From the IMG/VR virus record IMGVR_UViG_3300020450_000008: a DNA stretch of 64,000 nt. One strand, given 5' to 3'. Made by a program: the position numbers and the translations under genes. The stretch is from a virus (taxonomy: Duplodnaviria > Caudoviricetes). How positions within the stretch are numbered: the first letter of the stretch is position 1; every line of letters begins with the position of its first letter. The notes under the pieces were generated by a model, which made no database searches, had not been told where the DNA came from, and saw nothing but the letters and a program-made list of their open reading frames with translations. Of the stretch, positions 1 to 64,000 are shown one piece after another.

Positions 1-52
1 TACTTGTCTCATGATTATAGCTGGCAACGGAAAATTATTAGGGTGGTGGTAA

Positions 53-451
53 ATGTTTAAGACTGGAGCAAACTTATTTACATCAGGTGACTTTATAAGT
101 CATGCTGGTTTACCTTTAAAATGGAAAATAGAATGTGATGCAATCAGACCAGAAGAATGGGATTGTTTAGCACAAATGATAATGGATTATGAAAAATTTC
201 CGTTTAGAGAAGTAAAAGGAATTCCTACTGGTGGACGGTCTTTAGCTTCTGCTTTGGATAAATATAAGAGTCCTGATGCTGATGATTTAGTAATGGTAGT
301 TGACGATGTATGGACTACTGGTACGAGCATGCGGGAATTTGTAAAAGATAACTATCCAGGCTATCTTAGTGCTCAAGTAAAAAAATGGGTTGTATTTGCT
401 AGAAGACCACCTGACGATGGGACAAGAGCTCTATTCACTATGCCTGGTTAA
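53..451 (+). CDS. Type I phosphoribosyltransferase (PyrE/orotate PRTase-like)
   Basis: PRPP-binding loop [13 protein letters not shown]; N-terminal FISHAG and GIPTGG as in PyrE-like enzymes. Confidence 0.75.
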
Positions 452-465
452 CAAAGGAGAATCCA

Positions 466-1521
466 GTGCGTATAGAAAATGAACAAAAATTAGACTATGG
501 TAATGTTCTTATAAGACCTAAACGATCAACTGCGGGTAGTAGAAAAGAAGTTGAACTTAAAAGAAAATTTTCATTTAAATATTCAAATGTTAATGAAGAG
601 TATGATTATACTGGTATTCCTATTATAGCAAGCAATATGGATGGAGTAGGCACTTTTAAAATGGCAGATGCTTTAGCTAAACTAGGCTTGATGACTTGTT
701 TAGTAAAAACATATTCAGTAACTGATTTAGTTAATTACTATGATAATAGATTAGATGATTTTGAATTAAGAACTAATAACGTTATATATTCTATGGGAAT
801 AAGTAATAATGATTATGAAAAGTTTGAAAAGGTTTATGAACAGACTGGTAATAATATTAAGTATGTTTGTATAGACGTTGCAAATGGATATAGTGAAAGA
901 TTTTTAAACTTTTGTAAGAAATTTAGAGACACATATCCAGACTTAGTACTTATGGCTGGTAATGTAGTAACAGGTGAAATGACAGAGGAGTTAATATTAA
1001 ATGGTACAGATATTGTCAAAGTTGGGATTGGTCCGGGTTCTGTTTGCACGACACGGATTAAAACTGGTGTTGGTTACCCTCAGCTTAGTGCTGTTATTGA
1101 ATGCGCTGATGCTGCACATGGTCTTGGAGGACACATCATTGCTGATGGAGGATGTAATTCGCCAGGAGATGTTGCTAAAGCTTTTGCAGGAGGAGCTGAC
1201 TTCGTAATGCTTGGAGGAATGTTAGCAGGACATGACGAAGGTGGCGGTGTTATCAGCACTATCGAAAAGACTGTTCAATTTTATGGAATGAGTTCTGAAA
1301 CAGCAAATGAAAAACATTTTGGTGGTCTTAATGACTATAGGGCAGCCGAAGGAAAAGTTGTTGAAATTCCGTACAAAGGAAAGGTTACTAATACCGTTCA
1401 AGAAATACTTGGAGGAATCAGATCAGCTTGCACTTACACTGGAGCAATAAAATTAAAACAATTAAGTAAATGTACAACTTTTATTAGATGTCATGATACA
1501 CACAATAGAGTTTACGAATAA
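466..1521 (+). CDS. guaC: GMP reductase
   Basis: [25 protein letters not shown] catalytic Cys loop, IIADGG, DVANGY, FYGMSS; no CBS domains; GTG start after AAGGAG. Confidence 0.92.
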
Positions 1522-1539
1522 CAAAAAATATGGTATAAT
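1511..1539 (+). promoter_or_regulatory. Sigma70-like early promoter
   Basis: TTTACG-N17-TATAAT, matching the recurring TTTAC[AT]-N17-TATAAT motif. Confidence 0.6.
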
Positions 1540-1544
1540 ATATT

Positions 1545-2138
1545 ATGAAACATGCAAGAAATATAATTTATGATTTTGAAACATTATCTCAAGAGCCTAA
1601 TGGTGTAGTTACATGCTGCGCTCTTTTAATTTTTGATGAAAAGAAGTTTGACGTCAATAATGATCCATACACGTTTAAAGAACTTGTCGATTCTGCTAAA
1701 GTAATTAAACTTGATGTAGAGGATCAAGTAAAAAATTATAAGAGAATAATAACACAAGAAACTTTGGATTGGTGGAAATCACAAGGATCTGAAGCTCAGA
1801 AATGGATAACACCTTCTGACGAAGATCAAAAGATCTCTAAATTGTACGATTGGTTTTGGGAAAATAATCCTACAGATATAAAAAGCTTTTACACCAGAGG
1901 AAATACGTTTGATCCTATATTTCTTCAATCACTAATGGAAGCTACAGACAGACCAATGCCATATAATTGGTGGCAAATAAGAGATACTCGATCTTACATA
2001 GAAGGTTTAGCTTGGGGATCAGAATTAATACATGATTATATACCTCCAGGTTGCGAAGGATTTACAAAACATGATCCAAAACATGATATAGCGTTAGACG
2101 TAATGAGAATGCAAACAATAGCAAGAGCAATAGTATGA
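1545..2138 (+). CDS. dexA: DexA-like 3'-5' exonuclease (DnaQ fold)
   Basis: IIYDFETL, RGNTFDPIFL, RDTRSYI, HDPKHDIALD motifs. Confidence 0.75.
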   Translation: MKHARNIIYDFETLSQEPNGVVTCCALLIFDEKKFDVNNDPYTFKELVDSAKVIKLDVEDQVKNYKRIITQETLDWWKSQGSEAQKWITPSDEDQKISKLYDWFWENNPTDIKSFYTRGNTFDPIFLQSLMEATDRPMPYNWWQIRDTRSYIEGLAWGSELIHDYIPPGCEGFTKHDPKHDIALDVMRMQTIARAIV

Positions 2139-2887
2139 AACTAACTTTGATAGGCTATGGCTTTGTTGGAAAAGCAATGCATCATGTTTTAAACAAGTGG
2201 CATGATATTAAAATTGTAGATCCAGAATATACAATTCAAGAAATAGAAAATGATTCAGATGGATATATTGTTTGTGTACCAACACCAAGTTCGCATGATG
2301 GTTCATGTGACTTTTCAATAGTTGAAGATGTAGTAAAACAATGTCCAAAAGATAAACCAATTTTAATAAAGAGCACTATTAGTTTGGAAGGATGGAGAAA
2401 CTTACATCAGTATGAAAAGAGTTTAAATTTTAGTCCAGAATTTTTAACAGCAGCAAATTCTATATTAGATGCCGAAAGTAAAGAGCATATGTTATTAGGT
2501 GGTCCAGATGCTGATTTTTGGAGCGACGTATTTTTAATGTATAAAAAAGTCTTAGCTCCAATTGAAGAGTTGATATTAACTAAGTATATAATAAATTGTT
2601 TTCTTGCGTCAAAGGTTTCTTTCTTTAACGATATATATAAATTATGCAAAAACACCAATATTGATTATGATAAAGTATGTGAACTTGTACAGACTGATGA
2701 TAGGATAGGATCAAGTCATATGCAAGTACCAGGACCAGACGGTCAAATGGGATTTGGTGGTATGTGCTTTCCTAAAGATACAAAAGCATTAATTCATACT
2801 GGAATGCATTTTAGAAGTCCATTGACTTTGTTAAATGAAGTGGTGGCTTTAAACAATTTAGTAAGAGAAGACGATGAATCACTTTGA
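2135..2887 (+). CDS. UDP-glucose/GDP-mannose dehydrogenase family, short form without C-terminal domain
   Basis: IGYGFVG Rossmann motif, VCVPTP, IKST, SPEFL, GFGGMCFPKD catalytic Cys motif. Confidence 0.85.
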   Translation: MKLTLIGYGFVGKAMHHVLNKWHDIKIVDPEYTIQEIENDSDGYIVCVPTPSSHDGSCDFSIVEDVVKQCPKDKPILIKSTISLEGWRNLHQYEKSLNFSPEFLTAANSILDAESKEHMLLGGPDADFWSDVFLMYKKVLAPIEELILTKYIINCFLASKVSFFNDIYKLCKNTNIDYDKVCELVQTDDRIGSSHMQVPGPDGQMGFGGMCFPKDTKALIHTGMHFRSPLTLLNEVVALNNLVREDDESL

Positions 2888-3254
2888 TTATTTAAAAAGT
2901 ATAACTGATTCCAAAGAAGACATCATGGTTGATGATCTTGCAGAAAAAGATTATAATGCATTTATGGTTAACAGAGGGCTATCATATTATAATGATACTG
3001 TCATATATGCAAATGAAATGAATAAGAATTCTCATATAGATTCCAGATTACAATTTGATTTCTTAAAACAAATAATAAGAAAAAGAAAAAGATTCTCTAA
3101 ATGGAATAAAGCAGATAAATTAGCTGATATAGAAGTTATTAAAGAATATTACGGTTATTCGAGAGATAAAGCTTATCAAGTTCTTCCTTTATTATCTAAA
3201 GATAAAATTGATCATCTTCGAAAGAAGATCAGTAAAGGTGGTAGAAATCCGTAG
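2874..3254 (+). CDS. gp62: Clamp loader small subunit
   Basis: YNAFMVNRGLSY, ANEMN, KRKRFSKW, IKEYYGYS; directly upstream of regA. Confidence 0.9.
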   Translation: MNHFDYLKSITDSKEDIMVDDLAEKDYNAFMVNRGLSYYNDTVIYANEMNKNSHIDSRLQFDFLKQIIRKRKRFSKWNKADKLADIEVIKEYYGYSRDKAYQVLPLLSKDKIDHLRKKISKGGRNP

Positions 3255-3257
3255 ATT

Positions 3258-3265
3258 TATAAATA
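3258..3265 (+). promoter_or_regulatory. T4-type late promoter TATAAATA
   Basis: Exact consensus in the intergenic gap before regA. Confidence 0.6.
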
Positions 3266-3293
3266 GATCTACGAACAATATAATAAAATAACC

Positions 3294-3719
3294 GTGAGTT
3301 TTAAAATGGAAGAACAACAGACTCTTATTGAGTGGAAGCCGGAAGAAATGTTAGAAGTTTCCCTCAATGAACCTGACGATTTTTTAAAGGTCAGAGAAAC
3401 ACTTACCAGAATCGGTGTAGCATCAAGAAAAGACAAAAAGCTTTATCAATCTTGCCATATACTACATAAGCAAGGTCGATATTTTATCGTGCATTTTAAA
3501 GAACTTTTTTTATTAGATGGAAAAAAATCTAATTTAGAAGAATCAGATATAGCTAGAAGAAATACAATAGCAACTCTTATGAGTGATTGGGGCTTAGTAA
3601 CAGTAGATAATTTAGATAATCTCGCACCACTAGCGCCCTTAAGACAAATTAAAATTATATCATTTAGAGATAAAAACGCATGGGAACTTTGTCCGAAGTA
3701 CAACATCGGGAAAAAGTAA
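3294..3719 (+). CDS. regA: Translational repressor RegA
   Basis: PDDFLKVRETLTRIG, LYQSCHILHKQGRYFIVHFKELF, WELCPKYNIG. Confidence 0.95.
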   Translation: MSFKMEEQQTLIEWKPEEMLEVSLNEPDDFLKVRETLTRIGVASRKDKKLYQSCHILHKQGRYFIVHFKELFLLDGKKSNLEESDIARRNTIATLMSDWGLVTVDNLDNLAPLAPLRQIKIISFRDKNAWELCPKYNIGKK

Positions 3720-4585
3720 GATTTTACATTTGGACAGATAATAGGTTAACGTATGACTATTATCTGTTCGATGAAAAATTTACTAATTGCTTTACATCAG
3801 TTGAAACAATATTCAGAGATGTTAACGTAGATTATTTTTCAAAATTCAATCCTTCTGAATATAACTTAATAGTACTTCCTGTGTGGGATATGGATTCATA
3901 TTATCATTTGATATACAATATGTCAGATAATTTAAGATCTTTCGCGGTATCAAAAAATATACCAATAGTACTAGCGGCAGGTGATTCAAATATTTTAGAG
4001 GGTAAAGAATTTGATAAACTAAAAACTTGCGGCATACCTTCAAAAAGTTTAAAAATACTAGTAAATGAATCTGAAATAAAAAATGATTACATAATATCAA
4101 TAAATGCTTTTCCTGCAAAGCTTTATAATTTTTTTGGATGGAAACTTCATTATGATTATTTTGAAGCGTTTAATGTACTACAGCCATTAGATAAAGACTA
4201 TTATGTTTCAAAAGATGATACGGTGTCTCAATGGTTTGAAACATGGCAGATTAGAAGTTCTGCAATATCAGTTTTAGATAAAAAAGTTGAGTATTGGAAA
4301 GCTTTAATGTTAGGTGCTCCTTTTATATGGAATTCAGATAAAAAATTAAAAACTTACTTTGAATCATTTGGTTTTAAAATGTATCCATGGATTGATTACT
4401 CGTTTGATGGAGATCCAAAGAAAGTAAAAAAAGAATTAAAAAGACTTTTAAATATCGATAATATTAGACTATTTGTTAAAAAAAATTCTTATTATATTAA
4501 TTTACATAATAAAAGATTATTTCATAAGATAGCATTAAAAGATGATAACTATTCATTTTTTGCAAAACAGGTATTTACTTTTTGA
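3680..4585 (+). CDS. Hypothetical protein, weakly glycosyltransferase-like C-terminus; start uncertain
   Basis: Long ORF; WKALMLGAPF...FGFKMYPWIDYSFD resembles a common phage accessory family. Confidence 0.4.
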   Translation: MGTLSEVQHREKVRFYIWTDNRLTYDYYLFDEKFTNCFTSVETIFRDVNVDYFSKFNPSEYNLIVLPVWDMDSYYHLIYNMSDNLRSFAVSKNIPIVLAAGDSNILEGKEFDKLKTCGIPSKSLKILVNESEIKNDYIISINAFPAKLYNFFGWKLHYDYFEAFNVLQPLDKDYYVSKDDTVSQWFETWQIRSSAISVLDKKVEYWKALMLGAPFIWNSDKKLKTYFESFGFKMYPWIDYSFDGDPKKVKKELKRLLNIDNIRLFVKKNSYYINLHNKRLFHKIALKDDNYSFFAKQVFTF

Positions 4586-4602
4586 ATAAATTATGGTATA
4601 AT
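4574..4602 (+). promoter_or_regulatory. Early promoter of hsp20
   Basis: TTTACT-N17-TATAAT. Confidence 0.75.
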
Positions 4603-4620
4603 AATATTATATATAGTTAT

Positions 4621-4677
4621 AGGCGCTGAATAATCAGGCCTTAAATTTTAACCTTGCTAAATTAGGAGGCAACAATG
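4621..4677 (+). promoter_or_regulatory. ROSE-like RNA thermometer in hsp20 5' UTR
   Basis: CCTTGCT (4652-4658) pairs with the SD AGGAGG (4664-4669) with a bulged G; upstream hairpin AGGC-G-CTGA-ATAA-TCAG-GCCT. Confidence 0.6.
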
Positions 4678-5133
4678 ACTGGTACTTTTATGTTCCCTAG
4701 GAACGCTTTTTTAGGTTTCGACCATCTTTTTGACGAACTCGAAAAAATCACAAATCACGCAAATGACTCATACCCACCTCACAATGTAATTAAACATGGT
4801 GATCACAAGTATGATATAGAATTAGCGATTGCTGGATTCTCTAAGGACGATATTAATATCGAACTAAAAGAACACGTATTAACGATTAAAGGTGATAGTG
4901 GTAAAGAGAAAGATAAAAAATATGTCCACAAAGGCATATCAGGTCGAAAGTTCTATAAATCGTTCAGGTTATCAGAGTACGCAGAAGTCAGTGGTGCAGA
5001 TCTAACGGATGGAATCTTAACTGTCAGTATCGAAGTTATTCTACCGAAAGAGAAGCGACCCCAACTTATTGAAATAGGAACGGGGAGAAAAACCAATGGC
5101 AGTAGTGCTCAATTACTTAATGAAGATCTTTAA
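4675..5133 (+). CDS. hsp20: Small heat shock protein (IbpA-like)
   Basis: YPPHNVIK, IELAIAGF, HKGISGRKF, ADLTDGILTV. Confidence 0.93.
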   Translation: MTGTFMFPRNAFLGFDHLFDELEKITNHANDSYPPHNVIKHGDHKYDIELAIAGFSKDDINIELKEHVLTIKGDSGKEKDKKYVHKGISGRKFYKSFRLSEYAEVSGADLTDGILTVSIEVILPKEKRPQLIEIGTGRKTNGSSAQLLNEDL

Positions 5134-5257
5134 TTCAACTAAACTAAATGCTCAGGAGAGATTTCTTTCACTATCGAAAGATACTGCTGATCTTGAAAGA
5201 AGAACTAAAGAACTTATACATTCAACTAAAATACCTACATACAGGTATTGGATTTAA
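5096..5257 (+). CDS. Small 53-aa protein, DUF3563-like (absent from ORF track)
   Basis: Translated by hand: MAVVLNYLMKIFNSTKLNAQERFLSLSKDTADLERRTKELIHSTKIPTYRYWI; the SKDxADLERR motif; overlaps hsp20 end and ends just before the terminator. Confidence 0.55.
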   Translation: MAVVLNYLMKIFNSTKLNAQERFLSLSKDTADLERRTKELIHSTKIPTYRYWI

Positions 5258-5262
5258 TCTAG

Positions 5263-5292
5263 GGAGCGGGCTTCGGCCCGCTCTAAACTTTT
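5263..5292 (+). terminator. Intrinsic terminator with CUUCGG tetraloop
   Basis: GAGCGGG-C-TTCG-G-CCCGCTC followed shortly by a T run. Confidence 0.8.
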
Positions 5293-5308
5293 AAAAGAGG
5301 ATAGAACA

Positions 5309-5584
5309 ATGTCAGCTATAGCAACAGCTTTTTTAGAAAGAACCTGTCATATATGCGATGCCGTAAATCTTTTTGTATATAAGTTATACATAAAAGCAAA
5401 GTGGAGTAAAGAACTTCGTAGAAACTATAATGCGTTTGAAAACCTACTTAGTAAATACGATAGTGAAGCAGGTTATCATTTAACAAGAATGAACGAAGCA
5501 ACTAACGAAAAATATCAAAACAAATTAAATGCAACTAAACTAAAACCTTTTAAGTGGGGTTGGGAAGATAATGGAGATGACTAA
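5309..5584 (+). CDS. Hypothetical protein
   Basis: ORF with GAGGA SD. Confidence 0.55.
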   Translation: MSAIATAFLERTCHICDAVNLFVYKLYIKAKWSKELRRNYNAFENLLSKYDSEAGYHLTRMNEATNEKYQNKLNATKLKPFKWGWEDNGDD

Positions 5585-6020
5585 TATGAAAAACTTTTAT
5601 TTAATTCTGATAACAATGTGTTTTATGGGTGGTATGTTTTTATCTGCGAATGCTGCAGATATGTCAATAGATATGCTGAACAAACAAGGTAAAGAAAAAA
5701 TGTTATACAGTGTTAACGTAGCTGAAGTTGACGTTGGAGACACTATTACCTGGCAGCCAAAAGATAAAGGACATAACGTACAGTTTATCGCTGGTCCTGA
5801 TGGATGGAAACTTCCAAAGAAGTCTAAGATGAATGCTGTAGTTGAAATTACTTTTGATACTCCAGGTATGTATCTTTATCAGTGTACACCACACGCAACA
5901 ATGGGCATGATCGGCGTTGTAATAGTTGGTGGTGACGTATCTAATAAAGATGCTATTGCTAAAGTTAAAATTAGAGGCAAAAGTAAAAAGAAACTGAAGA
6001 AAATACTGAAAGATATTTAA
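5571..6020 (+). CDS. Pseudoazurin-like type 1 blue copper protein with signal peptide (likely start 5586)
   Basis: GHNV first His ligand and YQCTPHATMGM (C-x2-H-x4-M); hydrophobic leader ending ANA-A. Confidence 0.88.
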   Translation: MEMTNMKNFYLILITMCFMGGMFLSANAADMSIDMLNKQGKEKMLYSVNVAEVDVGDTITWQPKDKGHNVQFIAGPDGWKLPKKSKMNAVVEITFDTPGMYLYQCTPHATMGMIGVVIVGGDVSNKDAIAKVKIRGKSKKKLKKILKDI

Positions 6021-6035
6021 ACTATAAATTATATT

Positions 6036-6458
6036 ATGAAAATGAAAATACCCGAATTTTGTTTATCACAGTGGCTATTAAGACTACCCTTAGCCATTGT
6101 GTTCATTCAACAAGGACTTGACAAGATTCCTGTTGATATTGAAACCGCAGAATCATTTGAACTATCCTACTTAGTATGGTGGTTTGTAGCTTATGGAGAA
6201 CTGTTAGCTGGAATCGGATTACTAGTAGGAGGTTTGATGACCAAACCCTACCTTCCAATATTAAATAGATGTTATATACCTGACATTGGCGATATGTTAA
6301 CACGATTTAGTGGTATCACGATGTGTTGTATAATGACTGGTGTCATATGGATTGGCGAGCCAGCAAGCTTTATGGACGTTCTTCTCTATGATAACCTACA
6401 TGTCTTTTTATGGGTAGGTGGAACATTTTTTGCTCTACGTGGTAACAGAGCAAAGTAA
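6036..6458 (+). CDS. DoxX-family membrane protein
   Basis: LLRLPLAIVFIQQGLDK, VAYGELLAGIGLLVG; four hydrophobic segments. Confidence 0.75.
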   Translation: MKMKIPEFCLSQWLLRLPLAIVFIQQGLDKIPVDIETAESFELSYLVWWFVAYGELLAGIGLLVGGLMTKPYLPILNRCYIPDIGDMLTRFSGITMCCIMTGVIWIGEPASFMDVLLYDNLHVFLWVGGTFFALRGNRAK

Positions 6459-6476
6459 CACACACAGGAGGACAAT

Positions 6477-6710
6477 ATGTCTAAAAACCCGTACGAGATA
6501 CGTCTCGAAACACTTCGCATGGCGAAAGAAATGCTTGATAGATCATTTGAAATGAAATACGATTTCATGCGTGAAATGATTGAGCAAGCCAAAGAAACTA
6601 ATCAACCTATTAAAGATGCATACGACAAGTATGTACCTGATATGTTTAAACCAGAAGAGGTTGTCAAAAAAGCTGATGAACTCTATAACTATGTGTCAGC
6701 CAAAAAATAG
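6477..6710 (+). CDS. Conserved hypothetical phage protein
   Basis: NPYEIRLETLRMAKEML...EVVKKADELYNYV; AGGAGG SD. Confidence 0.65.
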   Translation: MSKNPYEIRLETLRMAKEMLDRSFEMKYDFMREMIEQAKETNQPIKDAYDKYVPDMFKPEEVVKKADELYNYVSAKK

Positions 6711-6711
6711 G

Positions 6712-6740
6712 TTTACAATTCAACTAAATTATGATATAAT
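6712..6740 (+). promoter_or_regulatory. Early promoter of DNA polymerase
   Basis: TTTACA-N17-TATAAT. Confidence 0.75.
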
Positions 6741-6746
6741 TACAGT

Positions 6747-9278
6747 ATGAAATCTTTTTATACTTCCGTAAATCGCTATGGCAATTCTATACTTTATCGT
6801 GGTTACAACGAAAATGGAGCTGCCATAGCTCAAAGATATAAATTTTCACCTACACTCTATACACCATCAAAGAAACCTACCAAGTTTAAAGGCTTTGATA
6901 GTGGATATGTTGCACCATTAAGTTTTCCAACTATGAGGGATGCTAAAGAATGGCTGGAACAATATCAAGAGATGGAAGGTGTAAATATATTTGGCACAAA
7001 AAATTATATACATCAGTTTATTACAGAAAAATTTCCTGATAAAATAGACTTTGAGCCAAATGCTATCAATGTTGTTAACTTCGATATAGAAGTTGCATCT
7101 GATTCTGGATTTCCAGTTCCGGAACAAGCGGCATATCCAATCACAGCAATCACAGTTAAATCAAGTCAATCTTCAGTATATCAAGTCTGGGGTTGTGGCG
7201 AATACAGCTCAGAAAAATGTGAAATAGAACTATATGGAAATCTGATTCAATATCACAAGTGTAAGAATGAAACAGAATTACTTGCTAAGTTTCTTGGTTA
7301 TTGGATAAAAAATTATCCTGATGTTATAACAGGTTGGAATACTCGATTCTTTGATATTCCATACATTGTAAATCGTATAAAAAATGTTGGTGGTGAAGCA
7401 GCTGCTAATAGATTATCTCCTTGGAAATTAGTAAGTGAAAGAAACCTAATGATTGGCGGCCGTATGAATTATGGCTATGACATAACTGGCATTCAACAAG
7501 CAGACTATTTAGAATTATTTAGAAAGTTTGGATATTCATATGGTCCACAAGAATCATATCGTCTTGATCATATCGGTCATGTTGTACTTGGTGAACGCAA
7601 ACTTTCTTTTGAAGAACATGGTAGCTTATTAAATCTGTATAAAAATGATCATCAAAAATTTATTGATTATAATATTAAAGATGTTCAATTAGTAGATCGA
7701 ATCGATCAGAAGATGGGACTTATTAATCTAGTATTTACTATGGCTTATAGAGCTGGTGTTAATGTTACAGATACATTTGGCACTACAGCAATATGGGAAT
7801 CAATCATTTATCGTAGATTACAGAAAAATAATATCATAAGCCCTATTGATCAAATTAAAAAAGTCATTTATCAAAATAAATCAAATGCAAATGTTATTGA
7901 AGGTGGCTATGTTAAGGAACCTCAAGTTGGTGCACATGACTGGGTGGTATCATTTGATCTAAACTCTCTATATCCAAACATAATAGTTCAGTCTAATATA
8001 TCACCCGAAACTTTAATTAAAGATAAATCATTCGGTCATTACGAACAAGATGTCCAACACTATCTTAACAGTAAAGATAAAACGTCAAAAGAATATTCTA
8101 TATGTGCAAGTGGTGTTCCTTTCTCTCATGAAAAACAAGGTATCATACCAGAGTTAATTGTTGAATATTATGCAGAACGTACACAAATTAAAAAGAAAAT
8201 GTTAGAAGCTAAATCTGCATATGAAAAAGAAAAGTCTCGCCAACTTGAAGCAGAAATTAATCAACTTGAAAATAATCAAATGGCCATCAAGATCTTATTG
8301 AACTCTCTTTATGGCGCATTGGCCAATAAGTACTTTAAGTATTTTGATAATGCTCTTGCCGAAAGTGTTACACTTACTGGTCAGCTTTCGATTAAATGGG
8401 CAGAAAAAGCTATCAATCAAGAGATGAATAAAGTTCTTAAGACTGGTAATAAAGACTATGTTATAGCAATCGATACCGATTCTTTATACATTAACTTTGG
8501 TCCACTTGTGCAAAAGCTAAATCCAAAAGATCCAGTTGCGGCTATTGATAAACTATGCCAAACACATTTTGAAAAGAAACTTGCTGAGGCTTATGATAAA
8601 CTATTTAATAACTTAAATGGTTATACACCTAGAATGGAAATGGGTAGGGAGGTTATTGCTGATCGTGGAATCTGGACAGCTAAGAAAAGATATATTCTTA
8701 ACGTACATAACTCAGAAGGCGTACAATATGCTGAACCTAAACTTAAGATTATGGGTATTGAAGCTATCAAATCTTCTACACCAGAAGTTGTTCGTAATAA
8801 ATTTAAAGAGGCATTCAAGATTATAGTGTCAGGTGATGAGTTAAAAACTCGTCAGTTTATTAATGATTTTAAAGAAGAGTTTAAACTACTTTCTCCAGAG
8901 ATGGTATCATTTCCAAGAAGTGTACAAAATGTCGGTAAGTGGAAAGATAGAATACACATTTATTCTAAAGGTACTCCAATTCATGTTCGTGGCGCGCTTT
9001 TATATAATCATCATGTATCAGATCTTTTCCTCGATAAAAAATATTCTCAAATCAGCTCAGGCGATAAGATAAAATTTTCTTATCTCAGATTACCAAATCC
9101 TATCAAAGAAAATGTTATATCGTTTCCTGACTTCTTACCACAAGAATTCAAGCTTCATAAATATATCGATTATGATACTCAATTTGATAAAACATTTATC
9201 GAGCCACTCAATCCAATACTTGAAGCGGTTGGGTGGTCAGTAAAAGAACAAGCAACCTTAGAGGAGTTTTTTGGATGA
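6747..9278 (+). CDS. gp43: Family B DNA polymerase, uninterrupted
   Basis: Exo I FDIEV, SFDLNSLYP, KILLNSLYGA, IDTDS; C-terminal clamp-binding-like TLEEFFG. Confidence 0.97.
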   Translation: MKSFYTSVNRYGNSILYRGYNENGAAIAQRYKFSPTLYTPSKKPTKFKGFDSGYVAPLSFPTMRDAKEWLEQYQEMEGVNIFGTKNYIHQFITEKFPDKIDFEPNAINVVNFDIEVASDSGFPVPEQAAYPITAITVKSSQSSVYQVWGCGEYSSEKCEIELYGNLIQYHKCKNETELLAKFLGYWIKNYPDVITGWNTRFFDIPYIVNRIKNVGGEAAANRLSPWKLVSERNLMIGGRMNYGYDITGIQQADYLELFRKFGYSYGPQESYRLDHIGHVVLGERKLSFEEHGSLLNLYKNDHQKFIDYNIKDVQLVDRIDQKMGLINLVFTMAYRAGVNVTDTFGTTAIWESIIYRRLQKNNIISPIDQIKKVIYQNKSNANVIEGGYVKEPQVGAHDWVVSFDLNSLYPNIIVQSNISPETLIKDKSFGHYEQDVQHYLNSKDKTSKEYSICASGVPFSHEKQGIIPELIVEYYAERTQIKKKMLEAKSAYEKEKSRQLEAEINQLENNQMAIKILLNSLYGALANKYFKYFDNALAESVTLTGQLSIKWAEKAINQEMNKVLKTGNKDYVIAIDTDSLYINFGPLVQKLNPKDPVAAIDKLCQTHFEKKLAEAYDKLFNNLNGYTPRMEMGREVIADRGIWTAKKRYILNVHNSEGVQYAEPKLKIMGIEAIKSSTPEVVRNKFKEAFKIIVSGDELKTRQFINDFKEEFKLLSPEMVSFPRSVQNVGKWKDRIHIYSKGTPIHVRGALLYNHHVSDLFLDKKYSQISSGDKIKFSYLRLPNPIKENVISFPDFLPQEFKLHKYIDYDTQFDKTFIEPLNPILEAVGWSVKEQATLEEFFG

Positions 9279-10006
9279 CAAATTATGTTTTCGATGTGGA
9301 TGGAACACTTACACGTAGTAGGGGAAGAATAAATGAAGGATTTAGAAGATTCTTCTTAAAATTTATTCAAGATCATAAAGTATATCTTGTTACTGGAAGT
9401 GACTACTATAAGACAGTAGAACAAGTTAGTCGTGAGGTCACTGAATCAGTTGAAAAGGTATTTAATTGTTCTGGGAATAGTGTTTGGAGAAAAGGTTTAA
9501 ATATTCAAAAAACGGATTGGAGTATTCCTATGGAAGTAAAGGACTGGCTTAAAAAGAAACTTAATGAAAGTAAGTTTGATTTAAGAACTGGAAATCATAT
9601 AGAAGAGCGACCAGGACTTGTAAACTTTAGTACCATAGGTAGAGGCTGCAACTTAGAACAAAGACAATCGTATGTAAAGTTTGATAGCATACATGAAGAA
9701 AGAGAAAAGATTACAAAAGAATTTAATGATAAATTTAAAGATATTACTGCTCAGGTTGCTGGAGAAACTGGGATAGATATTATACCAGCTGGAAAAGATA
9801 AAAGACAAGTAGCATTTATGATTGATGGACCTATAACATTTTTTGGTGATAAAATGAAATATGGAGGAAATGATTATCCATTGAAATTTGCCATAGAAGG
9901 TCGTGCTGATTCAGGTGCTATAGAAGTTAAAGATTGGGAACAAACGCATAGATACTTACAACAAATACAAATTTTCAGTTTACAAGAAGCTGTCGGTATG
10001 GTATAA
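9275..10006 (+). CDS. HAD-family phosphomannomutase-like protein (start at ATG 9275)
   Basis: FDVDGTLT, LVTGSD, HIEERPGLVNFS, FFGDKMKYGGNDYPL; ATGA overlap with gp43. Confidence 0.8.
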   Translation: MTNYVFDVDGTLTRSRGRINEGFRRFFLKFIQDHKVYLVTGSDYYKTVEQVSREVTESVEKVFNCSGNSVWRKGLNIQKTDWSIPMEVKDWLKKKLNESKFDLRTGNHIEERPGLVNFSTIGRGCNLEQRQSYVKFDSIHEEREKITKEFNDKFKDITAQVAGETGIDIIPAGKDKRQVAFMIDGPITFFGDKMKYGGNDYPLKFAIEGRADSGAIEVKDWEQTHRYLQQIQIFSLQEAVGMV

Positions 10007-10007
10007 T
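9979..10007 (+). promoter_or_regulatory. Early promoter
   Basis: TTTACA-N17-TATAAT. Confidence 0.7.
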
Positions 10008-10027
10008 ATACTTGGAAGGATAAAATT

Positions 10028-10441
10028 ATGAGTACACATTGGTCAAAAGATATTAGTGATATGCATCAAAAGTTTGGTGTTAATAAATGGTTTACTAAAA
10101 ATAAATCAAACAAAGAGATTATGAAAAAATATCTTATGTTTCGAATGCTTATGTTAAATGAAGAACTACATGAAACGATGCAAGCTGTAAATAGTGAAAA
10201 CCCAGAAGAAATAGTAGATGGTTTGATAGACATATGTGTATTTGCAATAGGTACTCTCAATGTTTTAGAAGTTGATGCTGATAAAGCTTGGGATGCCATA
10301 CATAATGCAAACATGGCAAAAGAACCTGGCGTAAAAGCTGGTAGACCTAATCCTTTCGGTATGCCAGATCTATTAAAGCCAGAAGGTTGGAAAGGACCTG
10401 ATCATAGCGACAATCATGGAAGTATCAGCGACATTCTTTAA
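10028..10441 (+). CDS. MazG-like all-alpha NTP pyrophosphohydrolase (candidate dCTPase/dUTPase)
   Basis: EELHE...EEIVDGLID acidic helices; ANMAK, DLLKPEGWKGP. Confidence 0.75.
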   Translation: MSTHWSKDISDMHQKFGVNKWFTKNKSNKEIMKKYLMFRMLMLNEELHETMQAVNSENPEEIVDGLIDICVFAIGTLNVLEVDADKAWDAIHNANMAKEPGVKAGRPNPFGMPDLLKPEGWKGPDHSDNHGSISDIL

Positions 10442-11345
10442 ATCAATATACGATAATAAAACACATCGTAGAATGGATTTCCCAAACTTTCCTAAGTTTG
10501 AGGAGTTCCTATATAAATTATCTGAAAGAAAACTTGGAGGCAAAAATGATGCAGAACTTATGTGTCCAGCTACGTTCACTAAAGATACTACCCGAGCCAA
10601 TAGAAACGTATTGGATTGGGCAGGCTGGGCTGCTGTTGATGTTGACGATTATGAATTCAAAGGGGATATAAAAGATGCTTTACGCGATACAATTGGCTCT
10701 TTCCATTACATTTGTTATAGTACTGCTAGCAGCCGAGAAAGTCTTCCAAAGTTTCGTATTGTCTTTCCAACTCGAGAAAGAATTGGAGCAGGCAACATCA
10801 GAGCTTTCTGGTATGCTCTCAACTCAAAGCTCGAGTCAATTGGTGATAAACAAACTAAGGACCTCTCACGCATGTATTATACTCCTGCTACGTATAATGG
10901 CGCTTTCAACTTTATCTTTACTAATGCTGGCTCTATTTTAAATCCAGCTGATCTAATAGAAAAATATCCATACGTTGAGAAAAATACAGGTAAAACATTC
11001 TTGGATAGATTACCCGAAGCTTTACAAAAGCAAATAATACAACATCGTAAAGATAAAGCTGAAAATAGAGATATACGATGGAATCATTACAGTGATTGTC
11101 CGTTCTGGCCACAAAGACTCGCATCAGAATACAAAGTAATAAGTAACACAGGTTGGTATCATAAGATGTATCAAATTATGGTTGCCACTGCAAGTAAAGC
11201 AATTCAAAGAGAATATCCTATTACATCTACAGAGATATCAGAAATGTGTAAAGCATTTGATGCTGATAATGGTAATTGGTACCAGAATAGACCTATTGAT
11301 AAAGAAGCGGATAGAGCAATTGAATATGCATATAAAAATATGTAA
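10416..11345 (+). CDS. Primase/PrimPol-like (AEP-type) protein
   Basis: AVDVDD (DxD), YSTASS, KFRIVFP, KDLSRMYY; helical C-terminal domain. Confidence 0.55.
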   Translation: MEVSATFFKSIYDNKTHRRMDFPNFPKFEEFLYKLSERKLGGKNDAELMCPATFTKDTTRANRNVLDWAGWAAVDVDDYEFKGDIKDALRDTIGSFHYICYSTASSRESLPKFRIVFPTRERIGAGNIRAFWYALNSKLESIGDKQTKDLSRMYYTPATYNGAFNFIFTNAGSILNPADLIEKYPYVEKNTGKTFLDRLPEALQKQIIQHRKDKAENRDIRWNHYSDCPFWPQRLASEYKVISNTGWYHKMYQIMVATASKAIQREYPITSTEISEMCKAFDADNGNWYQNRPIDKEADRAIEYAYKNM

Positions 11346-11352
11346 AAAAGTA

Positions 11353-11381
11353 TTTACTTTTGTCAAAAAGTTTGTTATAAT
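11353..11381 (+). promoter_or_regulatory. Early promoter
   Basis: TTTACT-N17-TATAAT. Confidence 0.75.
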
Positions 11382-11403
11382 AGAATTAGAATGGAGGTAA
11401 AAA

Positions 11404-11772
11404 ATGAAAGAATCAGTTAAAGTTTTACAAGAATGCGCTCAAATGCAAACTAAAAAATCAGCTGACTATCAAAGCGATGAGTCAAGTGTATTACAAGCAA
11501 TGCACTATCGTCGTGGCGTTGATACAATACACGATATTATAGTTGGCAAACTTATGCGTGCTACATCATTACTTGAATCAGGCAACTCACCAAACTTTGA
11601 ATCACTTGAAGATAGTTATAAAGATATGATTAATTATGCATCATTTGCAGTATCTTATATGCGTGGTAAGATGGAAGGCCAAAGACAAGATCGTGATATG
11701 TTTAATAAACCAATTGACCCATCAGCGACAGTTGAAATTGTTGAAGAACCAATTGAGGCGCATGACGAATAA
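11404..11772 (+). CDS. Nucleotide-modification-associated domain (Nmad1/DUF1599-like)
   Basis: KKSADY...K..R...ESLEDSYKDMINY pattern. Confidence 0.6.
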   Translation: MKESVKVLQECAQMQTKKSADYQSDESSVLQAMHYRRGVDTIHDIIVGKLMRATSLLESGNSPNFESLEDSYKDMINYASFAVSYMRGKMEGQRQDRDMFNKPIDPSATVEIVEEPIEAHDE

Positions 11773-12005
11773 TGGCCGGAGCAATCAATACACCTTTAAG
11801 ACAACTTATTATGGATTGGAGTGCATGCCAATTGTTAGAGAAAGATCCTGATAATATTGTTCTTAAAAAACTTAGATCTTGGGAGCATCCTGAAACAATA
11901 GAACTAAATAAACTATTAACACAATTTGAAAAAGATGGAAAATATCCAGAACACTATAATTTAGACTGGGGTTCAATTAATTATGAAGAGTTTATAAAAG
12001 AATGA
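11772..12005 (+). CDS. Hypothetical protein
   Basis: Coupled ORF in operon. Confidence 0.5.
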   Translation: MAGAINTPLRQLIMDWSACQLLEKDPDNIVLKKLRSWEHPETIELNKLLTQFEKDGKYPEHYNLDWGSINYEEFIKE

Positions 12006-12349
12006 AAGCTGGAAAGATATGGGGTCAAACAGAACTAATCCATGCAAATGGTGTTCTAGAGTTTCATCGCATTGAATATAAAAAAGGCTTTAAATGTTCA
12101 GAGCATGAACATCAATTTAAATGGAATGGATTCTATGTTGAGTCCGGACAAATGCTTGTAAGAGTCTGGCAAGACGATCAAGAAGGATTAGTTGATGAAA
12201 CTATATTAAATCCTGGAGACTTTACGCAAGTGAAACCTGGCAAGATTCATCAGTTCGAAGGACTTGAAGATGGAATTGCATTTGAACTTTATTGGGCTGA
12301 ATTCAATCACAACGATATAGTTCGAAGAACTGTAGGAACAAAAGTATGA
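12002..12349 (+). CDS. Cupin (sugar isomerase-like)
   Basis: KIWG, CSEHEHQFKWNGFYVESG, PGKIHQF. Confidence 0.8.
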   Translation: MKAGKIWGQTELIHANGVLEFHRIEYKKGFKCSEHEHQFKWNGFYVESGQMLVRVWQDDQEGLVDETILNPGDFTQVKPGKIHQFEGLEDGIAFELYWAEFNHNDIVRRTVGTKV

Positions 12350-12537
12350 TATATGGTTGGATATTGATAATGATAACTCTACATCCTGATGGATCATTAG
12401 ACGGTGGAGCAATAGATTATTTTAACACTTACCCAGAGTGTTTTGAAGTAATGAAAGAAATGTCGGTTACAGGTCAAGGAACAGGTTATACCTGTGTAGA
12501 TGACTATGTAGATATGAGTGGAGATATAGAACAGTGA
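12346..12537 (+). CDS. Small hypothetical protein
   Basis: Coupled ORF with two Cys. Confidence 0.45.
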   Translation: MIYGWILIMITLHPDGSLDGGAIDYFNTYPECFEVMKEMSVTGQGTGYTCVDDYVDMSGDIEQ

Positions 12538-12950
12538 GAATTGGATTTACCTGCAGTACCTTTGATTTACTTCATGCAGGCCATGTCATGATGTTAAGAG
12601 AAGCGAAAGCCCAATGTGATTATTTAATATGCGGACTGCAGGTAGATCCAAGTATAGACAGGCCAGAAAAGAATTCTCCTATACAATCTATTGTAGAAAG
12701 AGAAGCTCAATTATCAGCAATAAAATATGTTGATGAGGTGATTATTTATTGTACAGAAGATGATTTATGTGATATAATTAATATGTACCCAATTGATATT
12801 AGAATATTAGGCGAAGAGTATAGAGATAGAGACTTTACTGGTAAAGATGAATGTAAGAAAAGAGGTATTCAACTTTATTTCAATAAAAGAGAACATAGGT
12901 TTAGTACTTCAGATTTAAGGAAAAGAGTGTGCGAAAAGACGACATTATAG
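12534..12950 (+). CDS. Glycerol-3-phosphate cytidylyltransferase (TagD)-like nucleotidyltransferase
   Basis: GFTCSTFDLLHAGH (HxGH), YLICGL, LGEEY, STS motif. Confidence 0.88.
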   Translation: MRIGFTCSTFDLLHAGHVMMLREAKAQCDYLICGLQVDPSIDRPEKNSPIQSIVEREAQLSAIKYVDEVIIYCTEDDLCDIINMYPIDIRILGEEYRDRDFTGKDECKKRGIQLYFNKREHRFSTSDLRKRVCEKTTL

Positions 12951-13138
12951 ATCTAGGCATAGACTTAGGCGAACCAGACTTTACAACTAAAAATGATAGG
13001 CCAGGATTTATTAGTAGCAGTGGTTGGCCAGTTCGTAGAGAAATAACAAAGTTAAATGACAATATGAAAATTATGGTCAAGCAAATGAGTAAATTAAAAA
13101 AACAAATAAGTAAACTAGAGAAGAAACTAAATGGATAA
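12929..13138 (+). CDS. Hypothetical protein
   Basis: Coupled ORF with coiled-coil C-terminus. Confidence 0.45.
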   Translation: MRKDDIIDLGIDLGEPDFTTKNDRPGFISSSGWPVRREITKLNDNMKIMVKQMSKLKKQISKLEKKLNG

Positions 13139-13838
13139 TATTGTGGAAAATTTAACATGGGCAAAAGTAAAACATATTCGTCAGCATTTTAGAGATGAAT
13201 TAAACAAAGAAGTATTTACTATTGATAAAACTGGTCAAAAGACTATTGAAATGATTGGTGCATCTTTTGTTGCTGATGAATCAGCAATATTTGGTACTCC
13301 TAATCGAGAATATATTGATGCAGAAATAGATTGGTACAATAGTAGATCTACAAATATAAATGAAATATTTGGAATCACAAAAGCACCACCACAAGCTTGG
13401 CAATATTCAGCTAATAAGTTTGGTGAGATCAACTCTAATTATGGCCACTTAATCTTTAGTGAAAAATTTTATAATCAATATTTACATGTTGTAGAAGAAT
13501 TAATAAATAATCCTGATAGTCGTAGAGCCGCAATGATTTACAATCGTCCTTCAATATGGCTTGAATATAATGAAGACGGTAAGAATGATTTTATCTGTAC
13601 TAATGCTGTTACATACTATATACGTAATAGAAGATTAGATGCTGTAGTTCAAATGAGATCTAACGATGTGGTATATGGCTATAAAAATGATTATGCCTGG
13701 CAACAATACGTTATGAAACAACTTATTGAAGATATAAATGTTCAAAGACCCGATGATGATCAAGTCTTTAAAGGTTTTATGCATTGGCAGGTTCAAAACT
13801 TACATGTGTATGAAAGGCACTTTGATTTAGTACAATGA
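13131..13838 (+). CDS. gp42: dCMP hydroxymethylase (thymidylate synthase fold)
   Basis: Collinear with T4 gp42: DKTG.KTIE.IGASFVADE, GEINSNYG, NPDSRR, DF.CTN, MRSNDVV.G.KNDYAWQ, LHVYERHF. Confidence 0.9.
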   Translation: MDNIVENLTWAKVKHIRQHFRDELNKEVFTIDKTGQKTIEMIGASFVADESAIFGTPNREYIDAEIDWYNSRSTNINEIFGITKAPPQAWQYSANKFGEINSNYGHLIFSEKFYNQYLHVVEELINNPDSRRAAMIYNRPSIWLEYNEDGKNDFICTNAVTYYIRNRRLDAVVQMRSNDVVYGYKNDYAWQQYVMKQLIEDINVQRPDDDQVFKGFMHWQVQNLHVYERHFDLVQ

Positions 13839-14383
13839 GTCAATTATTTAAAGATCCAAAAAAACCAGCATTATTTGCAGATATGAATGATCCTGTTCTT
13901 AACGCGACATATAAAACAATGAATATTATTGGAGTCGATCCTGAAAAGAAATGGGATGTAAGATATATTGAACTAGCCTACAAAGTAAGTGAATGGTCAA
14001 AAGATCCATCAACAAAGATAGGATGTGTGGTTGTAGGAAATAAGGGACAGGTATTGACTCAAGGATACAACGGTTTTCCTCGTGGTATTGATGACTCAAA
14101 TGAAAGACTTACAGATAGAGAAACTAAATTGAAATACGTTGTTCATGGAGAAATGAACGCGATATATAATGCTTGTTATAATGGAATATCTCTTGAAGGA
14201 AGTACCATGTATGTTACTGGTCTTCCAACATGCTCTGATTGCGCCAAGGGTGTAATACAAGTAGGTGTTAAAAGAGTTGTCTGGCCTAAAGAACTTGAAA
14301 ATGTTGAAGACAGATGGAAAGAATCTGTTAAATTAACTATGTCTATGTTCGATGAAGCTGGAGTAGAGTATGAGTTCATCTAA
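13835..14383 (+). CDS. cd: dCMP deaminase
   Basis: SKDPSTKIG, GYNGFPRG, HGEMNAI, PTCSDC zinc ligands. Confidence 0.9.
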   Translation: MSQLFKDPKKPALFADMNDPVLNATYKTMNIIGVDPEKKWDVRYIELAYKVSEWSKDPSTKIGCVVVGNKGQVLTQGYNGFPRGIDDSNERLTDRETKLKYVVHGEMNAIYNACYNGISLEGSTMYVTGLPTCSDCAKGVIQVGVKRVVWPKELENVEDRWKESVKLTMSMFDEAGVEYEFI

Positions 14384-15287
14384 TGCTCAAACAAATTTAA
14401 GTCGACTTAAATTAGCAGCAGATAAACCTAAAACTGTTGTAGCTTCTGATTGGAAAAGGTATTATAGTCGGTATGTTGACAGGGCTTTCGCAAGAACAAT
14501 CAATATTGATACATCTACACGTTGCTTGATGCAATGTCCTTTTTGCTCTCGCCAAAATTTTGCAACTGGTAAACTGCACATCAAAACAAATAGAACGTTT
14601 TATGGAGATTTAACTCCAGAAAATGCTTTACAAATGGCTGATGCATTTGATCGTATAAGTTTTTGTGGTCAAATATCAGATCCAATATTTCATAAAAATT
14701 TATTCTCTATATTTGAAGCCTTAGATCAAGGTGCTGCTATTAGAACACTTGAGTTTCATACAGTTGCCTCTGGAAAAAAAATGGCTTGGTGGGAAAGAGT
14801 TTTCTCATATATGGAGAATGCAAAATATAAAACTGATTTTATCATAGGTATTGATGGAATTGATCAGAAAACAGCTTCTCATAGAATAGGACAAAACTTT
14901 GAAGAAGCATGGGAAGTCTTACGATATTTTGCTGATAATAAAAGAGATAATATAGATATCACCTGGCAGTTCATACCCTTTTTATATAATGAAGATGAAG
15001 TGTTAACTGCGGCAGAAACTGCTGTTTCATTAGGGATAAATTTATTACTTCTCAAATCATCTCGTCACGTTGGAGAGTATAAGACAAATACTGGAGATAA
15101 AAAATATGCTATAGGAGCTGATTTATACACTCAAGAAGAATTTGAAAAAAAATTTCAAGGTCATTTACCATTAGCTCCAACGAAATCATTTTTAAAATCA
15201 AATAATGGTATAACAAGTTTTAATGATGGATATATAAAAACAAAGGAAGATATAAAAGAATTAGAAAGAGTTTTAAATGAATCCTAA
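14370..15287 (+). CDS. Radical SAM protein
   Basis: CLMQCPFC (CxxxCxxC), FCGQISDP, IGIDG. Confidence 0.8.
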   Translation: MSSSNAQTNLSRLKLAADKPKTVVASDWKRYYSRYVDRAFARTINIDTSTRCLMQCPFCSRQNFATGKLHIKTNRTFYGDLTPENALQMADAFDRISFCGQISDPIFHKNLFSIFEALDQGAAIRTLEFHTVASGKKMAWWERVFSYMENAKYKTDFIIGIDGIDQKTASHRIGQNFEEAWEVLRYFADNKRDNIDITWQFIPFLYNEDEVLTAAETAVSLGINLLLLKSSRHVGEYKTNTGDKKYAIGADLYTQEEFEKKFQGHLPLAPTKSFLKSNNGITSFNDGYIKTKEDIKELERVLNES

Positions 15288-15858
15288 ACCTATTAGTTTT
15301 GAAATTGATCCAGTGTGTGTACCATTTGATAAAAATGGAGAAGAAAGAGAACAACAAAATTGCGTAGCCTTCGGTTCTCATGGTTGGTACATGCCATGCT
15401 GTTGGTGTGATCAGTTTCAAGATACTCGAAATAATTATATGGATATGTATTCTAAACATTTACATGCTTCAACTGGAATTACACCAAGAGAAGTCCTTGA
15501 ATCTCCAGAATGGCAAAATTTCTTTAAAGTTATTTTTGAAGACCCACAAAACTCTTCTCATGTTTGTCAAAAATATTGTGGTGTCATAAATTATGATGAT
15601 GGTACAAAAAGAAATGTCGTAGGATTTACTGATCAAGAAAGAAGAGATATGGGAAAAGATCTTGAATTTATCAAATTTTTTGAAGAAAATATGGAGAGCA
15701 ATAATAGTTACCAGTACTGGTGGGATTTTGTTCAAGATTATAGTGGTTGGTCAGCAAGAATGAAATCAAAAGCGTGGTTTAGATTTGGATATACAGGGAT
15801 AGGTAGGCTCGCAAAAATTAAAAGACTAGAGGATAATTTAAATGCAGCCAATGTCTGA
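15277..15858 (+). CDS. Stand-alone SPASM/Twitch-like Fe-S domain protein
   Basis: C...G..MPCCWCD...CQKYCG pattern, immediately after the radical SAM gene. Confidence 0.55.
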   Translation: MNPKPISFEIDPVCVPFDKNGEEREQQNCVAFGSHGWYMPCCWCDQFQDTRNNYMDMYSKHLHASTGITPREVLESPEWQNFFKVIFEDPQNSSHVCQKYCGVINYDDGTKRNVVGFTDQERRDMGKDLEFIKFFEENMESNNSYQYWWDFVQDYSGWSARMKSKAWFRFGYTGIGRLAKIKRLEDNLNAANV

Positions 15859-16180
15859 TAGTGCAGAACTCTTGATGCTCTCAAGTATATTTGCTGATCT
15901 TGAAGATGGAGAAACAAGAACAGAAAACATCAAAAGAAGAATAGATCTAATGCAAAAATTTGTTAGACCAACACCTACTCCAGCTAAAGTTGTGTCAACT
16001 CCATCTGAAAAGATGCAAGAAGAACTTGAACCTATTGCAGAACCAGAAGAAGAACAACAATTTAGTTTTTATAAAAAGGCAGATGCTGGTTCTGATTTAG
16101 TAGAACAACTCAGACAGAAAGAAATCATGAGAGCTGAACTTGCAGCTACTGTATCAAAAACCATGAAAAAATACAAATAA
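15842..16180 (+). CDS. Hypothetical protein
   Basis: ORF in operon. Confidence 0.5.
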   Translation: MQPMSDSAELLMLSSIFADLEDGETRTENIKRRIDLMQKFVRPTPTPAKVVSTPSEKMQEELEPIAEPEEEQQFSFYKKADAGSDLVEQLRQKEIMRAELAATVSKTMKKYK

Positions 16181-16184
16181 ACTG

Positions 16185-16213
16185 TTTACAAACTCTAAAA
16201 AATTTGTTATAAT
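16185..16213 (+). promoter_or_regulatory. Early promoter heading the UDG-like to epimerase unit
   Basis: TTTACA-N17-TATAAT. Confidence 0.75.
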
Positions 16214-16219
16214 ATTATT

Positions 16220-16594
16220 ATGAAAAAAATATTGATAGTTGGTCAAAATCCATCAGCTCAAAAGCCTAGAAAAAATTCTACATTTGATAGGTTAGATCAA
16301 TGGTGTAAAGAAATGAAAGTTGATGATTTTGATTTTATTAACTGTATTGATTCAGTTGGTGATTATAAAAAGCTAAATATCAATAAGACTAATATAGTAA
16401 ACTCAACTCAGAATCGTAAAAAGATTATAGCTCTTGGAAACTTTTCTTCAGAAACTCTGACTAAACTTGGGATAGATCATTTTAAGATGCCACATCCCTC
16501 TCCAAGAAATAGAAAACTTAATGATAAAGAGTTTGAGAAAAAAATGATTAATGAGTGTAAAAGTTATTTGAACGAAACCTGTGAGCTACTCTGA
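16220..16594 (+). CDS. Minimal uracil-DNA glycosylase superfamily protein
   Basis: ILIVGQNPS motif A, IIALG, MPHPSPRN motif B. Confidence 0.7.
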   Translation: MKKILIVGQNPSAQKPRKNSTFDRLDQWCKEMKVDDFDFINCIDSVGDYKKLNINKTNIVNSTQNRKKIIALGNFSSETLTKLGIDHFKMPHPSPRNRKLNDKEFEKKMINECKSYLNETCELL

Positions 16595-16640
16595 TCCAGT
16601 CAAATATCTCACGTTAATAAACTGATATAAAGGAGAAAAT

Positions 16641-17936
16641 ATGTCAAAAATTAAAGTCGGCATTGTCGGTGTCGGAAACTGTGCTAAGTCTCTCGTCGAG
16701 GGAATTCAATACTACAACTCAAATCCAGAAGATAAAGTAGGACTTATGTATGATGATATTGGTGGTTATACAACTACTGATATAGAATTCGTAGTCGGTT
16801 TTGATGTAGATCGTCGTAAAGTAAATCGTCCATTAACAGAAGCTTTAAGAGCCGCTCCAAACTGCGCTATGGATCATGTTGGAGAAATATTAGAAGTCGG
16901 TGCAAACACTCCAGGCTGTGTAGCTTCAGGAGCTATGGTATATTCTGGACCAGAACTAGATGGTATCGCACCATGGATGCTTGAATATCCTAAAGAAGTT
17001 TCATTTAGAACTGGAGCTGAAGCGGCAAAATCTTATGATGATATTGTAGACATAATTAAAAAGACTAAAGTTGATGTTCTGATTAATTATTTACCAGTTG
17101 GTACAGAAAAAGGGTCTAGATTTTATATGGATGCTGCATTAGACGCTGGTGTTCATTTTGTTAATTGTATTCCAACTCTTATATCAACTAAAGAAACTAT
17201 GGAGATAGAACAAAAGTTTATCAACAAAGGATTGACTATTGTTGGATCTGATATGAGATCCGCTTGGGGAGCTTCAAGAATGTCAGAAGTACTTCAAGGT
17301 GCTATGATAGATTCAGGACTAATGGTTACACAACATATACAGATGAATATGGCCGCTGGTTCTACTCAAGGTCAAGAAAATATACGAACAGGTAGAACAG
17401 CTAATACTGATTTTCTTAACATGGCAGAAAAATCTCGATTGCATAATAAACATGTATCAAAAGAAAATGTTTTGAAAGGTCAAAATATAGTACGTAATGA
17501 ACCTACAGCAGGTGCAACACTTTATGCTGGTCCATCTCTTACAGTATTTCAAAAGCCAGGTGGACAATATGTAGGTAGTGATAATAAAATAGCTAACTTC
17601 GATATTGTTGCTTATGGTTTTGGTGGGGCTAGATATGAAATGTCAGCTAGATTATCAGTACAAGACTCTCCAAACTCTGGTGGTGTTGTAGTATCTGCAA
17701 TCAGGTTCTGCAAAGTTGCATCTGAAATGAGCATTGTTGGTTATCTTAGAGGTCCATCAGCATGGACTCAAAAAACTCCTCCACTTCAGTTATCTACATC
17801 TGATTCAAAATTTGAATGTGATGCTTTGGCAAGACGTACTCTTACAAAATTAACTGAAGCTCAATTAAAAGTAAATAAACCAAAAGCAAAAAGTCTACCA
17901 TATACATTCCAAGCTGGAGAAACAGATTATGAGTAG
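16641..17936 (+). CDS. ino1: Myo-inositol-1-phosphate synthase
   Basis: VGIVGVGNCAKSLVEG, VLINYLPVG, FVNCIP, TANTDFLNM, DSPNSGGVV. Confidence 0.9.
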   Translation: MSKIKVGIVGVGNCAKSLVEGIQYYNSNPEDKVGLMYDDIGGYTTTDIEFVVGFDVDRRKVNRPLTEALRAAPNCAMDHVGEILEVGANTPGCVASGAMVYSGPELDGIAPWMLEYPKEVSFRTGAEAAKSYDDIVDIIKKTKVDVLINYLPVGTEKGSRFYMDAALDAGVHFVNCIPTLISTKETMEIEQKFINKGLTIVGSDMRSAWGASRMSEVLQGAMIDSGLMVTQHIQMNMAAGSTQGQENIRTGRTANTDFLNMAEKSRLHNKHVSKENVLKGQNIVRNEPTAGATLYAGPSLTVFQKPGGQYVGSDNKIANFDIVAYGFGGARYEMSARLSVQDSPNSGGVVVSAIRFCKVASEMSIVGYLRGPSAWTQKTPPLQLSTSDSKFECDALARRTLTKLTEAQLKVNKPKAKSLPYTFQAGETDYE

Positions 17937-18333
17937 AGAACCTTTTGAGCCTTGGAAAAACATTCCTCAAAAGACTATAAATTCATATGATATCGATGGC
18001 GTTATATACATGGGTGACTATGATGGATTAAGGCCAGGACCTGATGATATCGTAATTACTGGTAGATCTATTTGTACCGAAGAAGAAACTAAAAAAATGC
18101 TTCTTAAAAAAGGTATAACTAATCCTTTATACATGAATTTTAAAGACAAAGACTATAATAATAGAGAACAATCTGGATTTCATAAAGGTTGGACTTTATT
18201 TCATCTTGAGCAGCTGGGGTATCATATTGGAATCCATTATGATGATGATATGATTCAAATCGAAAAGATAAATGAAATGATGCCGCATATTCATTGCGTT
18301 CATGTAAAACACGAACTTGTACCAAAGGAGTAA
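17929..18333 (+). CDS. Small HAD-family phosphatase
   Basis: YDIDGVI motif I, ITGRS motif II, K, YDDD motif IV. Confidence 0.75.
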   Translation: MSREPFEPWKNIPQKTINSYDIDGVIYMGDYDGLRPGPDDIVITGRSICTEEETKKMLLKKGITNPLYMNFKDKDYNNREQSGFHKGWTLFHLEQLGYHIGIHYDDDMIQIEKINEMMPHIHCVHVKHELVPKE

Positions 18334-18335
18334 AC

Positions 18336-19406
18336 ATGTACAACTATGATTGGTGGTCTTACGATAAAGACATAATGAAAGATTTTAATCATTTCTTAAA
18401 AAAGATTAATACTCGAGCATGTATCAATTATGGTTTTATTGATGAGGAATATGAAAACTTAAATAGGCATGGAGACTTAGATCATGGTCTTGGTCGTAAT
18501 GTAGAATATTTCCACCCTACAATTACTTTAGATGATAGAATGAGATATATTGGTACAGTCATTGCGCAGCATGATATGTCTGATTTTAGTATTTTAGGCA
18601 ATGGTATAATATCTCACTTTTATGGAGCACGTGGCGTTCATATGGCAGTTACAGGATCTAACGATCCTAATGACTGTTTTGTTGATTTTGACAAATTAGC
18701 TGATAATGATAAAGATTACCTACAGCATCTTAGAAATAATATAGATAATTCTAGAAAGTTAAAAAAACCAATATGGGGTACAACAGAACTTCATACATCA
18801 ATACAAGCAGCTTCTAGAAATTATTGTAGACAAAAATATGATGACGCTGAAAGAGCATTCCATCCTGTTGACGTAGTTGATTGGGTTGCATCATTTAGAA
18901 ATAATGGAACATATGAAGAACTCTTTGCCGCAGATCATATTGGAGAAGCTTATAAAATATTAAGAAAGTTACCAGGTATTGGAGAATATTACGGATTTCA
19001 TGGTGCTGCATCAACTAGTGTTTTACCTCAAATGAAATATTATCATGATGATAAATTTGTAGCTCCAGGACCTGGTGCAGTATATACAATAGGACTTATG
19101 TGGCCAAAGGCTCCAAAAAAATATTATGCAGAAGCAATTTACTTCTTAAGAGAAAACAGCGATGAGATTGGTCTTACAGAAGATGTTAGTTTTCATCCAG
19201 GCGCTTATAACATCGATATGCCAGGTGGAAAAAAGCTTTTTAGAGAAGATCAAAAAACTCTTAAATATTATGGTACTGAAGTTTTATCTTGTCAGTTTGG
19301 TATATACTTACAGATTAGAGAAGATGCTAAGCTATGTGCAAAACGTCAGGTATCAAGAGCTACAGTACTTGAAGATCAAAATACGTTAGAAAGTTTTATG
19401 CAATGA
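18336..19406 (+). CDS. aGPT-Pplase / amino acid:DNA transferase-like (HhH-fold) DNA hypermodification protein
   Basis: LRKLPGIG HhH-like motif followed by YYGFH...DDKFVAPGPGA; AAGGAG SD before ATG 18336. Confidence 0.55.
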   Translation: MYNYDWWSYDKDIMKDFNHFLKKINTRACINYGFIDEEYENLNRHGDLDHGLGRNVEYFHPTITLDDRMRYIGTVIAQHDMSDFSILGNGIISHFYGARGVHMAVTGSNDPNDCFVDFDKLADNDKDYLQHLRNNIDNSRKLKKPIWGTTELHTSIQAASRNYCRQKYDDAERAFHPVDVVDWVASFRNNGTYEELFAADHIGEAYKILRKLPGIGEYYGFHGAASTSVLPQMKYYHDDKFVAPGPGAVYTIGLMWPKAPKKYYAEAIYFLRENSDEIGLTEDVSFHPGAYNIDMPGGKKLFREDQKTLKYYGTEVLSCQFGIYLQIREDAKLCAKRQVSRATVLEDQNTLESFMQ

Positions 19407-20389
19407 AAGCAATATTAAACTGTCCATTTATTCCAGTAGCAAAAAGAATAGCTTCTCACAGAGGAGCTCAAGGCGTTATGTATGGCGATATGATAAAACA
19501 AAAGTATGGTCATTGTGATGTCAACTTTGGTGGCGAGATTATAGATCATAATCAGTATGATACGATGTGGGTATATCATGGAAATGATTTTAGTGGTGGA
19601 TTAAATATGTTTGGTGGCGTTTATGGTTTTCCTTATGTAGAAAATACAGTAAACTTTTCTAAGTTTAAAGGTAAAATAAAATCAATAGCCATTGACTTTC
19701 CGCCATATCATGAATGGATAAAAGATAAATTAGATAAAGCTAAGAAAGACGTACAGCCTGAATGGGCCAGTGTAGATTTAAATAATCTTGAAAGAATGTA
19801 TAATGAAGCTGAAACGGTTGATTATCCAAATATGACCGACAAATTAGTCATAGGTGATTCACATTCGATATGCATGTATAGACCGGGTTGGACCGTCAAT
19901 AGCATACCATTTAAAACTTTAAATGGAGCTTTAAAAGAAGGTATTAAAACATTCATACCAAAAGGAAGTTTCAATCAAATAGAATTGTACTTTGGCAATA
20001 TTGATATAAGACATCATGTGTGTAGGCTAAATGCTGATATAGAAGAATTGGCTGATAGATATATTGAACAAGCAAAAGAATTGAATGCTAAAATATATGA
20101 ACTATTGCCAATAGAAAATGAATCACGCAAGTTACCACAATCTGGATATTATAAAGGCGAACCTTTCTGGGGTACATGGCAAGAAAGAACAGATGCAAGA
20201 AATAAATTTAATGATTACATTGAAAGCAAATATGGAATCATACGTTGGACGGATAAATTACTAAATAAAACTGGTGAACTTGATTTTGCATGTATGGAAA
20301 AACCAAAGTCAATACATTTAAGTAGAGAGTTCTATCCTCACTGGAACGGAGAGGAAGAGGTAAATACATTAGAGGAGTTTTTCGGATGA
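19403..20389 (+). CDS. Hypothetical protein with SGNH-like GDSH motif
   Basis: VIGDSHS, YFGNIDIRHH, SIHL; ends TLEEFFG. Confidence 0.5.
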   Translation: MKAILNCPFIPVAKRIASHRGAQGVMYGDMIKQKYGHCDVNFGGEIIDHNQYDTMWVYHGNDFSGGLNMFGGVYGFPYVENTVNFSKFKGKIKSIAIDFPPYHEWIKDKLDKAKKDVQPEWASVDLNNLERMYNEAETVDYPNMTDKLVIGDSHSICMYRPGWTVNSIPFKTLNGALKEGIKTFIPKGSFNQIELYFGNIDIRHHVCRLNADIEELADRYIEQAKELNAKIYELLPIENESRKLPQSGYYKGEPFWGTWQERTDARNKFNDYIESKYGIIRWTDKLLNKTGELDFACMEKPKSIHLSREFYPHWNGEEEVNTLEEFFG

Positions 20390-21582
20390 GCTTTGCAAGT
20401 ATAGTGCCACTCATAGGTGGTGAAACAATAGCAATGCAAAATGTATCAGGTAAAAAACCAGAATACATATTAAGCTATTCAGCGTTTGAAGCAAATGATA
20501 ACCAATTAGTTGAATACTATGATAACAAAGTACCATACTATCATTTAGATGGTAATATGCCAAAAAGTTTACCAACTGTAGAGTCTGTCAATACTGTTTG
20601 TCCTTGTGCTGGATTAAGCAGTCTTTCTCCAGTTGCTGGTACAAATAATAGTAATAATGATTGGATGAGTAAAACAGCTAAACATGTTTTAGAACATATC
20701 AATCCTAAAGTGTTTTGGGGAGAAAACGCTCCAAGACTTGCAAGTAAAATGGGTGAGCCTATAGTTAAAAATCTTAGAAAAATTGGAAGTGACAATGGAT
20801 ACACATTTTCAATATATAAAACAAAATCAATATTACATGGATTAAGTCAGGTAAGAGATAGAACCTTCTATTTCTTTTGGAAAGGAGATAAGATTCCACG
20901 CTTACCTTATATTCACAGAAATTACGAGCGTATTGAAGATACCATTAGAAATACAAAGCTTAAAAAAGATGATCCAATGAATATTCCAGTAAATAGTAAG
21001 GCTCCTACAGATAATCCTTTTTATAAGTATGTACTAGAGGAGATAGAAGGTGGTATAACACATTCAGAATTTCAAGAAAAAATAGAGCGTAGTACCAATC
21101 CTTTAGAAGAAATAGAGAGAGCCGGTATAAAATATCGTACTGTAGGCGAGTGGATGACTAAAAAAGGCTATGATAGAGAAGCAGAAAAGTGTAAAAGAAT
21201 GCATGATAAATTAGCATCAGGTGGTAACATAATGCGTAAAACTACTGAAATACCAAAAGATTATATTGGAGCTTTTGTTGGTCATATGCCAACATCACTA
21301 ACACATCCTGATGAAGATAGGTATCTTACAGTAAGAGAATGTTTATCAATCATGAAATTACCTGATGATTTTATGTTACAAGGTGGTCTTAAAAATCTTA
21401 ATCATATTTGCCAAAACGTTCCTGTGACTACGGCAGAAGATATGGCCACTAGTGTTCATGCTTTTGTAGAGGGAAGGCTTGATAACCAGATGATTGATAC
21501 AAAATTTTTAGTACAAGATAACAAAAATAAGTCATTGGATTATCAAAGAGAAAGCATGCAACTAGATGAGTTTATGGTATAG
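20386..21582 (+). CDS. Atypical C5-cytosine DNA methyltransferase-fold protein
   Basis: Motif IV CPCAGLS, VI ENAP, VIII QVRDRTF, IX RYLTVRECLSIM; motif I degenerate (VPLIGG) and motif X degenerate (CQNVP). Confidence 0.7.
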   Translation: MSFASIVPLIGGETIAMQNVSGKKPEYILSYSAFEANDNQLVEYYDNKVPYYHLDGNMPKSLPTVESVNTVCPCAGLSSLSPVAGTNNSNNDWMSKTAKHVLEHINPKVFWGENAPRLASKMGEPIVKNLRKIGSDNGYTFSIYKTKSILHGLSQVRDRTFYFFWKGDKIPRLPYIHRNYERIEDTIRNTKLKKDDPMNIPVNSKAPTDNPFYKYVLEEIEGGITHSEFQEKIERSTNPLEEIERAGIKYRTVGEWMTKKGYDREAEKCKRMHDKLASGGNIMRKTTEIPKDYIGAFVGHMPTSLTHPDEDRYLTVRECLSIMKLPDDFMLQGGLKNLNHICQNVPVTTAEDMATSVHAFVEGRLDNQMIDTKFLVQDNKNKSLDYQRESMQLDEFMV

Positions 21583-21590
21583 GAGATAAA

Positions 21591-22529
21591 ATGAAAATAT
21601 TAATAACAGGACAAGCTGGATTTATAGGTTTCCATGCCGCTATTGGATTTAAAAATGATGGTTGGGAAGTACATGGTATTGATAACTTCAATGATTATTA
21701 TGATGTAAAACTGAAAAGAGATAGAGCTACTATTCTTCAAGATTTAGGAATTTCTACTATTGATGATACCATTGAAAATTTTAATAAAATAGATTTTCCA
21801 GAATATGATTTAATACTACATTTAGCCGCTTATACAAATCCCAGACACGCTTTAAAAACTCAACAACCTTATATTGATACTAATATTACAGCAACTCAAA
21901 GAATAATTGATGTAGCACAAGATAAAGGAACACCAGTTGTATACGCTTCAAGCAGTTGCGTCATGCTAGGACAACCACTTCCTTGGAATGAAACCGATAG
22001 ACCACAACATCAAAACAATCCTTATGGTTGGTCAAAGCATGTCAATGAATGCCAATTTAAACACTCAACTGTTGTAAGATCTGCTGGATTGAGATTCTTT
22101 ACGGTTTATGGTCCTTATGGAAGACCTGATATGGCACTGTTTTCTTTTACAAGATCGATAGTAAAAGATGAAGGAATAGTTTTATATAACTACGGCGATA
22201 TGAAAAGAGACTTTACTTACGTAGATGATATTATCCAAGGTATAAAAATAGTTGCAAACAAACTTATGAAAGATGAAGAAAACTATCATGAGATATATAA
22301 TATTGGGTATGGTGATCAAGTAGAGTTAATTGACTTCGTTGATCATATTGAAAAGAATCTTGGTAGAAAGACCGAAAGAAAATTAGAACCAATGCATCCT
22401 GCAGATGCAAAAGAAACTTGGTCAGATACTACAAAGCTTCAAGCACTTGGATATAAACCAACAACTCCTGTACAAATAGGAGTTGCTAAATTCGTTGAAT
22501 GGTATAAACAATATTATAATGTAAATTAA
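21591..22529 (+). CDS. NAD-dependent sugar epimerase (UDP-glucuronate 4-epimerase/WcaG-like)
   Basis: ITGQAGFIG, ASSS, YGWSK (YxxxK), RFFTVYGPYGRPDMA, RDFTYVDD. Confidence 0.9.
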   Translation: MKILITGQAGFIGFHAAIGFKNDGWEVHGIDNFNDYYDVKLKRDRATILQDLGISTIDDTIENFNKIDFPEYDLILHLAAYTNPRHALKTQQPYIDTNITATQRIIDVAQDKGTPVVYASSSCVMLGQPLPWNETDRPQHQNNPYGWSKHVNECQFKHSTVVRSAGLRFFTVYGPYGRPDMALFSFTRSIVKDEGIVLYNYGDMKRDFTYVDDIIQGIKIVANKLMKDEENYHEIYNIGYGDQVELIDFVDHIEKNLGRKTERKLEPMHPADAKETWSDTTKLQALGYKPTTPVQIGVAKFVEWYKQYYNVN

Positions 22530-22699
22530 TGGCGTTATTATATCTCATATTCATGGGATTCGTTATATTAACTTTGCTATGGGTAGGACTACTTATAATA
22601 ATATGGGTATTATCTATTTCATTCGCTATAGCTTATTATATCGTTTTACCAGTGATAGCAATATTACTAATACTAATTATGATTGGATCAATTTTTTGA
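22529..22699 (+). CDS. 56-aa very hydrophobic membrane peptide (absent from ORF track)
   Basis: Hand translation MALLYLIFMGFVILTLLWVGLLIIIWVLSISFAIAYYIVLPVIAILLILIMIGSIF; TAATG coupling to epimerase. Confidence 0.55.
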   Translation: MALLYLIFMGFVILTLLWVGLLIIIWVLSISFAIAYYIVLPVIAILLILIMIGSIF

Positions 22700-22728
22700 T
22701 TTACATTTTGATGAAAATATTATATAAT
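22700..22728 (+). promoter_or_regulatory. Early promoter of uvsX
   Basis: TTTACA-N17-TATATA. Confidence 0.55.
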
Positions 22729-22756
22729 ATAATATATGACAAAATAGGAGAACTGC

Positions 22757-23794
22757 ATGTCGATAATGGATAAACTCAAAAAGAACTCAAAGCTAAGTCA
22801 TACCGAAGTTCTTTCAGAGTCTAAATTTTTTACAGAAAAAGATATGGTAACAACTGACGTACCTATGTTAAACGTTGCTCTATCTGGTTCTGTTGAAGGT
22901 GGCTTAGCACCAGGACTTACTGTATTAGCGGGTCCATCAAAACATTTTAAAACTTCCTTTGCATTAATGATTGCTTCATCGTATCTTAAAAAATATCCTG
23001 AAGCCGTAATGCTATTTTACGATTCAGAGTTTGGTTCACCACAATCTTACTTTCAGCAATTTGAAATTGATACGTCAAGAGTTTTGCATACACCTATTAC
23101 AAATGTAGAAGAACTTAAATTTGATCTTATAGGTCAACTTGAAAATCTTGATCGTAATGATAAAGTTATTGTTGTTATAGATTCGATAGGTAACCTAGCA
23201 TCTAAAAAAGAAATGGAAGATGCACTTAATGAAAAGTCTGTTGCGGATATGTCTAGGGCAAAAGCGCTTAAAGGTTTATTTAGAATGACCACTCCATATC
23301 TTGCAATGAAGAATATTCCTTTACTAGCTGTTAACCATACCTATATGGAAATAGGTTTATTTCCTAAAGCTGTTGTTGGTGGTGGTACTGGTATTTACTA
23401 TTCTGCAGACAATATCTGGATCATTGGTCGTCAACAGGATAAGAAAGGTACTGAAATTAGAGGTTACCATTTCGTAATTAATGTAGAAAAATCAAGATAT
23501 GTAAAAGAAAAATCTAAAATTCCAATATCAGTTACTTGGGAAGGTGGCGTATCTAAATTTTCTGGATTACTTGATGTAGCTCTTGCTGGTGGACATGTTG
23601 TAAAACCATCAATGGGTTGGTATCAGCGAAAAGGTGACGAAGGTAAAGTGCGTGAGGCTGGAACTTTGGAAGAAAGTTTTTGGGAGCCAATCTTTAAGGA
23701 TACTGACTTTAAAGAGTTTATAAAGAAGCAATATTCTATTGGATATACCGCACCTGTTGATATGGAAGAGATTGCTGAAGATGCAGTTGCTTGA
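22757..23794 (+). CDS. uvsX: RecA-like recombinase UvsX
   Basis: LAGPSKHFKTSF, FYDSEFG, IDSIGNLASKKE, DMSRAK, GGTGIYYSAD. Confidence 0.95.
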   Translation: MSIMDKLKKNSKLSHTEVLSESKFFTEKDMVTTDVPMLNVALSGSVEGGLAPGLTVLAGPSKHFKTSFALMIASSYLKKYPEAVMLFYDSEFGSPQSYFQQFEIDTSRVLHTPITNVEELKFDLIGQLENLDRNDKVIVVIDSIGNLASKKEMEDALNEKSVADMSRAKALKGLFRMTTPYLAMKNIPLLAVNHTYMEIGLFPKAVVGGGTGIYYSADNIWIIGRQQDKKGTEIRGYHFVINVEKSRYVKEKSKIPISVTWEGGVSKFSGLLDVALAGGHVVKPSMGWYQRKGDEGKVREAGTLEESFWEPIFKDTDFKEFIKKQYSIGYTAPVDMEEIAEDAVA

Positions 23795-24092
23795 AGAAAA
23801 TGTTGATTATGAGTTCATAGCAACTGATGAAGATGTTAGTAAGTGGCGTGTAAGAATGCTTACTGGACCATATCCTGAAACAATAATATCTTTTGGTAAA
23901 GTTACGGCATTTGAAAATGAAACAAATGAAGATGCAACTCTTAAATTTGATTTCATTATACACTATAGTCCAGATGAAATGCTTACAGATAAAGATGCCG
24001 GTCTTCAACAAGCCGCTGGAAATATTTTAGTAGCTATACTTGAAAGTTCAATGGTGGGAAAAGAAATATTTACTACAAGCGAGGATAAATGA
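23781..24092 (+). CDS. Hypothetical protein between uvsX and gp41
   Basis: ORF, likely start ATG 23781. Confidence 0.55.
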   Translation: MQLLEENVDYEFIATDEDVSKWRVRMLTGPYPETIISFGKVTAFENETNEDATLKFDFIIHYSPDEMLTDKDAGLQQAAGNILVAILESSMVGKEIFTTSEDK

Positions 24093-25474
24093 ATACAAAT
24101 ATAGAACAAGTAGTTCTAAAGAACATTCTCACTAATGAGAAATATATGCGAAAGGTTCTACCTTTTGTAAAACCAGATTACTTTGAAGGAACATATAAGA
24201 TTCTCTTCAAAGAAGCAGGTAAGTTTGTTGGAAAGTATAATAAACTTCCGACAGCTGAAGCCTTCAAGATTGAGATTGATAATGCTGATTCTTTTAACGA
24301 AGAGCAATATAGACATGCAGTCGAGATTATTCCTAACCTTTTCGAAGAAGAAAAAGCCGATGAACAATGGCTCTATGAAAGTACTGAAAAGTGGTGCCAA
24401 GATAGAGCGCTATATAATGCAGTCATGGAATCAATCTCAATCATTGATGGTAAACATACTAAATTAACAAAGAACGCTCTGCCAGAAATATTAACAAAAG
24501 CTTTAGGAGTTTCTTTTGATACTAATGTAGGTCATGATTATATTGAAAATGCAGATTCACGATATGATTTTTATCATAGAGATGAAGAACGTATTCCTTT
24601 TGATTTAGAATATTTTAATCTTATAACAAAAGGTGGTCTTCCTAATAAAACACTTAATATATGTCTTGCAGGTACTGGTGTTGGTAAATCTTTATTCATG
24701 TGTCATTGCGCCGCATCTGCAATGAGTCAAGGACGTAACGTTCTTTATATCACGATGGAAATGGCTGAAGAACGCATTGCTGAAAGAATTGATGCTAATT
24801 TGCTTGATTGTCCTATTGATCAATTACCAAACCTATCAAAAGAAATGTTTGCAGATAGAGTCTATAAATTATCTACAAGAACAAATGGTAAATTAATTAT
24901 TAAAGAATATCCTACTGGCCAAGCAAGTACTTCACATTTTAGAGCATTACTAAATGAATTAAAACTTAAGAAGTCTTTTGAACCAGAAATGATCTTTATA
25001 GATTATCTAAATATATGTGCTTCATCTAGAATGAAAGGAATGGGCGGTGCAATCAATTCATACAACTACATTAAAGCAATTGCTGAAGAGATACGTGGCC
25101 TTGCGGTCGAATTTGACGTACCGATCGTCTCTGCAACGCAAACGACTCGTTCGGGTTATAGTAACTCGGATATTGGGTTGGAAGATACGTCCGAATCTTT
25201 TGGATTACCCGCAACTGCTGATCTAATGTTTGCTATTATATCTACTGAAGAATTAGAAAGCATGGGACAACTTGCAGTAAAACAATTAAAGAATAGATAT
25301 AATGACCCCACTTATAAGAAAAGGTTTGTTATAGGTGTGGATAGATCAAAGATGAGATTATTTGATGTAAATGATTCTGAACAAACTCTAATCGATGACA
25401 CTCCTGTATTTGATAAGACCCCAACTGGAAAAGCAATAATGGACGAAAAGGCATTCGAAGGATTTAAACTTTGA
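24089..25474 (+). CDS. gp41: Replicative DnaB-like helicase
   Basis: LAGTGVGKSLFMC Walker A, ITMEMAEE, IDYLNIC, SATQTTR, SESFGLPATAD, QLKNRY. Confidence 0.96.
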   Translation: MNTNIEQVVLKNILTNEKYMRKVLPFVKPDYFEGTYKILFKEAGKFVGKYNKLPTAEAFKIEIDNADSFNEEQYRHAVEIIPNLFEEEKADEQWLYESTEKWCQDRALYNAVMESISIIDGKHTKLTKNALPEILTKALGVSFDTNVGHDYIENADSRYDFYHRDEERIPFDLEYFNLITKGGLPNKTLNICLAGTGVGKSLFMCHCAASAMSQGRNVLYITMEMAEERIAERIDANLLDCPIDQLPNLSKEMFADRVYKLSTRTNGKLIIKEYPTGQASTSHFRALLNELKLKKSFEPEMIFIDYLNICASSRMKGMGGAINSYNYIKAIAEEIRGLAVEFDVPIVSATQTTRSGYSNSDIGLEDTSESFGLPATADLMFAIISTEELESMGQLAVKQLKNRYNDPTYKKRFVIGVDRSKMRLFDVNDSEQTLIDDTPVFDKTPTGKAIMDEKAFEGFKL

Positions 25475-26538
25475 GAGATTTGATTGTAGCTAGCGGCTGT
25501 TCTTTTACTGATGAAAAATTCAGGGCAGCTTCTGTTCCGAAAGATTTTCCTGAGCATCTTAGAGGTGGATGGAAAATGTGGCCAGAAGTATTTAAAGATA
25601 GCCTATCAAAAGCTGATAATTACAAATATGAGCTCATAAACACTGCAGTCTCCGGAGTGGGTTTAGAATACGCCTTTGATAGTCTTATAGAATTATTTCA
25701 TACAAATAAAGATAGATTAAAAGTTATGTTATGGGGTGGAACGGATTGGCTTAGAGTTCCTCACTTTACTCGCCATAAACATGGTTGGGGAAACATCAGA
25801 TATTTTCAAGATGATGCAAACGTGCATATTCCAAAAGAATGGGAAGAAAAAGATAACGTACAAAAAGGAGCACAGCTTACAATTCACGTTAATAATACTT
25901 CGCCATGGCAAAAGTTGGCTGATGGAAAAGTCAAAGTAAAGCTTGCTAAAGAATTAAAAAAATATAGTGATGATTTTGTAGAGAAAATAAAGAGTCAAGA
26001 AAACTTTGGTCCATACTTATTGGAAGTGGCCAGAGATCTTAAAGATATTAACAAATTTCATCATATAGTAAAAAGATGTATGAATCGAATATTGACTCTA
26101 AAAGAATTATGCGAAAAGGAAGGAATCACTTTCATATATATGACTTTATTACCTCCTTTATACACTGGAGCTCCTATGACAACTGTTGGCGGACTTGAAT
26201 ATGCAATAAACCAAGAAAAAGAAATTAAAATAATTTCTGATGCATCTATTGAATCTTTTAAAAAAATGTGTGACTCAAAAAATATTTGGGGATTTGATAA
26301 TAAAAGTTTAAGAGTGGCAATAAGAACGTGGAGTCAGTTTAATATGCATGATTTAATTTCTTCCAATACAGAACATTTTAATTGGGACGGGCATCCAAAC
26401 GAACAAGGACAAAGGAAATTAGGAAATCAAGTTTTTGATCTTTATAATGAAATAGTAAAAGGTGACGAAAGTTATTCTATTAATCATGCAAGTTTAAAAA
26501 GAAGATGGAAAATGAGTAAGGGGTTTGGTAAAAAATGA
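25471..26538 (+). CDS. SGNH-like hypothetical protein
   Basis: ASGCSFTD near N-terminus, DGHPN near C-terminus. Confidence 0.5.
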   Translation: MRDLIVASGCSFTDEKFRAASVPKDFPEHLRGGWKMWPEVFKDSLSKADNYKYELINTAVSGVGLEYAFDSLIELFHTNKDRLKVMLWGGTDWLRVPHFTRHKHGWGNIRYFQDDANVHIPKEWEEKDNVQKGAQLTIHVNNTSPWQKLADGKVKVKLAKELKKYSDDFVEKIKSQENFGPYLLEVARDLKDINKFHHIVKRCMNRILTLKELCEKEGITFIYMTLLPPLYTGAPMTTVGGLEYAINQEKEIKIISDASIESFKKMCDSKNIWGFDNKSLRVAIRTWSQFNMHDLISSNTEHFNWDGHPNEQGQRKLGNQVFDLYNEIVKGDESYSINHASLKRRWKMSKGFGKK

Positions 26539-26634
26539 GTATGTTTATTTTTAGATTAAAATTACTACTAAGTAGATTATTTAGACGTAAAGAATATAAA
26601 TCAGATATTTTTATATACGAACAGGAGGATAAAG

Positions 26635-26820
26635 ATGATAAATGATTTAACAAGGTTTCAAGTGTTGATGGAAGAAATAGCTTATTTAAAAACAAAAATC
26701 CAGCCACATGATACTGGTCACATTTATACTACTATAAGTACATTAGAGAATAGAGTTGAAGAAATTAAAGAAAGAATAGAACCTCAACTAGATAATAGAC
26801 AAGGGACTTTGTTTGGATAA
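26635..26820 (+). CDS. Small hypothetical protein
   Basis: AGGAGG SD; KIQPHDTGHIYTTI. Confidence 0.55.
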   Translation: MINDLTRFQVLMEEIAYLKTKIQPHDTGHIYTTISTLENRVEEIKERIEPQLDNRQGTLFG

Positions 26821-27020
26821 TGGCTAATAACTACGGAATGCTTACAGTCTTAGGACTAAAAAGACCACCTCAAGGTGATGAAGAATTAGATACAAGAGTT
26901 AATATACACACTCTATATAAACATCGATGGGTGTGGTATCACTTGATTCTTTGTATTCAAATGATTTTAACAAATATACTTTTAGTTGGAATACTAATTG
27001 TATTAGCAATAAAACTATAA
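26820..27020 (+). CDS. Small membrane protein
   Basis: C-terminal hydrophobic helix; coupled ORF. Confidence 0.5.
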   Translation: MANNYGMLTVLGLKRPPQGDEELDTRVNIHTLYKHRWVWYHLILCIQMILTNILLVGILIVLAIKL

Positions 27021-27030
27021 AGGAAATAAT

Positions 27031-27237
27031 ATGCCTGGACAAAATTTTATAAACGGTCCACCCAATCCACGTGGAGTAGAAAGAACCACACTAGATGGCA
27101 AAATTCGTATAGAAGATCAGACTGAATCTCTAATACTAAAAGTCACTGGATTAAAGTTTTTAGTAGAAAATCCTAAAGCACCGTTTGTATGGTTTGCAAT
27201 TGCCATATCCATTATCTTTTATATAGAGGGATTTTAA
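27031..27237 (+). CDS. Small membrane protein
   Basis: C-terminal TM segment. Confidence 0.5.
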   Translation: MPGQNFINGPPNPRGVERTTLDGKIRIEDQTESLILKVTGLKFLVENPKAPFVWFAIAISIIFYIEGF

Positions 27238-27504
27238 ATGTTAAGTGACGATAAATTTAAAGATGTTTATAACAGATTAATGACTACTGCAAATTCATTA
27301 ATAGAAGAATATGAAGATGAAGACGAAAACATGCATCTTGTTGTGGCTGGTGTCTTAACAACTATGGGATTAAGTATGTACAAATCAATTATGTCAGAAA
27401 GAGACTTTGAGAAAATGATGACTCTTATGGTCAGCATGAAAGAAGAAATAAAAACTTACCAAGAAATGGAAGAAGAACAAGCCGATTCGGAGACATATCA
27501 TTGA
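27238..27504 (+). CDS. Acidic hypothetical protein
   Basis: ORF with GAGGG SD. Confidence 0.5.
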   Translation: MLSDDKFKDVYNRLMTTANSLIEEYEDEDENMHLVVAGVLTTMGLSMYKSIMSERDFEKMMTLMVSMKEEIKTYQEMEEEQADSETYH

Positions 27505-28370
27505 AAGTAAATTTAGTAGGATATACACAACCAAACGAGGAGTTTGAATATGATTTCACCGATACCCAAGACTTTATCGCCTTCTGCGCGCGCGTCTCAA
27601 ATCCGGCCAACCAGAACAACAAAGAAACTAGCAAAAAGCTCATCAAATACCTCATCAAGCATAAACATTGGAGTCCCTTCGAAATGGCATCAGCAACGCT
27701 CGAAGTTGAAACAACAAGAGACATCGCGAGACAACTCCTCCGTCATAGAAGCTTTAGCTTTCAAGAGTTTAGTCAGCGCTACGCTGATCCTAATAGTCTT
27801 GGTGATATTTTCGTATTGAGAGAAGCTAGATTACAAGATGAAAAAAATAGACAAAATAGTATCAAAACAGCCGACGCACAACTTAAAGTTTGGTGGGATG
27901 CTAAACAAAAGTTTATTATAGACCAAGTAAAAGAAATATATAGTGAAGCACTAGAAAAAGGGATTGCAAAAGAACAAGCAAGGTGTATTCTTCCAGAAGG
28001 TAATACAACATCTAGATTATATGTTAATGGAACCATACGTTCTTGGATACATTACATTGAATTAAGATCTGCTCATGGCACTCAGCTTGAGCACATAGAA
28101 TTAGCAAAAGCTTGCGTACTAGCAATATCTAAAATTTTTCCAATGATAAGAGAGAATGACATGTCTGAATTTGTAAAAGAAATTTCAACGTATTATAAAG
28201 AAGATAATAAAGGAAAAGCAGTTGTTTGTGTAAACACAAAAGAAGAATTAGCATTTGTTAACTACTATGATGAAAAAGATGAATTCATAAAAACTACATC
28301 ATTTCCTGATAAATCGGTAAGGTACGCCGAAGACGCGGCAGAAAACTGGGCTCTTGGATACATGGAATAG
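27501..28370 (+). CDS. thyX: Flavin-dependent thymidylate synthase with C-terminal extension
   Basis: ARVSNP, HWSPFE, RHRSFSFQEFSQRY, ILP, Q.EH. Confidence 0.92.
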   Translation: MKVNLVGYTQPNEEFEYDFTDTQDFIAFCARVSNPANQNNKETSKKLIKYLIKHKHWSPFEMASATLEVETTRDIARQLLRHRSFSFQEFSQRYADPNSLGDIFVLREARLQDEKNRQNSIKTADAQLKVWWDAKQKFIIDQVKEIYSEALEKGIAKEQARCILPEGNTTSRLYVNGTIRSWIHYIELRSAHGTQLEHIELAKACVLAISKIFPMIRENDMSEFVKEISTYYKEDNKGKAVVCVNTKEELAFVNYYDEKDEFIKTTSFPDKSVRYAEDAAENWALGYME

Positions 28371-28413
28371 TGTAACATTTTTATCACAGTATTAAAAATA
28401 ATTAAATTAACTG

Positions 28414-28442
28414 TTTACAATTCTAGAAATTTATGTTATATT
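28414..28442 (+). promoter_or_regulatory. Early promoter
   Basis: TTTACA-N17-TATATT. Confidence 0.65.
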
Positions 28443-28471
28443 AAATATAGAATAAAAGGAATGAGGGCAGT

Positions 28472-28984
28472 ATGATAAAAAAAATAATAGCAGCAGTATT
28501 AATTAATGTGTTAGCATTTGGTGGAATAATACACCATGCTCACGCAGAATTTCATGAGATACAAAAAAGAAATAGTTTAGAATGTTTAGCTATGAATATA
28601 TACTTTGAAACTAGAGCGTCATCTCTTGCAGATGCTATGGCAGTTTCAGACGTAGTTATGAATAGAGTTTATAGCAGACATTTTCCAAATAACATCTGTG
28701 ACGTTATATACCAAGCAGTAAAATACCAAGATGGTAGTCCAAAAAGAAACCAGTGCCAGTTTAGTTGGTATTGCGATGGAAAAAAAGATATTCCAACAGA
28801 TGATACTGCCTGGGAAAAGTCACGAAAGTACGCAAGTGACTTCTACGTATACAGTAAATACATAGGTATAACTGAAGGTGCAACTCACTATCATGCAACT
28901 TATGTAAGACCATATTGGGCTCCAACTCTAGATAGAATAACTAGAATAGGATCTCATATTTTTTATAGACAAAAGGGTGGCTAG
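28472..28984 (+). CDS. SleB-like cell wall hydrolase (Hydrolase_2)
   Basis: CLAMNIYFE, VVMNRV, CQFSWYCDG, GATHYHA, IGSHIFY. Confidence 0.9.
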   Translation: MIKKIIAAVLINVLAFGGIIHHAHAEFHEIQKRNSLECLAMNIYFETRASSLADAMAVSDVVMNRVYSRHFPNNICDVIYQAVKYQDGSPKRNQCQFSWYCDGKKDIPTDDTAWEKSRKYASDFYVYSKYIGITEGATHYHATYVRPYWAPTLDRITRIGSHIFYRQKGG

Positions 28985-29153
28985 TAAACTAACTCCTTGT
29001 AAAAATGTTTGTACATTGGAAGATGATATATGTATAGGCTGTGGAAGAACAAAAGAAGAAATAAGTGACTGGACTAAATATAATAGAGAAAAAAGATTAA
29101 TGATTATGAGGAGAATAAAGAATGATGACAGACTACGAACTAAAGCTCGATAA
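28977..29153 (+). CDS. DUF1289-like Cys-rich small protein (absent from ORF track)
   Basis: Hand translation from GTG: ASKLTPCKNVCTLEDDICIGCGRTKEEISDW. Confidence 0.7.
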   Translation: MASKLTPCKNVCTLEDDICIGCGRTKEEISDWTKYNREKRLMIMRRIKNDDRLRTKAR

Positions 29154-29490
29154 AAGAGTCCGCAATCTTTCTGATAGAGAAAGAGATATTTTAGTAACTG
29201 ACTTACAAAAAACTATCGATATTGATTATAAATTTAATGAAAAAAATTCTATAGAAGAACTACAAAAACATATAGATAAAACGTATGACAGTCATTATTC
29301 AAAGGAAAAATTTCAAGCAGCAGAGTTCATTATAGACGGCGGTCATGGAACTGGTTTCTGTATCGGCAATATACTTAAGTATGCTCAAAGATATGGAAAG
29401 AAAGGTTCTAGAGAAGATGCTCGAAAAGATCTTTTGAAAGTGCTACATTATGCAATAATACAATTACACGTTCATGATCAAGAATTATAG
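29122..29490 (+). CDS. DUF3310-like protein
   Basis: SHY...GFCIGNILKYAQRYGKK...DLLKVLHY. Confidence 0.7.
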   Translation: MMTDYELKLDKRVRNLSDRERDILVTDLQKTIDIDYKFNEKNSIEELQKHIDKTYDSHYSKEKFQAAEFIIDGGHGTGFCIGNILKYAQRYGKKGSREDARKDLLKVLHYAIIQLHVHDQEL

Positions 29491-29498
29491 GAGATAAC

Positions 29499-29855
29499 AT
29501 GACAGAATTTAAGAACGGTGCAAGAAAATACGTATCACCAATGTATACACCAGTTATTGGTCCAATAAAAACTGGTTATGACGCTTACACAACACTACTT
29601 TCAGTAGAAAAGTCGCCACTTCGAAAAATGCCACCGATGGTTGGACATCTTGTATTCACAGTTTTAGCGTGGATGTGGAGTGGAATATTTGGACTTTACA
29701 TGGGAAGTTACATGATATGGGGAGTAAGTGCGGTAGGTCACATGCTTTTAATATCAGGAGCTTTTATAACCTGGCTTATATGGCAACAAGCCGATAGAGG
29801 AAATAGTGAAAAAGGATTCTACAACGGCAGAGGTGCTGGTGGAGAACATGAATAA
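29499..29855 (+). CDS. Hypothetical membrane protein
   Basis: Two hydrophobic helices; GGAG SD. Confidence 0.6.
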   Translation: MTEFKNGARKYVSPMYTPVIGPIKTGYDAYTTLLSVEKSPLRKMPPMVGHLVFTVLAWMWSGIFGLYMGSYMIWGVSAVGHMLLISGAFITWLIWQQADRGNSEKGFYNGRGAGGEHE

Positions 29856-29863
29856 AAAAAACG

Positions 29864-29892
29864 TTTACATTGTTTAAAAAATATGGTATAAT
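29864..29892 (+). promoter_or_regulatory. Early promoter of the ncRNA island
   Basis: TTTACA-N17-TATAAT. Confidence 0.75.
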
Positions 29893-29904
29893 AAATATAT
29901 TATT

Positions 29905-30266
29905 CGAACGGTGAAGCTGAGTTAAAGTAGACTGGACTCGGGGGCGGTACCCGACGGCTCCACCAAGAATACTGGCCCATAAGTAGCCTTCGTAGCGTCA
30001 TCCGGATGCCACCATTAAGTAGGTGGTTAGCAGTCAGACGACAAAGACAGTAAGATGTCTTAGGGTTTTAGAACGTGGCTTGGTTCTCCAGTATTCTTGA
30101 TGGGGCCGAAATAGGATCGACAGATATGGAGATAACGTGGAGTTCGACGGTTAATCGCGTCAAAGATTAAATAAACTAAACGCAAACGATGATTTTGCAC
30201 CTGTGGATTACGCCCTAGCGGCCTAATCGCACCGAGCCAGGAGGAGCTTGGGAACAGAATCCTCCA
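29905..30266 (+). ncRNA. ssrA: Circularly permuted (two-piece, alphaproteobacterial-type) tmRNA; outer ends approximate
   Basis: Acceptor piece ends TCGGG-GGCGGTA-CCCGA-CGGCTCC-A-CCA (CCA 29963-29965); coding piece starts GGGGCCGAAATAGGATCGAC at 30102; 7-bp acceptor stem with G3:U70; tag 30182-30226 = ANDDFAPVDYALAA*. Confidence 0.93.
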
Positions 30267-30270
30267 CGGA

Positions 30271-30476
30271 ATTTGGTCGACGGACCGAATAGTGTAGTGC
30301 AAGGAAACGCGTCTTACCAAGAGGCGTAACTTGATTGCTCAGGCGTGGTAGCCAGGTTCAAGGCCTAGCGGCTAAGAATCACATCACCATACCAGGTGGG
30401 AGTAAGTTCTGGGAGTTATGAGAGATGGTATCTTGAGCGACCCAGTTGGAGGTATACCCACAGTCCTCCCTACACA
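30271..30476 (+). ncRNA. Putative structured ncRNA (possibly manA-motif-like)
   Basis: GC-rich, no + strand ORF; helices ATTTGGTC/GACCGAAT, GTGTAG(30292)/CTACAC(30470), ACGC/GCGT, CTGGG/CCCAG, GGAGG/CCTCC. Confidence 0.5.
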
Positions 30477-30652
30477 GTAAGAACGATGCCTATGCTAATC
30501 TTTTAAAGTTTAAAGATTGGAGTTAATAGGTTCGGTTGAAAAAAATCGGTAAGATCGTTGGGGTGATGCCCTAATACATCCGCGGGAAGCCTATGGTTAG
30601 CTTCCCATCTTTATTTGAGTGATATATATTATTAATTTACTGGGAGATTATA

Positions 30653-30865
30653 ATGGCAAAGATTGGTGACGATATTAAAGAAGCAATGATAGCACACGCA
30701 AAAGGTCATATCGAAAAGCACAAAATGAATGTAAAGATTTATTTTCGAAATGCTGCAGGTATTGGTGGAGAAAAACATCCAGATGTTTTAGAAGCCATAG
30801 AACAAGAATTAGATATAGTTGCAAAGTACGATGATCAGATTGAGATGCTTAAAAAATATTTTTAA
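30653..30865 (+). CDS. Conserved small hypothetical phage protein
   Basis: AHAKGHIEKHKMNV...HPDVLEAIEQEL; GGGAG SD. Confidence 0.65.
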   Translation: MAKIGDDIKEAMIAHAKGHIEKHKMNVKIYFRNAAGIGGEKHPDVLEAIEQELDIVAKYDDQIEMLKKYF

Positions 30866-30868
30866 CTG

Positions 30869-31684
30869 ATGCGTGTACATAGAGCAGGATTGAAAGATAA
30901 GGAATGGGAAATTGATAGAATTACAAAAAAGATAGGAGCCTTCTATACTGAATCTAATTGGAGAAAACAAGAAGAGATAACCTTTACCAAACCTCGTGCA
31001 TTTAAAGAAACATTTAAAAATTTTTTATTCTATGATGTAATAATTTTAGCAGATCAACAACATGTTAATCATTGGAAGGCATGTAAGTATGCTTTTGACT
31101 ATTATTGTTCAATAGATAGAGATGTTGAGATAGTAACTTATGAAGAATACGGTTTAAATTTTCATCAGTTTTGCAAATTTGTAAATTATACTATCAAAGA
31201 TATTATGAGAGAAGATGCTAATGTATTTAGATATATGGGAGCCAAATACAAACATTATTTTGTACGGCCTTTAAAAAATAAAGAAGTACAAAAAACTGAT
31301 ACTGTTGTTTATTCTCTCATGGATTCTGCCTTTCTTTCTAGAGAAATCAATTCCGTAGAAAAACAAGTGCAGTTAGCTTTTAGAGGAATGGAGCCTGAAC
31401 ATCATCAAATATTTAGAGAAGCACTTAAAAATACTAATTGGGTTGATCTTGGAGATAGTAGAAGATTAGATGATGGTCCAAGTTTATTAGATAAATTAGA
31501 ACTTATAAGAAGATCTAATTTTTATATTGGAACAGCATGCAGTTGGTCGCAATGGGCTCGAAATGTTGACACAAAAGTTTACATAATTTATAATAGACGC
31601 CCGAGAGATCATAATCACGATATGCGTAATTTAGATACTAAAGATAAGTATCTTATTCTAGGTGAGTTAATGACGACATCATAA
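30869..31684 (+). CDS. Hypothetical protein, weakly glycosyltransferase-like
   Basis: Long ORF; C-terminal LELIRRSNFYIGTACSW recalls the GT9 region. Confidence 0.4.
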   Translation: MRVHRAGLKDKEWEIDRITKKIGAFYTESNWRKQEEITFTKPRAFKETFKNFLFYDVIILADQQHVNHWKACKYAFDYYCSIDRDVEIVTYEEYGLNFHQFCKFVNYTIKDIMREDANVFRYMGAKYKHYFVRPLKNKEVQKTDTVVYSLMDSAFLSREINSVEKQVQLAFRGMEPEHHQIFREALKNTNWVDLGDSRRLDDGPSLLDKLELIRRSNFYIGTACSWSQWARNVDTKVYIIYNRRPRDHNHDMRNLDTKDKYLILGELMTTS

Positions 31685-31692
31685 TATAAATA
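31685..31692 (+). promoter_or_regulatory. T4-type late promoter TATAAATA
   Basis: Exact consensus just upstream of iscA. Confidence 0.55.
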
Positions 31693-31697
31693 TTAAT

Positions 31698-31991
31698 ATG
31701 TTTAAGTTACCAATACAGCTTACTGAAGCTGCAGAAGAATATTTAAAAGATATTGGAGACCCAAACGTTTCTCTAACAGTAAAGGGCGGGGGATGCGCTG
31801 GATTTCAATATGTCTGGGGTACAACAGACAAAGAACCCAAAGTAGCAAACTTGTGGGTTGATCCAATGGCAGAAATGTTTGTCTTTGGTTGTACAGTTGA
31901 TTATGTAAAAGAAATAGGAGGATCTTACTTGAAAATTATTAATCCAAATGCAAAAGCATCATGTGGTTGTGGGGAGAGTTTCGGTGTTTGA
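31698..31991 (+). CDS. iscA: A-type Fe-S cluster carrier (IscA/HesB)
   Basis: VKGGGCAGFQY and NPNAKASCGCGESF. Confidence 0.9.
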   Translation: MFKLPIQLTEAAEEYLKDIGDPNVSLTVKGGGCAGFQYVWGTTDKEPKVANLWVDPMAEMFVFGCTVDYVKEIGGSYLKIINPNAKASCGCGESFGV

Positions 31992-32181
31992 TTTTAAATT
32001 TAAAGCTGAAATGTTCTACAAGACTAAAGGACACTTAAACGCGTCAAAAGAAACTATTGAAGGAATGTTTGATAGTTATTTTAAAAGAGCTTGGGGTAAT
32101 CATGAATGGGGTGCTGAATATAGAACTGAAGGGTTTGAAGAAGCTTGGAAAAAATACAATGAATATGTGGCAATAAAATAA
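31948..32181 (+). CDS. Hypothetical protein (start probably near 31978)
   Basis: ORF; FDSYFKRAWGNHE. Confidence 0.45.
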   Translation: MQKHHVVVGRVSVFDFKFKAEMFYKTKGHLNASKETIEGMFDSYFKRAWGNHEWGAEYRTEGFEEAWKKYNEYVAIK

Positions 32182-32243
32182 AGACCTATACAAAAAATAT
32201 TTTTTACGGGGATATTGATGAATGTATTCGGGTAAAACAATCT

Positions 32244-32645
32244 ATGGCAGAAAATATACTTACTATTCGATCCATAGAACATCCGCTTATTCCTAAGATA
32301 TATGCCGCCGATAACACTTGGTATGAAATGGAATACGTTGATGGAGAATCGGTTGGTAATATAATTAATAGTGTCGGCTATAAAGAAAGAATAGAATTAA
32401 CATTTAAACTTATTAGTGAAATATCTAGTTTGATAAGTGTGATGTTTAAACTTAAAAATGAATCTCTTCCATATCATATGTTTATTGGTAAAGATATGAG
32501 AAACTATCATAATTATATGATAGATAAAGATGGAAGAATTTTGTGTATTGATTTTGATACTTGGAGGTGGTATCCCGATAAAGAAGCTATATGGAATGCT
32601 CGCAATGCTCATTCATTTATAATTGAGAAGCTTCTTATTTCATAG
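32244..32645 (+). CDS. Small protein-kinase-like fold protein (APH/RIO/Kdo-like)
   Basis: PKIY, EMEYVDG hinge, D..NY.NYM catalytic loop, CIDFD. Confidence 0.55.
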   Translation: MAENILTIRSIEHPLIPKIYAADNTWYEMEYVDGESVGNIINSVGYKERIELTFKLISEISSLISVMFKLKNESLPYHMFIGKDMRNYHNYMIDKDGRILCIDFDTWRWYPDKEAIWNARNAHSFIIEKLLIS

Positions 32646-33003
32646 CGTCATTTAAAGAATCTAAAACACTATCAATATTTGGTTCTTGTCCATCAGGATC
32701 ATATTTACATTGATATGTTACAGGACATTGTCCTTCAACTACTAATTGATACGTATCATTAGCACCTTTATATAAACAAACTTGTTGTCCATTTTTAGCA
32801 GTTTTTCTTTTGTATCTTCGGCAAGTAATGTACTTTGGATCTTCTCTCTTACCTAAACGTTTTTCCTGCTCCCAAGTCCAATCACTAAACTTCTTGAGAA
32901 AACAAGTAAAACATTGTTTGATATTATCTGGTTGTTTTCTTTCCTCTGATGATGTGGGCGTTGCTATTAATACTAGAAAGAAAACTAATAAGACTCTAAA
33001 CAT
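32635..33003 (-). CDS. Secreted Cys-containing hypothetical protein
   Basis: Signal-like N-terminus, paired Cys; coupled to the upstream minus ORF. Confidence 0.6.
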   Translation of the reverse strand: MFRVLLVFFLVLIATPTSSEERKQPDNIKQCFTCFLKKFSDWTWEQEKRLGKREDPKYITCRRYKRKTAKNGQQVCLYKGANDTYQLVVEGQCPVTYQCKYDPDGQEPNIDSVLDSLNDAMK

Positions 33004-33478
33004 AACCTCTCGTCACAAGGTAAAGATAAAACATCCACCCGACGAATCCCACAATAATCGTTACTAAAAAAACAATTGCAATCCACTCAAAAACTTTTCT
33101 TCTTCTTTCTTCTTGGTCATATATTGCTTTTTGTCTTTTCTTTCTAATCTCACCTTCAGTTCTTAGTAGTTCTTCCCATGCACCCATGCCTCTTGTAAAC
33201 ATAATCATCTTTTTAAGTTCTTCACGCATGTCTTCAGCTTTCTTTTTAGCCATAAGCGTTTGCAAAGCCTCCTCTTCTACAGATCCTGCAGCAAAAAGTT
33301 TTTTAAATAATGGTGGTTTCTGACTTAGCTCTTCTGCTTTTTTAATGTCACTCACTGCTCCCATCCATCTACCAAGGTCACCAGCCATGCCTTCAATATC
33401 ACGACCTAACTGGAATCCTTTTTTGATAGTTGTAAATGCAGCTGAAGCAGTAGCTAATGCTGTTACTGGATCTATCAT
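32996..33478 (-). CDS. Conserved hypothetical membrane protein
   Basis: MIDPVTALATASAAF..IKKG, coiled coil, C-terminal TM; AGGAG SD. Confidence 0.65.
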   Translation of the reverse strand: MIDPVTALATASAAFTTIKKGFQLGRDIEGMAGDLGRWMGAVSDIKKAEELSQKPPLFKKLFAAGSVEEEALQTLMAKKKAEDMREELKKMIMFTRGMGAWEELLRTEGEIRKKRQKAIYDQEERRRKVFEWIAIVFLVTIIVGFVGWMFYLYLVTRGYV

Positions 33479-33542
33479 GTTTACTCCTACTTTATCTTCC
33501 CATAATGCAACTCAAAGGAGTAATAATAAATATCAACAGAAC

Positions 33543-33550
33543 TATTTATA
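33543..33550 (-). promoter_or_regulatory. Late promoter for the two minus-strand genes
   Basis: TATTTATA on + equals TATAAATA on -. Confidence 0.65.
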
Positions 33551-33554
33551 AAAG

Positions 33555-33583
33555 TTTACAAATCAACTCAAATGGTTTATAAT
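33555..33583 (+). promoter_or_regulatory. Early promoter of the 33.6-42.6 kb operon
   Basis: TTTACA-N17-TATAAT. Confidence 0.75.
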
Positions 33584-33588
33584 ATAAT

Positions 33589-34143
33589 ATGAAAACTATT
33601 TTAATAGACTGTGATGGTGTCATACTGGATTGGGAAGGTGCTTTCCATGAATACATGAAATCTATGGGATATGAAAGATCTGGAACTGAAGGATACGTAG
33701 AAGAACAATATAATAAAGAGAGATCTGAAGTAATACAATACATACATGATGTAAATCATTCAGATAAAATTAAAAATTTAAATCCAATAAAAGATTCGAT
33801 TCACTATATGAAACTACTAAAAAGCATTGGATATAATTTTATTTGTATAACAAGTATAAGTAGAAATGAATCAGTTAAAAAAAATAGAATGGAAAATTTT
33901 GATAGATTGCTCGGAAAAGATTTTTTTGATGAAGTAATATTTTTAAATACGGCAGAGAAAAAAGATGACGTATTAAAAAAATACAAAGATAGTAATTATT
34001 GGTGGATAGAAAATAATTGGAAAAATGCGCAAACAGGAGCAAGATTAGGATTACGATCTATTTTAATTACACAAGAGAAAAGAAGAGACGTAATATGTCT
34101 TAAAGATTGGACTAACATATATTTGGAGATACTCTTATCATGA
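33589..34143 (+). CDS. 5'(3')-deoxyribonucleotidase-like HAD protein
   Basis: LIDCDGVILDW, CITS, K, WIEN (degenerate motif IV). Confidence 0.7.
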   Translation: MKTILIDCDGVILDWEGAFHEYMKSMGYERSGTEGYVEEQYNKERSEVIQYIHDVNHSDKIKNLNPIKDSIHYMKLLKSIGYNFICITSISRNESVKKNRMENFDRLLGKDFFDEVIFLNTAEKKDDVLKKYKDSNYWWIENNWKNAQTGARLGLRSILITQEKRRDVICLKDWTNIYLEILLS

Positions 34144-35144
34144 GTAATTTTATAGAACTAGATTTTTTAGAAAAATATGATTTAGTGGCTGAAATGAAGA
34201 GAATGGAAGACATTCTTGACTGGGGAAACACTGAGCAAATATGCATCAACACAATAAAAGAGAAACCAGATGACCATCAGTTTGGAACAGGAAGTCTTTA
34301 CATTGATTGGAAAAAAACAGAATCTGGAAATATGGAATGGGTTTTAAAAGATAATCCACCATCAGAAAGTGATTTCACTGAAACAGTTACTATGTTTAAA
34401 GAAACTCTTTTCGATAAGATACTTCAAGATTTAAAAAAATATTATGACATTGGTAGAGTTAGACTTATGAGATCATCTCCAAAGACTACTCTTACTTGGC
34501 ACACAGATGATACAATAAGACTTCACTATCCTTTAGATACCTATGAAGGTTGTTTCATGGTAATTGGAAAAGAAATACAGCATCTTAAAGCTGGAAAGTG
34601 GTATGAAACTAATACGCTTGTTCAACATACGGCATTTAACGCTAGTCAAAATAAAAGAACACACTTAGTTGTAAATGTTGTAAAAAAGAAAATACCAAAC
34701 AAAATAGTTATGAATGGACATGAAGGTATGTTAGGAAAAGTAATTTACAAAAATTTTCCATGTGATCAAATACGCTCTTCAACAGATAAAATAGTTGAGC
34801 AAGTAAAAGATTACGATATTTTCATAAATAATGTTTACTCAAAAGAAATGCAATACGAATTGATGAAAAAAGTATGGGAAGTTTGGAAGTATAATTCTAA
34901 AAAAAGAATAATAAACATTGGAAGTCGTGCCAAAGATTTTATAAAAGATGAGTATGGATTTCATAAAAATGTTTTAAGTAATTTTACAAAGCACGCTAAT
35001 TTCAATGGATCATGTAGAGTGAGTTGTATAAATTTTGGTTATCTTGATGAACTTACTGAAGATGAAATTATAGATACATTAACATACGTTTTAAGTAGTA
35101 AAATAAACATAGAAGAAGTGACGGCGTTTTCAACAAATGAATAA
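34140..35144 (+). CDS. 2OG-Fe(II)/Asp-hydroxylase-like oxygenase fused to an SDR-like Rossmann domain
   Basis: RVRLM...WHTD (HxD)...HTAFN...RTHLV, then GHEGMLG, DIFINN, IINIGS, YxxxK (YGFHK). Confidence 0.65.
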   Translation: MSNFIELDFLEKYDLVAEMKRMEDILDWGNTEQICINTIKEKPDDHQFGTGSLYIDWKKTESGNMEWVLKDNPPSESDFTETVTMFKETLFDKILQDLKKYYDIGRVRLMRSSPKTTLTWHTDDTIRLHYPLDTYEGCFMVIGKEIQHLKAGKWYETNTLVQHTAFNASQNKRTHLVVNVVKKKIPNKIVMNGHEGMLGKVIYKNFPCDQIRSSTDKIVEQVKDYDIFINNVYSKEMQYELMKKVWEVWKYNSKKRIINIGSRAKDFIKDEYGFHKNVLSNFTKHANFNGSCRVSCINFGYLDELTEDEIIDTLTYVLSSKINIEEVTAFSTNE

Positions 35145-35826
35145 TATAATAACTATCAAATGGGGCACTAAATATGGCCCTGAATATCCAAATAGACTTT
35201 ATGAAGAATGCAAACAAAAATGTTCTTTTCACTTTAATTTTTATTGTGTAACAGATAATCCTGAAGGATTAAATGAAGATATAATATCTTTAGAAATGCC
35301 TAAACACAGTAATTTAAATTATAATGATTATATAGAAGATCATCTAAATTATAAAACGCAAATGTGGGATAGACCTAAACTTTATCTCTTTTCTGACTTT
35401 GATTTTAGAGGAACAAATATATTTTTAGATCTAGACTCAGTAATAAATGAAGATATATCATATTTGACAACTTTACCAAATGACAAACCGTGGTGTATAG
35501 ACATGTGGTGGAAAGTAGGTTACAAAGAAAATTGGGATAAATTATGGGGAACTAGAGCAAACACAAGTGTGATGGTATGGAAAAATGATCAATGTAAAGA
35601 GATAACAGAAAGAATACTATCAAATCCAGAGCTTTTTGATAAGTATGCTACGATAGATTGCTTTATAGGTTATGAAATGCTTGATTACGAAAACTATCAA
35701 AAATCATTTTTTAATTTTATACCACCATTTGTTTATATACTTGGAAAGGAATATCAAGCCGGATATAAAATATCGTTATTTAGTAACAGTAAAATGGGAA
35801 GGCACACTGACGAACCTGGAATATGA
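35137..35826 (+). CDS. GT-A glycosyltransferase-like protein
   Basis: IKWGTKYGPEYPNRL, CVTD, FLDLD (DxD), NTSVMVW. Confidence 0.7.
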   Translation: MNNIITIKWGTKYGPEYPNRLYEECKQKCSFHFNFYCVTDNPEGLNEDIISLEMPKHSNLNYNDYIEDHLNYKTQMWDRPKLYLFSDFDFRGTNIFLDLDSVINEDISYLTTLPNDKPWCIDMWWKVGYKENWDKLWGTRANTSVMVWKNDQCKEITERILSNPELFDKYATIDCFIGYEMLDYENYQKSFFNFIPPFVYILGKEYQAGYKISLFSNSKMGRHTDEPGI

Positions 35827-36359
35827 TTATAGAAGTTATTGAAGATAGACATTTTAAGATGTTAGAATATTTTTGTCAAAGGTGTAAAATACTAGGATTT
35901 GAAAATAATTCTAGTTTTGAAGCCATGAAACTTTTATGGTGCAAAAGTTGGGGAGAATACTGGTGTGCTATTGATGATAATGAAATAGTTGCAGTTGGTG
36001 GGTGCCATCCTTTACCTGAAGTATCTCCAACAGCTTGGAGAATATTATTTAGAGGTTGTGAACTTCCAAATAAATACACGTTTAAAGGTCTAGGTAAAGG
36101 AGATTGGAATAGTATAACTCAAAGAGAATTCATTCCGCTTATGATAAAATACTGCCCATCTTCTGAAATCTTTTTAACAACACACAGAGGTGGTGTACAT
36201 GAAAAGAACCATAAACTCATGACATTACTTTCTAAACAAAAGAATCCTTATTTAGTATATCATACGACAATGGAATTATATAATACTGAACAGACAATAT
36301 GGAGAGTAAAAGTTCCTACATATTTTGAAAGAAGAGGAAAACTAAAAAATGTTAGATAA
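35823..36359 (+). CDS. GNAT-like hypothetical protein
   Basis: WCAIDDNEIVAVGGC beta pattern followed by RILFRG. Confidence 0.4.
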   Translation: MIIEVIEDRHFKMLEYFCQRCKILGFENNSSFEAMKLLWCKSWGEYWCAIDDNEIVAVGGCHPLPEVSPTAWRILFRGCELPNKYTFKGLGKGDWNSITQREFIPLMIKYCPSSEIFLTTHRGGVHEKNHKLMTLLSKQKNPYLVYHTTMELYNTEQTIWRVKVPTYFERRGKLKNVR

Positions 36360-37233
36360 ATTAACAGCTTGGCATAATGGTGAGTATAAACCACTTGGAA
36401 ATGTAAAGATTAGTCCACTTGATTTTGGGTTTATACATTCGGATGCAACATATGATGTTATAAGAGTTAATGAAAGAAAAATATTATTTTGGCAGTATCA
36501 TGTAGAAAGATATCACAAAGCTTGTCATTATTATGGATTCGATCAAATAGATTACGAAGATATTTTAGAAATATCATCTAATTTAATTATTAAAAATAAT
36601 TTAAAAAATGCATTTATATGGATATGTAATTGGAGAGGAACACCAGAAAGTGGTAGTCCTAGAGATATTTGTAATGCGCCCCAGCATCAATTGATTTATG
36701 TAAAGCCGTATTATCCCATTAACGACAACAAACCTATTAGCTTGATATCTTGGTACGAGAATAAAAGATCCGATGCTGCATATCCACAAATATATAAAAA
36801 CTTTTCATGGATAGAATTTACGCGTGCACAATTAGACGTGCAACAAAAAGCACAAGTTGATTCAGCTGTATTACTAAGTCCGGAAGGTTACATAACTGAA
36901 GGTCCTGGTTTTGGAGTTTGTTTTGTAAAAGATAATAAAGTAATAACACCTAAGAGAAATGTTTTAAAAAGTGTTACTATTGATATAGTTGGAAACTTAT
37001 GTAAAGATTTAAATGGTGAGTTTGAAAGAAAAGATATAACATTAGAAGAAGCTCATTCAGCTGATGAATGTTTTATATGTAGTACAAGTGGAGGTATAAC
37101 ACCAGTAAATAAATTTGATCATGTTTGGTTAAAACATAAATTAACTATTATTCTCATGAGAGAATTTGCTGAGTTTATAAAAGGTGGATATAAGCAAGCC
37201 CACGGTTATTATCATCTTATTAAAGAAAGGTAA
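36349..37233 (+). CDS. PLP fold-type IV aminotransferase
   Basis: GFIHSDATYDV, catalytic Lys in YKNFSW, ITEGPGFG, L..VT, ADECFICSTSGGITPV. Confidence 0.88.
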   Translation: MLDKLTAWHNGEYKPLGNVKISPLDFGFIHSDATYDVIRVNERKILFWQYHVERYHKACHYYGFDQIDYEDILEISSNLIIKNNLKNAFIWICNWRGTPESGSPRDICNAPQHQLIYVKPYYPINDNKPISLISWYENKRSDAAYPQIYKNFSWIEFTRAQLDVQQKAQVDSAVLLSPEGYITEGPGFGVCFVKDNKVITPKRNVLKSVTIDIVGNLCKDLNGEFERKDITLEEAHSADECFICSTSGGITPVNKFDHVWLKHKLTIILMREFAEFIKGGYKQAHGYYHLIKER

Positions 37234-37237
37234 GTAA

Positions 37238-38245
37238 ATGAAAAAATTTTTAGATTATAACGATGTTTTAATAATTCCAAAGGTTAGTGATGAACCACTT
37301 GCAAGAAAAGATATTAATATAAACATAGATACTGGATATGTTCCTATTGTTATATCTAATATGTTAAGCACTGGAACTTATAAGATTGCAGATCTTATGT
37401 CAAAAGAACAAGTATTAACTTTCATACACAAAGAATATTCCGCAGAAGAGCATATACAAAATTTAAAGAAAATAAGATTTCCTGAATTTGTTGGGATAAC
37501 AAGTGGAATACAATCATGGGATATAGAAAAAACAATAGATGTTTACAGTCAAATTCCTGTTGGATTTATTAATGTTGACATAGCAAATGTATATGCAAAT
37601 ATGGAAGGTATGGTGAAAACAATAAAGACATATCGTGATGCCTTTCCTGATGCAAAAATTGTGGCGGGAAACATTTGTAGTCCTGAACCAGTAAGAGATC
37701 TAATAGGCGCTGGCGCAAATATAATAAAAATAGGTGTGGGTCCAGGAGCCGCGTGTAAAACTCGATCAGAGGTTGGTGTAGGAGTTCCACAATTCTCTGC
37801 CGTTCAAAGTGTAGTTGATTGTGCAAAATTATTTGGTGCAATGACTATTGCTGATGGTGGATGTGTTAACAGTGGAGACGTGTGTAAAGCCATTGGTGCT
37901 GGAGCTGATATTGTAATGATTGCTGGAATGGTTTCACATTCTGAAGAATGCGATAACGTTATTGAAGTTGATGGAAAAAAATATATTAACTTTTATGGAC
38001 TTGGAAGTAATGCGCAATATAAAAAGTTTACACCTCAAGAAGTTGAATACAGACCTAATGAAGGCCGTGATCTTTTGATTCCAGTAAAGGGAAGTATATT
38101 TGAAGTAATAAATCAAATCAAAGGAGCTTTAAGAAGTGTCTGTACTTATGTTGGTACAGATGATATATCAAAGCTTAAAAAACATGTCGAATTTGTAGAA
38201 GTAAATAATACAATTAATAAGAGCTTAGAAAAATATGAGAGATGA
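37238..38245 (+). CDS. Second, divergent GMP reductase/IMPDH-family protein
   Basis: LDYNDVLIIP, IVISNM, VDIAN, KIGVGPGAACKTR, IADGGC, SVCTYVG. Confidence 0.85.
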   Translation: MKKFLDYNDVLIIPKVSDEPLARKDININIDTGYVPIVISNMLSTGTYKIADLMSKEQVLTFIHKEYSAEEHIQNLKKIRFPEFVGITSGIQSWDIEKTIDVYSQIPVGFINVDIANVYANMEGMVKTIKTYRDAFPDAKIVAGNICSPEPVRDLIGAGANIIKIGVGPGAACKTRSEVGVGVPQFSAVQSVVDCAKLFGAMTIADGGCVNSGDVCKAIGAGADIVMIAGMVSHSEECDNVIEVDGKKYINFYGLGSNAQYKKFTPQEVEYRPNEGRDLLIPVKGSIFEVINQIKGALRSVCTYVGTDDISKLKKHVEFVEVNNTINKSLEKYER

Positions 38246-39053
38246 TCTCATCATTGCTACTGTTGTTGCCATTGACAGCGAAAGAAGGCAACGAAATTAT
38301 GATTTTCTAAAAAGATATTACGTTGACAATAATCTACCACATGTATTTTTAGAATATTCTGATAGTAGTTACTTACACTTACAAAAAATTTATAATGATT
38401 TTTATAAAAGCAACAAAGAAAAAATACTATTTAAACATGATGTTGACTGTATATTAAATGTTGAATCTATTAAGAAAGGTTATGATCTTTGCCGTGCTGA
38501 TAAAAATAATTTTGTATATCCATATGATCATGTTTCCTTCATTGATCCTACAGAATATAAATCAAACTTTGATGAATACCAACAAGTAGAATCTTTTAAT
38601 AGAAAGAATGATGGATTAGAAGTAGAGTCAAGTTACTGGCCAGATTGGTTAACTTTAGAAATGATGGCAAACTCTATCATGGGTGAACAAAGACATTTGC
38701 CAGCCCTTTCACATACTAATTTTAAAGATATGAATTATCAGAGTCCTTTAGGATATTGTTATATGTTTAATTTTGAAGGATACAACAGAGGTGGTTTGGA
38801 TAATGAATATCTACTTGATTTTAATTTTGATGATTTAGAAAGGTATCATAGACTAAGAACCTTAGGATATAATATAATTCAATTACCTGGAAAAATATAT
38901 CACATGGATCACAGTTTTAATAAAAATGGTACAAGAGTTAGAACTAAAGATTATATGATTCAAAACATATTTGAATATTTAAAAATAGCAAATTTAAATA
39001 AAAAAGAATTACAACTTTACATAGAGACATGGCCATGGACATTAAAGAATTAA
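38235..39053 (+). CDS. Glycosyltransferase (GT7/GT2-like)
   Basis: HDVD, GG.DN.Y....FDD.E...R..LG, IYHMDH. Confidence 0.65.
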   Translation: MRDDLIIATVVAIDSERRQRNYDFLKRYYVDNNLPHVFLEYSDSSYLHLQKIYNDFYKSNKEKILFKHDVDCILNVESIKKGYDLCRADKNNFVYPYDHVSFIDPTEYKSNFDEYQQVESFNRKNDGLEVESSYWPDWLTLEMMANSIMGEQRHLPALSHTNFKDMNYQSPLGYCYMFNFEGYNRGGLDNEYLLDFNFDDLERYHRLRTLGYNIIQLPGKIYHMDHSFNKNGTRVRTKDYMIQNIFEYLKIANLNKKELQLYIETWPWTLKN

Positions 39054-39631
39054 ATATAGGAGTCTCAGATTACAATTCGACCGAGGGTTTTACTAATATA
39101 GGATTAGATATATCGCATTCTCCACCAACAAAATTAAATCATGACGTAACAAATAAGATTCCAATTGATGATTCTTCTATTGAGTTCATATACACGAGCC
39201 ATTTAGTAGAGCATTTAAAAATAGAAGACTTTTATTTTTTTATTAAGGATTGTTATAGACTACTTAAAGAAGGAGGTATCTTACGTATTGTAACTCCTGA
39301 CCTGAAAGAATGGGTGAAGTCCTATTTAAACAATGATCAAGAGCTCTTTAAACTACATCAGCAAATTATGATAGAAAATAAAGGAAGACCTTGGAGTTTA
39401 ATTGATCATGAATATGTACAATTACCAGCAGATTATTTCATGACGATTTGTCATAACTGGAATCATAAATGGCTGTTTGATTATGAAAGTATTAGTTATC
39501 ACTTAAAAAAATGTGGCTTTAAAAATATAATAAATACTGGTTACAGGAATAGTGGTTATAAAGATATTGAAAGAGTAGAATTTAATCCAGAATTTTATAA
39601 ACCATCTTTGTACATAGAGGTTAAAAAGTAA
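39029..39631 (+). CDS. Class I SAM-dependent methyltransferase
   Basis: LNIG, HDVT..IP..D.S...IYTSHLVEHL, RLLKEGGILRIVTPD. Confidence 0.8.
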   Translation: MAMDIKELNIGVSDYNSTEGFTNIGLDISHSPPTKLNHDVTNKIPIDDSSIEFIYTSHLVEHLKIEDFYFFIKDCYRLLKEGGILRIVTPDLKEWVKSYLNNDQELFKLHQQIMIENKGRPWSLIDHEYVQLPADYFMTICHNWNHKWLFDYESISYHLKKCGFKNIINTGYRNSGYKDIERVEFNPEFYKPSLYIEVKK

Positions 39632-41182
39632 ATGAAAAAAATAGCTTTGTGCCAAATACCAGGAATGGATGTTAGGGCACCGAGTCAAGGTATAGCAGTC
39701 TTAAAAGCAATAGCTTTATCAAAAAGTTTTGACGCTAAATGTTTTGACTTAAACATATCAGTGTGGAATGATTTAGTGGATGAAGGACTAGGTTACCTTT
39801 GGGCCGATTGGAGCATTGAATTTGCTTATGCATTAATGAATGATAAAGAGTTTCATGAGTTGCAAAGTACATCATATGATGAGGAAACAGCAAATAGAGT
39901 TTTAAGCTGCATGCATTTTCATATTGACAGTATGATATATGAATATGACCCAGATGTTATTGGATTCAGCTTATTTAGTATAGTGCAAGAAAATACAGCT
40001 AGGATCGTTATAGACTACATAAAAGAAAATTATAAAGATATTGAAATTATAATAGGTGGACCAGCTTTACGGCACTATCATGAAGAAAGTTTACCTAAAG
40101 ATATTTTAGATAAAGTCGATGATTATTTTATTGGTGATGCTGAAGAAAGTTTTGTTAATTACTTAGATGGAAAAAAAGACTTTGGTGGATTAAATAATAT
40201 CAATGTAAATATGCATTTTGATAGAGATATATGGCCATCACCTGATTATAGAGATTTTGATTTTAGCCTATATCCTTCTAAATGGAGAGAACCACATGTA
40301 AGATCATCTGATGAAGGAACAGTTTATGTTACTGGATCAAAAGGTTGCGTAAGGGCATGTGAGTTCTGTGATGTACATAAAATATGGCCAAAGTTTTATC
40401 AAAAACAAGTTAACACAGTATTAAGAGATATTAAAAGCATAAGAGAGTATTTTAAATTTAGAAATGTATTCTTTACAGACAGTCTTATAAATGGAAGTAA
40501 TAAATTTATTAAAGATTTATCTCAAGGTATAATAGACGAATTTGGAGAAAAACCGTTTAGTTGGAGTGGACAGTGGATATGTAAAAGTAAAAAAAGTTTT
40601 ACTGAAGAGTATTTTGAAATAGCATCAAGAGCTGGATTGAATCAAATAATAGTTGGAATTGAAAGTGGCAGTGAAAAAGTTAGATGGGAAATGAATAAAA
40701 AGTTTTATAATGAAGATATTTACTTTACATTAGAAATGTGTAGAAAGTACAATATTCTTTTTATCCCTTTAATGATTGCTGGTTATCCTACAGAAACTGA
40801 TGATGACTTTAAACAGACATTGGATTTAGCAAAGAAATGGATAGAATATAGAGATGTTGTAAGACCTACATGTATTAATATGATGATGCTACTTCCAGGA
40901 ACAGATGTTACCATAGATCATGATAAATATCAATTGGCAAATATAACTTATGCAGAAGTCGAAGCTGGATATACTCCCTTAGATCAAAATTGGTCTTGTG
41001 GAGATAATGACTATGAAAAAAGAATTGAAAGATTTTACGAGTATCAATATCAGATTAAAAAAGCAGAAATGGGATTAGGTCATGTAAAAAGAAAGACTTT
41101 AAAAAGAGATTATCTTAATATTGCGAAGATACCAAATCCAGAATTAATACACAAGATTGATTATGTAAATGGCATCTATTAG
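39632..41182 (+). CDS. B12-binding radical SAM protein
   Basis: N-terminal B12 domain (DVIGFS, IIIGGP), GSKGCVRACEFC, GIESGS, GYPTET. Confidence 0.85.
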   Translation: MKKIALCQIPGMDVRAPSQGIAVLKAIALSKSFDAKCFDLNISVWNDLVDEGLGYLWADWSIEFAYALMNDKEFHELQSTSYDEETANRVLSCMHFHIDSMIYEYDPDVIGFSLFSIVQENTARIVIDYIKENYKDIEIIIGGPALRHYHEESLPKDILDKVDDYFIGDAEESFVNYLDGKKDFGGLNNINVNMHFDRDIWPSPDYRDFDFSLYPSKWREPHVRSSDEGTVYVTGSKGCVRACEFCDVHKIWPKFYQKQVNTVLRDIKSIREYFKFRNVFFTDSLINGSNKFIKDLSQGIIDEFGEKPFSWSGQWICKSKKSFTEEYFEIASRAGLNQIIVGIESGSEKVRWEMNKKFYNEDIYFTLEMCRKYNILFIPLMIAGYPTETDDDFKQTLDLAKKWIEYRDVVRPTCINMMMLLPGTDVTIDHDKYQLANITYAEVEAGYTPLDQNWSCGDNDYEKRIERFYEYQYQIKKAEMGLGHVKRKTLKRDYLNIAKIPNPELIHKIDYVNGIY

Positions 41183-41705
41183 TTGGAATAAAGAAGTTGA
41201 TATTATAGATGATAATCTATATTACATGAATGAACTCATGCAGGATCCGGTAGCTGAGGAGACACTTAATAAATGGAAAGATTGGGTAGAACACAATTTA
41301 AATAAAATTTTGTCTCAATACATGATTCCAGAAGGAATGATTATCCAAGCCGGAGTATGGAATGGAGATTTTTATTCGGTATTAAAAGATATTTTTGGTT
41401 GGGAAAGATGTATAGGATTTGATATAGTTAAATATACTGAAGACGACTCAGTAATATATAGTGATTTTAGAGATTTAAAAGATGAGCATCAGCTTCCTTG
41501 TGCTTTATTTTATAATGGAATGGGAAACTGGCTTTATAATAAAAAAAGTAAAACGTCAGGTTTAGAGTACGCGAAAAGAAATTTGGTAAAAGGTGGGTTA
41601 TATTTAGACTCTATTCATATGGATACAACAATACTTAAAGATGTTGAAGGATTAAATTACATGGCTACTTACGACGACAGGTTAATAATTTTAAGGAAAG
41701 AATAA
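41169..41705 (+). CDS. Methyltransferase-like hypothetical protein
   Basis: IQAGVWNG, IGFD, L..GG.Y Rossmann-like pattern. Confidence 0.45.
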   Translation: MASISWNKEVDIIDDNLYYMNELMQDPVAEETLNKWKDWVEHNLNKILSQYMIPEGMIIQAGVWNGDFYSVLKDIFGWERCIGFDIVKYTEDDSVIYSDFRDLKDEHQLPCALFYNGMGNWLYNKKSKTSGLEYAKRNLVKGGLYLDSIHMDTTILKDVEGLNYMATYDDRLIILRKE

Positions 41706-42412
41706 TGAATTTATGGAAAGATTCAATAATTAATGGAGTTACGGTTACTTCTAGTGGAACTACTGGAACTCCTAAAAAGATTTTTAGAAGTCCACAAAAT
41801 ATTGCTGAAGTTTCTAAAGCGGCCAACGAGGCTCAGAAAATAACAAAGGACAGTAGAATACTTACTGTAACAAGTCTAGATCATGCTGGTGGGTTATTAG
41901 CTCAGACAATACCTGCATATATAATGGGTGCAGTGGTTCACGCTACAACATTTAAACCTTTCAGTTTTTTAAAAGAATTTAGAAATTTTACTCATACGTT
42001 TTTGACCCCAACACAGATGGGCGCATTAATAAAAACAAAAACATTTAAAGACTATGATTTAAGTGGTAAAAGAATATTAGGAGGTAGTGATCCTATCCCT
42101 TGGGATTATATCGAAGCTTTTGTGAATCAAGGTGCTCTTGTTCAGCCTAACTGGGGAATGAGTGAAATAGGACCTATTACAATAAATTGTGAAATTGACT
42201 CAATAGAAAAATTTAACTATTATAAGGAACGTGCGCCGCAAACTCCACACGATCCAACCATTTTAGGAGACACCTTTTACTGCCAGAAAAAAATAATTGA
42301 TGGCGAATTAGTCGTGCGGGGGCCTTTGTGTTATAAATTAGGTTGGCTTGAAACCGGAGACATAGTAGAAGAAGTAGATAACATTTTATATTTTCATCGT
42401 AGAAAGGAATAA
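41705..42412 (+). CDS. Short AMP-binding (ANL/acyl-CoA ligase) protein
   Basis: TSSGTTGTPK P-loop, H.GG, WGMSEIGP, GELVVRG, W..TGD. Confidence 0.8.
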   Translation: MNLWKDSIINGVTVTSSGTTGTPKKIFRSPQNIAEVSKAANEAQKITKDSRILTVTSLDHAGGLLAQTIPAYIMGAVVHATTFKPFSFLKEFRNFTHTFLTPTQMGALIKTKTFKDYDLSGKRILGGSDPIPWDYIEAFVNQGALVQPNWGMSEIGPITINCEIDSIEKFNYYKERAPQTPHDPTILGDTFYCQKKIIDGELVVRGPLCYKLGWLETGDIVEEVDNILYFHRRKE

Positions 42413-42413
42413 C

Positions 42414-42635
42414 ATGAATACTGGACCATTAACTAGTGCATTTGATGACGACATCGAAGGTGTAGTGCTAAAAGAGTTTATAGTTTACAGAGTTGTAGAT
42501 GGCAATCTTACAAGAGAAAAATTTGTTAGAAAATATCATGGTGATGGTGACTATACCGATCACAGTGAATCCACACCGCTATCTCCAATAGGCTTTACGC
42601 TTGAAGGAAAGATTCCTGGTGCCACAGGAAAATAA
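42414..42635 (+). CDS. Hypothetical protein
   Basis: ORF closing the operon. Confidence 0.5.
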   Translation: MNTGPLTSAFDDDIEGVVLKEFIVYRVVDGNLTREKFVRKYHGDGDYTDHSESTPLSPIGFTLEGKIPGATGK

Positions 42636-42658
42636 TTCACTTTTTTTAAAAATAATCG

Positions 42659-42687
42659 TTTACATTTGAAAAGAATTATGGTATTAT
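42659..42687 (+). promoter_or_regulatory. Early promoter
   Basis: TTTACA-N17-TATTAT. Confidence 0.7.
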
Positions 42688-42717
42688 ATACTATAATATG
42701 AAAAGGAAGGAGCCAGA

Positions 42718-43683
42718 ATGGCACATCAAGTAGAAACAATGGCATACGCAGGGGATCTCCCTTGGCATGGTCTAGGTGTAAAAGTTAGTAACGAGTTAAC
42801 TCCAGCAATGATGATGGAGAAAGCAGGCCTTGATTGGTCTGTAGAAAAGAAGGATATGAAAGTTATAGATGGCATGAAGTCTATAACAATTCCAGGAAGA
42901 AAAGCTTTAATCAGATCTTCCGATAATAAATTTCTTGACGTTGTAGGAGATGATTGGCATCCAATACAAAACGCAGAAGTTTTCGATTTCTTTACAGAAT
43001 TCGTAATGGCAGGTGATATGGAAATGCATACTGCTGGATCACTTAAAGGTGGTTCAATTATATGGGCTCTTGCAAAAGTAAAAGAGTCTTTTGATGTATT
43101 TGGTGATGATAGAGTTGATGCTTACATGCTTCTTTCATCTCCTCATCAATATGGTAAATCTATGGATGTTAGATTTACTCCAATCAGAGTTGTTTGCAAC
43201 AACACTTTAACAATGTCTCTTCAACAAGAGTCTAAAAGATCAGTAAAAGTTCGTCACAGAACTGCATTTGATCCTGATAGTGTTAAAGAAACATTAGGTA
43301 TCGCTCATGAAAAATTTGCGAAGTACAAGGACATGGCTCAGTTTCTTGGAAGCAAAAAGTTTTCAGTTGATAATCTTATTAATTATTACAACGAGCTTTT
43401 CCCAACAACTTCAAGAAGAGAAGAGCAAAAGGTCAAACCAGTGAGTGGTTACAAAGATCTTTCAAGAGCAGCTCAAATGTGTTATGACGCGCTTGAAGTT
43501 CAGCCAGGAGCAGAATACGCTCCAGGATCTTGGTGGCAGGCCTTAAACTCAGTAACATATTTTACTGATCATCAACAAGGTCGTAACGCTGAAAACAGAC
43601 TACATAGTCAGTGGTTCGGTTACAATCAAGGTCGAAAAGTAAAAGCTGCTGAAAAAGCAGTTGAATTCGCTAGAGCCTCTTAA
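42718..43683 (+). CDS. DUF932-family phage protein
   Basis: MAH.VETMAY...PWHGLG, PIQN...F.FF, TAGSL..G..IW.LA, TPIRVVCNNTL, W.ALN.VT. Confidence 0.85.
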   Translation: MAHQVETMAYAGDLPWHGLGVKVSNELTPAMMMEKAGLDWSVEKKDMKVIDGMKSITIPGRKALIRSSDNKFLDVVGDDWHPIQNAEVFDFFTEFVMAGDMEMHTAGSLKGGSIIWALAKVKESFDVFGDDRVDAYMLLSSPHQYGKSMDVRFTPIRVVCNNTLTMSLQQESKRSVKVRHRTAFDPDSVKETLGIAHEKFAKYKDMAQFLGSKKFSVDNLINYYNELFPTTSRREEQKVKPVSGYKDLSRAAQMCYDALEVQPGAEYAPGSWWQALNSVTYFTDHQQGRNAENRLHSQWFGYNQGRKVKAAEKAVEFARAS

Positions 43684-44079
43684 GGCTCTAGTTAACCCTA
43701 GAATAAGGAAATAAAATTGATAAATGAACTTATATGCATAGTCGGAATTGCTGCAACTAGCTTTTTAACAGGTTATTTGATAGCTGATTTACAAAGTTTT
43801 AGAAGGTACATTAAAGAAAATTGCTTGAAGTAGCAGTCAAAGCATCCTTTTTAATAAATAATTCTTATGACAAGAACAATACTAAAAGGAGTAACATGCA
43901 TGAATCAGACAAGGATGATCCATGTGATGATGTTTCTGGAAAAAACGCATTAGAAGGCTGGATTAAAGCCTCAGAAAACACCACTAAAAAGAAGAAAAAA
44001 ATTGAAAGGGATTATCCGCCTTATCCAGGTATTGAACCCGAAGACAATGAATAGTTTAATACAAATTTGATATATAGAA

Positions 44080-44108
44080 GCAGAGGCCTTAAAATCTCTG
44101 CTTTTATT
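44080..44108 (+). terminator. Intrinsic terminator
   Basis: GCAGAG...CTCTGC stem then TTTTATTT. Confidence 0.5.
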
Positions 44109-44269
44109 TAATTAAAAAGTAAAGCTTATAAAAAGAAATCTAAAAAATTAATTAAGAAGGTAAATGTTATGAATAAAGAAGCACTGATAACACATTTCGT
44201 AATGTTTATACTTGGTTGTATCACTATGTACATGATGGTAAACTATCTATGATAATATTTAAATATGAA

Positions 44270-44295
44270 AAAGGGGAGACAAGCTCCCCTCTTCC
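44270..44295. terminator. Terminator between convergent units
   Basis: AGGGGAG-ACAAG-CTCCCCT stem with a flanking A run, which reads as a U-tract on the minus strand. Confidence 0.65.
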
Positions 44296-44531
44296 TAACT
44301 TACGGCTACTCTTAAATCATTTCGCAACTTTGCTTCCATGTGAGAAATTAAAACTTTTCTCATTGCAGAAGCTCTGTTACGATCACTAAATGAATACTCT
44401 CTTACATCGTCGTTATCTACTCTAATACTAAAAACGAAAAATGCACCTTGCTTTTTAACGTTTGATGCACTGCCTAGAGCAACCCGTTTTGGGTCTATTC
44501 TAGCGCCAAAGTTTGTTTCTATTACTGACAT
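44295..44531 (-). CDS. Conserved hypothetical protein (likely start 44531)
   Basis: IETNFG.RIDPKRVA.GSAS.VKK.GAF..FS. Confidence 0.6.
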   Translation of the reverse strand: MSVIETNFGARIDPKRVALGSASNVKKQGAFFVFSIRVDNDDVREYSFSDRNRASAMRKVLISHMEAKLRNDLRVAVS

Positions 44532-44692
44532 TAGTCTGCCTTCCATATTGTCCATGCTCCATAGATTATTGCTAATCCGGCAGCAATTTTAGCGAGCGGT
44601 GTTAAGAAAAGAACTAGCAATCCAAGTGCTATTAGTGCAGCACCGTCCCATGTAGTTCTTTCTGAGATTCTATTCTTTACCCAATTAATCAT
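44531..44692 (-). CDS. 53-aa two-TM membrane protein (absent from ORF track)
   Basis: Hand translation MINWVKNRISERTTWDGAALIALGLLVLFLTPLAKIAAGLAIIYGAWTIWKAD. Confidence 0.6.
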   Translation of the reverse strand: MINWVKNRISERTTWDGAALIALGLLVLFLTPLAKIAAGLAIIYGAWTIWKAD

Positions 44693-44925
44693 TACTTCTT
44701 ATTCCATATATGCCATAAGACTGCAATTGCAACTAGACCTACTAGGCCTTGGTCACTGAAATTGCTGATCAGTCCTAGAATGTTTTCTGTTACGTTTACT
44801 TTTGGCCAGAATGGAATGTTCATACCGTTGAATAGTATCTCTAGCACGATTCCGAGACCGATTAAACTTACACCGGCTTCTGCTATTCCACCAGCCCAAG
44901 ATTTAATTGATTTTAATATATCCAT
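44692..44925 (-). CDS. Small membrane protein
   Basis: Two hydrophobic helices; GGAGGG SD. Confidence 0.65.
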   Translation of the reverse strand: MDILKSIKSWAGGIAEAGVSLIGLGIVLEILFNGMNIPFWPKVNVTENILGLISNFSDQGLVGLVAIAVLWHIWNKK

Positions 44926-45182
44926 GTATTCCCCTCCTATATTGTTTCGGGTGTAGTATTATTTATCATTCTTTTGATTTGAACTACCTAGATTTACCTT
45001 GTCCACGGTATTTTTTAGTCATACGTCTCTTATGTTTATTCATGGTAGACGTGATAGGTTTTCTTCCTATAGAAGTTCCTTTCTGAACTGGAGTGTGTAT
45101 TACAGTTCCAATTGTCTTCTGTTTTGCCATAATATCCTCTGTATCATTTATGTAACAGTATTATATATTATGAAAATAAACC

Positions 45183-45211
45183 TTTACTTTTCTAAAAAAA
45201 TATTGTATTAT
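45183..45211 (+). promoter_or_regulatory. Early promoter
   Basis: TTTACT-N17-TATTAT. Confidence 0.7.
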
Positions 45212-45321
45212 ACTATTATAAGGAAAGGAAATAAAATGTTTACACCAGATACAATAGCAATAACAATAATGTTAATAGCGCTTTTCATAACAGTAAAGGT
45301 GGTCTTCGGACCATACTTATA

Positions 45322-45564
45322 ATGCCAAAGTTTCGTAGAAAATTTTTAAAGCCAACAAGATTTAATCCTAAGGGACATATGTATGTTGGCGTTGTTTGGC
45401 CAGTCGAAGGTAGCACTGGAAAGAAATATGATGTAGAATTAACCGATGAAGGATTTGAATGTAATTGTTATGGATTTGGATTCCATGGATATTGCAAGCA
45501 TTCAAAGGCAGTTCTTAAAAAAGTGGAACAAACAACTTTTGATAACTTTGTGAGGGTCCTATGA
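45322..45564 (+). CDS. SWIM zinc-finger protein
   Basis: FECNC...YCKH (CxC-xn-CxH). Confidence 0.7.
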   Translation: MPKFRRKFLKPTRFNPKGHMYVGVVWPVEGSTGKKYDVELTDEGFECNCYGFGFHGYCKHSKAVLKKVEQTTFDNFVRVL

Positions 45565-45776
45565 GTAAAGGAATTAAAGGAAGAGGAAAAGTTTCTTCAA
45601 CCTCTAGGTCTTGGGAAAAAGCTATGAAAAAGAACGGTAATAAGAAGATAAGACAACAAGGAAAGAAAGAGGCGAAAAAGAGATGAGTGATATAGGCTGG
45701 TTAGTTGTGATGTATATTATAGGCGTACTATATATTTTGTCACCTTGGATAGCTGTTACATATATGTTACAGTCTG

Positions 45777-45846
45777 ATAAAAAAAGTGAAAAAAGTGAAA
45801 AAAAGTAAAAATAAACGTTTACATTCATGTGTTTTTATGGTAGATT
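45777..45846 (+). promoter_or_regulatory. Early promoter with tandem A-tract upstream element
   Basis: Near-tandem AAAAAAGTG units, then TTTACA (45818)-N17-TAGATT. Confidence 0.6.
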
Positions 45847-45878
45847 AATAGTATAAGGTAAATAAAAAAGGAAGATAA

Positions 45879-46190
45879 ATGTCAAACGAATCAATATTTT
45901 TAGAAGCAGATAATGGCGGAATCGCTATATACGAAGGCGCTGGTAACAGGGTCGATTGGGCGAAAGACGTTCTTGCTCTTTCAGTTGTCATCGAAAATTG
46001 GGATCTTCTAGATAGACCTAATGTTTTCTTCACTAGCTCAATGGATTTTGCTAGTGAGAATGGTTTCAAAAGAGACCAAGACGCTAGAATTCTTTTTGGC
46101 GAAGCTTCAACAATCGTTCTTCAAAGAGAAGCCGATGAAGAAAGACTAAGAAGAAAAATGAATAGAGCAATTATTGATGGAGTTATATAA
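45879..46190 (+). CDS. Hypothetical early protein
   Basis: First ORF after promoter. Confidence 0.6.
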   Translation: MSNESIFLEADNGGIAIYEGAGNRVDWAKDVLALSVVIENWDLLDRPNVFFTSSMDFASENGFKRDQDARILFGEASTIVLQREADEERLRRKMNRAIIDGVI

Positions 46191-46492
46191 TGAGAAAAGA
46201 TTTAGCAGATATGGTAGTAACTATCTCTCAAATGACAGATAGATCAGACTTAAAAGTTTTGAATGACGCGCTTTTTAGACAGTTCAAATACTTACAGCAG
46301 CTTGAAGCTAAAAAGGCTAAAATCAAATTTAGAGTTGGTATGCCTGTTTCTTTCCACTCAAAGGTAAGTGGTAAGTTCCCACATGTCGGTAAGATCAAAA
46401 AGATCAATCGAACAAAAGCTATTGTTGCTATTCCTGGCGAATTTGATTGGAATGTACCACTAGAAAAACTAAAGTTAGAAGGAGCTGCTTAA
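46190..46492 (+). CDS. Hypothetical protein with SH3/KOW-like C-terminus
   Basis: FRVGMPVSF...GKIKKINRTKAIV...WNVP. Confidence 0.55.
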   Translation: MRKDLADMVVTISQMTDRSDLKVLNDALFRQFKYLQQLEAKKAKIKFRVGMPVSFHSKVSGKFPHVGKIKKINRTKAIVAIPGEFDWNVPLEKLKLEGAA

Positions 46493-46647
46493 TGCAAGTA
46501 CTTTATGAAGTACATTATGAAGACATCTCTGGCTGGAAATACCAGTTTATAAAGCTTACTGTAAAGCAAGCTGCAGAGATCGCGACGAGATTAGAAAAAG
46601 ATGCAAGAACCGTAAACGTACGGGTTATTCAGGAGGAGTACGTATAA
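46492..46647 (+). CDS. Small hypothetical protein
   Basis: AGGAG SD; MQVLYEVHYED. Confidence 0.45.
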   Translation: MQVLYEVHYEDISGWKYQFIKLTVKQAAEIATRLEKDARTVNVRVIQEEYV

Positions 46648-46886
46648 TGAAATGTAGATATAAATTTAAATTTCCTGTAGACGAATTTGGTCGTCCAGGT
46701 GGAATGTACAGTTTAGCTGATTTACCAGTTGTTGGTTATAAAATACTTGAAAGAGTTGGTACACTTAAGAAGCGTGATACTGCAAAAGAACTTTATGAGC
46801 TTCAAGATATTGAGAAAAACTGGACTCTTGTAGTACCATTTGAAGATGTAGAGATTATAACGTCTCCACTAACGGAGGTTATATAA
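46647..46886 (+). CDS. Hypothetical protein
   Basis: Coupled ORF with GGAGGAG SD. Confidence 0.55.
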   Translation: MKCRYKFKFPVDEFGRPGGMYSLADLPVVGYKILERVGTLKKRDTAKELYELQDIEKNWTLVVPFEDVEIITSPLTEVI

Positions 46887-47227
46887 TGGGATTTGCTTTT
46901 GATGATGAAAGACACTCAAACTACTTAGGTAGGTTTGATAGAACTAATCAATCCGATATGATGGAGCTAAACATCGCTAAAAAGATGGTTAGACATTTTA
47001 ATAAAGATCAAAGAAATAATAAATCTTTTGATAGAAGTGGTAGTCCTATCAAGACAACTCCATACAAATGGAGAATCGAATACAGAGGTCGTGAAGTCTT
47101 CAAGAAGATGGTTGTTCCAGGATTTAGCAAAGGACCTGTTAAATTTGGTCCTTGGGGCAACATTGCTGGTGGTATGAAGAATGCCAAAGTTGTAGATGCC
47201 TACATTTACAGAAGATACGAATACTAG
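46886..47227 (+). CDS. Hypothetical protein
   Basis: Coupled ORF with GGAGG SD. Confidence 0.55.
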   Translation: MGFAFDDERHSNYLGRFDRTNQSDMMELNIAKKMVRHFNKDQRNNKSFDRSGSPIKTTPYKWRIEYRGREVFKKMVVPGFSKGPVKFGPWGNIAGGMKNAKVVDAYIYRRYEY

Positions 47228-47271
47228 AATTTCTCGGTATCTTCCTTTTATTTCCTTATAACCGAGAAAGG

Positions 47272-47301
47272 AAAGGGCCCCACGTGGGCCCTTTTTGTTT
47301 T
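47272..47301 (+). terminator. Intrinsic terminator closing the early region
   Basis: AAAGGGCCC-CACGT-GGGCCCTTT then TTGTTTT. Confidence 0.8.
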
Positions 47302-47307
47302 AAACTA

Positions 47308-47315
47308 TATAAATA
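47308..47315 (+). promoter_or_regulatory. Late promoter opening the late region
   Basis: TATAAATA directly after the terminator. Confidence 0.75.
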
Positions 47316-47346
47316 GAAAGAGTTACATTTACAGAAAGAAATAGAT

Positions 47347-48165
47347 ATGGCTATCATGGCTCCCAAAAATTTTAGAGGATCTGCACTTGATCCGGTTTTT
47401 ATTAAAAGAGCAAGAATTCAAACATCTTTCAATGTTGAAGATGCTGATTTAACAAGTCTTAAATTTAAAAAAGAGATGCAGTTTCTTTATGATTTTCAGT
47501 TTTTTCCAGGCTGGTTTGAAAAGAATACACTATTAACTGGAAACAACGTGAATATAAATGCTTTCAATAGATTAGCTACTAAATTAAAGACTGCTAATCC
47601 TAGTGGTTATAAAAATCTTGTTCAGTTTACAGGACAGTACTTAGGACCTGGTGAAGTCCTACTTTATGTTCTACATGATAATCTTAAACTAGCTGGAGGA
47701 GCAACAGGCGGCGATGCTAGAATTGACTTCGCTAAAAATAATGCTGTTGTGGGACAAAACGTATATGAAATCAAAGGAGCATTAATAAGAAAAATTAGCA
47801 ATGAGTATCAGGGGTTTTCTCTTGGAGGTACTGTCCCTATGGAAAAAATTATAGGAAGAGTTTTAAGTTTAAAAGAAGAACTTGGAATATCGCAATCAAC
47901 GGCAAAGAGTGATGTTACCTTTAATGAAATTGAAGAAATGACTAGGCAGAGACCCGATGAAATGCGCAACCTGCAAAAAGAGTTTGGTGAACTTGCTAGA
48001 AAGTATTACTTTTCAAAATATAAAATTATGTTTATGCGTGCTCAAAAGTCTGATAATAATAAGCCAGATTATGGTCACATATTAGATATAAAAGACGTAC
48101 AGGCAAATGAAGTAAGAATGCAAACATATACAAGAAAAAATATGAAGGTACTAGTAAAAGTATGA
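47347..48165 (+). CDS. Hypothetical late protein
   Basis: ORF; GPGE...DA...YEIK pattern weakly recalls PD-(D/E)xK. Confidence 0.5.
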   Translation: MAIMAPKNFRGSALDPVFIKRARIQTSFNVEDADLTSLKFKKEMQFLYDFQFFPGWFEKNTLLTGNNVNINAFNRLATKLKTANPSGYKNLVQFTGQYLGPGEVLLYVLHDNLKLAGGATGGDARIDFAKNNAVVGQNVYEIKGALIRKISNEYQGFSLGGTVPMEKIIGRVLSLKEELGISQSTAKSDVTFNEIEEMTRQRPDEMRNLQKEFGELARKYYFSKYKIMFMRAQKSDNNKPDYGHILDIKDVQANEVRMQTYTRKNMKVLVKV

Positions 48166-49391
48166 ACTTTGCAGATTACATAGATCTTAACGAAGCCAAA
48201 AATACTCATATGACTCATATTGAGGATAAAGTAATTTATGGTGGAGTAAATGGAACTAGAGAAGCAATATTTGCATTGAGAGATATGAGGGATATGCTTT
48301 CTGGTGTAAAGGAAGGTAGTGTTAGCGTAAAGTGGGACGGCGCACCTGCAATATTCTGTGGAATAGATCCTAGTGACAATAAATTTTTTGTAGCTAAAAA
48401 AGGTATATTTAATAAAAATCCTAAAGTATATAAATCAAATTCTGATATAGATGCAGATTCAGAAGGTGCATTAAATAAAAAGTTAAAGCTTGCTTTAAAG
48501 TATTTGCCTGATCTTGGAATAAAAGGTGTCATACAAGGAGACTTTTTATTTGGTCCTGGCGATGTATCGAAACAGAAAATAAAAGGAAACAGATATTTAA
48601 CATTCCATCCTAATACAATAGTATATGCTATACCTGATGGAACTCCTTCATCACTTGAAATCAAAAGAGCAAAGATAGGTATTGTATGGCATACGTCTTA
48701 TAGTGGATCATCTTTTGAATCAATGAGCGCGTCTTATGGAGTTGATGTAAAGGCTTTAAAGAAATCTCCAAATGTTTGGTCTCAAGATGCAATGTTAAAA
48801 AGTGTGATGGGTGCCACTATGACTGCCAAAGATACTGAATTTGTAAATAAAAACTTAAGTGAAATAGGAAGAATATTCAACAGAATAGCAGGAAGTACTT
48901 TAAGACAACTTGAAGGTAATAAAGATTTAGCCCAGCATATAGAACAACATTCAAATACTTTTGTAAGAGCTGGTCAGGTTCCTCCAGATCCTAAAAGAAG
49001 AGTTGCAGCTTTGATTAAATTTATAGACAATAAGTATAAGAAAGAAATGGATTCAAGAAAAACAGAAAGAGGTAAAGCGTTACAAAGAAAAAAATTAGAT
49101 GCTTTACTCGATTTCTTTTCACCACGCAACAGAGCAAGTTTAGAACAGCTTTTTGACCTTCAAAGATTAATTGTACTTGTAAAATTAAAACTTATAAATA
49201 TACTAAATCGACTTAATAAATTAGATACGTTTGTTAAGACGAGGAATGGTTACAAAACAACAGGGCAAGAAGGCTACGTAGCAATAGACAGACTTGGTGG
49301 TGATGCGGTAAAGATTGTTGATAGATTAGAATTTTCATACAACAACTTTTCGCCAAATGTATTAAAGGGATGGGACAAAGCCGGGAGATAA
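48162..49391 (+). CDS. ATP-dependent ligase-like (KxDG nucleotidyltransferase fold) conserved phage protein
   Basis: SVKWDGAP motif I, IQGDFLF motif III-like, EGYVA motif IV, AVKIV motif V. Confidence 0.55.
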   Translation: MNFADYIDLNEAKNTHMTHIEDKVIYGGVNGTREAIFALRDMRDMLSGVKEGSVSVKWDGAPAIFCGIDPSDNKFFVAKKGIFNKNPKVYKSNSDIDADSEGALNKKLKLALKYLPDLGIKGVIQGDFLFGPGDVSKQKIKGNRYLTFHPNTIVYAIPDGTPSSLEIKRAKIGIVWHTSYSGSSFESMSASYGVDVKALKKSPNVWSQDAMLKSVMGATMTAKDTEFVNKNLSEIGRIFNRIAGSTLRQLEGNKDLAQHIEQHSNTFVRAGQVPPDPKRRVAALIKFIDNKYKKEMDSRKTERGKALQRKKLDALLDFFSPRNRASLEQLFDLQRLIVLVKLKLINILNRLNKLDTFVKTRNGYKTTGQEGYVAIDRLGGDAVKIVDRLEFSYNNFSPNVLKGWDKAGR

Positions 49392-49393
49392 AA

Positions 49394-49936
49394 ATGAGTT
49401 TACCTAGAAACTTAAGTTTTAAAGATTTAATGCTAAAAGAACCAGTCGACTTTAAAGCGGCTGGAGAAGATGAGTACATAAAGTACAGAAGACATCGCAG
49501 AAGAGCTCTTGATATGGAAGAAGCAACTCAAGAACTCGATGAAATCCTCTCAATCATGAATAGAAAAAGATCAGAAATGACTCAACCAGAGTTAGAAGAA
49601 GCTTTGTCTATGATACAAAGACTCAAAAAAGCAAGAGCACTTAGAAGATTTAAAGCAAAAATAAAAAGAGGAGCGGCTTTAGCAAAAAGAAGATTTGCTA
49701 ATATTGCAACTCTTACAAAGAGAGCTCAAAGAGCGGCTCGTAATCTTATAGTTACACGAATAACTAAAGGCGTAAGGAAGGGTGAGCTACCATTTGCCAG
49801 AAGAGCAGAAATAGAAAAAAGAATGAGTTCCCCTGCGCTAAAAAATAGAATTGCAACTATCGCTAAAAGACTTATTCCTATAATGAGAAAAAAAGAAATG
49901 GCGAGAAAGAAAAGTCAGGCGGCAAATAGAGCATGA
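49394..49936 (+). CDS. Basic hypothetical late protein
   Basis: Arg/Lys-rich helical C-terminus; likely start 49394. Confidence 0.55.
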   Translation: MSLPRNLSFKDLMLKEPVDFKAAGEDEYIKYRRHRRRALDMEEATQELDEILSIMNRKRSEMTQPELEEALSMIQRLKKARALRRFKAKIKRGAALAKRRFANIATLTKRAQRAARNLIVTRITKGVRKGELPFARRAEIEKRMSSPALKNRIATIAKRLIPIMRKKEMARKKSQAANRA

Positions 49937-51240
49937 TAAATTCATTTAAACAATATTTAGTTGAAGAAGAGAAGTCAGTTTATTTTACCTTTGGTAGAAT
50001 GAACCCTCCCACTATTGGTCATGGAAAACTTATTGGCAAGTTAGCGGCCAAAGCTGGTAGAAATCCATATAGAATATATGTATCACAAAGTCAAGATTCT
50101 AAAAAGAATCCTTTATCGTATGTTGATAAAGTAAAATTTGCAAGAAAAATGTTTAAAAGACATTCAAGATTTATTATAATGGATAAAAAGATAAAATCAG
50201 TAATGGATGTTGGAACCAAATTATATGATGAAGGATTTAGGTCTATCAACATGGTAGTAGGAGATGATAGAATAAATGAATTTAAGGCTTTACTAAAAAC
50301 CTATAATGGTAAAAAAAGTCGACATGGTTTTTATAATTTTAAAGAAATCAATGTTATTTCTGCTGGAGAAAGAGATCCAGATTCAGAAGGAGCTGAAGGA
50401 GCTTCAGCTACAAAACAGAGAACAGCAGCACAAAATAAAGATTTTGTATCATTTGCTCAGGGTCTTCCAAAAGATATGTCAAATAAAGATGCCAAAGGAT
50501 TATTTAATGCGGTGAGGTTAGGTATGGGATTGAAAGAAGAAACTGAATTTAAAACTAAAATAAAACTTAATACAGTATCTGAAGTACGAGAAAACTTTGT
50601 TGCCGGTGATATATTTCATATTGGTGATAGAGTTGTAATTAAAGAGACTGATGAAGTAGCTATCATATCACATAGAGGATCTAACTATGTAATATTAGAA
50701 AAAAGTGATAATACTATAGTTCGTAAATGGATTGATACGATAGAGCCACTTGAAGAGTATTACGAAGTTGGAACAGCAGATATGGTTAATCATTATGCAA
50801 AAGGAACACCAGGTCAATATCCTCCATCTTTTAAAGTCGAAACAACAAGATCAAGTGGACCGCAGGATCCGGATATAAAAGATAGACCAGGATCACAACC
50901 AAAGGGTTATCACAAGGGAATGTCTAAGACAACAAAAATTGCAAGAGACAGACAATTTAAGAAACAAACAGACATGCCATCAAATATGGCTAAAGATGCT
51001 CCAGGTGATAAAGAAGCTCGTAAAAAACCTATGCCTAAATCTAAGCATACAAAAGAATATGAAAGAAGATTTGGTAAGAGTAATGAAGATGCTGTAGTAA
51101 AAGCTAAAGAAGTAATAGCAAAGAAAAAAGAAAGATTAGATACACAATCTGATAGATTGTTAGCTCGAGCAAGAATTGTAAGGGCTAATAGAAAAATGGC
51201 AAAAGCCAGAATGAAAAATATGCAAATGAAAGGGAACTAG
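49933..51240 (+). CDS. Cytidyltransferase-like (HxGH) nucleotidyltransferase with C-terminal extensions
   Basis: FTFGRMNPPTIGH, KNPL, VVGDDR, SAGERDPD, SATKQR. Confidence 0.8.
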   Translation: MINSFKQYLVEEEKSVYFTFGRMNPPTIGHGKLIGKLAAKAGRNPYRIYVSQSQDSKKNPLSYVDKVKFARKMFKRHSRFIIMDKKIKSVMDVGTKLYDEGFRSINMVVGDDRINEFKALLKTYNGKKSRHGFYNFKEINVISAGERDPDSEGAEGASATKQRTAAQNKDFVSFAQGLPKDMSNKDAKGLFNAVRLGMGLKEETEFKTKIKLNTVSEVRENFVAGDIFHIGDRVVIKETDEVAIISHRGSNYVILEKSDNTIVRKWIDTIEPLEEYYEVGTADMVNHYAKGTPGQYPPSFKVETTRSSGPQDPDIKDRPGSQPKGYHKGMSKTTKIARDRQFKKQTDMPSNMAKDAPGDKEARKKPMPKSKHTKEYERRFGKSNEDAVVKAKEVIAKKKERLDTQSDRLLARARIVRANRKMAKARMKNMQMKGN

Positions 51241-51241
51241 T

Positions 51242-51520
51242 ATGCTTAAATTTAAAGAACACGTTAGGCAAATCGAAGAGAAAGCTGATTCTGGTATAGC
51301 CGCAAAAGCAAAAAAGTCAGGTATGCCAGCAGGAATATTAAGACAGGTTTATAACAGAGGAATGGCAGCATGGAAAACAGGTCACAGACCTGGAACGACT
51401 CCACAACAATGGGCCATGGCAAGAGTCAACTCTTTTGTAACAAAATCTTCTGGAACATGGGGCAAAGCAGATAAAGACCTGGCCGCAAAAGTCAGAGCTT
51501 CTAAAAAGAAGAAAGGGTAA
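51242..51520 (+). CDS. Conserved small basic phage protein
   Basis: KSG....L..VYNRG.AAW..GHRPG.T.QQWA.ARVNSF. Confidence 0.7.
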   Translation: MLKFKEHVRQIEEKADSGIAAKAKKSGMPAGILRQVYNRGMAAWKTGHRPGTTPQQWAMARVNSFVTKSSGTWGKADKDLAAKVRASKKKKG

Positions 51521-51524
51521 ACCA

Positions 51525-52349
51525 ATGGCACTTATCGATGAGTTAAGAGAAAATTACAATGCTCTCTTCGAGGATAAAGATGATGAGAAAATGAAATTTG
51601 ATCCTAAAGAGTATGATAATGAAGGAGAAATGGCTAAAGACCAATTACTAATAATGTCAGATGCTGCAGGCGAATTGCACGACATGATTGATGATGAAGA
51701 GAATCTTCCTGAATGGTGTCAAAATAAAATAACTAAAGCCATGGACTACGTCGATACTGTTAGAGATTACATGATTGCTAAAAAATCAAAAGTAGGCGAT
51801 ATGGATGACGATGACAAAGATGTTAAAGAACAAATGAAAGCTCCAAAAGGAGTTAGTAAAATGGTAAACAAAGCAGTCAAAGATTATAAAAAAGGCGTTA
51901 GTGAAATATCAGTTGGAATGAGAAACAAGTATTATGATGCTGCTAAAAAGGACATAGATCGTGCAAAAAGTTCAGCAGTTGGTAAGATTCTTAGAGGAAA
52001 AGAAGCTGATGGAACTCGTCATGATCATTCTATTGAACTTAGAAGAATTGCAAGACGTGAGAAAGGTATAAAAACAGCTAAGAATCAAGCAATTAAAAAT
52101 ATCAGAAGAGAGTTGTATCCAAAGAAAAAGAAAAATGAAAACATCGATCCAACATTGGAACAATGGAAACAAAAATTATCTGAATCGGTTGTCATAGAAA
52201 AATTAAAAGTATCAGATGGTATGGGTGCATGGGTTAAAGACTTTCAAAAGAGTGATGCACCACAATTTAAAGGTAAAGATGATAAGGAGAGAAGAGATAT
52301 GGCTATAGCCGCTTACTTATCAGCTAAAGATGGAGGTCAAGATGATTGA
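51525..52349 (+). CDS. Putative internal head protein
   Basis: EGEMAK.QL....D....L.D module, LPEW.Q.KI, charged low-complexity sequence. Confidence 0.55.
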   Translation: MALIDELRENYNALFEDKDDEKMKFDPKEYDNEGEMAKDQLLIMSDAAGELHDMIDDEENLPEWCQNKITKAMDYVDTVRDYMIAKKSKVGDMDDDDKDVKEQMKAPKGVSKMVNKAVKDYKKGVSEISVGMRNKYYDAAKKDIDRAKSSAVGKILRGKEADGTRHDHSIELRRIARREKGIKTAKNQAIKNIRRELYPKKKKNENIDPTLEQWKQKLSESVVIEKLKVSDGMGAWVKDFQKSDAPQFKGKDDKERRDMAIAAYLSAKDGGQDD

Positions 52350-52512
52350 TGACGAAGAAAGAAAAAAGGCAAATGAAATTAATACAAAGATTTACAATGC
52401 CTATAAAAGTGTGGCCGATAAAACTGTGTGGAAAGAAGAAGAACCACAAAACATTTCTCCAGTAGGAGAGGCATATATTAAAATGCAAGAAAAAAAGAAA
52501 GAAGATAAATGA
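52342..52512 (+). CDS. Small hypothetical protein
   Basis: GGAGG SD before ATG 52342. Confidence 0.45.
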   Translation: MIDDEERKKANEINTKIYNAYKSVADKTVWKEEEPQNISPVGEAYIKMQEKKKEDK

Positions 52513-52862
52513 AAACATTCAACGCGTTTAACGAAGATATAATTGATGCTTATTGCGAAGAATGTGATCTTTATGAAGATTTAGAAATCACAGAGGCTGA
52601 GTATCAAGGTAAAAAAGTAAAACTCAACGATCCTATTCGAGCTAACGATGGAAAGAAAAAGTTCCATGTTTATGTAAAAAATGAAAAAGGTAACGTAATA
52701 AAATTAGGATTTGGTGATCCAAATATGGAAATCAAAAGAGATGATCCTGCAAGAAGAAAATCTTTTCGTGCAAGACACAACTGCGATAACCCAGGACCAA
52801 AATACAAAGCTCGATACTGGTCATGTTATCAATGGAGAGCGAGTGCAAAGGTAGATAATTAA
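52509..52862 (+). CDS. Conserved phage protein
   Basis: AEYQGKKVKLN.P, KKF.VYV, FGDPNM.IKRD.P.RRKSFRARH.CD, ARYWSC..W. Confidence 0.7.
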   Translation: MKTFNAFNEDIIDAYCEECDLYEDLEITEAEYQGKKVKLNDPIRANDGKKKFHVYVKNEKGNVIKLGFGDPNMEIKRDDPARRKSFRARHNCDNPGPKYKARYWSCYQWRASAKVDN

Positions 52863-55800
52863 TGTCAAAGGCAAAAGCTTTAGCGAATTTAGTATTAGCG
52901 GGTGACTCCACGGATATTATTCTTGGAGACTCTAATTCTATACATCTTAAAATTCCAGGATTAGGATTAGATACTCGTGATGCTCAAGACGGTAATGCTA
53001 TATCATGGGATTCAGCAAATCAAAAATTAGAGTTTAGCGCAGCTGGTGGTGGAGCAACAAGATTTAGAAATTTAATTGATACACCTATAAATTATGTAAA
53101 TGCGGCAAGAATGTATGTAAAGGTAAATGATTCTGCAGATGGACTTATATTTGATTCGCTTTCAACATCTGATGTACCTGAAGGAATAAACCTATACTAC
53201 ACTGACGCAAGAGTTGATACTAGGTTTGATACTAGATTAGCAACAAAAACAACTGGAAATCTTACTGAAGGATCTAATCTATATTTTACGAATTCTAGAG
53301 CTCTGGCTGCAACTGATGGACAAATAGTTAAATTTGCTAATCTTTATGATTCTCTTGGTGCATTACCAAGTGCGACAACATATCATGGCATGTTTGCACA
53401 TGTACATAATGAAGGCAAAGCATATTACGCTCATGCAGGAAACTGGGTAAAACTTGCAGACTTTTCTGATGTTCCAACAACTACTAATGATTTAACAGAA
53501 GGTTCAACAAATCTTTACTATACTTTATCAAGAGATGATTCAGCTTTTGACGTAAGATTTTTAACAAAAAATACAGATAGTCTGGCTGAAGGATCTAACC
53601 TTTATTATACTCAAAGTCGAGTTGATTCAGCAATTGATTTAAGAGTTGATTCAGCGTATATAAAATTAGTAGTTGATAGTGATTATATTTTAGAAGCCGC
53701 TGATAGTACTCATATTAAATCTTTTATTACGCAATCATATATTCAAGAAAGACAGGTTTCAGTTAGAGATTCTGCATTCGTAACATCAACAGCAAGTGGT
53801 GATTACGTGAGAAGTTTCATTGATTCAAATTATGTTATTGCTCGTGCACCAGGCGGTGGTAGTGGAATAAACATACAACAAGCAAGAAATGCTATAACTC
53901 TTGTCGAATCAGATGCAACTTTAGGTGGATCATTAACTTATAATCCAGCAAATGGATTACTGACATTTAAACCATCTGAATTTTCTAATATAGTTTCGGA
54001 TGCTAGCCCACAGCTCGGTGGCAACTTAGATGTAAATGGCAATGCAATTGTTTCTGTATCCAATGCGGATATCAATATAAGTCCTTCTGGTACAGGTAAA
54101 GTTAATCTAGATGGAAATGGATCAACTTCGGGTGTATCTATTTTAGATGGCCAGATAGACATAAGAAGCAGTGTTGGAAGGCCAAAAATTCATTTACATG
54201 ATAGTGCTAACAACTTTAAAACAATACTTAAAGCCGCTCATGCAGAAAATTTAACTGCTGATGTTTTATTTCAGTTTCCTTCTGGACCAGGCGAAGCTCA
54301 ACAAGTTTTAAAGAGTGATGGAACAGGTAGAACATTTTGGCAAGCCAATCTTGCTGCTATTTTACTTGATTCTAGTCCACAACTTGGTGGCGATTTAGAT
54401 TTAAATAATTTTAGTATTATTGGCAATAATTTACAATCACAGACTATTAGCAATATACAAGAGATAGGTGCAAAATATTTTAGACAAACTGATGTAAGTG
54501 CAGGAGACAGCGCTGGCATTGTTATGATTAATAATCAACCTGGAAGTCAACCTGGTCCAAGACTTCACATGATTAGAAACTCTGGAAGTCCAAGTAACGC
54601 TGATTATATTGGTCAAATACAATTTAAAGGAACTAATAACGCAGCAAGAGTTATTAATTATTCGCAAATAAGATCAAAGATTATAAGAATCAATGACAGT
54701 GATGAAGGATCTTCGATAGAATTCTTAAATAAAAATCGTGGAATAGATCATGTAGCAATGACTCTTCAAGAATCTGATCTTACAGTTATAGGTGACGTTA
54801 ATATTGGTAGAAGAATTAGAATGAATTCTACTGAAGCTGATGTATTCATATATCAAGGAACCGCTAATAGTCATGAAACAAAATTAAGATTTACAGATCC
54901 AACTGGAGAAAGAATTATAACTGTTCCAGATGCATCGATGGAAGTAGGTAACGTTTATATTCATGAAGCAGTTATTTCTGACAATGCAGATTACAATATT
55001 GCATTTAAGAAAACTGGTGGTGCTGGTAATAACTATGATAATTTATCAGTTGATAATAATGACTTTATGTATAATCCAGCAAGTAAATTAGTAACACTTG
55101 CAGGAAACATTGTATTAAATCCTTCAAATGCTAATGCATCTATTACATTCGAAGGTGCAACAGCTGATGCTTATGAAACCACCTTTACAGTTGAAGATCC
55201 TACAGCTGATCGATCACTTTATTTACCAGATAAATCTGGAACTATGGCTGTCGTTTCTGACATACCATATTGGAAACTTAATACGATTGAGTCTGATCAA
55301 CAACCAAGACTGGGTGGTAATCTTGATATGGCAGCAAAATCTTTGCGCCAAACTTTTTATATAACAGCTTCAGGTAATAATCATTATGTATTTAATGATT
55401 CAGCAGTTCCTGATACTAATGGACCTTTCTTTCAAACAATGAATGTTCAAGATCCTGCACTTCAACTTGAAAGAGGCGTTGAATATTATTTTAACAACGT
55501 TTCTGGTGGGCACGCTCTTCAAATTCAATCTGATTCTGGACAAGGTGGAACGGCTTATAACCAAGGTGTCACTAATAATGGTGGTACTGGCTTAGTTAAG
55601 TTTTTAGTTCCTATGGATGCACCTGATAGACTATACTATCAGTGTACTAATCATGCAAATATGCAAGGTCAAATTAATGTAGGACCTCCAATTTATAATA
55701 ACTTTCAAGGAGACTTTTTACCTAAAGTAGATGTATATAAAACTCATAATGTGGTAGATGCTACTGGTGGAAATGGTTCTGGAGCAAAATTTAATATTGC

Positions 55801-57475
55801 ACGCACTTATAATCAATATACTAATGTTATATTGAATGCCTCTCACGTTGGAACTGGATATCAAAATGGAGACGTATTAACCATAGTAGGAACTGATCTT
55901 GGTGGTCAATCGCCGGCTAATGATATTACAATCACTATTACTGCAGTTAACTCAGGAGCAATAGTATCATTTACTTTTACAGGTGAAGCCACATCTGGTG
56001 CATTGTACAATTTAGGAAGTCCAGATCAAAAATGGAAAGATTTGTTTTTGTCAGGAAGTACTATTCGCTTAGGTAACATTGATCTAAAGGATAGTGGAGG
56101 AACATTCTTTGTAAAGCAAGCAGCTACTGGTCAAAACGTTACAATTAATAATTTTAATGCTCTTGACTCAGCAAAAGTTGAACAACTTATAGATTCAGAC
56201 TATGTTGAATTACACCTTGATCCTGATGTAATAACTACATTGATAGATTCAAATTACATATCTGCTAGAGCACCTGTCGGTGGTGGTGGAATTAATTTAG
56301 CTCAGGCGAGAGCTGGATTATCGACAACAACGGCATCAGCATCTGGCGGTGGAGCACTTGCATATAATAATACAAATGGTGTGTTTACTTTTACACCAGC
56401 AGATGCTCAAGCGCCTCTAGTATCTGGAACAAATATTAAAACAATAAACAATCAGTCGCTTCTTGGATCAGGCAATATTACTATCTCAGGTGGAGGCGGC
56501 GGAGAAAGTGGCGGTGGAAGTTCTATCACTGCTGTTAATACAGGTATTGGATTATCAGGTGGTGGAAATAGTGGTTCATTAACTCTTAGAATAGCCAACA
56601 CGACAGTTTCTGCTGGTTCTTATACAAATGCTGATATTACAGTCGATGCTCAAGGTCGAATCACAGCAGCGGCAAATGGAGCAGGTGGTGGTGATATTAC
56701 AAGAGTTAATATTACAGCTGGAACAGGATTGACTGGAACTCTAGATACAGTATCAGGTGCGCATACTCAAACACTTGCGGTAGATGTTGGTCAATTGGCT
56801 GGAACTACAGCAAATAAATTGGTTCAACTTGATGGAAACGCAAAATTACCAGCAGTTGATGGATCAGCTTTAACAAATCTTTCAAGCGCGCCTAACTCAT
56901 TCGCAATAGTTGCAGTATCAGCAAATGGTGGAACCATAAGTGGTGCAGGTAATAATTTAGTAGCTGATCAATTACAAGATACACTCACAGTTAGAGCAGG
57001 ATCAGGAATTACCATAAGTACATTTGACGGTGGAGATGCTCTTACAATATCAGCTGATGGAGCTGATAGTGGTGGAATATCTAATATCGTTGAAGATACA
57101 AGTCCACAACTTGGTGGTGATCTAACAATGGCATCATACACAACTAAGTACACGCTTAATGTTGCAGTAAGTGGATCAAGTCATTATGTATTTACCGATC
57201 CAGGATCAAATTTCTTTCCAAGTGCAGAAAACGATCCAACATTATATTTAAGAAGAGGCGATACATATCAATTCTCTATGAATGCAAGTGGGCATCCTTT
57301 TTGGATCAAAACATCTCCTGGAACAGGAACAAGTAATGCCTATAATGTAGGAGTTACGTCAAATGGAGCGCAACTAGGAGTCATATTATTTACGGTTCCA
57401 ATGTCAGCTCCAAGCACTTTATATTATAATTGTCAATATCATTCAGCCATGGCTGGAACAATAAACATAGTATAG
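52862..57475 (+). CDS. Large tail/virion fibre protein (1537 aa)
   Basis: Gly/Thr/Ser-rich; repeats T.DL.EG.NLY.T and PQLGG.L; C-terminal beta-sandwich domains. Confidence 0.75.
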   Translation: MSKAKALANLVLAGDSTDIILGDSNSIHLKIPGLGLDTRDAQDGNAISWDSANQKLEFSAAGGGATRFRNLIDTPINYVNAARMYVKVNDSADGLIFDSLSTSDVPEGINLYYTDARVDTRFDTRLATKTTGNLTEGSNLYFTNSRALAATDGQIVKFANLYDSLGALPSATTYHGMFAHVHNEGKAYYAHAGNWVKLADFSDVPTTTNDLTEGSTNLYYTLSRDDSAFDVRFLTKNTDSLAEGSNLYYTQSRVDSAIDLRVDSAYIKLVVDSDYILEAADSTHIKSFITQSYIQERQVSVRDSAFVTSTASGDYVRSFIDSNYVIARAPGGGSGINIQQARNAITLVESDATLGGSLTYNPANGLLTFKPSEFSNIVSDASPQLGGNLDVNGNAIVSVSNADINISPSGTGKVNLDGNGSTSGVSILDGQIDIRSSVGRPKIHLHDSANNFKTILKAAHAENLTADVLFQFPSGPGEAQQVLKSDGTGRTFWQANLAAILLDSSPQLGGDLDLNNFSIIGNNLQSQTISNIQEIGAKYFRQTDVSAGDSAGIVMINNQPGSQPGPRLHMIRNSGSPSNADYIGQIQFKGTNNAARVINYSQIRSKIIRINDSDEGSSIEFLNKNRGIDHVAMTLQESDLTVIGDVNIGRRIRMNSTEADVFIYQGTANSHETKLRFTDPTGERIITVPDASMEVGNVYIHEAVISDNADYNIAFKKTGGAGNNYDNLSVDNNDFMYNPASKLVTLAGNIVLNPSNANASITFEGATADAYETTFTVEDPTADRSLYLPDKSGTMAVVSDIPYWKLNTIESDQQPRLGGNLDMAAKSLRQTFYITASGNNHYVFNDSAVPDTNGPFFQTMNVQDPALQLERGVEYYFNNVSGGHALQIQSDSGQGGTAYNQGVTNNGGTGLVKFLVPMDAPDRLYYQCTNHANMQGQINVGPPIYNNFQGDFLPKVDVYKTHNVVDATGGNGSGAKFNIARTYNQYTNVILNASHVGTGYQNGDVLTIVGTDLGGQSPANDITITITAVNSGAIVSFTFTGEATSGALYNLGSPDQKWKDLFLSGSTIRLGNIDLKDSGGTFFVKQAATGQNVTINNFNALDSAKVEQLIDSDYVELHLDPDVITTLIDSNYISARAPVGGGGINLAQARAGLSTTTASASGGGALAYNNTNGVFTFTPADAQAPLVSGTNIKTINNQSLLGSGNITISGGGGGESGGGSSITAVNTGIGLSGGGNSGSLTLRIANTTVSAGSYTNADITVDAQGRITAAANGAGGGDITRVNITAGTGLTGTLDTVSGAHTQTLAVDVGQLAGTTANKLVQLDGNAKLPAVDGSALTNLSSAPNSFAIVAVSANGGTISGAGNNLVADQLQDTLTVRAGSGITISTFDGGDALTISADGADSGGISNIVEDTSPQLGGDLTMASYTTKYTLNVAVSGSSHYVFTDPGSNFFPSAENDPTLYLRRGDTYQFSMNASGHPFWIKTSPGTGTSNAYNVGVTSNGAQLGVILFTVPMSAPSTLYYNCQYHSAMAGTINIV
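53161..53612 (+). repeat. Four degenerate T-x-[DN]-[LV]-x-EG-x-NLY[YF]T protein repeats in the fibre
   Basis: STSDVPEGINLYYT, TTGNLTEGSNLYFT, TTNDLTEGSTNLYYT, NTDSLAEGSNLYYT. Confidence 0.8.
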
Positions 57476-57484
57476 GATAATAAA

Positions 57485-59197
57485 ATGGATAAGAAAAAGA
57501 AAATCGTAGACGAAGCAACATATCAAGTTGATATAGAAGGATTGCCTAAAATGTTTATGGATACTGACAATCCTGGATCACTTAAAAGAGAATTAAGAAA
57601 AATAGTAAGAAAAGTTGATATGGTAAAAAATGTTGAAAGAGTACAAAAATCAGACGTTAGAAAACATTTACAATTAAAACTGAAAGGTCAGGACGACGAA
57701 GATATGGAAGAAAGTAAAAAGAGACCAGGATTATGGGCTAACATGCATGCAAAGAAAAAACGTGGAGAAACTCCAGCTAAAAAAGGTGATAAAGACTATC
57801 CAAGTGATGATGCTATAAGAAGAGCTCGTGGAGAGAGTATAGAAGAACTTGCAATGGGTCAAGGAGTCGAAATTAAAAAGACAGCGGTTGGAGACAGACC
57901 AAAAGGTTATGGTTGGAGTCTCAAAAAATCAGGTCAACAGACTGGAAAAGATCATGATGTTTGGCACCGTCAAACAAAAGGAGTAGCACAACCAAGAATA
58001 ACAACGAGGTCACCAATGTTTAATAGTAAGAACGAGTCATTCTTTTTTGTAAAGGAAGATCAAATTAAAAGAGATGGTGCAAAGGTTAAGAAAGCTTATG
58101 CTGCAATAGCGACAGAAGATATGAATACAATAACCAAGCATCTTAAAAAACAAGGTATAGATCACGATCATGACAAAGGTGAACTATATGTAAGAAGACA
58201 AGATCATAGAGATGTTATGAATCATCTTAATGACTTGATGAAAAAGAAAATGATAAAGAATAAACCTCCTGTAACTGCAGAAAAGTTAGATAAAGATGAT
58301 GAACCATTTGTAAAGAAGCTAATAAAGAATCTTAGAAAGGGTGCAAAAACTCATGCTGGTCAGGCTGATGATTTAGAAAAATCAATGGAAGAGGCCGTAG
58401 GTGCTGGTAAGTATTCAGCGATGAATTTAAAGAAAGCAAAAGAACTCATGAGTCCTGCAAAACACAGAGCAGATGGTATTAAACGTATAATGAAAGGTAT
58501 GAAAGTAACATACAAGCAAGCTACTAGATTTCACGATGATGTTATGAAGTCTCACGGATTTCAAAAAGAAGATAAAGGTCGTGGTCCTACAGGAATAGCT
58601 TATTCACTTCCAAAAGGTCATCCAGATGCAGAAAATCCTGCAACAGGAAAGAAATACCCTGAAAGACAGACTGATAAGTATAAATCAGACTATGCAAAGA
58701 ATAGTCCTCTAAAGTTAAGTGGAAAGTTTAGTAAAAATGAAGCTATGGATCCGGTAACATTAGGAAAAATGCAGGCCGATGCTGCTGCCACTCAAAGAGC
58801 AAATCAAAAGAAAAGAGATGAAAAAGAAAAAAAAGATATGGGAGCAAAATTATCGCCTAAAGCACAAAGGGCAAAAGATGCTCAGGCAAGAATAGATAAG
58901 AAGTTTGCACCAGGCGGAAGTTACTCCAAAGGCGCTGATCAAATCAGAAAAGTTATTGCTAAACATGAGTCAGTAGATGAAATAGTAACTCGTAGAGGAA
59001 AGCCTATATTTCAGCCGAAACCAGATGATTCTCCTGAGAGAACTGCTATGATCAAGTCAACACAAGCTAGTTTACAAAAAAGAAAAGACAGATTGGCAAA
59101 AGCAAAAAAAGACAGAGCAGCCGCTTACAAGGCAGGTAAACCATTTGATATAGTAAGAGCATTAGGTTATGGAAAATCAGTGGAAGGAAAGAAATAA
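57485..59197 (+). CDS. Modular basic putative internal head protein
   Basis: Lys-rich modules separated by xxE-[AS] junctions. Confidence 0.55.
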   Translation: MDKKKKIVDEATYQVDIEGLPKMFMDTDNPGSLKRELRKIVRKVDMVKNVERVQKSDVRKHLQLKLKGQDDEDMEESKKRPGLWANMHAKKKRGETPAKKGDKDYPSDDAIRRARGESIEELAMGQGVEIKKTAVGDRPKGYGWSLKKSGQQTGKDHDVWHRQTKGVAQPRITTRSPMFNSKNESFFFVKEDQIKRDGAKVKKAYAAIATEDMNTITKHLKKQGIDHDHDKGELYVRRQDHRDVMNHLNDLMKKKMIKNKPPVTAEKLDKDDEPFVKKLIKNLRKGAKTHAGQADDLEKSMEEAVGAGKYSAMNLKKAKELMSPAKHRADGIKRIMKGMKVTYKQATRFHDDVMKSHGFQKEDKGRGPTGIAYSLPKGHPDAENPATGKKYPERQTDKYKSDYAKNSPLKLSGKFSKNEAMDPVTLGKMQADAAATQRANQKKRDEKEKKDMGAKLSPKAQRAKDAQARIDKKFAPGGSYSKGADQIRKVIAKHESVDEIVTRRGKPIFQPKPDDSPERTAMIKSTQASLQKRKDRLAKAKKDRAAAYKAGKPFDIVRALGYGKSVEGKK

Positions 59198-59198
59198 A

Positions 59199-59441
59199 AT
59201 GAAAACATTTAAATCTTTCTTAGAAGGTACTGGCAAGAAAAAGGGTGAAACATGGGAAGCTGGTTATAAGCGTCGGGTTGTAAAAACTACAAAACCTGAG
59301 CATAAAGAAAAAGGTTATAACTGGAGAATTAAAGGTAAAGAAAGGCCTGAGATCTCGATTAGATTATACAAAGAAAAGCCATCACAAGCTCAGTTCAACA
59401 AACAAATGAAAAGAGTTGCTGGACATGAATTTGGTGGATAA
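59199..59441 (+). CDS. Small putative internal head protein
   Basis: Starts MKTFKSFLE at 59199. Confidence 0.6.
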   Translation: MKTFKSFLEGTGKKKGETWEAGYKRRVVKTTKPEHKEKGYNWRIKGKERPEISIRLYKEKPSQAQFNKQMKRVAGHEFGG

Positions 59442-59446
59442 AATAT

Positions 59447-59454
59447 TATAAATA
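59447..59454 (+). promoter_or_regulatory. Late promoter TATAAATA
   Basis: Exact consensus in intergenic gap. Confidence 0.7.
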
Positions 59455-59476
59455 GTAACTAGTAAAAGGTATTGAC

Positions 59477-59752
59477 ATGGAAGTTTTAGGACAACGATTA
59501 GATCGTATAGAAGATAAATTAGATAGGTTGGCAGACGCTATGGTCGCAATGGCACGTGCAGAAGAAAAGCTAGAAGCTTTACAAAATGAGCATAACAAAA
59601 TGTATGAGCGTGTCAATCGTTTGTCTATAAAACTTGATGATATCGAAAGTGGAGTTCAAGAGAATTCTAATACCGTAAAGGTAATCAACAAACTATTCTG
59701 GGTCGCTATCATTGCGGCTTCTGGCGCTATAGCCGCAAATATATGGATGTAA
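59477..59752 (+). CDS. Coiled-coil protein with C-terminal TM
   Basis: RLDRIEDKLDRL coiled coil; LFWVAIIAASGAIA. Confidence 0.65.
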   Translation: MEVLGQRLDRIEDKLDRLADAMVAMARAEEKLEALQNEHNKMYERVNRLSIKLDDIESGVQENSNTVKVINKLFWVAIIAASGAIAANIWM

Positions 59753-59764
59753 AAGGAGAAAAAA

Positions 59765-61222
59765 ATGGATCATTCTGATATAGATCACGATAATTTTAAA
59801 AGCGCCTATTTGAAGGTTCTTGGAATTAACAATGATCAAGAAGAGAGTATTGATGAAGCAAGACTCGTAACAAAAGACGGTAAATTTATTGTCATGACTG
59901 ATAATGACACCGAAGCAGCAACTTTTGAAGACAGAGAGTCAGCTTTAGAATACATTAAAAACAACAAAGAGAAACTTTCTGTAAGAGATGAGAAAACTAA
60001 AGTTACTACTGACAAGGTAGAAGCTAAAGAAGAAAAAGAAGTATTCATCGTCCCAGAAGAAATTGTTGATACAAAAGAAAGAAATGCTTTCATGGGTGCT
60101 GCTGCCGCCGCTCATAAAGCAGGTAAGTCTCATTTTAACTTTGCTGGTAAAAAACATAAAGTTACAATGAGTAAGGATACGGCAAGAGCTGTTAATAGTA
60201 GCGTTAAAGAAGATGCTGAAGCAGACTTTAAACCACATATGATGTATGATCCAAAGACAGGTAAAGGTTATATGGCTAAAAAATATGCTGATCATGTCAA
60301 AATGGACAAGATGGGTTATGTACATGAAAAGCCAAAGATTGATGAAAACAATCCTGCTCATTTTGCTGCTATAGCAAAAAACAATGCTAAAAGAGATAAA
60401 GAAATGGGTCGATCACCTACACCTAATATGTATGATCCTAAGTTTAAGATGACAAAAAAGAATAAAGGAACCAAAGATCCTATGAATCCTACAGGGGCTA
60501 TGACTGGTTATCGATCAAAAATCGAAACTGCAAATCCAATGTCTAAGTTAACACCAACTCAAAGACAAGCTCTTTCAAGAATGAAAGTTAAGAAAAAGGG
60601 TGACGTAACTTTACCAGGTATGGATCTTTTAAAGAAAGCAGAAAAACCAAAAATGAAACCGGGTAGACAAAGTCAAATCGTCAAGTATGAAGGTTATGAA
60701 GCCGATGTATCAAAATTCATGAATAAGCATGGAATTGATCATCATTGGTCTGGTGGTAAATTACATGTGGATAAAAAAGATCATGCACATGCAGAAAAGA
60801 AATTAAAGAAAAAGTATGACGGTTATGGACCACGTGGTGCTAAGATGATGCCACAACTACACGTCAATAAGGAGTCGACTAATATGGTTACAAGATCAAA
60901 TTGGGTAGAAAAATTTTATGAGAAAAGAGATCAAGTAAATGAGGCATATAAAGAATCTCCTCATGCAGGTGGTGATGATACACGTGATACTTATGCGAAG
61001 CAACTATCAACTCGTAAAGGGGAAGAGGCATTTGTAAAGATGCATGAGCCTCATACTCCTGAGTATGCTGATGGTCCAGCTGTTGTCATGAAGACATTTA
61101 AAGACATGACCTCCAATATAAAAGGTCCTAAGTATAGATCAAATGATAACACTCAAGGCGACAAATCTCCAGTTCCTCCAGTCAATGTAGGAAAGGCTGG
61201 TGCAGTTGGAGCAAAGGATTAG
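59765..61222 (+). CDS. Modular putative internal head protein
   Basis: Modules such as FMGAAAAAHKAGK..F.F.GK and FKPHMMYDPKTGK separated by E-rich junctions. Confidence 0.55.
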   Translation: MDHSDIDHDNFKSAYLKVLGINNDQEESIDEARLVTKDGKFIVMTDNDTEAATFEDRESALEYIKNNKEKLSVRDEKTKVTTDKVEAKEEKEVFIVPEEIVDTKERNAFMGAAAAAHKAGKSHFNFAGKKHKVTMSKDTARAVNSSVKEDAEADFKPHMMYDPKTGKGYMAKKYADHVKMDKMGYVHEKPKIDENNPAHFAAIAKNNAKRDKEMGRSPTPNMYDPKFKMTKKNKGTKDPMNPTGAMTGYRSKIETANPMSKLTPTQRQALSRMKVKKKGDVTLPGMDLLKKAEKPKMKPGRQSQIVKYEGYEADVSKFMNKHGIDHHWSGGKLHVDKKDHAHAEKKLKKKYDGYGPRGAKMMPQLHVNKESTNMVTRSNWVEKFYEKRDQVNEAYKESPHAGGDDTRDTYAKQLSTRKGEEAFVKMHEPHTPEYADGPAVVMKTFKDMTSNIKGPKYRSNDNTQGDKSPVPPVNVGKAGAVGAKD

Positions 61223-61226
61223 TACC

Positions 61227-61667
61227 ATGAAAAAATTTAAAGCCTTTTTAGAGGAAGAACTTAATTCATATATGGCAACTACTAAAACCATGCAAGGTGT
61301 TGTTCATGCTAGAGATGAAGATCATGCAAGAGAGATCATGAAAAAGAAACACGGTGCTAAAGGAGATATAACTTTAAGGTTGAAAGGACCTGTAAGTAAA
61401 ACTCAAAGAACAGCCCATGGTGCAAAACCAAGACGTGAAGGTACTGATGTCAAAGAAATATCAAAGAAGACAGTAGGAAGTTATATCAAGAAAAGAACTT
61501 ATGATATTGGCTCTGCTGGAGGTAGAATGGGAGCAGATTTCGGAATAGGTCCTGAGGAAAAGAAAAAAAATAGAGCTAAAGCTGTTAGTCAATATGTAAA
61601 ATATCAAAAAGGTACTAATAGAGCTGTGGATAAATTAACAGGAAAGGCTAGAGTTCCTGCAACTTAA
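61227..61667 (+). CDS. Putative internal head protein
   Basis: Starts MKKFKAFLEEE at 61227; EISKKT..SY.KK module. Confidence 0.55.
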   Translation: MKKFKAFLEEELNSYMATTKTMQGVVHARDEDHAREIMKKKHGAKGDITLRLKGPVSKTQRTAHGAKPRREGTDVKEISKKTVGSYIKKRTYDIGSAGGRMGADFGIGPEEKKKNRAKAVSQYVKYQKGTNRAVDKLTGKARVPAT

Positions 61668-61683
61668 TTAGTAACATTTTATT

Positions 61684-62052
61684 ATGCAATTATTTGAAAA
61701 ATTAAATGATGACAATCTGATATTATATGCAGCAAAGCAGTATTATAATCCAACTTGCATTGATGCAGAAGAATTTTATGAAGACCTGAATAGATTCAAG
61801 TATATTAAAAGATTAGTAAACAAATATATTGAATCTGGTAAAATATCAGAAAGATTGATATTAAACCATTTGATAATAGTATTTAATGCATTTGACATCA
61901 AACCGACTTTAAAGATTATGGAATTTAAATTTGATGAGAGACAGTGGGAGGTTTTAAAACCTTTCTTAGTATTTTTGAAGCATATTAATAACAGTGAATA
62001 TACTGAAATAAAAATGGATCAACATGTAGTAGAACAACTGAGGAAGATTTAA
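61684..62052 (+). CDS. Conserved T4-like hypothetical protein
   Basis: LYAAK.YYNP.C...EEF.EDL.RFKY.KRL...ERLILNH.I...N.F. Confidence 0.7.
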   Translation: MQLFEKLNDDNLILYAAKQYYNPTCIDAEEFYEDLNRFKYIKRLVNKYIESGKISERLILNHLIIVFNAFDIKPTLKIMEFKFDERQWEVLKPFLVFLKHINNSEYTEIKMDQHVVEQLRKI

Positions 62053-62053
62053 A

Positions 62054-62635
62054 ATGGGAATGATTAAAAGAGCCGCTGACTTAGTCTATACTTTTAGATT
62101 CTTAACTTTATTAGTTACTCCTTTTGAAAAAACAGAAGCTTTTAAATTAGGTTTACTTGACGCAAAAGGAAAGAAACTTAAAAAACCTCAAACATCTGAA
62201 GAAAAAAATGCCTATACGCCTTTTCATAGGTTAGTGTTTAATGTTAAGAGACTTATGGAAAAAGTTCCAGGTGGTTCATCATCAATTGCATCATATGCAG
62301 CTGCTTTATATCTTATAAAAGAACATAATAATCTCAAAGAAAAAGATATTGAACAGATCGTAGAAAAATCTGGCTTTGATACTTTTGAGTTCCTTACAGA
62401 AAAAAATGATTGGTTTGTTTTAGAAGATGGTATGATATCGCCAGGTACGTATAAAGTAAAATACGATAAAATAGTAAATAGTACTTATGAAGAATTAGTT
62501 AAAAAAGGCGATAAGATAAGAGTTTTAGATGATGCGTATCCAGTTGGTGAACTATTTGGATTAAAAATATATGAAGCTATCCATCATAATACAAATCAAA
62601 AGATCTACTTAACACCAGAGGAGTTGTTAGCATAA
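62054..62635 (+). CDS. Conserved T4-like hypothetical protein
   Basis: AADL.YT.RFL.LL.TPF, AYT.FHRLVFN.KRL, SYAAALYLIKE. Confidence 0.7.
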   Translation: MGMIKRAADLVYTFRFLTLLVTPFEKTEAFKLGLLDAKGKKLKKPQTSEEKNAYTPFHRLVFNVKRLMEKVPGGSSSIASYAAALYLIKEHNNLKEKDIEQIVEKSGFDTFEFLTEKNDWFVLEDGMISPGTYKVKYDKIVNSTYEELVKKGDKIRVLDDAYPVGELFGLKIYEAIHHNTNQKIYLTPEELLA

Positions 62636-63240
62636 TGGCAGATCCAAAAGTAGGAACCGGAAAGAAACCAAAAGGATCGGATAGAAGACTATACACCGAT
62701 GAAAATCCTGATGATACAGTAAAAATTAAATTTGCCACTAATGCTGATGCAAAAGCTACAGTGGCTAAAGTAAAAAAAGTCAAAAAGCCTTTTGCTCGAA
62801 AGATTCAAATACTAAACGTAGGTCAACAAAGAGCAAAGGTTATGGGTAAGAAATCAGTAGTAAATACTTTTGCCAAAGGTAAAAATCAGATACGAGCAAA
62901 AGAAATGGCTAAGAGAGAAAAGAAAAAGGAAACAAATGAAATGTCAAATAGAACCAGAGATGGACATAATCAAAGGGCCTATGATAGACAAATAGGCCAA
63001 CTTAAAAAGTTTCTTGATAGAAAGAAAAGATTATTTCCCGTAAAACAAGCTAAACCAAACGATGCGCCTACACAAAAAGAAGAAGTACCAGCAAACGCAA
63101 TTGCACGTGGAGGAGTTGATATGGCTCCAAACATGGGGCCAAGATTTAAAGCTCACGATGTTACTGATAAAAGACTTAAGAAAGATAAAATTCCAAGAAT
63201 ACTTAGAAGATTTAAGTCATATATAACGGAACCTCAGTGA
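62635..63240 (+). CDS. Basic modular hypothetical protein
   Basis: GTGKKPKGS.RRLYTDENP.DTV..KF module; C-terminal EE.PANA. Confidence 0.6.
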   Translation: MADPKVGTGKKPKGSDRRLYTDENPDDTVKIKFATNADAKATVAKVKKVKKPFARKIQILNVGQQRAKVMGKKSVVNTFAKGKNQIRAKEMAKREKKKETNEMSNRTRDGHNQRAYDRQIGQLKKFLDRKKRLFPVKQAKPNDAPTQKEEVPANAIARGGVDMAPNMGPRFKAHDVTDKRLKKDKIPRILRRFKSYITEPQ

Positions 63241-63241
63241 C

Positions 63242-63673
63242 ATGGCAAGACTTTACGGTATATTATTAATCCTTGGGATACTAGGTGTAGTTGGATATGC
63301 ATGTTATTCATACTATACATCAACACAAGAACGAATCGCTATTCTCACATCCAATAACGCTAAATTAGAAACGGCATTATCATCTACTAAGGCTGCTTTT
63401 GAAACATATCAAAATAATGTAAAAGAAGAGATTGAAAGATTCAAAGCAGAAATAAAGAGACAACAAGAATTAAATGATGAGTTAAATAATAACTTAGAAA
63501 AAGTAAAAGCTAACAATAAGGTAATAACGGATTTGTTAGCAGAAAACGATATAATTAAAAATAGTCTTGCAGACCCGCAAGCAACAGAGGATAAAATAAA
63601 TGAAGAAGTGGACTTATTTTTTGGCGCTATTAATTGTGCCTCTAATAGTAAATGCGTGCAGCAAAGCGAGTGA
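63242..63673 (+). CDS. Inner-membrane spanin-like protein
   Basis: N-terminal TM, long coiled coil, C-terminal Cys pair. Confidence 0.5.
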   Translation: MARLYGILLILGILGVVGYACYSYYTSTQERIAILTSNNAKLETALSSTKAAFETYQNNVKEEIERFKAEIKRQQELNDELNNNLEKVKANNKVITDLLAENDIIKNSLADPQATEDKINEEVDLFFGAINCASNSKCVQQSE

Positions 63674-63986
63674 AAAAGAAATTGTAACTGTTCCTCAGGT
63701 AGTGGAGACTCCTAAGATTGATGCTCCACAAATCAGAATAGTACAAAGGCCTGTACCGATTGAGATGAAAAATGCAGATATTATTGTTGTTACTGAAGAC
63801 AATATAGATGAAGTAATCGATAGAGTTGTTAATACACAAGGTGAGTTTGTTTTATATGCAATGACAGCTCAGAGCTTTGAATCATTAGCTTTAAACTTTG
63901 AACAGATTAAAAGATTCATAGAAGCTCAGAATCAAGTTATATTATATTATGAAAAGTCTGTTATTATTGAAGAGGATTTAGAATGA
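63600..63986 (+). CDS. Outer-membrane spanin-like lipoprotein
   Basis: MKK + hydrophobic leader + lipobox-like IVNAC; overlaps the previous gene. Confidence 0.5.
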   Translation: MKKWTYFLALLIVPLIVNACSKASEKEIVTVPQVVETPKIDAPQIRIVQRPVPIEMKNADIIVVTEDNIDEVIDRVVNTQGEFVLYAMTAQSFESLALNFEQIKRFIEAQNQVILYYEKSVIIEEDLE

Positions 63987-64000
63987 GAGATATTATAAGA

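Follow-up and report, generated by a model that had tools for sequence, protein, structure and literature searches.

The 11 plus-strand genes at 33589-42412 form a real, tightly packed enzyme set carried by an uncultured marine T4-like phage, and this operon is an expanded form of a module that is widespread in such phages. That module consists of an AspH-like hydroxylase, a GNAT, a small DUF6356-like membrane protein, an amine transaminase, often a GMPR paralogue, and a mini-ANL. In the ORF list of the 64,000-nt window (the whole stretch of DNA that was analysed), the 11 frames overlapped or abutted at the coordinates below, with junctions of -25 to +4 nt, 8 of the 10 being overlaps, and with overlapping start and stop codons between genes, which bore out the eleven coupled genes described in the first-pass annotation. 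A contig from a 2025 marine sample of a different study spans 37373-42498 with 5 differences. TM-like segments were absent from all 11 proteins, which look soluble, and the operon lies between replication genes and fibre genes.

33555-33583, plus strand: best sigma-70-like promoter match, TTTACA-17-TATAAT, candidate only (11/12 positions match)
33589-34143, plus strand: g1, HAD phosphatase of the 5'(3')-deoxyribonucleotidase type, 184 aa (motif and phrog matches)
34140-34694, plus strand: g2 N-terminal domain, Fe(II)/2-oxoglutarate hydroxylase of the AspH/LpxO/Cpz10 family (PF05118, Asp_Arg_Hydrox, 1.1e-11)
34695-35144, plus strand: g2 C-terminal domain, compact (about 150 aa) classical SDR-like oxidoreductase (conserved motifs)
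35137-35826, plus strand: g3, GT-A fold glycosyltransferase of the retaining (GT6/GT8-like) type (AF2 model, Foldseek, DxD)
35823-36359, plus strand: g4, GNAT-fold acyltransferase (AF2 model with pLDDT 90, profile match)
36349-37233, plus strand: g5, fold-type IV PLP enzyme (PF01063, Aminotran_4, 5e-35)
37238-38245, plus strand: g6, divergent GMP-reductase paralogue (NF003470, GMPR2 alignment)
38235-39053, plus strand: g7, probable GT-A/GT2-like glycosyltransferase (phrog_15655, 5e-22)
39029-39631, plus strand: g8, class I methyltransferase-like protein (PF08241, Methyltransf_11, 2e-6)
39632-41182, plus strand: g9, cobalamin-binding (class B) radical SAM enzyme (PF04055, 1.2e-17; PF02310, 5e-9)
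41169-41705, plus strand: g10, putative class I methyltransferase-fold protein (PF12692, 3.4e-4; Atlas leads; motifs)
41705-42412, plus strand: g11, mini-ANL, 235 aa (PF00501, AMP-binding, 4.7e-18)
42414-42635, plus strand: 73-aa ORF directly 3' of g11, probably not part of the system

The single early promoter proposed earlier is putative. Upstream of the operon there is just one intergenic gap of any size, and it holds the best sigma-70-like site, which stops 5 nt short of the g1 ATG; because promoter-like matches in the region did not exceed those in shuffles (53 versus 71), the site is a candidate only. No T4-late TATAAATA was found on the plus strand between 33000 and 42700. At the other end, family searches with the 73-aa ORF gave no match, and its homologues were found only in two relatives (L042 and L045), about 9 kb from the module and on the opposite strand.

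Nearly all earlier family calls were confirmed by profile, fold and motif evidence, those of g7, g8 and g10 resting on weak scores. g1 carries a DCDGV motif at residues 7-11 and matched phrog_420 at 1.6e-28 and the 5'-3' deoxyribonucleotidase phrog_2643 at 6e-8; its PDB matches were exclusively mitochondrial/cytosolic 5'(3')-deoxyribonucleotidases (dNT), at a weak E of 0.04. In g2 (34140-35144, plus strand), an AspH-like hydroxylase is fused to a compact SDR; L010 and L032 encode the two proteins separately (hydroxylase 188 aa, SDR 159-162 aa). The closest solved structure to the hydroxylase was the Cpz10 beta-hydroxylase (7v4f, 5e-6), and the HxD...H residues are present as WHTDD at 120-124 and the distal His in VQHTAF. 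The SDR half had no Pfam match of its own; its TGxxxGxG-like Gly-rich loop, NN, S, YxxxK and PG-like motif were invariant or conserved in 7 relatives. The AF2 model of g3 (pLDDT 84) had BoGT6a, alpha-1,3-GalT, LgtC and glycogenin as top Foldseek matches (E about 1e-7, TM 0.5-0.6), and D98 and D100 of its DxD were invariant in 31 sequences. For the g4 model, the best 50 PDB matches were all GNATs, and the profile matched the GNAT 3t9y at 5.5e-5.

g5 appears closest to the (R)-selective amine transaminases. Its PDB matches were 6fte (5.5e-33), 3wwh, 4ce5 and 7wud, with E values of 1e-33 to 1e-26 for the best solved relatives (6fte, 3wwh, 4ce5), compared with only 1e-12 to 1e-10 for canonical BCAT and DAAT. 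The motifs HSDATYDV, YKNFSW and TEGPGFG include KN..W around the catalytic Lys and EG.GF, both shared with those enzymes, whereas g5 is phage-encoded, sits within an operon and shows modest identity to the solved proteins. g6 scored 274 bits against NF003470, under the equivalog cutoff of 397, and aligned over its full length with human GMPR2 (PDB 2a7r, 2bzn) at 1e-65. The window also carries a canonical guaC (466-1521; 35% identity to g6), which makes g6 a second copy. The catalytic Cys, Thr and Glu are common to GuaC/GMPR2 and g6, whereas the base-binding loop has changed from YGMSS to YGLGS and from GGMLA to AGMVS in the g6 clade (20 sequences), which has its own invariant residues.

g7 is probably a GT-A/GT2-like glycosyltransferase: its homologues are annotated glycosyltransferases in cyanophage sugar islands, its DVD motif (D69, D71) is invariant, and PF00535 (GT2) was matched at about 1e-3 by 3/4 members of its alignment, not by g7 itself. 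g8 may be a class I methyltransferase-like protein, but its glycine loop is degenerate and reads LNIGVS in place of GxG in both lineages with the gene. g9 carries CxxxCxxC at 239-246 and shares 78% identity with the L001-L003 copy; its best NCBIfam match, the PhpK family, scored 97.8 bits, far under the cutoff of 600. g10, present in the 7 full-form lineages, is tentatively methyltransferase-like from the motifs QAGVWNG, GFDIV and VKGGLYL and from Atlas leads that are class I methyltransferases.

g11 is an adenylate-forming core without the N-terminal subdomain and C-terminal lid. It covers only positions 170-378 of the 384-position PF00501 profile, carries the P-loop SSGTTGTPK followed by NWGMSE and TGD, and stops at the GR/RR hinge. 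Homologues in 36 lineages were all 223-258 aa, the 38 library representatives matching at 1e-30 or better were mostly 225-265 aa, and no close longer forms were found. Canonical ANL enzymes need a lid Lys for adenylation; because this residue is absent, the chemistry of the mini-ANL is uncertain.

Conservation was assessed in 38 relatives, dereplicated and each with 6 kb or more of sequence upstream of the mini-ANL. The counts were nested: the GNAT, the gene most faithfully linked to g11, was present in 35, the DUF6356-like 85-aa membrane protein (absent from the window) in 33, the amine transaminase in 26, the AspH-like hydroxylase in 23 and the GMPR paralogue, usually directly upstream of g11, in 20; the g1 HAD was found in 4. 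Four further lineages have the genes in the same order, with amino-acid identities of 43-78%, and order and adjacency (g4, DUF6356-like, g5; g6, g11) were kept despite protein identities of only 40-60% between lineages. What varied from lineage to lineage were glycosyltransferases, methyltransferases, radical SAM enzymes and sulfotransferases, and the lineage-specific accessory genes (Sulfotransfer_2, a Caps_synth glycosyltransferase, methyltransferases, radical SAM/SPASM enzymes) are of the glycan-tailoring kind. Many lineages have the core but no glycosyltransferases, so the core function does not depend on glycosylation.

Marine myophage hypervariable regions are known to collect miscellaneous genes (PMC7029224), and the varying accessory content would suit a mere grouping of unrelated auxiliary metabolic genes in such a region. 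This reading is disfavoured and highly improbable, given the order and adjacency conserved among divergent proteins, the overlapping start and stop codons, and the joint presence of mini-ANL and GNAT in 35/38 lineages. Because the same genes recur in order around a stable nested core in independent phage lineages, gene content is not freely shuffled among relatives, and the coherence proposed in the first-pass annotation is supported.

One accessory gene lies apart from the operon.

21591-22529, plus strand: UDP-glucuronate-4-epimerase-like SDR (PF01370, 1e-37)

The best PDB match of this protein was 5u4q (1e-66), with others to BcUGAepi entries (6zl6 and related, 3e-37) and MoeE5. A homologue adjoins the operon in 6/6 full-form relatives, where it precedes g2 or follows g11 in convergent orientation. 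Elsewhere, the window encodes a UDP-glucose-dehydrogenase-like protein and a phosphomannomutase.

The explanation that we favour, at somewhat less than an even chance, is a cytoplasmic line acting on a nucleotide-linked substrate, in which a ketone is converted to an amine and acylated, followed by methylation and glycosylation. We infer the following substrates and order of steps. The substrate may be an NDP-sugar/uronic acid or a purine nucleotide, of which the mini-SDR or 2OG hydroxylase would oxidise an alcohol or C-H. g5 would convert the resulting ketone to an (R)-amine, and the GNAT g4 would N-acylate or amide-link this amine, with the mini-ANL g11 supplying an adenylate-activated carboxylate; one candidate carboxylate is a uronic acid from the phage UDP-glucose dehydrogenase and UDP-GlcA-epimerase-like enzymes. 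Methylation would be performed by g8, g10 and the B12 radical SAM enzyme g9, the GT-A enzymes g3 and g7 could pass on or extend the unit, and g6 and g1 may process a purine nucleotide part. The acceptor would be a virion protein, an envelope precursor or a free metabolite. The most likely candidate product is an amine-bearing, acylated, methylated sugar or nucleotide conjugate; the product classes listed earlier (amino-sugar, nucleoside, acyl conjugate) appear to be the right shortlist of candidates.

Counted in favour of this line are the tight coupling, the nested core, the GT-A and GNAT folds and the conserved SDR motifs, as well as the glycan-type accessory genes, the adjoining epimerase, the UDP-glucose dehydrogenase and phosphomannomutase, and the lack of TM segments. 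The transaminases nearest to g5 accept ketones without an alpha-carboxylate, which also counts for it. Against it, sugar aminotransferases are normally of fold type I, not fold type IV, and no flippase, polymerase or polyprenyl-phosphate glycosyltransferase was found near the operon, although a self-contained surface-glycan system would need such genes. Furthermore, we know of no role in glycan tailoring for a GMP-reductase paralogue or a deoxyribonucleotidase-like HAD.

These two enzymes would suit the synthesis of a free purine aminonucleoside-type small molecule, with a logic like that of puromycin/A201A or toyocamycin, serving as an antimetabolite or signal in the infected cell; we consider this rather unlikely. 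The GMPR paralogue would re-base a purine nucleotide, with oxidation, transamination, HAD dephosphorylation, methylation, ANL/GNAT acylation or ligation and optional glycosylation as the other steps. The puromycin cluster has an oxidoreductase, aminotransferase, monophosphatase, methyltransferases, amide ligase and GNAT, and the toyocamycin cluster a GMPR homologue (ToyE) and a HAD phosphatase (ToyI), both of which count for such a route. So do the retained GMPR catalytic residues of g6 in a conserved clade of its own beside canonical guaC, the exclusively deoxyribonucleotidase PDB matches of g1, the g2 hydroxylase whose nearest solved relative belongs to a nucleoside-antibiotic pathway, and the amine-transaminase type of g5. 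However, the GMPR paralogue is missing in 15/35 GNAT-carrying lineages and the HAD in most lineages, no exporter or self-resistance gene was seen, and the neighbouring sulfotransferase, capsule-type glycosyltransferase and uronate-epimerase genes are more in keeping with glycans.

Proteins are the classical substrates of AspH-family hydroxylases, which counts for post-translational decoration of a phage structural protein (e.g. a tail fibre) in a RiPP-like or collagen-like manner, by Asp/Asn hydroxylation, glycosylation, methylation and radical SAM chemistry. Consistent with this, short SPASM and class B radical SAM enzymes are repeatedly found next to the module, a 1537-aa fibre gene lies 10 kb downstream of the operon, and an Mtd_N tropism-determinant-like protein is encoded just upstream of the module in L062, with one 215-aa ORF without a Pfam match between it and the GNAT. 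Nevertheless, it is not obvious what the transaminase, GMPR paralogue, nucleotidase-like HAD and mini-ANL would do to a protein, the window's operon contains no conserved precursor peptide, and the operon strand lacks the T4-late TATAAATA, whereas structural genes are expected to be late. Protein decoration is regarded as distinctly unlikely.

It is still less probable, and in our view very unlikely, that an unusual amine or sugar made by the operon serves as donor in DNA hypermodification by the phage's hydroxymethyl-pyrimidine cassette (~13-22 kb of the window). In favour, the window has thymidylate-synthase-like, dCMP deaminase, HMUDK_hel-domain and C5-methylase-like genes, and known thymidine hypermodifications attach amines. 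L028 has TS-like and deaminase genes at a distance of 5 kb from its operon. However, a TLEEFFG-type (clamp-type) tail, present on the DNA polymerase and three cassette enzymes, was found on 0/11 operon proteins. Among 5 large module-bearing records, all incomplete, an HMUDK-like (hmdU-kinase-like) gene was found in none and a TS-like gene in only 1, compared with the DNA polymerase region in 4, and no MIPS-like or HMUDK-like gene was found within 10 kb of the module at 66 loci. These results and the 11-kb gap agree with the earlier view that the operon is separate from the hmC cluster, but homologues of two genes beside the cassette, the epimerase at its end (21591-22529) and a radical SAM enzyme (14370-15287), are joined to the operon in relatives, which counts for the donor role.

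Among known systems, the aminonucleoside and deazapurine pathways (the puromycin pur cluster; toyocamycin ToyE/ToyI) seem to follow a similar enzyme logic, a GMP-reductase homologue and a HAD phosphatase acting on a modified purine nucleotide in the toyocamycin type. The operon differs in that its transaminase is of fold type IV and its ligase is a truncated ANL, and in that it adds glycosyltransferases and a B12 radical SAM enzyme in a lytic phage without export or resistance genes. Its pathway logic may also resemble the tailoring of the amidated uronic-acid capsule of Campylobacter jejuni HS:2, where serinol/ethanolamine glucuronamide is made by a UDP-glucose dehydrogenase yielding the uronic acid, a transaminase yielding the amine, a HAD phosphatase and an ATP-dependent amide ligase; the C. 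jejuni system uses an ATP-grasp ligase and a fold-type I transaminase, whereas the operon has a mini-ANL and fold type IV.

Hypervariable islands of marine myophages have been described with glycosyltransferases and radical SAM cassettes (PMC7029224, Zaragoza-Solas et al. 2020). Compared with the host recognition cluster and sugar islands of the pelagimyophages and cyanomyophages in that paper, the operon has an ordered core (hydroxylase, GNAT, DUF6356-like, transaminase, GMPR paralogue, mini-ANL) absent from the paper's description, lies between replication and fibre genes, not demonstrably between VrlC and gp14, and is without a late-promoter motif on its strand. The carriers in both cases are marine T4-like myophages, and the operon and islands are alike in their glycosyltransferases, methyltransferases, radical SAM cassettes and 2OG/AspH-type oxygenases, with content that varies between relatives; the sugar island of Synechococcus phage S-SCSM1 contains g7 homologues.

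The stretch from 33589 to 42412 is filled by eleven ORFs on the + strand (g1–g11), with junctions of −25 to +4 nt and overlaps at 8 of the 10 junctions, so the tight eleven-gene operon proposed in the first-pass annotation was borne out. The protein families proposed there also held up on profile, structure, and motif evidence, weakly in the case of g7. The single early promoter was not supported, since promoter-like matches were no commoner than in shuffled sequence. The best sigma-70-like match ended 5 nt before the g1 start codon, and the T4-late motif TATAAATA was absent from the + strand within the operon and just upstream of it. A minus-strand TATAAATA motif (33543–33550) lies in the intergenic gap that also contains the sigma-70-like match; it faces the divergent genes at 32996–33478 and 32635–33003, so promoters of two different classes may diverge from this gap. 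The same motif immediately precedes an A-type Fe-S carrier gene (PF01521, IscA/HesB-like, 97 aa; 31685–31991), which is located 1.6 kb upstream of the radical SAM-containing operon. A read-through fusion of g8 and g9, which share a frame and are separated by TAA alone, was considered and rejected: in L003, a contig of a related phage, g8 and g9 do not share a frame.

The conservation of the cluster across viromes was then analyzed. An IMG/VR scan with an alignment of the g11 product, a short adenylating enzyme (mini-ANL), returned 66 loci, which were dereplicated at ~90% g11 identity, and their ORFs were searched iteratively by jackhmmer. Counts were made on the 38 dereplicated lineages with at least 6 kb of upstream sequence.

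Occurrence of module members in the 38 dereplicated lineages
GNAT (g4): 35/38
85-aa DUF6356-like membrane protein: 33/38
amine transaminase (g5): 26/38
AspH-like hydroxylase: 23/38
GMPR paralogue (g6): 20/38
mini-SDR: 12/38
B12-type radical SAM: 11/38
glycosyltransferase-like g3: 9/38
methyltransferase-like g10: 7/38
HAD protein g1: 4/38
glycosyltransferase-like g7: 3/38
methyltransferase-like g8 (39029–39631): 2/38

The genes for g4, the DUF6356-like protein, and g5 kept a fixed order, and g6 usually stood immediately before g11. The smallest form, at locus L045, consisted of five genes (hydroxylase, GNAT, DUF6356-like, transaminase, and mini-ANL). Three IMG/VR contigs of one related phage carried all eleven genes in the same order at 43–78% identity, together with a second B12-type radical SAM gene and the 85-aa ORF. 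In further variants, recovered as metagenome contigs through g3, the genes g7, g8, and g9 were replaced by genes for Sulfotransfer_2, Methyltransf_24, short radical SAM/SPASM enzymes, or a Caps_synth glycosyltransferase. Gene content is therefore not freely shuffled among relatives, and a stable core exists. The operon is real, conserved, and multi-enzyme; its core is defined unusually well, and three of its enzymes are atypical.

The 85-aa DUF6356-like protein, with one hydrophobic helix, was found at L003 6537–6794, L005 11245–11499, L010 4462–4725, and in 30 other lineages. It is the most conserved member of the module, with up to 88% identity where other module proteins of the same phages share 44–57%. 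Its gene is absent from the window, which is unusual among the relatives. The idea that it is a carrier protein was rejected on the basis of its hydrophobic helix, weak DUF6356 match, and lack of a carrier motif. In L009, a contig from the L003 lineage, four more radical SAM genes and a Methyltransf_3/24 gene (871–5834) lie directly upstream of the HAD gene, and the cluster of that lineage therefore reaches ~20 genes with six radical SAM enzymes.

Among the three atypical enzymes, g11 carries the core motifs expected of a predicted ANL-superfamily member: SSGTTGTPK at 16–24 (A3 P-loop), NWGMSE at 149–154 (A5), and TGD at 217–219 (A7), all invariant or nearly so in 37 sequences. It scored 65.6 bits against PF00501 (cutoff 29.9), and the match covered profile positions 170–378 of 384, from the P-loop to the A8 hinge, where the protein ends. 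Both the N-terminal substrate-pocket subdomain and the C-terminal lid bearing the A10 Lys are lacking. Homologues in 36 lineages were all 223–258 aa long. Close longer or fused forms were not found in an index of 5.8 billion proteins, which returned only distant full-length acyl-CoA synthetases, and a library of 1.8 billion representatives yielded 38 proteins at or below 1e-30, most of the complete ones being 225–265 aa and a few 300–345 aa. The nearest solved relatives were fatty-acid CoA ligases and luciferases, at only ~1e-8. The mini-ANL proteins thus form a real short family. A further homologue, on a 259-kb gammaproteobacterial contig (L082), is a solitary gene with an uninformative context.

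Two neighbors were considered as sources of the missing ANL parts. A 73-aa ORF after g11 that ends in a ...GK motif was rejected as the lid, since relatives show no linkage between this ORF and the module. The g10 product was rejected as the N-terminal subdomain: it carries the motifs of class I methyltransferases, is present in no more than 7/38 lineages, and has a radical SAM gene between it and g11 in L003 and in another related locus, L010.

The second atypical enzyme, g5, is a fold-type IV PLP enzyme whose best solved relatives were (R)-selective amine transaminases at 1e-33 to 1e-26 (6fte, 5.5e-33; 3wwh, 4ce5, and 7wud, 1e-27 to 1e-30), whereas matches to canonical BCAT and DAAT were far weaker (1i1k, 1e-12; 3daa, 6e-10; overall 1e-12 to 1e-10). 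The catalytic Lys is present, with YKNFSW aligned to VKNLQW. By these comparisons, g5 is nearer to the solved amine transaminases than to BCAT, DAAT, or ADCL, and we refer to it as amine-transaminase-like.

The third, g6, aligned end to end with human GMPR2 (1e-65) and kept the Cys, Thr, and Glu. The catalytic Cys and the Thr/Glu dyad, in an IMPDH/GMPR barrel without the CBS insert, were conserved in a 20-member clade, which retains the catalytic residues and has invariant residues of its own in the base-binding loops. Scores fell below the curated equivalog cutoffs (NF003470, 274.5 versus 397; TIGR01305, 261 versus 492), and g6 was 35% identical to the canonical guaC of the same window (466–1521). 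These data mark g6 as a GMPR paralogue distinct from guaC. The canonical gene lies in the nucleotide-metabolism region and has a PF00478 match at 6e-70 and a GPGSVCTTR-type active site; the phage therefore has two GMPR-family genes. At locus L039 (8930–9966), the paralogue is broken up into ORFs of 213 and 110 aa, which could reflect a frameshift, an assembly error, or decay.

The HAD protein g1 has a DCDGV motif and is related to phage 5'-3' deoxyribonucleotidases; its sole PDB matches, which are weak, were dNT enzymes. The first half of g2 is an AspH/LpxO-type 2OG hydroxylase (PF05118 at 1.1e-11, HxD...H) whose nearest solved relative is the caprazamycin hydroxylase Cpz10. The C-terminal half of g2 is a putative compact SDR, ~100 aa shorter than usual, without a Pfam match and with only a weak PDB match (E 0.4); across seven relatives, its Gly loop and its NN, S, YxxxK, and PG-like motifs do not vary. 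In L010 and in another related locus, L032, each half is encoded by a gene of its own. A predicted GT-A glycosyltransferase fold was obtained for g3, which has no Pfam match: its AF2 model (pLDDT 84) matched retaining GT6/GT8-type GT-A enzymes in Foldseek (E ~1e-7), and its DxD (D98, D100) was invariant in a 31-sequence alignment. The model of g4 (pLDDT 90) likewise predicts a GNAT fold, GNATs being all 50 of its best PDB matches.

The g7 protein itself has no Pfam match, three of the four members of its alignment matched PF00535 at ~1e-3, a profile search against PDB sequences gave chance matches only, and hhalign against g3 was negative; g7 is, with weak support, a putative GT2-like glycosyltransferase. 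Both g8 and g10 are predicted to be methyltransferase-like. In both lineages with g8, its sequence reads LNIGVS where a GxG SAM-binding loop is expected, and with this degenerate glycine loop g8 may bind SAM in an unusual way or not at all. The g9 protein has the features of a predicted class B (cobalamin-dependent) radical SAM enzyme, namely an N-terminal B12-binding domain (PF02310, 36.4 versus a cutoff of 32.1), a PF04055 match of 65.1, and CVRACEFC (CxxxCxxC) at 239–246. By score it is not a PhpK-type P-methyltransferase (TIGR04479, 97.8 bits versus a cutoff of 600).

TM-like segments were found in none of the eleven proteins, and no flippase, polymerase, or lipid-linked glycosyltransferase is encoded near the operon, which places the chemistry in the cytoplasm. 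A nucleotide-sugar or glycan substrate is favored by the two GT-A enzymes, by the carbohydrate-type sulfotransferases and capsule-type glycosyltransferase of the variants, and by the UDP-glucose-dehydrogenase-like protein and phosphomannomutase also encoded in the window. It is further favored by a UDP-glucuronate-4-epimerase-like SDR (best PDB matches 5u4q, BcUGAepi entries, and MoeE5), which abuts the operon in 6/6 full-form relatives; the window's own copy (21591–22529) is 11 kb away. The GMPR paralogue and the deoxyribonucleotidase-like HAD point instead to a purine nucleotide, and the main rival, that the operon makes a free aminonucleoside-type metabolite, is in our judgment rather unlikely. 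Less likely again is the reading that infected cells come to contain a diffusible antimetabolite of phage making, similar to a purine aminonucleoside or an aminoglycoside. Its builders would be a neofunctionalized GMP reductase, the (R)-amine transaminase, the adenylating enzyme without a lid, and the B12 radical SAM protein acting as a methylase. If this is true, a lytic virus would encode a small-molecule weapon, with uses in host shutdown, in blocking defense, or in excluding competing phages. Decoration of a protein ranks behind the aminonucleoside and seems improbable.

A chemical order can be proposed for the enzymes. The SDR or the hydroxylase would convert an alcohol to a ketone, the amine transaminase would convert the ketone to an amine, and the GNAT would acylate that amine; the mini-ANL could supply amide formation with an activated carboxylate, a uronic acid being an attractive candidate, and the glycosyltransferases would hand on the product. 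On these substrate hints and this alcohol-ketone-amine-acyl logic, we favor, at a little under even confidence, a tailoring line that acts on a nucleotide-linked substrate and whose product is handed on by glycosyltransferases.

A donor for DNA modification is a very doubtful product, ranked behind the aminonucleoside. The window does have a DNA-modification cassette at ~13–22 kb, with a thymidylate-synthase-like gene, a dCMP deaminase, an HMUDK_hel-domain protein, and a C5-methylase-like gene. Within this cassette, the protein at 18294–19406 matches the helical domain of 5-hmdU DNA kinase (PF18723, 4e-9), and the modified base could therefore be a hydroxymethyl-uracil derivative, instead of or besides hmC. 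C-terminal tails of the TLEEFFG / TLESFMQ / QLDEFMV type occur on the DNA polymerase (6747–9278) and on the cassette enzymes at 18294–19406, 19403–20389, and 20386–21582. Against a DNA donor, no such clamp-type tail is present on any of g1–g11. In five large module-bearing records, which are incomplete, the HMUDK-like gene was found in 0/5 and the TS-like gene in 1/5; the DNA polymerase region was present in 4/5. The first-pass annotation had held the operon separate from the hmC cluster, and neither the tails nor the five records link the two, which is weak negative evidence from incomplete records and tentatively points to independence of the module and the cassette. In relatives, on the contrary, the operon is joined by two genes that border the cassette in the window, those for the epimerase and for a radical SAM homologue, so genes have been exchanged between the two regions.

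The window comes from the genome of an uncultured marine T4-like myophage. Its T4-type DNA polymerase (phrog_262) is closest to that of phage C48C1 (54% identity), followed by cyanomyophages (~47%), and UvsX, a DnaB-type helicase, and ThyX are also encoded. A gene for a 1537-aa fibre-like protein lies 10 kb downstream of the operon. The host recognition cluster of pelagimyophages and cyanomyophages is placed, with tail-fibre genes, between VrlC and the neck gene gp14; neither VrlC nor gp14 was identified in the window. When the operon was compared by megablast with 50,697 phage records, no match was returned. Near-identical DNA was present in marine metagenomes from several studies from 2014 to 2025, including a 5.1-kb contig of a 2025 sample that differs from the window at 5 positions. 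In a metatranscriptome library of one source sample, a few 150–260-nt contigs fell on g4, g6, and the downstream gene, which is not proof of transcription. The "skips" in sequencing run X3, with sides of only 21 nt, were set aside. Elsewhere in the window, the UDP-glucose/GDP-mannose dehydrogenase-like ORF at 2135–3254 encodes just the N-terminal and central domains, in 250 aa, and the next ORF, of 126 aa, overlaps it; the gene may be split or frameshifted. At 48162–51240, a DUF6267 protein (1.9e-100) adjoins a cytidylyltransferase-like protein, and each corresponds to one half of a single PHROG profile of 764 positions (phrog_455), which suggests that other phages have a fused version.

Marine T4-like phages count among the ocean's most abundant viruses, and their hypervariable enzyme islands are usually waved off as "LPS-related" with no unit defined. 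A recurring ordered module is now defined, with a 235-aa lid-less adenylating core, a phage (R)-amine-transaminase-like enzyme, and a second, divergent GMP reductase as its unusual members. The module could reveal a new virion or cell-surface decoration controlling host range, or a phage-made metabolite. Its enzymes are concrete clonable targets, and the transaminase and mini-ANL are of biocatalytic interest.

Literature searches turned up no relevant paper on this set of genes, on the function of DUF6356, or on amine transaminases of phages. Zaragoza-Solas et al. (PMC7029224) described hypervariable islands of pelagimyophages and cyanomyophages with glycosyltransferases and radical SAM cassettes, listed an AspH-type hydroxylase among the core genes, and read the sugar genes as O-chain modification; the module of this operon is not defined there. 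Homologues of g7 are contained in the island of Synechococcus phage S-SCSM1. The operon falls within the known class of marine-myophage tailoring islands.
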